A DNA stretch of 44,185 nt, filler included, from Sphacelaria rigidula (taxonomy: Eukaryota), in NCBI GenBank assembly GCA_964200075.2. It is 2 parts of 2 records of this genome, joined end to end, with 100 filler letters (N's around TTAATTAATTAA, not from the genome) between each part and the next. Parts side by side here need not be neighbours in the genome. Positions count along the whole stretch, not along the records: positions 1 to 22,048 come from CAXNAA020000361.1; 1 more part is not named here. The stretch is one strand, 5' to 3'. Positions 1-44,185 of the stretch are shown here, piece by piece. Position 1 is the first letter of the stretch. The number at the start of each line of letters is the position of its first letter. The notes beneath the pieces were generated by a model. The model was given only the letters and a program-made list of their open reading frames with translations. It was not told the origin of the DNA and ran no database searches. The position numbers and the translations under genes are program-made.

Positions 1-2403
1 GCGCTGGATGCCCATTTTTTTCGTGCCATTTTTAGCTGGTTTTGGGGGGGGGCTATCGTAGAAAGTGTCCCCCATCATCCAAGACAAGGTACTTCTCAAC
101 ATACAAAATGCTCTGTTTGTACGTTCAACACCTGCAAAACGGAGTGCAACAGCCAAATTATACATCATCCTCACGCTAGGAGGAAATACGCACCCAACAC
201 GCCTAAAACGCACCTGGCCTCTTGCTTCTATAACACCGTAAAAAACGTATGCATCGCATGCGTCCCCGCCGTCGAAGCTTCAATGCTTCAACTTGCTATC
301 ACTTCATTCAGACAACCAAAGGGAACCCATGACTTAAACCGCAATTCAAGTCATGTACACTAATCCAACGACTGCGAACGGACCTCAACCTCCGCCATCA
401 TTGATCACCACTCCTCGTGAGCTCATTTTTGAACTCTTGTTTTCAGGCTAATCCCAGACATTTCCATGTCTTGTTTGGATCTTGGACCGTCATATCACAT
501 CCGTGCATCAGCCGAAATGCAGAAATAACGACTTCCTCGACACTCTTGCAGTCCACCCGCACCAGTTCTTCGAACAAATGGACGCATCATCCACGTGCTG
601 CTTCTGACATGAACGAAAAGTCAACCACGTGCTCGTTCAAACACGTGACAGTCCATACAAAAACGTGCCATGGTCAAAGATCATTGATGCATGCGTGCAT
701 AATGTTTTCATCTTCAAATACCGGAAGCACTCGCGTCATACCTGCTCTCATACGACGAGCCTACGCATTTTGTATCTTTCAGCTTATTTTCACGCTGACA
801 GCAGCAATCCATATCTCCTGGAGTCAGTACGTGCAAACCGCACAAATTTGGTTCGACTATGTTCCGGCGCGAACAAGATTATACGAGCTCCCTTCATTTA
901 GCACACAGCAGTATATTGAAAACTGCCCCACCCTAGGTCGTCACCAGATACCATTCATATCAGTACCGTTCTAGCAAAAGTTCGCACATGCCAGCCAAAT
1001 TTCCGCTCAGCATATGAGAATCCGCACATGCATGCCAATATTTCACTCAGCACGTGCAATGCCACTTTCCTCGCAGCAAGCAGCGAGCATCGCCTGTGCC
1101 AACAGATCAGCACAACACACACATGCCAAATATCCACGTGTACGCCAGAGTTTTACTCTGCACACACGATACGATCATACTCGCTCAACAACCATGTTTC
1201 ATGCGCAAATATGACCACAAACCACACAATAATAAGCTGAAATCATCCTCAAAACGATTCTCGAATACCAGTCATGATGTGTTTCCTCATTCTCAACAAG
1301 CACTCAATCACCACAGCACTTGCTCCTCAACATCATCACCCCACTCGGCGCTCACTACAACAGCAAACACCTCAGGTAATGCCTTCTTTGTAGTCCTCCA
1401 GCCCGCTTCTGAGAAACAGCAGCACTCGAACCACAACCCATTGCACAGCGTAGAGCCGCTGCCTTTCCTCTCGGACACTCCCTCCTTGCACCTTCAGTCT
1501 AGCTACACCCAGCACCCCCATGGTGTAGCTCAAGACGCCTCGCCTCTGAAAGGTATATTCGCACCGCCGAACCAATGCGACAGATTCTCTGCCCCCACAG
1601 ATGCTTGCGCATTCATAAACGCTCGTTCTTTAGTCGCTTTCACAGAGGAAATAAGAGGCAAAACCGAAACATCCATACATTCCCGCTCAGCAACATCAAC
1701 CGATGGCACCACGTTATCCTCTTCCAGCACCTGACCGTACAGCGGTAAAGACACCGCAATCAACGCCGCCAAATACGCCACATCTGTCCATGCATACAGC
1801 AGTACACACGACCACCCCCAACACCACGCGACGCTCGTCGTCGCCGTCAGAATTGTGATCGCTAACAGCATCACGAGCTTGCAGCTCGCTCTGCGTACCC
1901 GCTTCACGCAGGTCACACGCCCCTATTGTTTCGTTCATGAAGTATGTTCACAGCCACGCGCTGCTCCGGCGGCCATTCCGCCAACCCGTCATCCACCTGT
2001 CCGTCAAGCAGACACCCCTGCAAATCATCTGACCGACCTCCCGCCATGTTACTGGCGCAGATTGATACACCCTGAGAATCGCAAGCCCCAAGCTTGCTCT
2101 TCTCAATCACATCACGAAGATCACACCCCCTTGCAGCGGTGAGCATGTAAGGTGTGTCTCCAATCACGATCTGGTCCGGCGGCCACAAGCAACCTGGACC
2201 TTCCCGCTCAGCGCTGGCTCATCGGAGCAAGTTGGCTCCGCACTTCCAACAGCAGCGGCAGCAGCGGCTGGATCAAATATTCTCGCTTCAGCCACCACCT
2301 CCTGCTCAGCGCACTCGTGATCTGCAACAGCTCGAGCTGCGTGACATATTCGCCCTCTCCAGCAGCAATACCAGCAGCATCCAAATCAATGCTTACCGTG
2401 GTG

Positions 2404-2686
2404 TGTGAACCTGCCTGAAACCAGAACAAGGTTACAGTGCTGCTCCAAAGGCTTCCTCCCTGTCCATGGCTCCAGAGACTTGAAGGCTCCAAGCAGTCAT
2501 AGGAACAGCAGTCTTCGTCAACCAGAAGTAATCTTGCACCTCGTGTGCAAACATCATACATCACGGAGTCCACCGATCATACTCTCAGACCCGTTATCCA
2601 TCAACCAGACTATAAACGCTTGCTATGCGTTCTCTCCACTGCAGTCATGTACCGAATGAACGTAAAAATGTTGCCCGGAGTCTAAA
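2404..2686 (-). mobile_element. Solo LTR of a gypsy subfamily inserted in copy A
   Basis: Absent from the homologous position in copy B (15981-16008). Reverse-complement similarity to the LTR 3' parts at 5690-5777 and 16200-16294. Flanked by GGTG/GGTA (4-bp TSD, one mismatch). Confidence 0.75.
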
Positions 2687-2704
2687 GGTACTGTCAGCCG
2701 GCGC

Positions 2705-3112
2705 GCTCTCATGTCTACCCCTTTTGACAGACACGTACTGCGTCTCCTTCCCACTTTGCACAGTGGAAGCAGCTGCCCTATCGTGATTTGAGACGCGCCC
2801 TACCGACTGCACGTTCAACGGGTGCACTATCGCGCCTTTCCCCTCGGGCAGACACATGCTTTTCTGCTTTCACAGAGCAAGCATCTGCCCTGTGTCGTTG
2901 TTTCAAACGCGCAGCACCTACTGCACGTTCAGCGGGTGCACTGTCGTGCCTGTCCCCTCGGGCAGACACATGCTTCTCTGCTGTCATAGGGCAAGCAGCT
3001 GCTCTGTATCGTGGTTTCAAACGCGCAGCACCTACTGTACGTTCGGCGGGTGCACTGTCGTGCCTGTACCCTCGGGCAGAAACATGCTTCTCGGCTGTCA
3101 CAGGGCAAGCAG
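2705..3112. repeat. 114-bp tandem repeat, about 3.5 units
   Basis: CCCTCGGGCA recurs at 2841, 2955 and 3069. The homologous array in copy B (17320-17610) is one unit shorter. Confidence 0.9.
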
Positions 3113-3452
3113 CCCCACCGGACGGCGCATGCTTCCGCAACGCGAAAAGCAACCGCTCGTCCTCGACGTCATAATCATGCTTCAAGAACGTGTCACACAG
3201 ACATTTCACAATATGTTTCAGCATGAGCTCAGAAACTGCTGCCACCTCAAAGAGGTTTGTCCACCGCACGTTCACCTGATCTACATCTCGCACATGTTGC
3301 TCATGTTTTCGTAAAAACTCGGCCGATTTCTCGCTCGAAAACTTGCGGCCGTAGTACGGCATCTCCAGCGCCAGTACAGGAACAATACGACCATCGACGA
3401 TGACATATTCCTGCGCCTCATCCCGTTCGGTCAGCAGTACAGTACTCCACAC
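2778..3452 (-). pseudogene. Truncated gag-like ORF fused to 38-aa tandem repeats
   Basis: LEMPYYGRKFSSEKSAEFLRKH...SELMLKHIVKCLCDTFL aligns by eye with gag LKVPEYGRVFSEQASRRFYQRY...KHIQNCVSDTIF. Homologues at 17439-17959 (-), 19200-19583 (-) and 21873-21970 (+). Confidence 0.7.
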
Positions 3453-3920
3453 CGCCTTTTTGAAAAACGAAGTTGCCTCCCACTCACACGAACAACTCTC
3501 TCCTTACACCGAGACGCGCTGTACCACCTCACAATGACAATGGCCACAGTGCCTTATTTTCACGCAGGTCTCACCACGTGTTTGAAGTCCTTAGACTCCT
3601 CCTCCGTACCTGGCCAAGCGTGGAACAAGCAACACTCGCTGGCTCAACCAGGCAGTAATTTCGCCGCTTTTCTGGAACGTGCACGGGCTCGCCAGCTGTC
3701 GGTCAACCCCCCGCACCCCTCGCACGAGCGATACCACAGCGCACCCTAGCACTGCCTCAGAACCTCCTCGGCTCTACTTGTCCAACTCCTCGCGACGTTG
3801 AGACGCCTTGAGCTGGGCTTGTTTGCTGCAAACTGATCAGGCCTGCAGACGTCCCTATCTTGAAGTGTCAGCTGCGTTTTTAGCGAAGCTGCCGCCTCAG
3901 CGGACTTAATGAACGTTCAT

Positions 3921-4167
3921 TGTAGACCTCTGTCACTCAAGATCAGATTGCCATGTGGCCTCCTCCCATCACGGGCACATGGACTTCAGCAGCTTCAGTT
4001 ATTTATGTAATAACTTTCAGCATAGTACAGGAGGCCTCTCCCCGCCAGAGTAGCAAAATCGGGCCTACTCGTCATGGAGGTCACCATCACAGAGTCCGGC
4101 AATCGGACCCGCAACTCCACCTATAAATGCCCCTAACCTTAGGTAACAATGATGGCTAGAGTCTACA
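3921..4167 (-). repeat. LTR of the non-autonomous family
   Basis: TG...CA ends with a 7-bp terminal inverted repeat. Homologous copies at 12028-12284, 18439-18696 and 21161-21420, partial at 19653-19724. Confidence 0.88.
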
Positions 4168-5139
4168 GACCGCGAGGCTAGTAGTCCATCTGGACCATGC
4201 ATACTTTTTTCAGGTGAAAAGTTATGCCGATTCAGCATGTGACCAACCATCGCGGTCAAGGAGTTTATTAATATCATATTCATCAAATGAAAAGCCATGC
4301 CCACGGAACAACAAATAAACTTTGAAACGCGAGTTATTCGCCCAACGAAAGCTGTGGAATCATGGCAGCCGATAGATAAATCAAGCTCCTCAAACCATGA
4401 CGAGATGGTGGACCAACACCCGCCCAGGCCACATTACAAACCCGGTGACTATTTGTACTCCACTCGTCTGTGTAAGGGCCGGGCCGTCCTCGTTGAAGTT
4501 CATCAGTACATATGACTTTGTCGCATGTTGAGGACATCATGTTGCTCCAGCTTTGATTCGCTTCCCCCCCCAAAATGGTTCAGCTTCCTGGTTTCACTTA
4601 CCGGCGTTGGGCTACAAATGTTCATGGTTAATATTACTTGATTTAAGTGCCTTCAACGAGAATCGAATTTTGGTAGGGCTGACGGTTCCGTATGCTCCTC
4701 GGCTACGCACAACGCGTTTTCCTTGAAATTGGTGCCACAGGCGCCGATTTGGGGTCTACCAAGGCCTTCACTTAATGCAAGGAATGTATGTACCGCCCTT
4801 GCCCGAGTGTTCTCGGTGTGCATTGGGTTTGTTCAACCCAACCAGCCTCTCCTTGCATCCCAGGGTATCGCAAGCGCGGACGAAGAAAAGCGACCCAGTG
4901 GCATGTAATACATGAGGAGCAACAACAGAAATAACGGTAGGGTTCTGCTTTTCGAATGCTGTACACTCTTTCTCGGTATGAATTCTGGATTCATGCCGTT
5001 CTCTTCCGATGACGTAGGGCACATTTTACCCCACGAGCCTGGATAAGCCCCAGAAGTCGGTCTGTTCATGTCCGTTCGTGCTTTTGGTCGGTGACACGTT
5101 TTTTGCCCATTTTGGGGGGTCAGGCGCGCCCAGTTGGCG

Positions 5140-5525
5140 AAGTTCCCGCCGGAGCAGCGTGTAGGTGTGGACACGCCGTGCATGCTCGAAGCAGCAGGGG
5201 TGTGTGACCCGCGTGAAGCGGGTAGGCAGAGCGAGCTTCAGGATTGCGATGCTATTAGCGATCATAATCCCTACAGTGACGTCGAGCGTTGAGTAGTGTT
5301 GGGGTGGCCATATGTATTCCTGCTTGCGTGGTCAGGTTTGTCGAGGTTGGCGGCGTTGATTGAGGTGTCTCTGCCGCTGCACGTTCAGGTACTTGAGGAG
5401 GATGGTGTGATGCCAACGGAAGGTGTTGCTGTGCGGGACTGTATGCCTGTTGCGTTTCGCCTCTCGCTTCCTCTGAAGAAACGGCTGAAGCACGAGCATT
5501 AGTCAATACTCAAGGATCTATGGGG
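5140..5525 (+). mobile_element. Internal fragment of the non-autonomous LTR family; host of the gypsy insertion
   Basis: Reverse complement of about 1590-1980 and 12775-13150; ends exactly at the gypsy LTR start. Confidence 0.75.
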
Positions 5526-5777
5526 TGTCAAAAAGTATAGTTGCACCTCTAGTATAAGGAGTACGGTAGTTTGCGGATATCAGTTTGGATCGTGTGACAA
5601 CGATTTGGAGGATGATTATTTTTGCGTACCATATTGTGTTTGCGAGGGGAGCGAAGAAGGGTCACTTCTGGTTATTACGAACACCGCTGTTTGAATAACT
5701 GCTTGAGTCTTGAAGTCTGTGGAGCCCGTGACACAGAGGAAGCCTCTGGAGCAGCATTGTGACGTTGTTTTTTTACA
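5526..5777 (+). repeat. 5' LTR of the gypsy element
   Basis: Runs TGTCAAAAAG...TTTTTTTACA. The first ~95 bp recur at 11069-11163, which starts TGTAAAAAAA, the inverted complement of this LTR's end. Confidence 0.85.
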
Positions 5778-5956
5778 ATAAACGTTTACTCAGAAAACTT
5801 GTCGTTTCTGAATTAGGTTTTTGAAGTCGCACCCGACCATTCGTAGAACGTGAGGGCGCTCATGTTGAATAACAGGGGGGGAAAAAAAGCGGCGGAGAGT
5901 GGGGCGTAGGCCACTCGAATCCAAGGCGACTGCGGTGGCAGGAGGCTGTTGGAAGG

Positions 5957-7137
5957 ATGGCAGCGCGAACGGAAGGGGGCACCAGCGAGACGGTTGATGA
6001 GGTGAAGTTTTGCAGTAACCGAATCAACAGTGGGTGGACCCTTGAAAGTGCCCGAATATGGGCGAGTATTTAGTGAACAAGCCTCCAGACGCTTTTACCA
6101 ACGGTATCGAGAGTATGAGGAGGCAGTGGGAAAAAGGAACAAACGCCGGTCGGTTAAGTGCGCACTCTTGACCATCCAAGAGTTGGTTGGCGCCCAAGCA
6201 CATCCAGAACTGCGTGTCTGACACCATCTTTGGCGGGTTGCCGCTCGACGAAGACGAGGTGCAGCAAGGGGTTGCAAGCCAAGCTAAATGCTGCATCAAC
6301 GTGAAAATTGATCCTTCCGAAGCTGCAGCAGGCTTGAAAAAGGCCCATGCCGCACGGTCTGAACCAACTGCAATGGGTCGAGGAGAAGGGCAATGGCGTT
6401 CATTATAGGGGTACTTTGCGGAAAATGCAGGTGCGGAGTGCGTTTTCCTTGAATCTTACCGTACGTTCAAGGCTGGTCCAGCACACATCATTACCAGTGT
6501 GCTATGGTCGCCGGCCTGACCCCACCTGAGTTCAAGAATGAAGTTCAAAATATACTCTATATGAAAAGCGACTCGAAAGAGAGCCCGAGAATGGTTTATG
6601 AGGTAGCTCATGACTTGGCGGAAAAATAGAAGACTGTGAAGAAGGTTGACAAACACCGCGGCCAGCAACCGCGACTTGGGCAAAAAAGCGGCTGACGGCT
6701 CGAAAAAACTGACATCGCATGCCGGCGCAGCGGCTGCGGTCGCCGCAGCGTGTGGTGGCGGTAAGAGCTCGACCAAGCCCCACACACCTGATCCGAGCTA
6801 TGCAGGTTGTTTCGAGTGTGGCGATAAGGGCCACTACGAGAAGGACTGTAACAAACAGAGCACACCTGCGGCCGCGGTGAGTGCGTCAGGTGGGCAAGCA
6901 AAGTCGTCGCCGCCGCCGCCGCAGCAGCAGCAGCAGCAACGAGTCTATGGTCAGCGGGGGGGCAGTAAAGGTCCTGCTCCCACACGGACTGTTTTCCCGG
7001 GGGATGGGACGCAAGGGGGTACTAGTAGTGCGGATAGCATGGTGCCACTCCAGCCTTCCGCTCCAGCTCTTGCAGCTCAACCCCAACTGCCGTCAAGACC
7101 GGCTCAGGAGTGGACGTCTCAGTCAGTTCCGGTATAG
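5957..7137 (+). pseudogene. gag: gag pseudogene with CCHC zinc knuckle
   Basis: Frameshifted pieces LKVPEYGRVFSEQASRRFY and KHIQNCVSDTIF; knuckle CFECGDKGHYEKDC (CX2CX4HX4C) near 6808-6849. Confidence 0.88.
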
Positions 7138-7182
7138 CGGGGTCTGCACACCGCTGAGGTTGCAGATTTTCAGGCTGAGGGT

Positions 7183-10100
7183 GTGGTAGTTGACCGCAAC
7201 CAGCGGTGCTGCCGGGCAGACTTATCCGTTCCAAGTTCTACAATCAAGAACGTTTGCCCTGTTACTGCAGTTTCGGATTCGGGGGCTGGCATCACTATCA
7301 TGTCTGAAAAAGTGACGGCCCAGTTGCAAGCTGTGTTTTCTGATGTGCCAGCTGTCACGAGCATGGCTCGTGCACACCCGGTGAAACTAGCTGATGGTAA
7401 TGTACGGAGTATGCAGTCAAAGACGTGCCTGTTGTGCACCGTTCTGCACACCAGCTGGGGGCCGGTGGGCTGGATCCGTGTCATTATGCGGTCATGCCAG
7501 GTGCCGATGATGTGGTGATCATCGGGAGCGGTACGCTGAAGGCCGTGGGCATTGATTGACGTGTAAAGTAGGCTGGACGCATGCGCACGCTCAAGGCACG
7601 CGTTGGTGAGAGCTGTAGATACGCCTGAATTCCGAGAATGTAGGCGTGTGAGCATTGCGATTGAGGCGTCACAGGATCCAGGCGGATAAGAGGGGCCTGT
7701 GGATCCCTCCGTTGAGCGATTGATGTCGCGTGGTCCCGAGCGATTGATGCCGTGTTGCATTGGATCATGCGGTACAGGCGGCCGCGGACAAGGGGATGTC
7801 GGCGAGCGGCTTTGGTAAGCTTCGGGAGGTTGTTGGGCGACGTGTCAACGTTTTTCGGCGAGCACTGCGCGGTGATCCGCCTGCTCGGGTAGAGCCATTA
7901 AAGGTGAGATTCCAACCTGGGGCTAGAGCAGTCAATGCGAGCCCGCGGGTGTATTCCCCTGTAAAGGCAATGTGGTTAGCAGGGTGTATGGCGACACTGG
8001 TGGCGCTTGGGCTCGTATTTCGCAGCTCACAGGCAGTGTGGGCGAGTGCAGCCATGGCGACGCCGAAGAATGGCGGTTCTCGACTGGTGAGGGATTATTG
8101 CGCTGTAAACGAGCAGATTGAGAAGGTTCCGCATGTTATGCCTAACCACGAGGCGGAGATGATCGATTTGCTAGGCGCTGCGTATTTTGGCAAGATTGAT
8201 ATGCTGCAGGGTCACTGGCAGATGCCGCTGGCGGCTGATGCACAAGAAATATTCACCATCGCCCCTCCTGAAGGTCTGTCCCCCCCCCCCCCCCCCCCGG
8301 GGCCCCCAGGGGGGGGGAATGCGACGGGGTATTTTCAAGGCATCATGACAGAATTATTGACCGGACTTCAGTGCAAAGTATGGGCGGATAATATCTTGTG
8401 GTGAGGTAAAGATGAGGATGATCCGTTGTGTATACTGGACGAGATATTGGGCCGTTTGGAGGATGCTGGGTTTTTTGCGGCTGCGCACAAGTGCATGCAT
8501 GTTCTACGACACACAGATCACGTGGTGCGAGAAAGTCTTTTCAGGTGGTCAAGTGGCTCATGACCGCGAGAGACTGAGCGGGCTGGCCAATCTTAGGCAC
8601 CCGCGCACAGCAGGCGAGCTTGTGCAGTTCCTGCAGGCGGTAAACTGGCCGAGAACGTCCCTGCCGCGTCTGGCGGAGGTGGTGGAGCCGCTGCGGGTAT
8701 TACTGGAGAAGAACATGCAGGGAAACGCGCGCCGAACCAAGCGAGTGGCGTCAAACCGGACAATCAAGGATTCGGCATGGACATCCAGGCCTGCTCAGGC
8801 GTAGCACGAGGCGCAAGATTTGGTGGCGCATGCTGTCGCTTTGTCCTATCCCAAGTAGGGGTATGAGGTGCTCATGTTTCCAGACGCATCAGATCTACAC
8901 TGGGGAAGTTTTCTTACGTAGGTGCCGAAGGATAAGTTGGGTGGTACATTGGCGGTGGAAGACATGAGCCATGAGCCGATGGGGTTTCTTAGCGGAACTT
9001 TTCGTGGAGCGCAGGTTCGGTGAGCTACGGTGGACAAGGAAGACTATGCGATCGTAGGTATTTTCCGTAGGTTGGAGTATCTTCTATGGGTTGGGGTACA
9101 TATCTTCACCGATCATCGTGATCTACCATACATTTCTACCCCCGAGGCGTGCGTTGCACCCGTGTCTAAGACTGCTGCCCAGAGGCTCGAGCAATGGAAG
9201 GCTGTGCTCGGGCAGTACGATTACTCCACCAGGCACATTGCTGGTGAGCGCAACTGCTGGCGAGATTTATTGTCAAGGTGGGTAAACGTTCCGGCGGTGT
9301 CTGTGCGTGCTGCGGCCGTGTTTGCGAGGGGTCAGCCTGATGAAACGCTGCCGCCGAAGAACGCTATTCGTGAGGCCCAAGAGCAGGCTCAAGCCGGGTT
9401 CGGAATGATGATTGCTGGAGCCCCAAGTTTTGCAGCAGCTGTTGGACGAGTTTCGAAAGACGGTGAGGGTTTATTGAGCGTGCATGTGGCAGGGCGGAAT
9501 GTGTTGTGGATCCCGCCGGAAGCAAAAGAGCTGCAAGCACGCTTGATGGTATGTGCTCACATATAGGGGCGGGCCGGGCCATCGGGGTGTTGTGGCGACT
9601 CTGCAGCGGCTGCGAGAGTATTTCTGTTGGTTCCGGATGGAAGCTCATGTGACAGATTTTGTGAGGAAATGGTTGCATTGTTTGGACTCGAAAGCGGGTG
9701 AGACGGTCCCGCGGCCACTAGGGGAGACAGCGCATGGCACACGGCCCGGTGAGGTGATACAGTTTGATCATCTGTACGTTGGTGACAGTGATCCGCTGGG
9801 CGAGAGCGGCCTGGATGAAGGCAACAGGTACAAGTAGATATTGGTTATGATGGATGATCTGTGCAATTTCGTGTGGTTGAAGCCCACCGAGTCGTTTACA
9901 GCTACAGCGACGGTGCAGTATCTGTTGGCGTGGTGCAAGGTGTTGGGTCCGCCGGAGGTCTGGGTTAGTGACACCTCGTCGCATTTCAAGAACCGTGTGA
10001 TGCGAGGACTGGAGAAGGCGCTGCAGCTGGACAGGAGGCTAGCGGTTCCCAACTCACCGTGGTCGAATGGTACGTGTGAAAGGATGATGCGAGAGGTTGT

Positions 10101-10893
10101 CCGTACTTTGAAGGCCATACTGCAAGAAGAGAGGCGCGACGTTCGTGACTGGGTGGGACTGGTGCCTGCTGTACAGTGGGCATTGAACACGGCATTCCGC
10201 GAGCGCTACGCCAGTACGCTATACCATGTGATGTTTGGACGGGCGCCGCGCACAAGTTTTTCAACCCTGGCATCGTCGACCGTTGGCCAGTGGCGACTTG
10301 ATGGGCTGGATGAGGACATGCTGCGGGAGAAGGTGGCATCAGTCGTGGAGGCGCAGCAAGAGCTGCAGAAGGAGGTGGCGCAGCGTGTTGAGAAGACTCG
10401 TGAACTAACTGCAACGACGTTAGTGAGGGACAGTCGCCAAATTTCATGGTGGGTGACTATTTCTTGGCTGCGCGGGTTAGGCGCTCAGGAACAACGCCGA
10501 AACTCGTAAGTGCGTGGCAGCGGAGCAAAAACATGTCTACGAGATTCAGGATATTGTGAATGGCGAGGTAAAGGACGCGCATGTCGCCCGTGTCCGGTAC
10601 TATGCGGACAACGAACTGGAGGTCACCGCGGATGTGAAGCATGTGTTCCAGCATGCATATCTCAAGGAGAGTTCGAGATGGATGCCATCGCCGGGATATC
10701 TGAGGCTCAAGAAGGAAATGGCTACGATATATGTGTGAAATGGGTAGGTTTCGACGAGGACGAAAGTTCATGGGAGCCATTGGGTGTTATTTGGAGAGGA
10801 GCGCCGCAGTTTGTACGATCTGAACTGCGGAAATTGATATTGAATAAGAAGGTACGGGAGCGTCTGAAGACCAAGTATGGTATCAAGCTGTGA
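7183..10893 (+). pseudogene. pol: pol pseudogene: aspartic protease, RT, RNase H, integrase, chromodomain
   Basis: Protease AVSDSGA. RT: LVRDYCAVN, KIDMLQGHWQMPL, VWADN (decayed W-x-DD). RNase H: FPDAS, DKEDYAI, IFTDHRDL, HIAGERN. Integrase: HHCC region (CAH..GHRG..WLHC), FDHL, WVSD, SNGTCER. Chromodomain ICVKWVGFDEDESSWEPL at about 10667-10893. Confidence 0.95.
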
Positions 10894-11068
10894 CTAGTTG
10901 TCTGGGTACTTCGTGGATGAATTGTATCATGCGATTGGTGTTCGTCGAGTATACCACTTGGTTATCGTTTGCATGATTGTTCTTTGTTGACATCCCAGAT
11001 TTATTGTCGGTGTCTACTGATGATCAAGCTCGTTTTCTACCTTTGAGTAGAACGTAGCTTGGGGGTGC

Positions 11069-11163
11069 TGTAAAAAAAGTACAGTAGCACCTCTAGCATG
11101 AGGAGTATGGTGGCATATGGATGTCAGTTTGGATCGTGTGACAACGGTTTAGAGGATGATTAT
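11069..11163 (+). repeat. Truncated 3' LTR of the gypsy element
   Basis: Direct repeat of 5526-5620. Followed at 11171 by a short inverted LTR-end fragment (TGTGAACCTGCCTG...AGAACAAGG) like the one at 2404. Confidence 0.85.
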
Positions 11164-11271
11164 GAAATGCTGTGAACCTGCCTGCAATCAGAACAAGGCC
11201 TCTTGCTTGTTCAACTCCGTGAAAACTTCATCGCCCACTCAACCTTTGAGCATATTGAAAAAAAAATAAAA

Positions 11272-13900
11272 GCCATGACTCAAACCGCTTTTTCAAGCCA
11301 TGTTTACCAATCCAACAACGGCAAACGGCCCTCGACCTCCGCCATCATTGATCATTCGTAGGAATATCGTTCTCAAACTCGTTTCAACCGAGTACATCCC
11401 AGAAAGCACCCAGATACAATATCCCAACTTGGATTTAGGACCGTGACGTCCCATTGGTCGATCAACCACGATAAAAAATGCAGTTCATACCCCAACAGAC
11501 TTGCACCTAACCTGCACCGCTTCCTTAGACAAACGGACACTCCATCCACATGATGCTTCCAAACGGAAATTAAATATTTTCTCAAAAGAAGTTCCATCGC
11601 CAAATATCTGTCATCTTCAACCACAAAAACACTCACATTGCCCTTGCGCACATACGAGCCTACGCATTTCGTAGTTACTGGTCATTGTAACGCCAACAGC
11701 AGCAGTCACCATCTTCTACAGTCATATTATCCACAAACCGCACAAAGAGAACTCCGCCGCGGGTCTGTGTGAGCAGGAATATACGAGATTCACCGTATCC
11801 AGCATACAGCAGTATACTGAAAATTTCCTCACTCTGACTCCTCGCCAGCTACCATGCGCACTAACACAATGTAGCGAACATTCCATACATGCATGCCAGC
11901 ATTTCACCCAGCACATGCAATGCGACCTTCCTCCTAGTAAACACCATGCACCGTCCGTGCCAACTAGATCAGCACGACAGACATATCCTTAATATCAACG
12001 TGTACGCCTGAATTTCACCCTGCACCCTGTAGACCTAGCCACCATTGTTACCGAAGGTCAGGGACATTGTAGGTGGAGTTGCGGATCTGATTGCCGGGCT
12101 CTGTGATGGTGACCTCCATGACGAGTAGAGCCGGTTTTGCTACTCTGGTGGAGAGAGGCTATGGTCCTGTTCTCCTGTACTATGCTGAGGGTTAATACAT
12201 AAATAAATATAGCTGCTGAAGTCCATGTGCCCATAATGGGAGGAGTCCACATGGCAATCTGATCTTGAGTGACAGAAGTCTAAAATAAACGACCAACTAG
12301 ACTATTGACCAGTGAGCGCTGACTGGTCAGTAGTCTAGTTGGTTATCTCTTAACCGGTCACAACACGCGATACGATCATACTCGCTCAATAACCCTGTTT
12401 TATGCGCAAGCATGACCACAAACCAGACAAAAATAAGCTGCAATCATGCTCAAAACGATTCGCAAATACCATAATGTGATTCCTCATGCTCAACAAGCAC
12501 TCAATCACCTCAGCACTTGCTCAGCACCCAACGTGGCGCCCACCACAACATCAAGAACTTCAGGTAGTGCCTTCTTCGTAGTCCTCCAGCCCGCTTCTGA
12601 GAAACAGCAGCAGTCGTGCCACAAAATCATGCACACCATAGCCCAGCGTTTCCATTCGAACACTCGCTCCGTGTTCCATCGGTCCAGCTACATGGACCAC
12701 CCCCACAGTGCCACTGAGCACTCCACCAAACGGTATACTGGCACCGCCAAACCAATACGATAAATCCTCTGCCCCCACAGATGCTTGAGCATCAGCGGAA
12801 GCTCGTGGATCAGTCGTTTTTTCAGAGGAAAAGAGAGGCGAAACGGCAACAGCCATACAGGCCAGCACAGCAACACCTCCCGATGGCATCACACCATACT
12901 CCTCTAGCACCTGACAGCGGCATAGACACCTCGATCAACGCCGCCAAGCTCGACAAACCTCTCCATGTAAATAGCAGTGCATCCAACCACTCCAACACTA
13001 TGCAACGCTCGACGTCGCTGTAGGATTATGACCACTAATAGCATCACAAGCCTGAAGCTCGCTCTGCCTACCCGCTTCACGCGGATCACACATCCCTGCT
13101 GCTTTCAGCATGCGCGTGTCCACAACACCACGCTGCTCCGGCGGCACCTCCGCCAACGGTGCATCAGCCCTCCTTCAAGCAGACACCCCTGCGAGTCATC
13201 TGAACCATCTCCCGCCATATCGTCGGCGCACAGAGATTTGCCATGAGCATAGCGAGTCCAAAGCTTGCTTTGCTCGTCCGCATGACGCGAATAGCACCCC
13301 CCTGCAGCTTCGAGCATGCAAGGCGTGTCCTCAGCTACACGCTGGTCATCGAACACAAGTCTATCCCGCGGATCTAAATCCGTCAACTTGGAATCCACCT
13401 TTCCTTGAAGCAGAGATTCCTGTGGAGCTGTAGTTGCTCCCACCGCAGGATCATAAGCATCGCACCTATGACAACCTCGGCCCACAAATCGCCGACAGTC
13501 TCGGGGCACTGCATTTTTGTTGGGCGCGCTATTTGGCTCATCAGCGGCTGCTGCAGCCGCGGCGCGCAGACCAGACACTGACGGCAGTTTCTGTGTGTTT
13601 GGCACAATCAGGCGCTTGATCCTGAGCCTTGCCATGTCAAAATTTCAAAAAATGAAAACATTTAAGCTGTCTCCCAAGCACAGAAACTGCAACTTTGCCC
13701 GTATACCAAGACGCGCGTTGTTACCACACTATGGCGACCACAGCACCTCTTTTCACGCAACTCTCACCACGTTTTGAAGTTCCTCCCAGACTCCTCTTCC
13801 TGAACGCGGCTGGCTGACCTGGAACCAGCCCTCTTGCAATTCTCCGGTCTGAGGTAGTAATTGCGCCGCGTTTTTTGGCAGGCTTTCCGGGCAACCCAGC
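11272..13900 (-). mobile_element. Diverged copy C of the non-autonomous family
   Basis: Collinear similarity to about 325-2180 and to the leader at 3460-3680; lacks the gag segment; interrupted by 12028-12362. Confidence 0.7.
12028..12362 (+). mobile_element. Mini-insertion: single LTR (12028-12284) plus a 78-bp tail containing a hairpin
   Basis: The host sequence (compare 1155-1175) is interrupted and resumes at 12363. Flanks are ACCC/ACAC and the insert ends in ...GTCACA. Confidence 0.7.
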
Positions 13901-14254
13901 TGGTGATGAACAGCTCTCTACTATCAACAAGTAGTTACATCAGAGCTTGACAAACTCAGACATCATTGGTGCCTGATAGTACCGTCGTTTTCCGCAAAGA
14001 ATAGCAATCTTCCCGCTGCTTTCGACAACAGCTCCATATAAGCTTGCCCCACTTTAAAACAACTCCAAAGAGATCCCAAGAAAATATCGTCCATCATGAA
14101 CATGCAATCATGCTACTTGCACCACTTCGAGTTACAAAGCGATCGCTAGCGCCGAATTCTCAAATCTTCGCCCAGAACAAGTCTCTTGACTATTCATCGG
14201 CACGAAACCGGAAATGTCAGCAAACGTCAAGTTCCAGAGCATTCGTGACTCATA

Positions 14255-17200
14255 GTTCCTTTCATCCGAGACATGGTACTTCTCAACATACAGAATGCAC
14301 TCTTCGTACGTTCAACACCTGCGCAACGGAGTGCAACTGCCAAATGATACATCATCCTCACGCTAGAAGTAAATGAGCACCCAACACGTCTACAACGCAC
14401 CTGGGCTGTTGTTTTTAAACCCCGTAAAAACCGTATGCATCACATGCCTCCCCACCGTCAAAGCTTTAATGTTTTCTTCAACTTGCCTTAATGTCAGTAA
14501 GACAATCAAAGGAAGCCATGGATCACACCGCTTTTCAAGCCAGGCATACTAATCCAACAACGGCGACGAGCCTACCCATTTCGTATATTTCAGCTCATTT
14601 CATGCTAACAGCAGCAATCCATATATCTTGCAGTCAGTACGTGCAAACCGCACAAATATGGTTATATGAGCTTCTCTTCATTTGGCATACAGCAGTATAT
14701 TAAAAACTGCCCCACCGTAGGTCGTCACCAGATACCATTCATATCAGTACCTTTCGAGCAAAAATTTGCACGTGCTCGCCAAATTTTTACTCAGCACACG
14801 AAAATGCGCACGTGCATGACAATACTTCACTCAGAACATGCAATGCCACCTTACTCGCAGCATACACCATGCATCATCGGTGCCAACTAGATTGGCACGA
14901 CATGAACATGCCAAATACCCACGTGTACGCCAGAGTTCTGCACAAGCGATACGATCATACTCGCTCAACAACAATGTTTCATGCGCAAACATGACCACAT
15001 ACCACAAAATAACAAGCTGCAACCATTTTCAAAACGATTCTCGAATACCAGTCATAATTTGTTTCCTAATTCTCAACGAGCACGCAATCACCTCAGCACT
15101 TGCTCCTCAACATCAGTACCCAACTCGGCGCTCACCATAACAGCAAACACCTCAGGTAATGCCTTCTTTGTAGTCCTCCAGCCCGCTCCTGAGAAACAGC
15201 AGTACACGAACCACAACCCCGTGCACAGCGTGGAGCAGCCTTTCCTCTCGGACACTCCCTCCTTGCACCTTCGGTCTAGCTCCACCTGGCACACTATCCT
15301 CCTCAAACACCCCGCGGCGTAACAGTGGAGACACCTCCGCCATCGCCGCCAAATACGCCAAACCTGTCCAGTGCACACGACCACGCCAACACCACGCGAC
15401 GCTTGTTGTCGCCGTCAGAATAATGATCGCTGATAGCATCACTCTGCGTACCCGCTTCACGCGGGTCACACGCCCCCGTTCGTTTCGATCATGCAAGGCG
15501 TGTTCACAGCTACGCACTACTACTCCGGCGGGAATTCCCCGAACCCGGCATCCATCTGGCCTTCAAGCAGAAACCCCTGCGAATCATCTGACCATCTCCC
15601 GCCATGTCACTGGCGCAGATAGATTCACCCTGAGAGTCGCAAGCCCCAAGCTTGCTCTGCTCACTCTCATCACGAAGATAACACCCCCTTGCAGCGGTGA
15701 GCATGCAGGGTGTATCCCCAATCACGATCTGGTCCGGCGGCCACAAGCAACCTGAACCTTTGCCGCTTAGCGCTAGCTCCCGGAGCAAGTTGGCTCCGCA
15801 CTTCCAACAGCAGCGGCAGCAGCGGCTGGATCAAATATTCCCGCTTCAGCCACCACCTCCTGCTCAGCGCACTCCTGAACGGCAACAGCGGCAGTTGAGC
15901 TGCCTGCAGTCTGCTCGAGCTGCGTGGCGTGTTCGCCCTCTCCAGCAGCAAGCAATACCAGCAGCATCCAGATCAATGCTTACCGCGGTACTATCGGCCG
16001 GCGCGCTCTGTAGAGTAGTCCACCTCCAGTACACGTACGAGCAGGTTCATGATGATATATAAGTGGAACAATCTGCTGTAGACGTTTTCTATTGGTTGAC
16101 GGACTTGCGGGTCTGATCGGTAGACTATGTTGATTTGAACATCACATGCTTCAAGCATGTGGTTACTTCCGATAACGAAGGCTGTGTGTTTATGAATAAC
16201 AACTGTCTTGAAGTCTCCAGGCCCTAGTGAGGGAGGAAGCCCTTGGAGCAATCTTGTGACCTTGTCCTTGTTCCGAGTCCAGGAGGGCTCTATAGTAAAC
16301 GTTTATCAAGAGGAACCCGCTGGTTTCTGGAAGAGGTTTGTCAGCTGTAGACAGCTGCGAAGAAATTATATCAGACGTTTTACACAGGAGTGTGCACTTT
16401 GTAACGTGAGGGAGCTCACTGACAACGGAGAGACGGCTAGGTTGGCTGGAACTGTTGCGTGCAGCTATGGCAACGTGCAAGAAAGTGGGTGATGGCGATG
16501 CAGTTGAAGAGGTGAAGTTTAAGTTTACTGAGCTTATGCCTGCAGGATCGCTAAAAGCCCCAGAGTACGGACGGCATTTTAGCGAAAATGCGTCCCGACG
16601 TTTTTATCAGCAATACGTCGAGTATGAAGAGGCGGTCAAAATGAACAACAAAGGGCGTAGCATGCAGGCCGTCTTACTGACTGTTACTACACTGGGGACC
16701 AAGCACATCTGTGCGTGTTTGTCACGCACGATTATTGACGGATCCGTGCTTGCCGAAGATGATCTCAAGGAGGCACTAGGCCGACATGCAAAATGTTGGC
16801 AGTATGAAGAGATTGATCCTTCAGTTGCTGCCGCTGGTGTGCGAAAAGCGTTGGTGGCCCGCAACGAGCAAACTGCAATGGGAAGAGTAGAAGGGCAGTG
16901 GGATTTGCGGAGAATGCTAGCGCTGAGCGTGCGTTCCGCGATGATGCAGATTTCAAACCAGGACCCGCTCAAATCATAACTCGGGAAATGTTGAATGGAC
17001 TGACCCCCCCCCCCCCCGAATTCAAAACTAAAGTCCNNNNNNNNNNAACCCGGCCCCCCCCAAAACAAAACCTGGGGAAAGGTTAAAGGGCTCGCCCCCC
17101 CCCCCCCCCCGAATTCAAAACTAAAGTCCTCAACATGTTGAACATGAAGGGGGGGGTGGAAGGAGGACCCTGGGCTTGTGTTTAACACGGCTCGGGAAGC

Positions 17201-18696
17201 AGCGAAGGCATGGAAGACGGTGGAAGTGGCGGATAAAGAGCGCCGTTAGCAGCCGCAGCTGAAACAAGGGAGTGACTTCCGGAAGCAAGCGCCAACCAAA
17301 TGGTGGAAAAAATAGCTCTCATGCCTACCCCTTTTGACAGACACGTGCTGCGTCTCCTTCCCGCTCTGCACAGTGGAAGCAACTGCCCTGTATCGTGTTT
17401 TGAGATGCGCCCTACAGACTGCACGTTCAACGGGTGCACTATCGCGCGTATCCCCTCGGGCAAACACATGCTTCTCGGCTTTCACAGTGCAAGCATCTGC
17501 CCTGTATCGTTGTTTCAAACGCGCAGCACCTACTGCACGTTCGGCGGGCGTACTGTCGTGCCTGCCCCCCTCGGGCAGACACATCTTTCTCGGCTTTCAC
17601 AGGGAAAGCAGCCCCACCAGACGGTGCACGCTTGCACAACGCGAAAAGCAGCTGCTCGTTCTCAACATCATAATCATGCTTCAAGAACGTGTCGCACAGA
17701 CATTTCGCAATATGTTTCGGCATGAGCTCAGAAACTGCTGCCACCTCAAAAGAGGTTTGTCCACCGCGCGTTTACCTGATTTACATCTCGCACATTTTGC
17801 TCGTATTTTCGTAAAAACTCGGCCGATTTCTCGCTCGAAAGTTTGCGGCCGTAGTACGGGCATCTCCAGCGCCAGTACAGGAACAACACGACCGTCCACC
17901 GCGACATACTCTTGCATCTCGTGCATTTCGGTCAGCAGTACAGCACTCCACACCGCCATTTTGAAAAACGAAGTCGCCTCCCACTCACAGGAACAACAAC
18001 TCTCTCCTCACGTCGAGACGCGCTGTACCACCTTACAATGACAATGGCCACAGCGCCTCTTTTTCACGCAGGTCTCACCACATGTTTGAAGTCCTTAGAC
18101 TCCTATGCCTGGCCGTATCTGGCCAAGCGTGAAACAAGCAACTCTCGCTGGCTCAACCAGACAGTAATCGCCCCGCTTTTTTTTGGAACGCTCGCGGACT
18201 CGCCAGCTGTCGATGAACGCCCCGCACCTCACGCACGAGCGATACCACAGCCCGCCCTAGNNNNNNNNNNTGCCTCAGAACCTCCTCGGCTCTTCTTCTC
18301 CAACTTCTCGCGACGTTAACACGCCTTGAGCTGGTCTTGTTTGCTGCAAACTGATCAGGCCTGCAGAATTTCCTATCTTGAAGTGTTAGCTGCTTTTTGC
18401 GAACCTACCACTAGTCAGCGGACCTCATGAAAGTTCATTGTAGACTTCTGTCACTCAAGATCAGATTGCCATGCGGACTTCTCCCATCACGGGCACATGG
18501 ACTTCACCAGCTTCCTTTATTTATGTATTAACTTTCAGCATAGTACAGGAGAACAGGACCATAGCCTCTCTCTACCAGAGTAGCAAAATCGGCTCCACTC
18601 GTCATGGAGGTCATCCATCACAGAGTCCGGCAATCAGACCCGCAACTCCACCTACAATGTCCCTGACCTTCGGTAACAATGGTGGCTGGGTCTACA
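14255..18696 (-). mobile_element. Copy B of the non-autonomous LTR family
   Basis: Collinear with 70-4167 apart from internal deletions. LTR at 18439-18696; contains the nested insertion 16009-17314. Confidence 0.8.
16009..17314 (+). mobile_element. Internally deleted gypsy element (5' LTR 16009-16294 plus gag fragment from 16467)
   Basis: LTR TGTAGAG...CTCTATA. The gag fragment LKAPEYGRHFSENASRRFYQQY is homologous to 6030-6400. Flanked by GCTC/GCTC (16005-16008, 17315-17318). Contains an N gap. Confidence 0.82.
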
Positions 18697-19652
18697 GGCG
18701 GCAACAAGCAACTGGGACCTTCGCCCACCAGTACTTGCTCATTGGCCTGCGTAGGCCCGCCCTCTCAGCATCGCCAGCAGCAGCAGCAGCAGTATCACAC
18801 ATACTCGCTACAGCCGCCACCTCCTGTCCGGCTTGGTCCTTTTCGACAAAAGCGGCAACGCCTCTAGCGCTCTCGTACCTTTCCCCTCGAAGTAGCGATG
18901 GCTGTCACTGCCAGCGGCTGCGCTAATTCAGCACTAACTACTGTACTCTCACTGTTCTTGTTGCCCAGCACGTCACTTCGTACAGACACATGCATCGTCA
19001 CCTTCGCGCCCCTCAAAGTGGCACTGCGTCGTTGCTTCAGTCGCGGGCGAGCTGTTTCTACTACTGCACGCTCAGCAGGTGCACTATCGTGCCTGCTCAC
19101 TCGGACAGGCCTATGTTGTGTCGCCTTCTCGCCCGTCAAAATGTCGTGCCTGTCTTCACCGCCGCCGACCTCGACACTACCTTGCACCACACTCGGCGAC
19201 ACATAAGATGCGTGCTTGCGCAGCGCAAAAAACAATTTTCTCGCCCAACATCATTCGCACCATCCAAAAATGTATCAAAATAGACAGTCCGCGATATGTG
19301 CGGGCATGAGGTCAGAGACCTCTGGCTCCTCAACAACGCGCCAGCGTGCTTGACGCTCGTTCGTTGCGTGAATCTCATCAAGAAAGTTCTTATACTTCCG
19401 CAGAAACTGAGCAAATTTTTCACTTGAGAACTTGCGATCGTAGTAGGGAATATCCAGAAGTCGCATACGGACAGCGCGACCACCGATGACAACATATTGG
19501 TGCGGCGCACGAACAACATAGCCGTCCACCGCGACATACTCCTGCACCTCGTACATTTCGGTCAGCAGTACAGCACTCCACACCGCCTTTTCTTAAAAAC
19601 GAAGTCGCCTCCCACTCACAGAAACAACAACTCTCTCCTCACACCAAGACGC
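18697..19652 (-). mobile_element. Older diverged copy D of the non-autonomous family
   Basis: gag-like MWSAVLLTEMYEVQEYVAVDG...LDIPYYDRKFSSEK and degenerate 114-bp-type repeats; the start matches 2178 onward. Confidence 0.7.
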
Positions 19653-19762
19653 GCTGCTGAAGTCCATGTGTCCATGATGGAAGGGGTTCACATAGCTATC
19701 TGATCTTGAGAGACAGAGGTCTATAGTGGGTACTCTGGTATAATGAATTCTTTGTCTGTCAA

Positions 19763-20022
19763 TGTGTGTTGTGTGTGAATTCTGAACACCAGTATTCACC
19801 GTTGAGCATGTGTGGGCGCACCAGCCGGGTCACAGGGAAGAAGGGCCAACACAATCGATTTTTTTCTAGTACTCCATCTTCCTTCCGTGGTGGTCGCCTT
19901 CTTTTTTGTCGCGAGAGGGGTTCAGCAGTCCCCTTCCCTCGTCGATCGTGAAGTCAATTTTGTGTACCCACAACATAGTCGCTCGTCACTGATGGGCATC
20001 GTGTTGGAAAAATTCCAGATTG
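19763..20022 (-). mobile_element. 5'-truncated SINE copy
   Basis: Reverse-complement match to 28210-28500 (GAGGGGTTCAGCAGT core, CA-rich tail). Confidence 0.75.
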
Positions 20023-21160
20023 TGTGACTTCACCCAGATATTCCAGGTAGTTCAGGATTCACACTAGTTGCGTCAGTCGATAGATACCATGCTAAGTCTT
20101 TGGTACTCAAACTAAATATGCCCTGAAAACCCACTCTCCGCATCTCTGTTGAATCAGTGGCATTCCAGTGTAGGTACCATCAGCTTACTGCACCAGTTCA
20201 CCGTTGAATTCGCATATTTTCAACTTCACCAAGTGTGTTTAAACTCAAGTGGGCCACGCATCGCGCTCTCTGAAGCTCATGCTTCATGAAGGTTCTCGCG
20301 GTATACGAGCTGGGCTGGCCAACATACTTTCTTTTTCGGAGGAGGTAACGCGGGGCTGGAGTTGAGGAATTAGGCGTTAAATAATATACCCGTTTTCATC
20401 ACCAAAGCGAAACATAGTTTGGGATACGAAGGAGAGACTGTATGAGGTTTGGGCGATTCGAAATTTCAGCATTAAACTAGAGAACGTCATCCCGAAACAC
20501 TTACCGTTCTACTTGCGCATGTAAGATCCTGGTAAAGTTTCGGCTAACAATTCGTAATAATTTGTGTGACACCGCTGCACCCCGGGGGTTCAACTGATAG
20601 AGGAGCCTCCATTTATATAGATCACGAGTCCGAATCCCCACACGACGTTTTTTCCACATAATCTGGCAGTTTTTAACTAACTGTGAGGAAGACCCATCAC
20701 CAGCGGGAATTAGATCGAGCAAGAGCGTTGCAGCCCAGTCCGAGTTCGATACTTGAGCCTGTGCTGGTTGTGCGTGACACCCGGTTCGGAGGTCCTCTCC
20801 CATGGAGGAGCTGCTGATGAGCTTGATGCTATCTGGCAGCATTCACAGTGCACTCAGTCTGTTCATGTCGAAGTTGTGTCATGTGATGAGTACTTTGCAG
20901 TTACTTAAGTTGTACGTCTGGACACACAGACCGGCGGGTACTAGAGTGGTATATCTTTGGTAAATATTTCAGTGGCTTTCAGATGCCCCACGAGCCAGCT
21001 GTTGGTTGATACGTGCGTAGTTGGTCGCTACCGTATGGGATGACGTAGAATTATCGGAGTTCAGCTGTAGATATATACGTGAGCTTATTTGAAGTTGCAT
21101 AGCTACGTTTCTGAGTTATGTCTTAAAGGGGAGATATGTCCGGGAACTGGCTGACAGGCC

Positions 21161-21975
21161 TGTAGACTCTAGCCACTATTGTTACCTAAGGTTGGGGACA
21201 TTCTGTAGGTGGAGTTGCGGGTCTGATTGCCGGACTCTGCGATGGGTGACCTCCATGACGTGTAGGGCCGGTTTTCTACTCTGATAGAGAGAGGCTGTGG
21301 TCCTGTTCTCCTTTACTATGCTGAAAGTTAATACATAAATAAATAAAGCTGTGGAAGTCCATGTGCCCGTGATGGGAGAAGTCCGCATGGCAATCTGATC
21401 TTGAGTGACAGAAGTCTACAATGAACGTTCATTAAGTCCGCTAACTGGCGGCAGGTCCGCTGAAAGCAGCTAACACTTCAAGATAGGAAATTCTGCAGGC
21501 CTGATCAGTTTGCAGCAAACAAGACCAGCTCAAGGCGTGTTAACGTCGCGAGGAGTTGGAGAAGTAGAGCCGAGGAGGTTCTGAGGTAGTGCTAGGGCGG
21601 GCTGTGGTACCGCTCGTGCGTGAGGTGCGGGGCGTTCATCGACAGCTGGCGAGCCCGTGCGCGTACCAAAAAAGCGGCGCAATTACCGTACTACCTAGTG
21701 GAGCCAGCGAGAGTTGCTTCTTCCACGCTTGGCCAGGTACGGTCAGAAAGAGGAGTCTAAGGACTCCAACACCGTGGCCATTGTCATTGTAAGGTGGTAC
21801 AGCGCGTCTCGGTGTAAGGAGAGAGTTGTTGTTTCTGTGAGTGAGAGGCGACTTCGTTTTTCAAAAAGGTGGTGTGGAGTCTGCACTGCTGACCGAAATG
21901 TACAAGGCGCAGAAATATGTCATTGTCGACGGTCGTGTTGTTCCTGTACTGGCGCTGGAGGTGTCGTACTACAGC
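21161..21975 (+). mobile_element. Copy E: LTR (21161-21420), leader and start of the gag-like ORF
   Basis: Reverse complement of about 3350-4167 and 17860-18696; similarity ends shortly before the scaffold spacer. Confidence 0.85.
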
Positions 21976-22048
21976 TATCAACAAATTGTGCGAATTGAGG
22001 TTTAACTCCGAGATGAGGTTCAACCTTAAACAGTCCTTTCCCCACACT

Positions 22049-22148
22049 NNNNNNNNNNNNNNNNNNNNNNNNNNNNNNNNNNNNNNNNNNNNTTAATTAA
22101 TTAANNNNNNNNNNNNNNNNNNNNNNNNNNNNNNNNNNNNNNNNNNNN
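22049..22148. other. Artificial contig-joining spacer
   Basis: Exactly 100 nt: N44 + TTAATTAATTAA (stops in all six frames) + N44. Confidence 0.95.
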
Positions 22149-22617
22149 AGCACTTTCAAGTAGTAGTGAAGAGCGGTATTCCAGAAAAACTCAGAAAAAA
22201 GGACAACTACGAATTCTTGCGATGGTACTACTTTATGGGTCGTTTCGGACTGAGCGAACTCCATGCTGCTATACCAGCCATGGACTGAGTGCGGCGCGAT
22301 AAGGGATTAAGACACTTATAATCTATTGATCTACGCTCGGTGTGCTCACGCACCCCAGTACCATCAGCTGATCTTGGCACATAATTTTGAACAGTGGCAT
22401 TACATGCGATACATTGATTGATTGATGCGGCATATGTACTGATTCCCGAGGGACTCAGCTGTAGTCATCATCCCAAGATAGATGAACCCCAAGGTAGACA
22501 AGTCGGGAACGCTTGCTTATATGTCCACAATTCAGCTGCTTGAACAAGCTCTTGTACTTCTCCCCCTCCGCCAGGCTGTGATTTGAGCACTGCTTCATTC
22601 CGCAACTCTCGAGCCTA

Positions 22618-23660
22618 CGAGCTGGGCTAGCCTAAAGACGGATTTAAGCTCTAAAAGCAATATCTCATCGACAGAGACGATTTGGGCCATGATCCGCACA
22701 TCGTATTAATCGTCCAACCAAGGGGAAGGTGCCCATCTGCTCAAAATTTTGGGTCCATATATTCTCGTTGATTGAACCCCATGTGTTGTAATTCCTACAC
22801 CTAACGGAGATGGCGTCCATACTAAAATCTATGTGGAACCCCCGATCGATGCACTCAGCGAATGGCGAATTTCGGTGTGGACATTCTCTGGAGCAAGGGG
22901 AGGCGATAGATGCCCTCACCTTCACCTAACTCGTCATCTATCCCGAGATATGGCGCCCATACGTTTCCATACTATAATCGATATATTAAGAGCAGGGGCA
23001 CCAGGTGCCCTAAATCTGGATATCGCGTCTCAGTTTTTGAGAGTTGTTCCAAGAAATTTCGTGTGGTGAACCGCTGGTGCATAATAAAAAATCTAAAAGC
23101 AGCTTGTTACGTTCTTGCAAACTTTTTATTTCATTTATTTATATTTCGTGTTTCAAGTGGAGTTTGGAAAGAAATGAACATTGCTCTTAGGCCTTATCTC
23201 AATGTTCTAGCTCACAATTTAGAATTGTGATTTGAAAGTTAGCATGGAGACCCACAAAAGTGTGCCGGAAAAAAAAATGGGCCTTCATATTTTTTTCTTC
23301 GTAGAGGTAAGGGCGTTCTTGTGAAGAAATGGTTTTTACCGTATTAAAACGCCCTCAACCAGTGAAAAAACGAATAAAAGAAAAAATGATCAACTGAGTT
23401 TTGTTAATTATGCCCTGGCGAGGGCCCACACAAATTTCAATACACAAAAACCAAACGTGGGCCGGTGAGTGGCCTGCGAAACACTGTTCCGAATTTCTAC
23501 CTTTCCGATTCTTAAAACGCGAATGCGCCGGCCAATATTTAGAGTTGGACCCTGAAATTTGGTATGCATTGTCCATACCAAATTTCAGGGTCCAACTCTA
23601 AATATTGGCCGGCGCATTCGCCTGCAAACTTTCATGCCGCCTCTAGGCTGACCCAGCTCG
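22618..23660. mobile_element. Non-autonomous Tc1/mariner-type DNA transposon (MITE)
   Basis: Imperfect ~24-bp TIRs: CGAGCTGGGCTAGCCTAAAGACGG at the left; the right end reads CGAGCTGGGTCAGCCTAGAGGCGG on the - strand. TA on both sides (22616-17, 23661-62). No transposase ORF. A similar lone end TA|CGAGCTGGGCTGGCC lies at 20306. Confidence 0.75.
23519..23621. repeat. Perfect 48-bp inverted repeat with 7-nt loop
   Basis: 23519-23566 is the exact reverse complement of 23574-23621; the loop is CATTGTC. Confidence 0.95.
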
Positions 23661-24514
23661 TAGCCATATTTTGTAGGGGGTACTCGGAATTCAACCATAA
23701 TCCAGTATGACTCCAAAGAGAAGGTACGTATCTAGGTCATGGCATCATTGCCGAAGATGTCTCCGTCAGTAAAAGACAGTATTAAAACCACCCGCGAGCT
23801 CAAGCCTCCCAACTCAACAAACAACTTCGGTCTGTTCTAGTGATGGTGAACTTTGTTAGGAGTGCTCTTGATCCTAGCAAATTAGGTCGTCAGCCTTTGC
23901 GGTCTATGAAACTGCAGTTGGTTCACGTGTCGCGGTGTCACGGTACTCGCATGTACTGTAATGCTTCGAGACTGACACAAGTTGATTGCGAGTAAATAAT
24001 ATCGCTCTGATGAATGAACACCACCGAGGCGGGTACGTTTGGAGTTGACCATACTCGCACTGTAAGGGGCGTATGGCAGAGATCAGTTAACGTAACCTGT
24101 TGTCTACGTACTGTGAAACCTTCATGCAGCTGCTTGAAATAAACTTCATACTTCTTCTCATCTGGTCTTTAGCATTCGAACATTTGTTATACTTTATAAT
24201 TTTCCATGGCAAGAGAAGATTAGCGTCGGGGGCGGATAGAGGGGGTGAACAGGACGCCCCGCTTTCCAGACATGGTGAATCTCAGGGACCAAGGACATTG
24301 CTTAGTAGAGTACATGGCATAACTGCAGACAAGTACAGCAGTCATGAGCATGAGTGATTGACACATATTATTGCGGTTAGCTCAGGTGTCGATAACGGCA
24401 ACATGTGGTGCCGGAAGGGAGAGGTGTACCACATTACCACCCCCTGAGAGAATGTCTGAACCCTAGGTCTTGAAGGACATTTTCCCTGCGAACGGGTCGA
24501 AAGACCCTTCCTTA

Positions 24515-24975
24515 CGGTTGTTTTTCTGGTTGGATTTGTCGGTTTTGCGACATTTGATCCACTTGTTTGCCTCAACAGAGACTTCTGCTATTACATGTCT
24601 TGGGCATTATGCATCACCCCACGGAGAGGAGTATAGCGCACACTTTCGATTCGCTTGACTCCGAGGTTTCGAGAATGCCTGTGAACAGAAATTCAGCTGG
24701 ACATGGAAAAAATGCGAGCACGATATGGAAAAATCGAAGAATCCCGACAGATTACTCAAGACACCAAAATTCTTCATGTCCACCTGGACTTTGTTCAGAG
24801 GCCATTCTCTAAACCTCGGAGCCAAGTGAATCGGAAACATGGGCTAGACTCCCTCTCGGTGGGGTGATGCAAAGCTTCCAAGAGTTGTGATGGCGATATT
24901 CCCTGTTTTGGGGACAAAAAAATCTGAATCAAATATCCCAAAACTGAAAACAAACAGCAAAAAACAAACAAATGA
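24515..24975. repeat. Degenerate fold-back element (~200-bp arms, ~60-bp spacer)
   Basis: TGCATCACCCCAC/GTGGGGTGATGCA, CTCCGAGGTTT/AAACCTCGGAG and TGGACATG/CATGTCCA are symmetrically placed. Confidence 0.85.
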
Positions 24976-25152
24976 AAGAAACGGTCCACGATGGGTTTTC
25001 AGAATAATATAAGAGAAGAAAAACGAATTTTCCGAGGTGGACTTTTCTCACGGATAATGAGAAGCGGCCTAGTGACGTCAAGACTTTTCAGTTGTCGATT
25101 TGACGCTATTGTCGATGGTCCTATTTCATCTTGGGGTGTAAACTCTTGCTAA

Positions 25153-25339
25153 CGTACCTGGATGTAGAGTGTAGTCCATGCGCCAGCGGTGTCCGCCTGT
25201 TGGCCCCTCGTGGGTGGACTTTCCCCACTCGTTGGCGTGCTAAAAAATGAGTTAGTGATTTTCATCTCATGGTCTGCAGCGCATGTCAGCAAACGCACGC
25301 TGTTGTCATTGACGGTGTTTCTGCCATATTTTCCCAATC
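25153..25339 (-). pseudogene. Inverted duplicate of the LINE endonuclease segment
   Basis: Reads LGKYGRNTVNDNSVRLLTCAADHEMKITNSFFST on the - strand, mirroring 25352-25550. Confidence 0.85.
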
Positions 25340-25351
25340 GGAAAATTCTCG

Positions 25352-27900
25352 AATTGGGAGAATATGGTCGACGCACGTTCAATGACAACGGCATGCGACT
25401 GTGACATGCGCTGTGAGTGGAGCATAAAACGGCAAAATCACCAACACCTTGTTTAGCACGCTAACTAGCGGAAAAACCCAGCCTCGTACACATGAGGGGC
25501 CGAAGGATGGAGACCACTGGCCCCTGGACTACATCACATCCTCGTACATAAGTAAGACCTGAGACTCATTCTTAACGTCACTTTGCACCCCAAGATGAAA
25601 TTGGACCATCTACTGGTTTCAAGCCTCCACCTATCTCCTTGGACGGAGCACACCCGACCCTCGGCCGAAACCGGGACGTGGGGGCCGCGGAGTGCGTCCC
25701 GATCAGAAGCTCTCTACATTTGACCGACATTGGGGACCTATCCTATTGCAGGCATTGTCGCCAAGCTCTCGAATGCCACTAACTCTGGAGCAGTCCTGGA
25801 CGCCAACGATATGGCTTCTGCCCACCCCAACACCCGGCGCCAGACGACCACGGATACACCCCCTCGCTGCTCGAAGAAGCTTCAGTGAGTCGCCACAGGC
25901 TCAAGCACGGCTCCGACAGGCGTGGGACGTTGGGGAGCGTGTATGGGAGAAACTACGTCAGCCCCCACGACCTTGGCTTGAGAGAAGCGATACAGGTGAC
26001 AGACAAGGCGTTCAAGCGGGTGAAGCACGCTGAACCGCAGAACTACCGAAACGGATTCACCGCCAGGACAGCGGAGTTGACTTCCGCAACAAGGACCAGG
26101 GGGGGCTTTACCAACACATTACACCATATGATCTGGAAGAGAAGAGAGGCTGTGGCTTAACCTTCATCAGAAGCTCGTCTGGCGAGCTGTTGCGGCACAA
26201 GCGAGCTATCCTGGAGCGGTGGAAAGAGTGGTATGAGACGCTCCTGAAAGCAATATCGCCTACGCTCGATCCCTCTGGCCTCGATTGCAATGAACAGATG
26301 CTGTAGCACGCGCCGCTTGCGGCCGAGCGCTTGACGGAGGAAATGAAGGAAGCGATGGGCAAGTTGGCGAGTGGCAAGGCCGATCGGGCTGATAATATGT
26401 ACGGTAACCTGTTGAAGCTCGGCCTCACCGAGGACTGCCATCCGGGAGTGCTTCAACAACATCGTGCTCACAGTGCGGCGTTAGGAAGTAGTGTCATATG
26501 AATGGAAAGCGCTGCCATCGAAGTGATGTTCAAGAAAAAGGGCCTGCACGAGTGCGGCAACTATCTCGGCATTTTGCTAGGGACCCACGCGGGCAATGTG
26601 GTTGTCCAAGTGGCTACGATTCGCCGCAGCGCCTACTCCGAGTGGAAAGATTCCTCAACACCTCAGTACGGTTTGCAACCCCGCCAGTCGCCAGTCGACG
26701 TTGTGCACGTTATGCACAGGCTCCAAGAATTGACCAAGAAGAAGAATTTATCACTGTACGTGTGCTTCATTGACCCCCGGAAAGTGTACGACTCAGTCGA
26801 TTGCTTTCTTCTCAGGAAGGTGCTGGAATAAGATGATATTTATCATCCTCCATTTCCACGCCGGCATGGGAGCGTGAGTGCGCCTTGACAGCGGTGACAC
26901 GTCCGAGTGGTTTTCCGTTAAGCACGGCCTTCGTCAAGTCTGTATGAGTGCCCCTGATTTGTCCAACATGTTCGCGGTGGTGCAAAGCGTAGCGTTCGAC
27001 AAAAACGACGGCGATCCTTGCAAGGAGTGGAATGACCAGGAAGGAGCTTTGCAAGGTCGTGCTGCACCCGACGACGCTTACATCGCTTCGCTATTTCAAC
27101 GAAGCCTGGCAAAGATGACGGCCGTCGTCGGGGTCTGTGCGGCTTTCGGTGTCGTCGTGGGGGAGAAAAAGACGGTAAACATTTACATGCGCTCCCCAAA
27201 CATAAAGGTGAATGTAGTTTGAGGTGGAAGCCGCAGGTCAGAGGCACAACGAAGTTGAGGCTTTAGTGGATCTCGGTGGCGCCATCAATAGCATTGACGA
27301 TGTGACCCCTTGAAGCAACCACCGCACTGGTCATACTTGGAACTGCTTCGTCAAATACAGCAAAGCGATCTACGACGACCCATATTTAGCCCTGGCCGAG
27401 GTTCGTTTCCTGAAGGGACGAGTGATCGAGGTCATGCATTACGGCTGCGTGACCTGGAATCTCTCGCCCGATGATTTCGGCATGTTGCGGAGAGCCCACC
27501 CCGTGAACTCTTCCTGAGGTACCTCAGCGAGCACAGCTCAAACCGCAGGACTGTCGACGACCACATACCGTCTGGTCACGTGGTCCTCGAAAGGATTGGC
27601 TGCGACTACATCGAGGCTGTCGTTATGAAGCCAATCCTGAATTACGCTGGCCGCGCCGCGATAATACATAAAGAACGCACGCCACGCGCGAAACGCCAAC
27701 AATACCGTGTCGTCAATACTGCTCCACCTTTGAAGTAGACACGGCATCATGGACTCAGATTGCCATAGATGCTTGCGAGTGGTACCGGGTCGGAGAGGAG
27801 GGGCAACAAGCAAGAGAGAAACTATACCATGCATGTAAACGCGACCAACGTGCGCCATGCAAAGGAGATTTTGCTGTGATACGACTAGAGTTACCTCGGC
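25352..27900 (+). pseudogene. Decayed, 5'-truncated non-LTR retrotransposon (LINE, RTE-like): AP endonuclease C-terminus plus reverse transcriptase
   Basis: Endonuclease: LGEYG...NDNG, KITNTLF, LDY. RT: KKKGLHECGNYLGI, QYGLQP, YVCFIDPRKVYDSVD, GLRQVCMSAPDLSNMF, and PDD (decayed YADD). Many stops and frameshifts. Confidence 0.9.
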
Positions 27901-28142
27901 GTCCATTGAAGGTCACCGCAATGTAGCGAGTAGCGCACCATGTACTATGCTGGCTAGAGCATTTGCCGTCTTTCAAGATTTCGATGTTCTTCTCTGTGGA
28001 TACCTGAGGCTGTGTTTTGACTTTCGCTTGGTATCCGTACGCTCTCCTGGGATGTATATCTTGTTTTACTTACTTTTGTACTACGCCTATCGAGTGCTCA
28101 TATTTCGTCGGCAATCCTTTTCTGTTTGTTCTATTGCCGGTC

Positions 28143-28504
28143 GCCCCGGTGGCTCAGTTGGTAACCTCGAAACCTTCTGACGGTTGGGTCGTGGGTTCAA
28201 ATCTCGGGGCGATCTGAAACTTTTTCTCACACCATGCCCAACAGTGGAGAGCGACGATGTCGTGGGTACACGAAATCCGACTCAACGGTCGACAAGGGAA
28301 AGGTACTGCTGAACCCCTCTTGCGACAAAAAATTAAGGCAAGCACCGCAGAAGGAAGGTAGAATACTAAAAACAGACAAACAAACAAAAAACTCCCGTGT
28401 TGACCTTCCTTCTGTGTGACCCCGGCTGATGCGCCCACATATCCCAATAGGTGTAGACCGGCGTCCAGAATAGATGGGACGACAACACAACACAACACGA
28501 CACA
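28143..28504 (+). mobile_element. tRNA-derived SINE, near full length
   Basis: Pol III A box TGGCTCAGTTGG (28150-28161), B box GGTTCAAATC (28194-28203), a body shared with two other copies, and an (ACAAC)n tail. Confidence 0.85.
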
Positions 28505-30308
28505 TACTGCACCTCTGACCAGCACGGGGGAAGGTCCCTCTTTTGTTTCTTTGACGTCTCTTGCTGATTTGTTTTGGAGTTTCACAAGAAGCCGTTTAAT
28601 AAGTGCTTGTACATCATGTAAGGAATAGTAGTGACTGTAATAAAAAGACGTGTGCGACCACGGGTTCGAGGAATTGGGCTATGTGCGGCATTCGGAGTGA
28701 AAAAAAATCGTAATTCGGCATCACCCTCAAGCGAGGCGGGGCTTTCGTAGGTACGGGTCAAATTATGTAGCTCCGACACTAATTCACGTAATTTGTTTTA
28801 TATTCTTGAGAAACCTTCTCACGTTATATAAGGCATTACATGAAATTTGATTGTAGTATGCACTCCGTCACACGTGTTTTGGCCAGCCCTCTTGGGGCCC
28901 GTAGCCGCAGTACAGTACCATGCGGCGGATATATGGTACCCGGGACAACAATGGCTTCACACGCGGTGCTTTTCCTTTGTATACCGATTGGTGTACCCAA
29001 CGTTTGTTTTGAGCGTCGCCGTGCCCGCGGGACGGTTGCGGTAGCTGAGGTGGGCGTTGCAGTCTCCATTTGCGCTTAGCTCGCTCCTGCATCCTGCACG
29101 GCTTTTGGATACGGGCCATGAGAAAAGATAAAGTGCCCTAGTGGGTATGCTTTGTCTAATGCTGCCCCGCGGACATAAATCCCCCCGAGAAAATAACTAT
29201 ATCAGCATCTGTTGATAGTTGCCATGTAGCAATACCCACGCGACGTCTACCGGATTGTCAGGGTTGGTGCATCTTGTGGTACAGATACAGTCGGTACCGC
29301 GATAGAAAGTTGTTCAGAGATACAATAGCGGAGACAACCGATCACTCTACACACGGGAGATCAGACAGCTAACGTGAACATATTTCTCTCTCGCGTGTTC
29401 AACGCCGTGTGCTACAGCGCCGCCTCTCTTCGAAGGTACACCGTACGCTTGCTCTATGACACATGAGTGCTCATGAAAAGAATAGAGTTTCGGAGAAAAA
29501 AAGAACTCAGGGATGATCGAAAAACGGATGAATTCTTCACGCTTATATACCCCAAGCTTGTTCTTATTTTTTATAACCAGGTAGGTGTGGATCGCGGCCA
29601 ACTTTTCGGGGTATAGTATTTTCTGTTCCGAATGCCACGTGGTAGGTATCATGAGTTAAGCGGTAAAAGTTTTGCCGTGCTGTTGTGCGTTTGTACTCTG
29701 CGCCTACCCATGCGGTGCTACCCATACAGCGCGGAAGAGCATGTACAGAGCTGTTCTACGATAGGTTGGGTGTTTGATTCCAGAAAAAAAGGACTCATAG
29801 GTGTTTCGGACAACCTGACACACTCGCCCTGCGTTTGTATTCGAGTAAAACGGCGTCAATCAGTATGAATGAGCGTTTTTCATCGGTGATACGCGCGTTC
29901 GGACAATCTTTGCTACTTACAACGATGATTCGAACTTGAGGTTCGTGGAAGCAATGGCCCAAAATACCCCCCGTCCTATCGTAGCATGACTACAGTAGTT
30001 GTCTGTGCTGTCCCCGTACTGTTGAATACGTGACAGCAGTATCAACACAGTCCCTGGGTACGAACCCGGCACAGTACGCAGCGTTGGGCACACAGGCAGT
30101 GCACTTCGGTTCCCGCCAGTCACTCACACGTCCTGCAATTGTCGGTGTGTGGTACAAGACTAGTACAAGTTGTGAGAGTTGAGAGTTGTTCTGTTGGTTT
30201 GTCTGTAGACAGTTTTGTACTCTTCATAGTACGAGTGTACATGCCTGTGTGTGCGCGTGTGCATATTTTGAGGAAGTACGTTCATTCTCGATAAAGGTTC
30301 ACAACGCA

Positions 30309-30531
30309 GTACAAAGTTCGACTTAATGGTTGACGAGGGAAAGGGACCGCTGAACCCCTCTCGCGATAAAAAATTAAGGCAAGCACCGCAGAAGAAAGGT
30401 GGAGTACCAAAACAAATGAAGAAAAAAAAAATCGGTGTTGACCTTCCTCTTGTGTGACCCCTGCTGGTACGCCCACATATACCGAAAGGTGTAGACTGGC
30501 GTCCAGGACAGATGGGACGACAACACACAAA
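30309..30531 (+). mobile_element. 5'-truncated SINE copy
   Basis: Direct match to 28267-28495, including GATGGGACGACAACAC. Confidence 0.8.
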
Positions 30532-30535
30532 CGCA

Positions 30536-30851
30536 GTGATCCTAGCTGCGTGGAGGCGAACGGGGGAGCGCAGCCACCTACCGGTCGACCTGGCTGAAGA
30601 TGACGTGGAAGGGCGGAAGTGGGCCACTCATGCAGCCGCTACGAGGACTTTGACAAAATGGCCACCCAAGGGTGGTGTACTTGCGCGAGCTATTGATAAC
30701 TCAAGCTTCACGTCGGGTGGCCATCTTGTCAAGTCCTCGTAGCGGCTACTTAAGCGGCCGACTCCCGCCCTTCCGCGTCATCATAAGCCAGATCCACGGG
30801 CGTCTCGGCTTCCCATTTCGCCTCCAAGTCTTCCTCGTAGTCTTGGATCAC
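30536..30851. repeat. Degenerate fold-back (~130-150-bp arms)
   Basis: AGCCGCTACGAGGACTT/AAGTCCTCGTAGCGGCT, ATGGCCACCC/GGGTGGCCAT and GGAAGGGCGG/CCGCCCTTCC are symmetric about ~30691. Confidence 0.88.
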
Positions 30852-32045
30852 CCTCGTGAACGAACTGCCGTCACCAGTGCTGTCGCGGGCGTTCACGGCA
30901 TCCGCCATCGCCCCACTCGAGAGATTCCATTTACGGCTGTGTGCTCTAACCTCGGTCGCTATGAGGTGGGGTGTGGAGTTCCGTTTCCCAACTCTGAGTT
31001 GGGCACCAACGCTTTGGGACGTTCAACAACTCAGGGTTTAAATAGGGGATTTCGTCATATCCTGGCCTTGAATCCCAACTTTTAAATCCTAACCCTGAGT
31101 TTTTCCGGCCGGTTTTTTCTTTTCGAAACTCTCGAATATCGATGCCGGCTGCATAATTTCTTTTGGGTCCCCTGCTGCCAATGTCCTGGGCTGTAGCAAG
31201 CTAACGAAGAAAAATGAAGCCCGCACCAGGCCTGGACCACAAATACCAGAACAGAGCCATCTTGTCGACCTCTCTGCGAGACATAGAGCTTGCGTAGCGC
31301 ACGTGTATCCATAATTGTTTTCGGACAACGTCCGTACAACAATAGTGGGAAACGACAAGAAAAAAACCTAGTTTCGACGCAATTTTCAATTACCATACAC
31401 GACCCGTACCTTTGAAATCGGAGCGTCAAGCGACAAGGCACAGCACCCATACATGGGGATGATTTCGTAGTGAATTAAATTATTTGCGCCAAGCGCCATT
31501 ATGATCGAGCGTTCAAGATCGGCACCTGGCAAACATTGAGGACTCCGTTCAAAATCACCCGAGGGACAAAAACAAAAACATGGTACATCTCCTGTTTAAC
31601 TGCACTGCAGCACAAACACACTCACGTCCGGTCTCGTATGTGCTGTAGCTATCACTGTTCTATGGTGTGTATAGACCTTGCGAACACGGTATGGTCTCCG
31701 CTGAGAATGCTTCAGGTGCTGTATGGTTGTTTGGATATTAAATAACGCCGGTTTCCGGTTATCCATCACGGACACAGACTTATTTTCGGAACAGTATCAC
31801 AGGCTCACGGTCAATGCCGGCAACCGCAACGCTTTAGATGAGTAACTCCCCTACTTTTACGAGCATCCTCTCCAGTGACAGCATACCATGGTATTCCGTG
31901 TGTTAAGGGTCCACCGTATGTAAATCGCTCAACAAAAAGTACTTATTTTCATGCTGCTCCGTAAGTACGTGAAGTACTCGTAGGATCCATCTGAGCGTGA
32001 ACATCATGCAAGCCCAGACATACGTAAAAAGCTGGCGAAGAGCGA

Positions 32046-33170
32046 TCAATAAAGCGAGAAATTCGCCTGAAGAAGCCCACCCGTCGAGCATCCACACACA
32101 AAAGAAAACGTCTGCCATCCCCACCCACCTGGAGCTTGAGGGATGCTTTCCACAAGCTTTGTAACCGCCTCTTGGCCCCGAGATAAGGCGTTATGTACCC
32201 TGGCCAAAGCCTCAGCCCCGACCTCCCCAATAGGCCGCTTCGTAAGCTCCGCCAGGCGCTGCATTTGAGTTTGAGCCAGAGCGATCGCCTTATCCAGCCC
32301 ACAACCAACGCAGCAACCACAATCGCCGTCACTGCCGCTTGATTCGTGTACCGACGACGCTCCATCCTCAGTGGTACCCACGTTGTGCTCGTGGTGCTGA
32401 ACATGTTCCAGGGTTTGGCCAGAGACCATCACCGCCGAGTTGTCGCACGATGCAGCAACATTGGGTGCAGTGGGGTTCATCACGCTGCTGTCCACGATGT
32501 GAAGCCAAGACTCGCGGAGTGACGGGGTCGCAGCAGGTACACTTGCCTCGGATGTCCCACCAACCGCCGCCATCGCGGAACCTGCCGGGTGCAGCTGTTG
32601 TCGTTCGCCTTGCCATTGTTCTTGAACCTCTTGCACACGATCGTCATCGCTTTGAACGCTCTGGGCGTCGTCAGTCACCCAGTCGACTCTGTTGCTGCTT
32701 ACCCGTAGAGAATGTATTGAAATGAGGTGATGATCGTCCGACTCCGCCGTGGACGACTCCGGCGAAGGGCTGCGGGGAAGAGCAGGAAGCACACTATCAT
32801 TGTCATCATCATCTACGCGCTCATTCCCGGCGAGGAATGTGTCCATACTGCTGCCCAGGAGGGAGCAGCTGCCCCCAGGGTTTGCTGCAGGTACCGGGTG
32901 GAAAATTTGCGCGAAGTCTTTCAACCCGTCTGGGTCCGAGTCAGACCCCCCGCCGGACAAAAATGAGCACGATGCACCGAGCTTGTCGTTGGATGAACCT
33001 CCGCAGGCGGTCATGGTGCTTTCAGCGAGGCTACGGCCTAGGTTGACGAAGCTCTGTGTGTCGATGCTGATGGAGCTAAGGCTCAGTTGAGATATCGCCT
33101 CTTTCCGGGTTTTCTTTGAAGTTGAATTTGCCTCGGGAATTGGGTTGAATTTGGTGGTGATCCCCGCCAT
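32046..33170 (-). CDS. Unknown Ser/Asp-rich, probably disordered protein with a C-terminal helical segment; possibly a long exon of a spliced gene
   Basis: The longest ORF in the window (388 codons), with ATG at 33170 (MAGITTKF...). Non-repetitive and divergent from the dynamin-like gene. A possible donor CAG|GTGGG near 32130 means the true 3' end is uncertain. Confidence 0.65.
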   Translation of the reverse strand: MAGITTKFNPIPEANSTSKKTRKEAISQLSLSSISIDTQSFVNLGRSLAESTMTACGGSSNDKLGASCSFLSGGGSDSDPDGLKDFAQIFHPVPAANPGGSCSLLGSSMDTFLAGNERVDDDDNDSVLPALPRSPSPESSTAESDDHHLISIHSLRVSSNRVDWVTDDAQSVQSDDDRVQEVQEQWQGERQQLHPAGSAMAAVGGTSEASVPAATPSLRESWLHIVDSSVMNPTAPNVAASCDNSAVMVSGQTLEHVQHHEHNVGTTEDGASSVHESSGSDGDCGCCVGCGLDKAIALAQTQMQRLAELTKRPIGEVGAEALARVHNALSRGQEAVTKLVESIPQAPGGWGWQTFSFVCGCSTGGLLQANFSLY

Positions 33171-33512
33171 GAAACGACAGCGGCGTCCCACAAATGGCAA
33201 TGAAACGTGCAACAGAAGAGTGTAGAATAGGTGCCGTGTGTTTCCACAGGGGTAGCGCTCCTTCCACTGGGGAGGGGGAAGGGTGTTCTTCGCTACAGTA
33301 ACGCTTGTACTCTTCGCCTGTCGGATTTTGAAGTTAGCGACGTAGAAAGAAAAATTACATTTCGATTGTCATCATCTACATCCATTTGGAGGCGTTCTCA
33401 TTTTCTTCCCCCATGTTTTCACATGTAGGCGTTGTCTGGTGACGAAAACAAAGCGCCCGCCCTTGTTATCACAACACATCAACGTTACCACTACGGCAGG
33501 GGCTCCCACGTG
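33171..33512. promoter_or_regulatory. Putative bidirectional promoter/5'UTR region
   Basis: 342 bp between two divergent predicted start codons (33170 on -, 33513 on +). Inferred from position only. Confidence 0.4.
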
Positions 33513-36500
33513 ATGTCTGCACTCCGAGCACCGTGCCTTGGGCGAGGGCTGCAGTCGCCGTCTGGTTTCGTGCGATGGACCCTTGCCAAACGTAAGTGCT
33601 TTCTCTCTTATCATTTCTTCGCCCATCATGGCGCCAGCATCGACGTAGTACAGTATTGGACGAATGCAAGCTTGGCCACCAATGCTGCAGCTATCATTCT
33701 TGTATGGGTATGTACACATGGCAGGGTCACTGCTGCTGCTCTCTTCTCAACGCCTCCTCTGACGAGTTAGCAAGATCAAAGGATCTTTTCCCCGCAGCTG
33801 CGCATTGAGCTACTGTAGTCGGTATCAAAGAAAACATTGAACACCTGCTCTTGTCTCGTCGGTTTCACCCTTCGATTCGCTGTCGAACAAACGGCGAACC
33901 CAGAGCGAACCAACAGGCCTAACGTCGAGCAAAAACTGTTACTACCCCACTTAGGTACCCAACCATCGGCAGCTACAGCAGGCCATGCTCGCAAAAGACA
34001 GTTATCGTCTATAGATGGCAAGGTGCAGGCCGAGATCATGAACCGTTGTAATGAGCTGCACGCCAGCTTCATCCAGCCCCTTAACGACAACGTGCATGGA
34101 CCGCTTGAGAAGCTCAACACCGGAGGGTACCAGTCGACAAAAATGCCGTTTGTGTTCGTGCTCGGCAATCACAGCTCCGGCAAGTCGAGCTTCATCAACT
34201 ATGTGCTGGGCAGGAATATCCAGACTGCCGGAGTTGCGCCGACAGATGACAGGTACCTCGTATGTCCGCGCCGTCACGGGTCGTACTTGCAAACTGACCA
34301 AATCCTGTCTTGGATTTTGTATTGAAGCGACGTTTGTTGTGGACGTTCATGAGGGCGGGTGACGGGAGTGTTCCCACAAGACGTGTGGTTGCGGGCAGGC
34401 TGCGTACGGCGAGGCTTGCCCAAGTCACGTATGTGAGATTGCGGTATGCATGAGTAGCACGATGTTGTCCCTCTGGTGCGCGGCGCTCATGAAGCGCCCA
34501 GCAATACTCGGAGCTCAGTTTGCCTCCACGTGGGAGAACGAGCAAGCCTAGAGAGGTGGTGCGATAACAGTGCACTGTACCCTTTGAGTAAAGTGACGGT
34601 CCGTTGGTCGGGTCTCTGTCTTTTCACGAAGTGGTTCCATGTCATCCACTGGTCTGTCTTGACTGTCGTTAATAATCCACTGGTGTTGTCTCCGCTGCTT
34701 CTCCCGTCTGTTCCTTCTCGTGCCCCGTGCCCCATCCCGCCTCTGCATAGGGCGATTGCCTGAAACGTTGTCGCGTGTCTCCACGTGCTTCCTCTCATGT
34801 GTGGCCTCTCACGTGTAATCAATGTGACGTGACCCAATTCGTACCGGCAGCTTCACCATCATAGCACCGGGTCCATCAGACATAAACCAAGACGGACCGG
34901 CGCTGGTTGGGGACCCAGACATGGGATTTCTCGGGCTACGGCAGTTCGGCCCAACGCTTGTTCATCACACAGAGCTCAAGGTGAAGCGTGGTATCTCGAA
35001 TCCGTCCAACGTTGATGGGGATTGTCCTTCCTGCTATCCGATGCCGCCAACTTTCTGACGGAATAAGATCGCTTCATCTGTTGGTCGGCATGGGCCACTT
35101 CTCTAGCAGGACCAGTTCCTCAGCTGCACAAGCTCCTCTGCCAGGGGTGAGGAGGAAGGCTGCCTTGCCGACCCCGACGGTGCCGCCGACTGCTGCCCAT
35201 GTGCAGCTGAAGTGCTAGTCTCGCCTGAAAAATGGCCCTCACCGACGATCAGAAGGCAGCCCTCTTCTGTCAAGAAGCCGACAGAAATATGGATGCATGG
35301 ATGTTGTATTCTCCATGTCTTGTGTCTGTCGCAAGGCGACGGGGGAGGGGAGTAGGGAAAATACTTGGAAGACTCACTTTTCTCCACGTGCAAATACCTC
35401 TTATTCCATGAGTAGATTCACGGGGTTGAAGGTGGTGCAGCTCTAATCACCGAGATATTGAACTGCAGCGAGTGCCAGCAGGTTGAATATATTACATGTG
35501 CTCTATTTAAATTTTCAACAATTTTGGAATATCCTCATGTTTTCTCGAGAACGCGCTGATGTTTTGTTCTACAATTCCCCTCCCAAAATTGGAATGTAAT
35601 GCCTCAACACGCCAAGCCCCCTGAACACGTACTGCATCACACGATGGGATCTCCCCGAAGCAGCCCCCCCCCCCCCCCCCCCCCCCCCTACCCCCTTCGT
35701 TAACGCATCCGCAACTCATCCTCGACCCGCGTTGACACCAGTCTGCTTGGGGCAAAATATACTTGGTCAGACGGGATTTTTTCGGGCCGTTCGGATACGT
35801 GATGGGTTACGCCCACAGGAAGACGGATCAGCGTCAGACCAGAAGGCCCCGCAAAATGAGAAATTACGGTCATGCGTCACGGAAGTGTCGGAGATAAGTG
35901 TGGCGTACGTGATGCTGCCTGCACCCCCGAGGGCAAGGTTGTGAATTGTGCCCCCTCCATCCTCTGAGACGTTGCCTCCCATCCTTCTTTCATCGTGTTC
36001 GAACTGTTTGTCGTTGCTGCGCGTTCAGGTCCGATCCGGTACCAGCACAAATTCATTCATGATGGTTGACAGCCCTGGGATGATCGACAGCCCCGTCTCC
36101 AGGACGGGATTCTCCGCATATGACAGCGGCGCCCCCTCTGCCTTCAACGGTAGGCCAGGGGAATTGGGTCGTCGAGGATCCGATTCTACGCGCGGCTACG
36201 ATTTCGAGGGTGTGGTGAAATGGTTTGCGGAGAGGGCGGACGTGATACTTCTATTCTTTGATCCCGACAAGCCAGGCACAACTGGGGAGACCTTATCCAT
36301 CTTGACCAACTCGCTACCGGGGATGGACCATAAGTTGTACATCGTGCTCAACAAGGTAAGCCTGGTACAAGTCGCGTCATTACACCCAACGAAACAGGTT
36401 TTAAAAATGCCTTGTCCGGTTCGCTAGGAAGAGCGGATGTGAGGACATGGTGCTCAATGTGTCGGCGGAGTGAAATGCACCCGTTAGCAGAACTTGCGCT

Positions 36501-39500
36501 CCGAAAGACCGAGTTGCTCCTGGCGAACATTCCAAGTGTTGAGCATCACTCGTGAACAGACGTCCAGGGTATTTCATGTTCGCTCACATCCCTCATCTGC
36601 AGTGATGTTGATGTATCATTTTCTACACACCGTTCGGTATGGCTGGTGCGAGTATTGTACACCTGTGGAGATCGTAGTTTCGACATTTGACGTGCAGGCG
36701 AGTAGAGTAGTGCCTCAGCATGGATATTCGAGTCCCCGCAAGACCCTGAGATGCGCCCCCTCGTATTCTGGCACCCTTCGTTGTACCGCCCAGGCAGACC
36801 AATTTGAAAAAATTCACGACTTCGCGCGAGCCTATGGCTCCCTCTGCTGGAATCTGAGCAAGGTGAGAAGTTCGCATATGGAGTCAAGAGGGCCTGGTGT
36901 GAGCTGGAATTCGACGCAAGCCGTTTAGGCCGGTGGCACGTACCTGCGAAAATGAACACGAATGGGGTGTCGTTGCACAGTCGTTGCTGGCAAATAACTT
37001 TCAAGGGGTCTGCTTTCCAGTTCGATTCCAGTAACAAATGATTGGTTTGCATGAAACTTGGGTATGTCAGGTGATACCCCGCAAAGATCTCCCGAGGATC
37101 TACACAATGTGTCTTCCGGTCAAGGACCGAGGACGGGGGGTCGACCTAACGGGACAAGGCAGCGCGGACGTCCCGGCACTTTCTAGTGGGTTGCAGGATT
37201 TACAGGTAAAACAGAAGACTGCATCCGGCATGTTGATGCATCTACCCCCTGCGTGTATGCTTACCTTGCAAGGTGATCAGTGCCGAGGTCGTCGCCTGCG
37301 CCGTTCTGTTGCGCTGCCTGTTTTTACTGACCATCTGTAATGCTGGGCTGTGTAGTTGGTGCTTCAGTTTTTCTGTCCGTCGCTTGTCGTCTCCGCTCTG
37401 TGATGTGCAGACAACTCGGGACGATGTGAAGGCGGAAGTGATGAAAGCGCCGAAGCGCAGAATCGACAACGTCATCACCCGTCTGACCGATTCCGTACAC
37501 TTGCTGCAAGTCCACACCCATGTAAGACATGAATCTGTCAGGCCAGCGCTGTTTGCATGGACGTGCAAGTTCAAATTACCTCGTGGTATCGAGTATACAA
37601 CCTACCCCCATTCCGTCTCGGATGTGACACTGATTCTCTTCGATTTTGACGTCTCGTTCGAACTCGTGCTCCCGTTTTGCAGTTATACCGAACGTATGAG
37701 GGTTTGGGTTACGTGACATCTAATCAGCCTACGTTTGATGCTAGATGCGTGTCAGGGCAGACCGGGTACGGCCGTCTTCGACCTTGATCCTTGTTTTTTA
37801 TACTGGATGTAGAAGCGCCCGAACAGCGTCATTTTTACACACCACCTGTCACACATACGGTCCAGCACACTCCGAGCTCGTGCTCCGTGGGGTCGTGTTC
37901 TGAACAATTGGCAGGGAGAGAAATCTGAAAATAAGAGCAGACGGGGAACGCATCAGTAAGGAAGATGTTGGGGTATGGACAAAATACGCTGATGCCCCCA
38001 TCCTCCAGGTGCATCCGTGCGTAAAATGCGCCGGGTGATGATCACTGCTGAACGTACTCTGTTGGCACATTCGTTTTACCACATGCCGTGTACGAGCCGG
38101 ACGTGAAACATCCCTAAACTGAGACGGGATTATGGGACAATTTTTTGGTCCCTCGGCAGTTCCGGTGCGCAATATTTTGTGGACATGTTTTTTCCGCCGC
38201 ATGGAGAGCATGAACTGCTGTCGGCACACTCGATGTCTGCCATTACATACTACCAGGTCCTGGAAAGCATGCAGAAAGAATTGAGGAAAGCGAGAATGTG
38301 GCGATACGGCATAACCTTCAGTGCAGCAGGCGCCGGAGGGGGGGTAACCGGTGCGAGCGTTCTCCTCGCTGCGCCAAACGAGTTGACAGCGGGGTTGGTG
38401 GCGGTTTCAATTTTGAGCACCGCTGGAATTCAGGTATGCCGAATCAAGTGTCAGGCCGCTTAACCTTTTTTTGATGAACGCTTCATGGTAATTTCCACCG
38501 TACATTCACTTTCTGTGATTTGTGTCTTACGAGCTTTTCGCAGATTGTTGTATCAAAATCTTCAGCGGTCACACTGTCATTTCTTTGTACAAATCATCTG
38601 GAAACGGTGGACGCTGACGACACGACGTCCCTCGGCGATTATCTTGTGAACAGCACCACTGAGCGTGAAGAAGTATGCTTGTGGAGAGATCATTTTCCCC
38701 CTGGCTAGCCCTCTGAAGAGACATGTTCTGTAGAGTCTTGCTCGTCTCCAAAACTGACATTCATACATTCTCTGAAGCCCGCTGTTTTTCGCTTTCCGTC
38801 TTGCCTACGTATCATGTTCAGTTCATGAACATGAAGGCGTTGAGAACCAAGGAGGAGGAGATGATCAGCATCGAAGGACTCAACAACTGCTTCAGCAGGT
38901 GACCATTTTCCGAAGAGGATGACGGAGTTGAAATCACTCTTGTAGTACTATCCCACCGATGTTCGCCGGTATCATCCCCGAAAACAAAGCAAGCTGTTGA
39001 ACATGATACTCGCCCCGCCAGGAATTGATAATTACGAATAGGTTTGGGATGACGGTTTCCTTCACCGATGTTCACGAATGCGATAACACGAATCGCGACG
39101 GGATCAATCATTTGTTGACTTGGTACTGGCACTGCCAGAAATTGACAGATGCCATTAGGTTTGGGAGGGGGATTCTTTTCACCGATGCGCACGAGTGTGT
39201 CAAGAGCGAATACAACACGGCCTCCTATTAGAGTCACTGCCTCGTCCAAAAGCCCCGGGACGGCTGTATGCCCAGCCCCGGGGAAATGACGTTTGCGGCG
39301 CACAAGGTGGCCAAGAACAACCGTAGAAAGTGGACTATGGTGACGAGCATACCTGTGGAGGGAGGAGGCATTCGCTATTCCTTTCATGCCGCGGGGATGT
39401 ACTCCACAGTCCAACAACTGCTATCGCCAGCTCGTCCGTACGGCGTACTCTGTCCGTGCGAGTTGTTCCTCGACATTAAGTTATCGTTGGGTAGATTCGC

Positions 39501-40081
39501 GTGCATCTCGTCGGGAGTCGATTATTCACTCACAAATTTGCGAGGACACTGCAGCTGCACCCAGGGGTTGCCATATTGCAACTGTCACCATTGGAGTGGA
39601 AAGGAGGGGAGTCCATTCCCGATGTGTCATTTTCATTGTAGTAAGTGACTACCAACGCGGGAGGTGTGAGAACGGGAGTGAACAGAGTGATAGACAGTTT
39701 GTTTGACGGGAGCCTATGCCGTGGGGGAGGGGGAGGGTGGGGCCCGACAAGAAATGGAGTGATACAAAGCTTGAATCACCACCAAAAATTACATCTAATA
39801 ACTGCCCAACGCAACACACGAAACAAATGATATTTCTCAACAGGGGCTATACACGTGAGCTGGCCGAAGGAGACGAGTCTATTGCAGCATCTTGGTCGAG
39901 AGTACGCGACGGTCTACACCTTACGCTGTCTTCACTTGGCCTGGATGGAGTCGGCAAAGTCAAAGCAAGCGAGCGGAAGGAGCTGAAACGAATTCTCGAG
40001 GTGGAAATCCCAGCATTGAGACGACAGGCCGCGCCCGTCCAGTTTTCTTTTTTCGGAACGACGAGCAACAGCAAGTCTTGA
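33513..40081 (+). CDS. Spliced gene for an EHD-type dynamin-superfamily P-loop NTPase lacking an EH domain, with putative mitochondrial presequence and C-terminal hydrophobic hairpin (537 aa)
   Basis: Hand-built model with GT-AG introns and matching phases. Exons: 33513-33591, 33982-34252, 34851-34980, 36029-36355, 36794-36862, 37071-37205, 37411-37521, 38257-38433, 38822-38898, 39844-40081 (1614 nt including stop). Motifs: G1 GNHSSGKS, APTDD, G3 VDSPG, EHD-like RGYDF..V..WFAERADVILLFFDP, G4 LNKAD across the exon 4/5 junction, then ARAYGSLCWNLSKVI. The first exon is the least certain. Confidence 0.88.
38950..39200. repeat. Degenerate ~117-bp tandem repeat in intron 9
   Basis: TAGGTTTGGGA...TTCACCGATG recurs at about 39039 and 39156, with similar upstream sequence. 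Confidence 0.6.
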
Positions 40082-40330
40082 CCGTTGAGCGATGGTGTAC
40101 GGTTTCGGGATCATGTACAACAAGATGCCATGTGGTACCCCTCTTGAACGAGATCATTGAGTTGCACTTCCCGTGGTGACACGAAATGTGTTCTTTCGGG
40201 ATACTCGTCATTGCGGGGGATGTGATGACCAGGGCTTGGTCTAATCGTACCTACGGGGAAATGTTTTGCCCAACGAACATCTGCCACGTGAGGTCTTTTG
40301 AAGCGTCTTGCAGCAGTATCGCCGCTGTAG

Positions 40331-40520
40331 GGAAGTGTCTACCATCTGGTACTGTAACGAGGCGAGGACCATCTCATATTTGCAGCGAGACATGCTCCGC
40401 CCAGTACCGTTACTCACACCTCCACCTCGGAGGTGTCTACCATCTGATACCGTATCGAGGCGAGGACCATATCATATTTGCAGCGAGACATGGTCCACCC
40501 AGCACCGCTACTCCCACCCC
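40331..40520. repeat. Two-copy 98-bp direct repeat downstream of the dynamin-like gene
   Basis: GTGTCTACCATCTG...CGAGGCGAGGACCAT.TCATATTTGCAGCGAGACATG occurs in units starting at 40331 and 40429. Confidence 0.85.
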
Positions 40521-42109
40521 ATAGCATGAAATAGATTTACTGCGTAAATTTTTTGCGGTGAAATCCATTAATGCGAACGTCGGATCCCGGTCGTATCCGT
40601 CCAGTGCCAAGAATATTTTTGCTACGTGAAAAGGTAGAGCATTGATGAACAATGTACCATCATTCTCCCCACATACACCACTTTCTTCGACTATACAATC
40701 TTCGCTCGGGACAACGGCATGTGCTTACAGTTACACGTGAACATCCTATTCGAGAATATCGGAGGTGTCAGTGACGAGGTACACAACGAGCGTACCCAGC
40801 CTAGTGGAAGAGCAGTGCGGGACAGGTGAAGGGCGTGATTGCTGCATACAGTGAGTCGACCCTCCTTCCCACCTCGTTGACAATGTTTCCGCTAGCTGGA
40901 GAGCAGGGGATGTGGTTGAAGGGGAAGGGCCATCACTCTGTGCACTAATCGTTGCAGTTCGAAAATATAAATTTAACGAGGCTGCAAACACTCAACAAGG
41001 CTGCAAATGGCATCCGCTATCCCGGAGAGATATATACGAATAGCGTTGGGCACCCGTATGAGGATGGGCGAGTGCATTCGAATGATCAAAACCACCAGTC
41101 AGTGCTGTACTTTCTCTCCCACGAAAACATTCCTTATGACACTGTTTCAGACAAATGCAAATACGACTGAGGAGCAAAGAGAGGTCATACACGGGTATTC
41201 AGTGAACAGCGACCACGTGTAAAAATGAGTCCGTTTTGTCATTGTTTGGCCGTTTTCTACGGAAAGTATCATTTCAGTCCCGCAGGACCTTTCAAATAAT
41301 CGAACACGTACACTTCCGCTACGTGTGCCTTGCTGAGAGGTCGAGTGTAGATTGAACGAAAACATGGACACCTGAGATGAGAGCCCACCTCAACAACTGA
41401 ACCAGGTGCGACGGGTGAAAGTAACCGTTTGGCTGCAACCCCTAGTGAAGTAAATGCTTCACGTCACTGGAAATGGACAACTCAACGCGGCATTTTCCCG
41501 CCAATATCGGAGAAACGAGGCCGAGAGCACAGGACCCGTACTCCCTCCGTCCTGGATGGTGTAATCGGTCGACAGGTGATGAAATGTGATGAGTCATGAT
41601 GCAGCCGCATGAACGACGGAAGTGGGGGGTGGAAATGGAAAAGCTTTCTCACCAGGGACCAGGGACGACAGGCGTATTACCATCGCCGAGTAAACCGCGT
41701 TGTTAGAAACCAGTTGGATTCTACCCGGATACGGGAGAGATGAAATACCAACAACGAACAATGTTATTAAACCCTCATCGGCAAGCGTATGAAAAGAAAA
41801 GAAGCCGAATGCTACTAGTCCCGATCTCAAGATGTAGGCGGCATATCGCTTCCGTCCCGGGTAACATTTCTACAGTCTTCTGCCTGCGGAAGACCGCACG
41901 CCCAAAAATGTCTTGTACCTGTGCGCGCACAAACGCAAGAAAGGGCAACTGCCATCTACATGTAAAATGGGGAAGTAATATCGTGGTAAACATACAAGTT
42001 CATCACTCCTTCCTTCTTCTCTTCCTTACTGCGTATCGCCTCTCCGGCGGAATTGACTGTCATTATCCCACATTGAAATCTGGATACTGTCATCTCCCCA
42101 TTGCTTAAC

Positions 42110-42905
42110 TCCTCCCTCAGAGCGTTTGTTGCTTGCCCGCGTCCGCATCCTCCATTTTGATTGCGAGGCGTCCGTGGTGAGCGGGTCGTCAGCGTCCAAT
42201 TCAGGGTGAGGTAGCGTCAGCGCGGTCATTATTTCCAACCCGCTACCCTGCCCACCGAAGGACTCACCAATGATTTTTGCTCAACACGGCCCCTCGTCTT
42301 TCCTGGTCACCCTTGTGCGCCTTGAAACGTACTTCTACGCGCTCAGGTGCTTGCCTTTCTCCGTGCTTGTGCTACAGTGTCCCGCCCCTCATGAACGCAA
42401 TATCCCCGGGTGTCACACCGGAGGGCTACTGTACGCGAACAATTCGGACGCCCTACATGGAAAGAAGTGTGAAACGCGCAGAGATAACCACAGAACCGTA
42501 CTTCCACCCCACGAGGAAATTAAGCTGTGTCCCTGCTTCGGCACTACCCAAGTCAGGGGGCGCCTCACACGTGCCCCTTGTCCTTTTTGTGCACTATCTC
42601 GATTTAGTCCCGATTTGACTGTTCGTAAAAACCTCACGTCTATTAGTTTGTGAAAATATTGTGACACCGATAGTCTGCCGACTGCCGTAGGGAGCTTGTT
42701 GCCCCTGGAAAAAAATAGGCAATCGCCTGCTGCGTTGCTTGACGATATTGATGAATAAAGACCGTACTGTGCTGTCACCATTCCTTGTCGGCTACGTTGA
42801 ATCCGATACTTACTTCGCTGTAATCCGGCAGCTTGATCCGTTGCACTACATGTAACGATTCGTACCGCTACACGAACCGCATATTTCGCTACGCGCTTCA
42901 GCGCC
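42110..42905 (-). pseudogene. Tyrosine recombinase remnant (DIRS/Ngaro-type YR retrotransposon or Crypton-like)
   Basis: Minus-strand fragments: GNKLPTAVGRLSVSQYFH, RVRRPLTW, VLWLSLRVSHFFPCRASELFA (box-I Arg at about 42452), GDIAF, VEVRFKAHKGDQERRGAVL, QATNALRE. Frameshifted; no H-x-x-R/Tyr box seen. Recognised from motif memory, not from a search. Confidence 0.7.
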
Positions 42906-43124
42906 GATTGCCCTCTCCACGAGGCTGCATGTAACAGTGTTTTCGTGAGATTGAGAGTAGATGACACGATTGGAAATGGCTTTGATCATTCGCTTTCAGT
43001 GAGTCATTTTATTATTCCACGTGTGCTTTTCTCTACCTCCTTCACTTGCGTGTGCTTCCAGCTACACGTCGATATCTTAGCCAGGGATATCAAGGGCCTC
43101 AGCGGCCAGCTATTATAGAAAACA

Positions 43125-43947
43125 TGTTGAGCCTCGTGGAAGTGCAGTTCGGAACCGAAACGATTCATTCGCTGATTGACCGCTTTCCACTCTAAATCGT
43201 ATCATTTACTCTCAATATCACGAAAACACTGTTGTTATAATGTGCCGTCTGTAGTCGCTTGCCACCGACGCCTTTTACACCCCTGACTTGCATAATATCG
43301 ACGTGTAGCCATCTACTCTTGCATGTAATGGAGGGAAAGGAAAGTCTAACGGGATGGATATTGGATGAGTTGAAGCGATTAATCAGAGCCACTCTCAATC
43401 AGCGCTCTACTCTCAAGTTTCACGAGAATGATGTTGAACGGCGGAAGTGCTCATACATGTCCGCATTGAAAAGGTACGGCTATGAACACGGTAACTTATA
43501 AAATAGCGATGTATCGTTTGTTGGGGATGACAAAGGCGGACGGAGGATTAAAATCTTCGTATCCGCACCAAATATTCGAAATATGGTCCCATTTCTTCAC
43601 CTACCGATAGCTATTGACAACTGCCACATCCCAAGGGAATTTGAATTTCGATCACCAACATGTTGGGGGTCCTCGGTGAAAAAAATATTTCGGAACCATT
43701 TTGGCGTCCGCCCAGACACCCGGAATTCCACAAAACTGTTTTTTCATCTAGGACCCCAACATTTCGGGGATCGAAATCCAAATTCCTGCGGTGTGTAACA
43801 GATGTCAATAGCTGTCAGTAGGTGAAGAAATTGGACCATATTTCAGTGTTTTCGTGAAATTGAGAGAGGATACGATTGAGAGTGAAGGGCGGTCAAAAAG
43901 TGAACGAATCGTTTCAGTTCCGGAACGCCCTTCCACGAGGCCCAATA
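43125..43947. mobile_element. Fold-back/MITE-like element with ~215-bp inverted arms; left arm interrupted by ~346 bp
   Basis: 43125-43231 mirrors 43844-43947 and 43578-43690 mirrors 43735-43844. An extra partial arm copy lies at about 42911-43000. Confidence 0.8.
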
Positions 43948-44185
43948 TGCCTCAGTGGCAAGCTACTACATAATAAAGCACAAAGCTTCACGTCCCCCTC
44001 CAACCCTTAACTTTAACTGCACCATCTGCTCTTCGCTTTCCTGTGTCTTTTCTTCCGCTATCCTGCGTCTTTTTTTGTTTTTTGCCAAGGCTCTGTCGAA
44101 AATATATCTCGGGACACGTAGGCCCCAATAACAGCCGATCATCTATGTTGAGGATGGTGCTTTTCATTGAGGATGAGAACCCGGA

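Follow-up and report, generated by a model that had tools for sequence, protein, structure and literature searches.

The stretch of DNA analyzed here, to which we refer as the window, comprises 44,185 nt from the brown alga Sphacelaria rigidula. It contains copies of two LTR families: family A, with copies A1 and A2 and an LTR that has no internal sequence, and family B, with four LTR-B copies (a to d, or Ba, Bb, Bc, and Bd) and a terminal fragment. All of the family copies in the window are decayed, and hence replication competence is shown for none of them. Along the window, the features that bear on the argument are the following:

2404..2699, minus strand: LTR-A-type copy without internal sequence, ending in ...GGTTCACA, with no motif after it
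2705..3908, minus strand: internal region of family B copy a, noncoding, with 114-bp tandem repeats; its counterpart in copy b is at 17315-18426
3909..3920, minus strand: palindromic motif ATGAACGTTCAT of LTR-B copy a, located by motif search and LTR-B alignment
3921..4169, minus strand: LTR-B copy a, from the four-copy alignment
5526..5777, plus strand: 5' LTR of A1, TGTCAAAAAG...TTTTTTTACA, which aligns with a truncated 3' LTR from 11069 and has 10-nt inverted termini
5778..5789, plus strand: palindromic motif ATAAACGTTTAC of A1 with the perfect 10-nt core TAAACGTTTA, 0 nt past the LTR end, in the position of the primer-binding site (PBS)
6036..10884, plus strand: frameshifted polyprotein remnant of A1, from tblastn with Ectocarpus polyprotein P0004 and Pfam matches
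11069..11163, plus strand: truncated 3' LTR of A1, preceded by a G-run (PPT-like)
12026..12284, plus strand: LTR-B copy d, inserted in family-B-type internal sequence
12285..12291, plus strand: half-site ATAAACG of LTR-B copy d, where homology stops at the palindrome center
16009..16294, plus strand: 5' LTR of A2, TGTAGAG...CTCTATA, from the LTR alignment
16078..16089, plus strand: near-copy of the motif inside the A2 LTR, GTAGACGTTTTC, 22 nt after the TATA-like TATATAAG at 16056
16295..16306, plus strand: palindromic motif GTAAACGTTTAT of A2, in PBS position, with a gag remnant downstream
16560-17243, plus strand: that gag remnant of A2, from tblastn with P0004
18427..18438, minus strand: decayed motif ATGAACTTTCAT of LTR-B copy b, with one mismatch
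18439..18698, minus strand: LTR-B copy b, from the four-copy alignment
19658..19724, plus strand: terminal fragment of LTR-B, ending in ...GGTCTATA, with no motif after it
21159..21420, plus strand: LTR-B copy c, TGTAGAC...GTCTACA, from the four-copy alignment
21421..21432, plus strand: palindromic motif ATGAACGTTCAT of LTR-B copy c, 14 nt with the flanking A and T

On the evidence of its protein matches, family A is a decayed Ty3/gypsy chromovirus. The polyprotein remnant of A1 retains matches to a gag zinc knuckle, protease, reverse transcriptase (RT), RNase H, integrase (zinc-binding and core domains), and a chromodomain, and the order RT, RNase H, integrase, chromodomain is that of Ty3/gypsy. 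With Ectocarpus polyprotein P0004 as the tblastn query, residues 22-1647 were covered over positions 6036-10884. The Pfam matches fall in order along 6640-10893, several of them under the curated cut-offs because this copy is frameshifted. The closest proteins are those of brown algae (Ectocarpus, Scytosiphon, Sphacelaria, and Hapterophycus) together with unnamed metagenome proteins, the latter at up to 86% identity, and the relatives of family A carry PF00385. Between the leaders of A1 and A2, the sole block in common is a 16-nt string, AACGTGAGGG(C/A)GCTCA, at 5847-5862 and 16403-16418, which is able to form a small hairpin of the GTGAG/CTCAC type. The string GTAGAACGT occurs twice in A1, at 5843 in the leader block and at 11047, 22 nt before the 3' LTR, a pair that represents a possible 5'-3' interaction signal.

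The LTR of family B is 262 bp long and has the ends TGTAGAC...GTCTACA. Four copies align with common termini and with four different upstream flanks, which provides an independent check of the boundaries. The internal region contains the 114-bp tandem repeats at 2757-3185 and 17369-17610. For the ORFs tested in the family B region and in the adjoining unit X, no Pfam family scored at or above its curated cut-off; ORF 405-974 matched TPR only weakly, its 16.2 bits falling short of the cut-off of 22.2. Because family B has no recognizable coding sequence, it is probably a LARD-like nonautonomous derivative, one that presumably relies on the replication proteins of family A. A motif common to A and B is what would be expected from the retention of cis signals in such a derivative. 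In Ectocarpus subulatus, LARDs are the most abundant repeats, according to the portion of 10.1101/307165 used here. Neither a 3' LTR-B partner nor a clear target-site duplication was found in the window. The termini of LTR-B are symmetric; we assigned its orientation by analogy with family A, with GC skew and an AATAAA string as further grounds.

A composite unit of approximately 4 kb (X, the B internal region, the motif, and LTR-B) is duplicated at 75-4171 and 14262-18699, the duplicated unit being the family B internal region plus a further 2.3 kb. Each duplicate is broken by an A-type insertion of its own, and the two insertion points correspond to within about 12 nt. One duplicate received a solo LTR and the other the 5' part of A2; a GCTC target duplication is possible. 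LTR-B copy d belongs to an insert that extends from 12026 to about 12362 within family-B-type sequence, ends in ...GGTCACA, and may have a 4-bp duplication that is imperfect (ACCC/ACAC). Starting exactly at the motif center in copy d, there is a near-perfect hairpin palindrome of 52 nt (12292-12343, center AGCGCT). This insert may be a snap-back or deletion product that was broken at the palindrome center.

The motif recurs at one structural position. Five sites lie directly 3' of an LTR end (...ACA or ...ATA), with the motif at 0 nt in 5 of 5 junctions between 5' LTR and internal sequence, and a sixth junction retains the half-site. When RTRAACGTTYAY was searched with at most one mismatch, there were 8 matches in the window (4 exact and 4 with one mismatch), compared to a mean of 1.27 in 100 dinucleotide-preserving shuffles, none of which reached 8. 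All four exact matches adjoin an LTR end at 0 nt, as does one of the four one-mismatch matches. The remaining three, at 27175, 30291, and 34339, are located away from repeat boundaries; the near-motif at 30291 is inside a third repeat family (19779-20020, 28212-28489, and 30311-30527) and not at an LTR boundary. The perfect palindrome core of family A measures 10 nt. That of family B measures 12 nt, or 14 nt when extended by one base on either side (the final A of the LTR and the following T); specifically, AATGAACGTTCATT is a perfect 14-nt palindrome at 3908 and 21420. Perfect 12-mer palindromes are found in the window at chance frequency (12 seen, 10.8 expected). What is unusual, then, is the recurrence of one motif at one structural position, not palindromy per se.

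The first-pass annotation of this DNA had listed coordinates and strings for all of the motif sites, had placed the motif in internal rather than LTR sequence, and had assigned it to the position of the PBS. The coordinates and strings all hold on re-check, and the other two claims are borne out as well. Both the solo LTR-A (2404-2699) and the LTR-B fragment (19658-19724) run into unrelated sequence at ends that lack the motif, which lies outside the LTR. The distance from the motif to the inferred start of gag is about 180 nt in both family A copies (about 184 nt in A1). The LTR/U5 boundary is fixed by the site of the 3' end of the minus-strand primer. Since the motif starts 0 nt after the LTR, it is in PBS position by definition.

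The motif is conserved against flanks that have diverged. The LTRs of the two families were said to differ greatly, and self-BLAST of the window returned no similarity between A and B LTRs; the A1 and family B motifs agree at 10 of 12 positions. Within family A, the LTR ends of A1 and A2 are 73% identical over 77 nt and their leaders share just the one 16-nt block, yet the 10-nt motif core is identical at 10 of 10 positions. Furthermore, the mirror half of the motif is conserved as well as the LTR-proximal half. We regard this conservation as a stronger argument than covariation. Inside the core, families A and B differ in a single, compensatory way: positions 3 and 10 are A-T in one variant and G-C in the other. 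When the five sites are aligned over 20 columns (4 distinct rows), standard pairs make up 85.7% of the cells in 7 mirrored pairs, and the figure drops to 21-50% when the register of the same alignment is slid. One pair changes on both sides, being A-U twice and G-C twice. The observed covariation score, which derives from 4 distinct sequences and 2 lineages, was reached by 166 of 500 shuffles. Thus, of the earlier description of the motif as covarying, what holds is a compensatory change at 3/10 that is real but occurred once; statistically, covariation cannot be demonstrated.

A TGG-type PBS was not found at the LTR ends. None of the five junctions starts with TGG, the complement of the tRNA CCA, in agreement with what had been claimed, and the first TGG strings past the motif come 16-19 nt further on and are not the same from copy to copy. 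We considered whether the true PBS of family B might be a TGG-containing string located 19 nt past the motif, and rejected this because of its distance from the LTR and its lack of conservation. ARAGORN predicted no tRNA genes in the window, and there were no Rfam matches in it.

In each element, the best pairing partner of the motif is the motif itself. Self-duplex energies are -14.7 kcal/mol for family B, -10.7 for A2, and -9.1 for A1, and -5.5 for the mutated copy b. Folded back on itself, the motif forms a 5-bp stem only, and the intermolecular duplex is much more stable. Duplexes between the motif and its own LTR or leader are mostly within the range expected from shuffles. In the minimum-energy folds of all three full B copies, U5 GATCTTGAGTG pairs with leader CACTTCAAGAT and encloses the motif; the overall folding energy is not better than that of shuffles (z-scores of -0.7 to +0.1).

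The possibility had been raised that an arrangement of this kind is undescribed, but a precedent exists in the fungal GalEa copia elements, which have a covarying palindrome after the 5' LTR. As set out in the portion of PMC5445492 used here, these elements lack a tRNA PBS. Immediately 3' of their 5' LTR they have 9 bp, CTGATCAGT or CTAATTAGT, that form a palindrome together with the last A of the LTR. They have a second, complementary copy downstream and no complement in the LTR, and according to the authors no model described so far fits them. On this account, the likeness to the elements studied here is close in kind: neither shows a tRNA-type PBS, the palindrome comes right after the 5' LTR and includes its last A (here true for the 14 nt of family B), there are two main variants related by a G-C/A-T swap at mirrored positions, and an LTR complement of the Tf1 kind is lacking (here in A1 and family B, with A2 borderline). 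There are also differences from GalEa as portrayed there. In family A, the palindrome is a 10-nt core starting 1 nt after the LTR. GalEa is a Ty1/copia element of ascomycetes, whereas family A is a Ty3/gypsy chromovirus of a brown alga, and the core is TRAACGTTYA here but ACTGATCAGT or ACTAATTAGT in GalEa. Finally, the consistent inverse-complementary copy 12-41 nt downstream (CHSeq2) and the defining hairpin of GalEa are missing here. A CHSeq2-like partner in that interval was not consistently found; partial copies of the motif lie at inconsistent distances of about +58 in A1, +66 in A2, and +197 in Bc and Bb, with none in Ba.

Other elements invite comparison. In the text of PMC6317226 drawn on here, the accepted primers are of three types, namely a whole tRNA, a half tRNA, or a 5' end as in Tf1, and plant elements are described as using a whole tRNA, a half tRNA, or self-priming. 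The Skipper chromoviruses of dictyostelids, as presented in part of PMC5006619, have lost the TGG PBS and have a polypyrimidine stretch after the LTR; a novel form of self-priming was suggested for these elements. Like family A, they are chromoviruses without a TGG PBS, and they have no LTR complement, but they have the polypyrimidine stretch where we find a palindrome. Bivalve TRIMs have been compared with the palindrome feature of GalEa (PMC6934838, consulted as an extract). A literature search with an exact phrase for a palindromic PBS returned no match, and searches on brown algae with PBS and on atypical PBS returned nothing on the motif, although the supplements of PMC5445492 and PMC6317226 may list variants.

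Our tentatively favored reading, with a probability of roughly 0.4, is that the motif acts in PBS position as an element that pairs with itself, without priming by the 3' end of a tRNA. A palindrome of 10-12 bp occupies the position of the PBS in a brown-alga chromovirus lineage (family A) and in a probable noncoding derivative (family B). Because the U5 boundary is set by the primer 3' end, whatever primes must pair with the start of the motif, which would not be possible for the 3' CCA end of a tRNA. The selected property would be self-complementarity, and the comparisons above support this as the most economical choice. Two copies of the motif would pair, either between two packaged genomic RNAs or as a small fold-back, and this pairing would either position the primer or, once the palindrome is cut at its 3' edge, supply it. 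Dimer formation and priming would thereby be coupled. We infer RNA self-pairing as the function, along with any cleavage step. In a more specific version, which would amount to a previously undescribed way of priming LTR retroelements and which we consider doubtful, co-packaged genomic RNAs would pair via the palindrome abutting U5, a nuclease (e.g., RNase H) would nick at the 3' edge of the duplex, and the resulting 3'-OH would copy the U5-R of the partner. The motif would then be dimer linkage site and PBS at once, and would have two separate origins, one in brown-alga chromoviruses and their LARD parasites and one in the GalEa copia elements of fungi.

Two alternatives retain priming by pairing with another sequence. 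The motif could serve as a regular PBS whose primer is some host RNA, such as half of a tRNA, an internal tRNA fragment, or a small RNA, but not the 3' end of a tRNA; palindromy would then be incidental or only partly required. We judge this unlikely. Half-tRNA primers are established for some copia lineages, according to the pages of PMC6317226 used here. The two A/B differences are both transitions, and thus a wobble-tolerant host primer could accommodate both variants; given G at position 3 and U at position 10, one host RNA would be capable of pairing with each of them via G-U. Yet because tRNA loops are 7 nt or more, a perfect palindrome of 10-14 nt is unexpected inside a tRNA arm, and the mirror half is kept as well as the half next to the LTR. 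In addition, GalEa has the same kind of palindromy with a different sequence (PMC5445492, in the portion cited above), which points to self-complementarity, not a particular host RNA, as the selected property. Somewhat less likely again is self-priming of the Tf1/sushi type, in which the 5' end of the transcript, arising from within the LTR, folds onto the motif and is cut to give the primer. Family A is a chromovirus, and self-priming is known in Tf1/sushi and Tcn1 chromoviruses (PMC6317226, in part); the resemblance extends to the architecture, the lack of a TGG PBS, and priming presumably by the element's own RNA. However, these systems need a complement of about 11 nt inside the LTR, at the start of the transcript, and no exact match of at least 7 nt, or of at least 10 nt with one mismatch, to the complement of the motif was present in the LTRs of A1, A2, Bc, and Ba. 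When the 16-nt PBS region was compared with each LTR and with 1000 shuffles of that LTR, shuffles did as well as the real LTR in 832 of 1000 cases for A1 and in 950-992 of 1000 for three LTR-B copies. For A2, the number was 35 of 1000, in one of 7 tests and uncorrected; its LTR contains GTAGACGTTTTC, whose duplex with the A2 PBS region has an energy of -11.4 kcal/mol. The solo LTR-A has a similar string, with 71-129 of 1000 shuffles as good. GTAGACGTTTTC in A2 is the only candidate for Tf1-type self-priming, and a borderline one in a single subfamily. The first-pass annotation had set its reading apart from priming in the manner of Tf1, a distinction that stands for A1 and family B and is qualified by the candidate in A2. 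Moreover, priming of this kind needs no palindromic PBS, and the PBS of Tf1 is not palindromic (as given in the portion of PMC5445492 used).

The two other alternatives separate the palindrome from priming altogether. One holds that the motif is a signal for dimerization or packaging, or a DNA site for a dimeric protein, with a primer that needs only a few adjacent bases; we consider this improbable. Self-complementary leader motifs are the dimer linkage sites of retroviruses and Ty elements, the Ty1 leader carries palindromic sequences, and variants of the retroviral dimerization site (DIS) keep their palindromy by paired changes. The motif resembles these in being a short self-complementary element of the leader whose variants remain palindromic through paired changes, and its intermolecular duplex is far more stable than its 5-bp hairpin. 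The retroviral and Ty1 palindromes are located in hairpin loops downstream of a separate tRNA PBS, whereas the motif here is itself in PBS position: at 0 nt from the LTR, it leaves no room for a separate PBS before it, none was found elsewhere, and the first TGG past it differs in place from copy to copy. The part of PMC5445492 that discusses the DIS likewise has the known palindromes in hairpin loops and additional to a PBS. The last alternative, that the motif has no function and is common to A and B by descent or recombination, having survived by chance in a few old copies, seems to us very improbable. In its favor, there are very few independent copies, palindromes this long are common by chance, and the covariation is without statistical support. 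On the other hand, the same motif stands at the same junction in lineages with LTRs and leaders that cannot be aligned, its 8 matches exceed the 1.27 expected, and every exact match is at an LTR end. An analogous feature is also conserved across 44 fungal elements (PMC5445492, same portion).

How a lineage of retroelements initiates reverse transcription is among its defining traits. Until now, a palindrome in PBS position had been reported from a single fungal copia clade, as an oddity without explanation. Its presence in a gypsy-type chromovirus of brown algae and in an apparently noncoding derivative suggests a recurrent, uncharacterized solution for priming or dimer-priming, for which the brown-alga families offer a second, very high-copy system in which the idea can be tested. 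Annotation tools for LTR elements would overlook or misclassify these abundant families if they require a PBS complementary to a tRNA.

We looked for further copies outside the window in several collections. IMG/VR, searched with the RT ORF and an alignment of 9 polyproteins, contained no relatives. Among GTDB contigs there were 4 contaminant loci (L001-L004), none of which extended to a 5' LTR or leader, and a metagenome scan anchored on a 20-nt string from the LTR-B end recovered one unrelated AT-rich contig (L005). In the 4 MAGs behind L001-L004, the motif was not clearly above a reversed-pattern control (2 versus 0 in G003, and below the control in G001 and G004); the three contexts that were examined among the MAG matches were all unrelated, with seven further G004 matches outside those. 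Within the window, no further weak copies of the LTR ends or leaders were found.

Contigs assembled from sequencing reads tell of many more copies. At a likeness of at least 80%, there were 7386-8761 contigs in each DNA run and 682 in X6, over 4 runs. Thousands of related contigs per DNA run indicate that the families are high-copy. Among the 40 of 804 letter differences listed, none was in either palindrome. The highest summed depth fell in two junction bins, which we set aside as evidence, as contig depth cannot rank parts of the stretch. In each of three DNA runs, one contig joins 4167 back to 3899 (3899-4167), with 39 nt on the shorter side of the joint. The order across it is LTR-B, motif, 10 nt of leader, and LTR-B, that is, a tandem LTR split only by sequence of the PBS region. 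A 225-nt contig of X6, which we guess to be an RNA run, covers 3688-3914 and ends at 3914, the palindrome center, which is also the point of the motif where copy d is broken; contig ends prove nothing about RNA ends. At 4829, beside a repeat in 4755-4851, the loose ends of many contigs run into telomere-like repeats of the GGGTTA type.

Elsewhere in the window, two of the three aligned copies of the third repeat family have a continuation (to about 28150 in C1) with a string that by eye is like the T-arm and D-arm of a tRNA; for this string, there was no Rfam match at E values up to 1 and no tRNA by ARAGORN. To the right of the transposon cluster, two ORFs at 33819-36427 on the plus strand match Dynamin_N (E values of 2.3e-06 and 0.0038), and this region is probably a host dynamin-family gene with introns.
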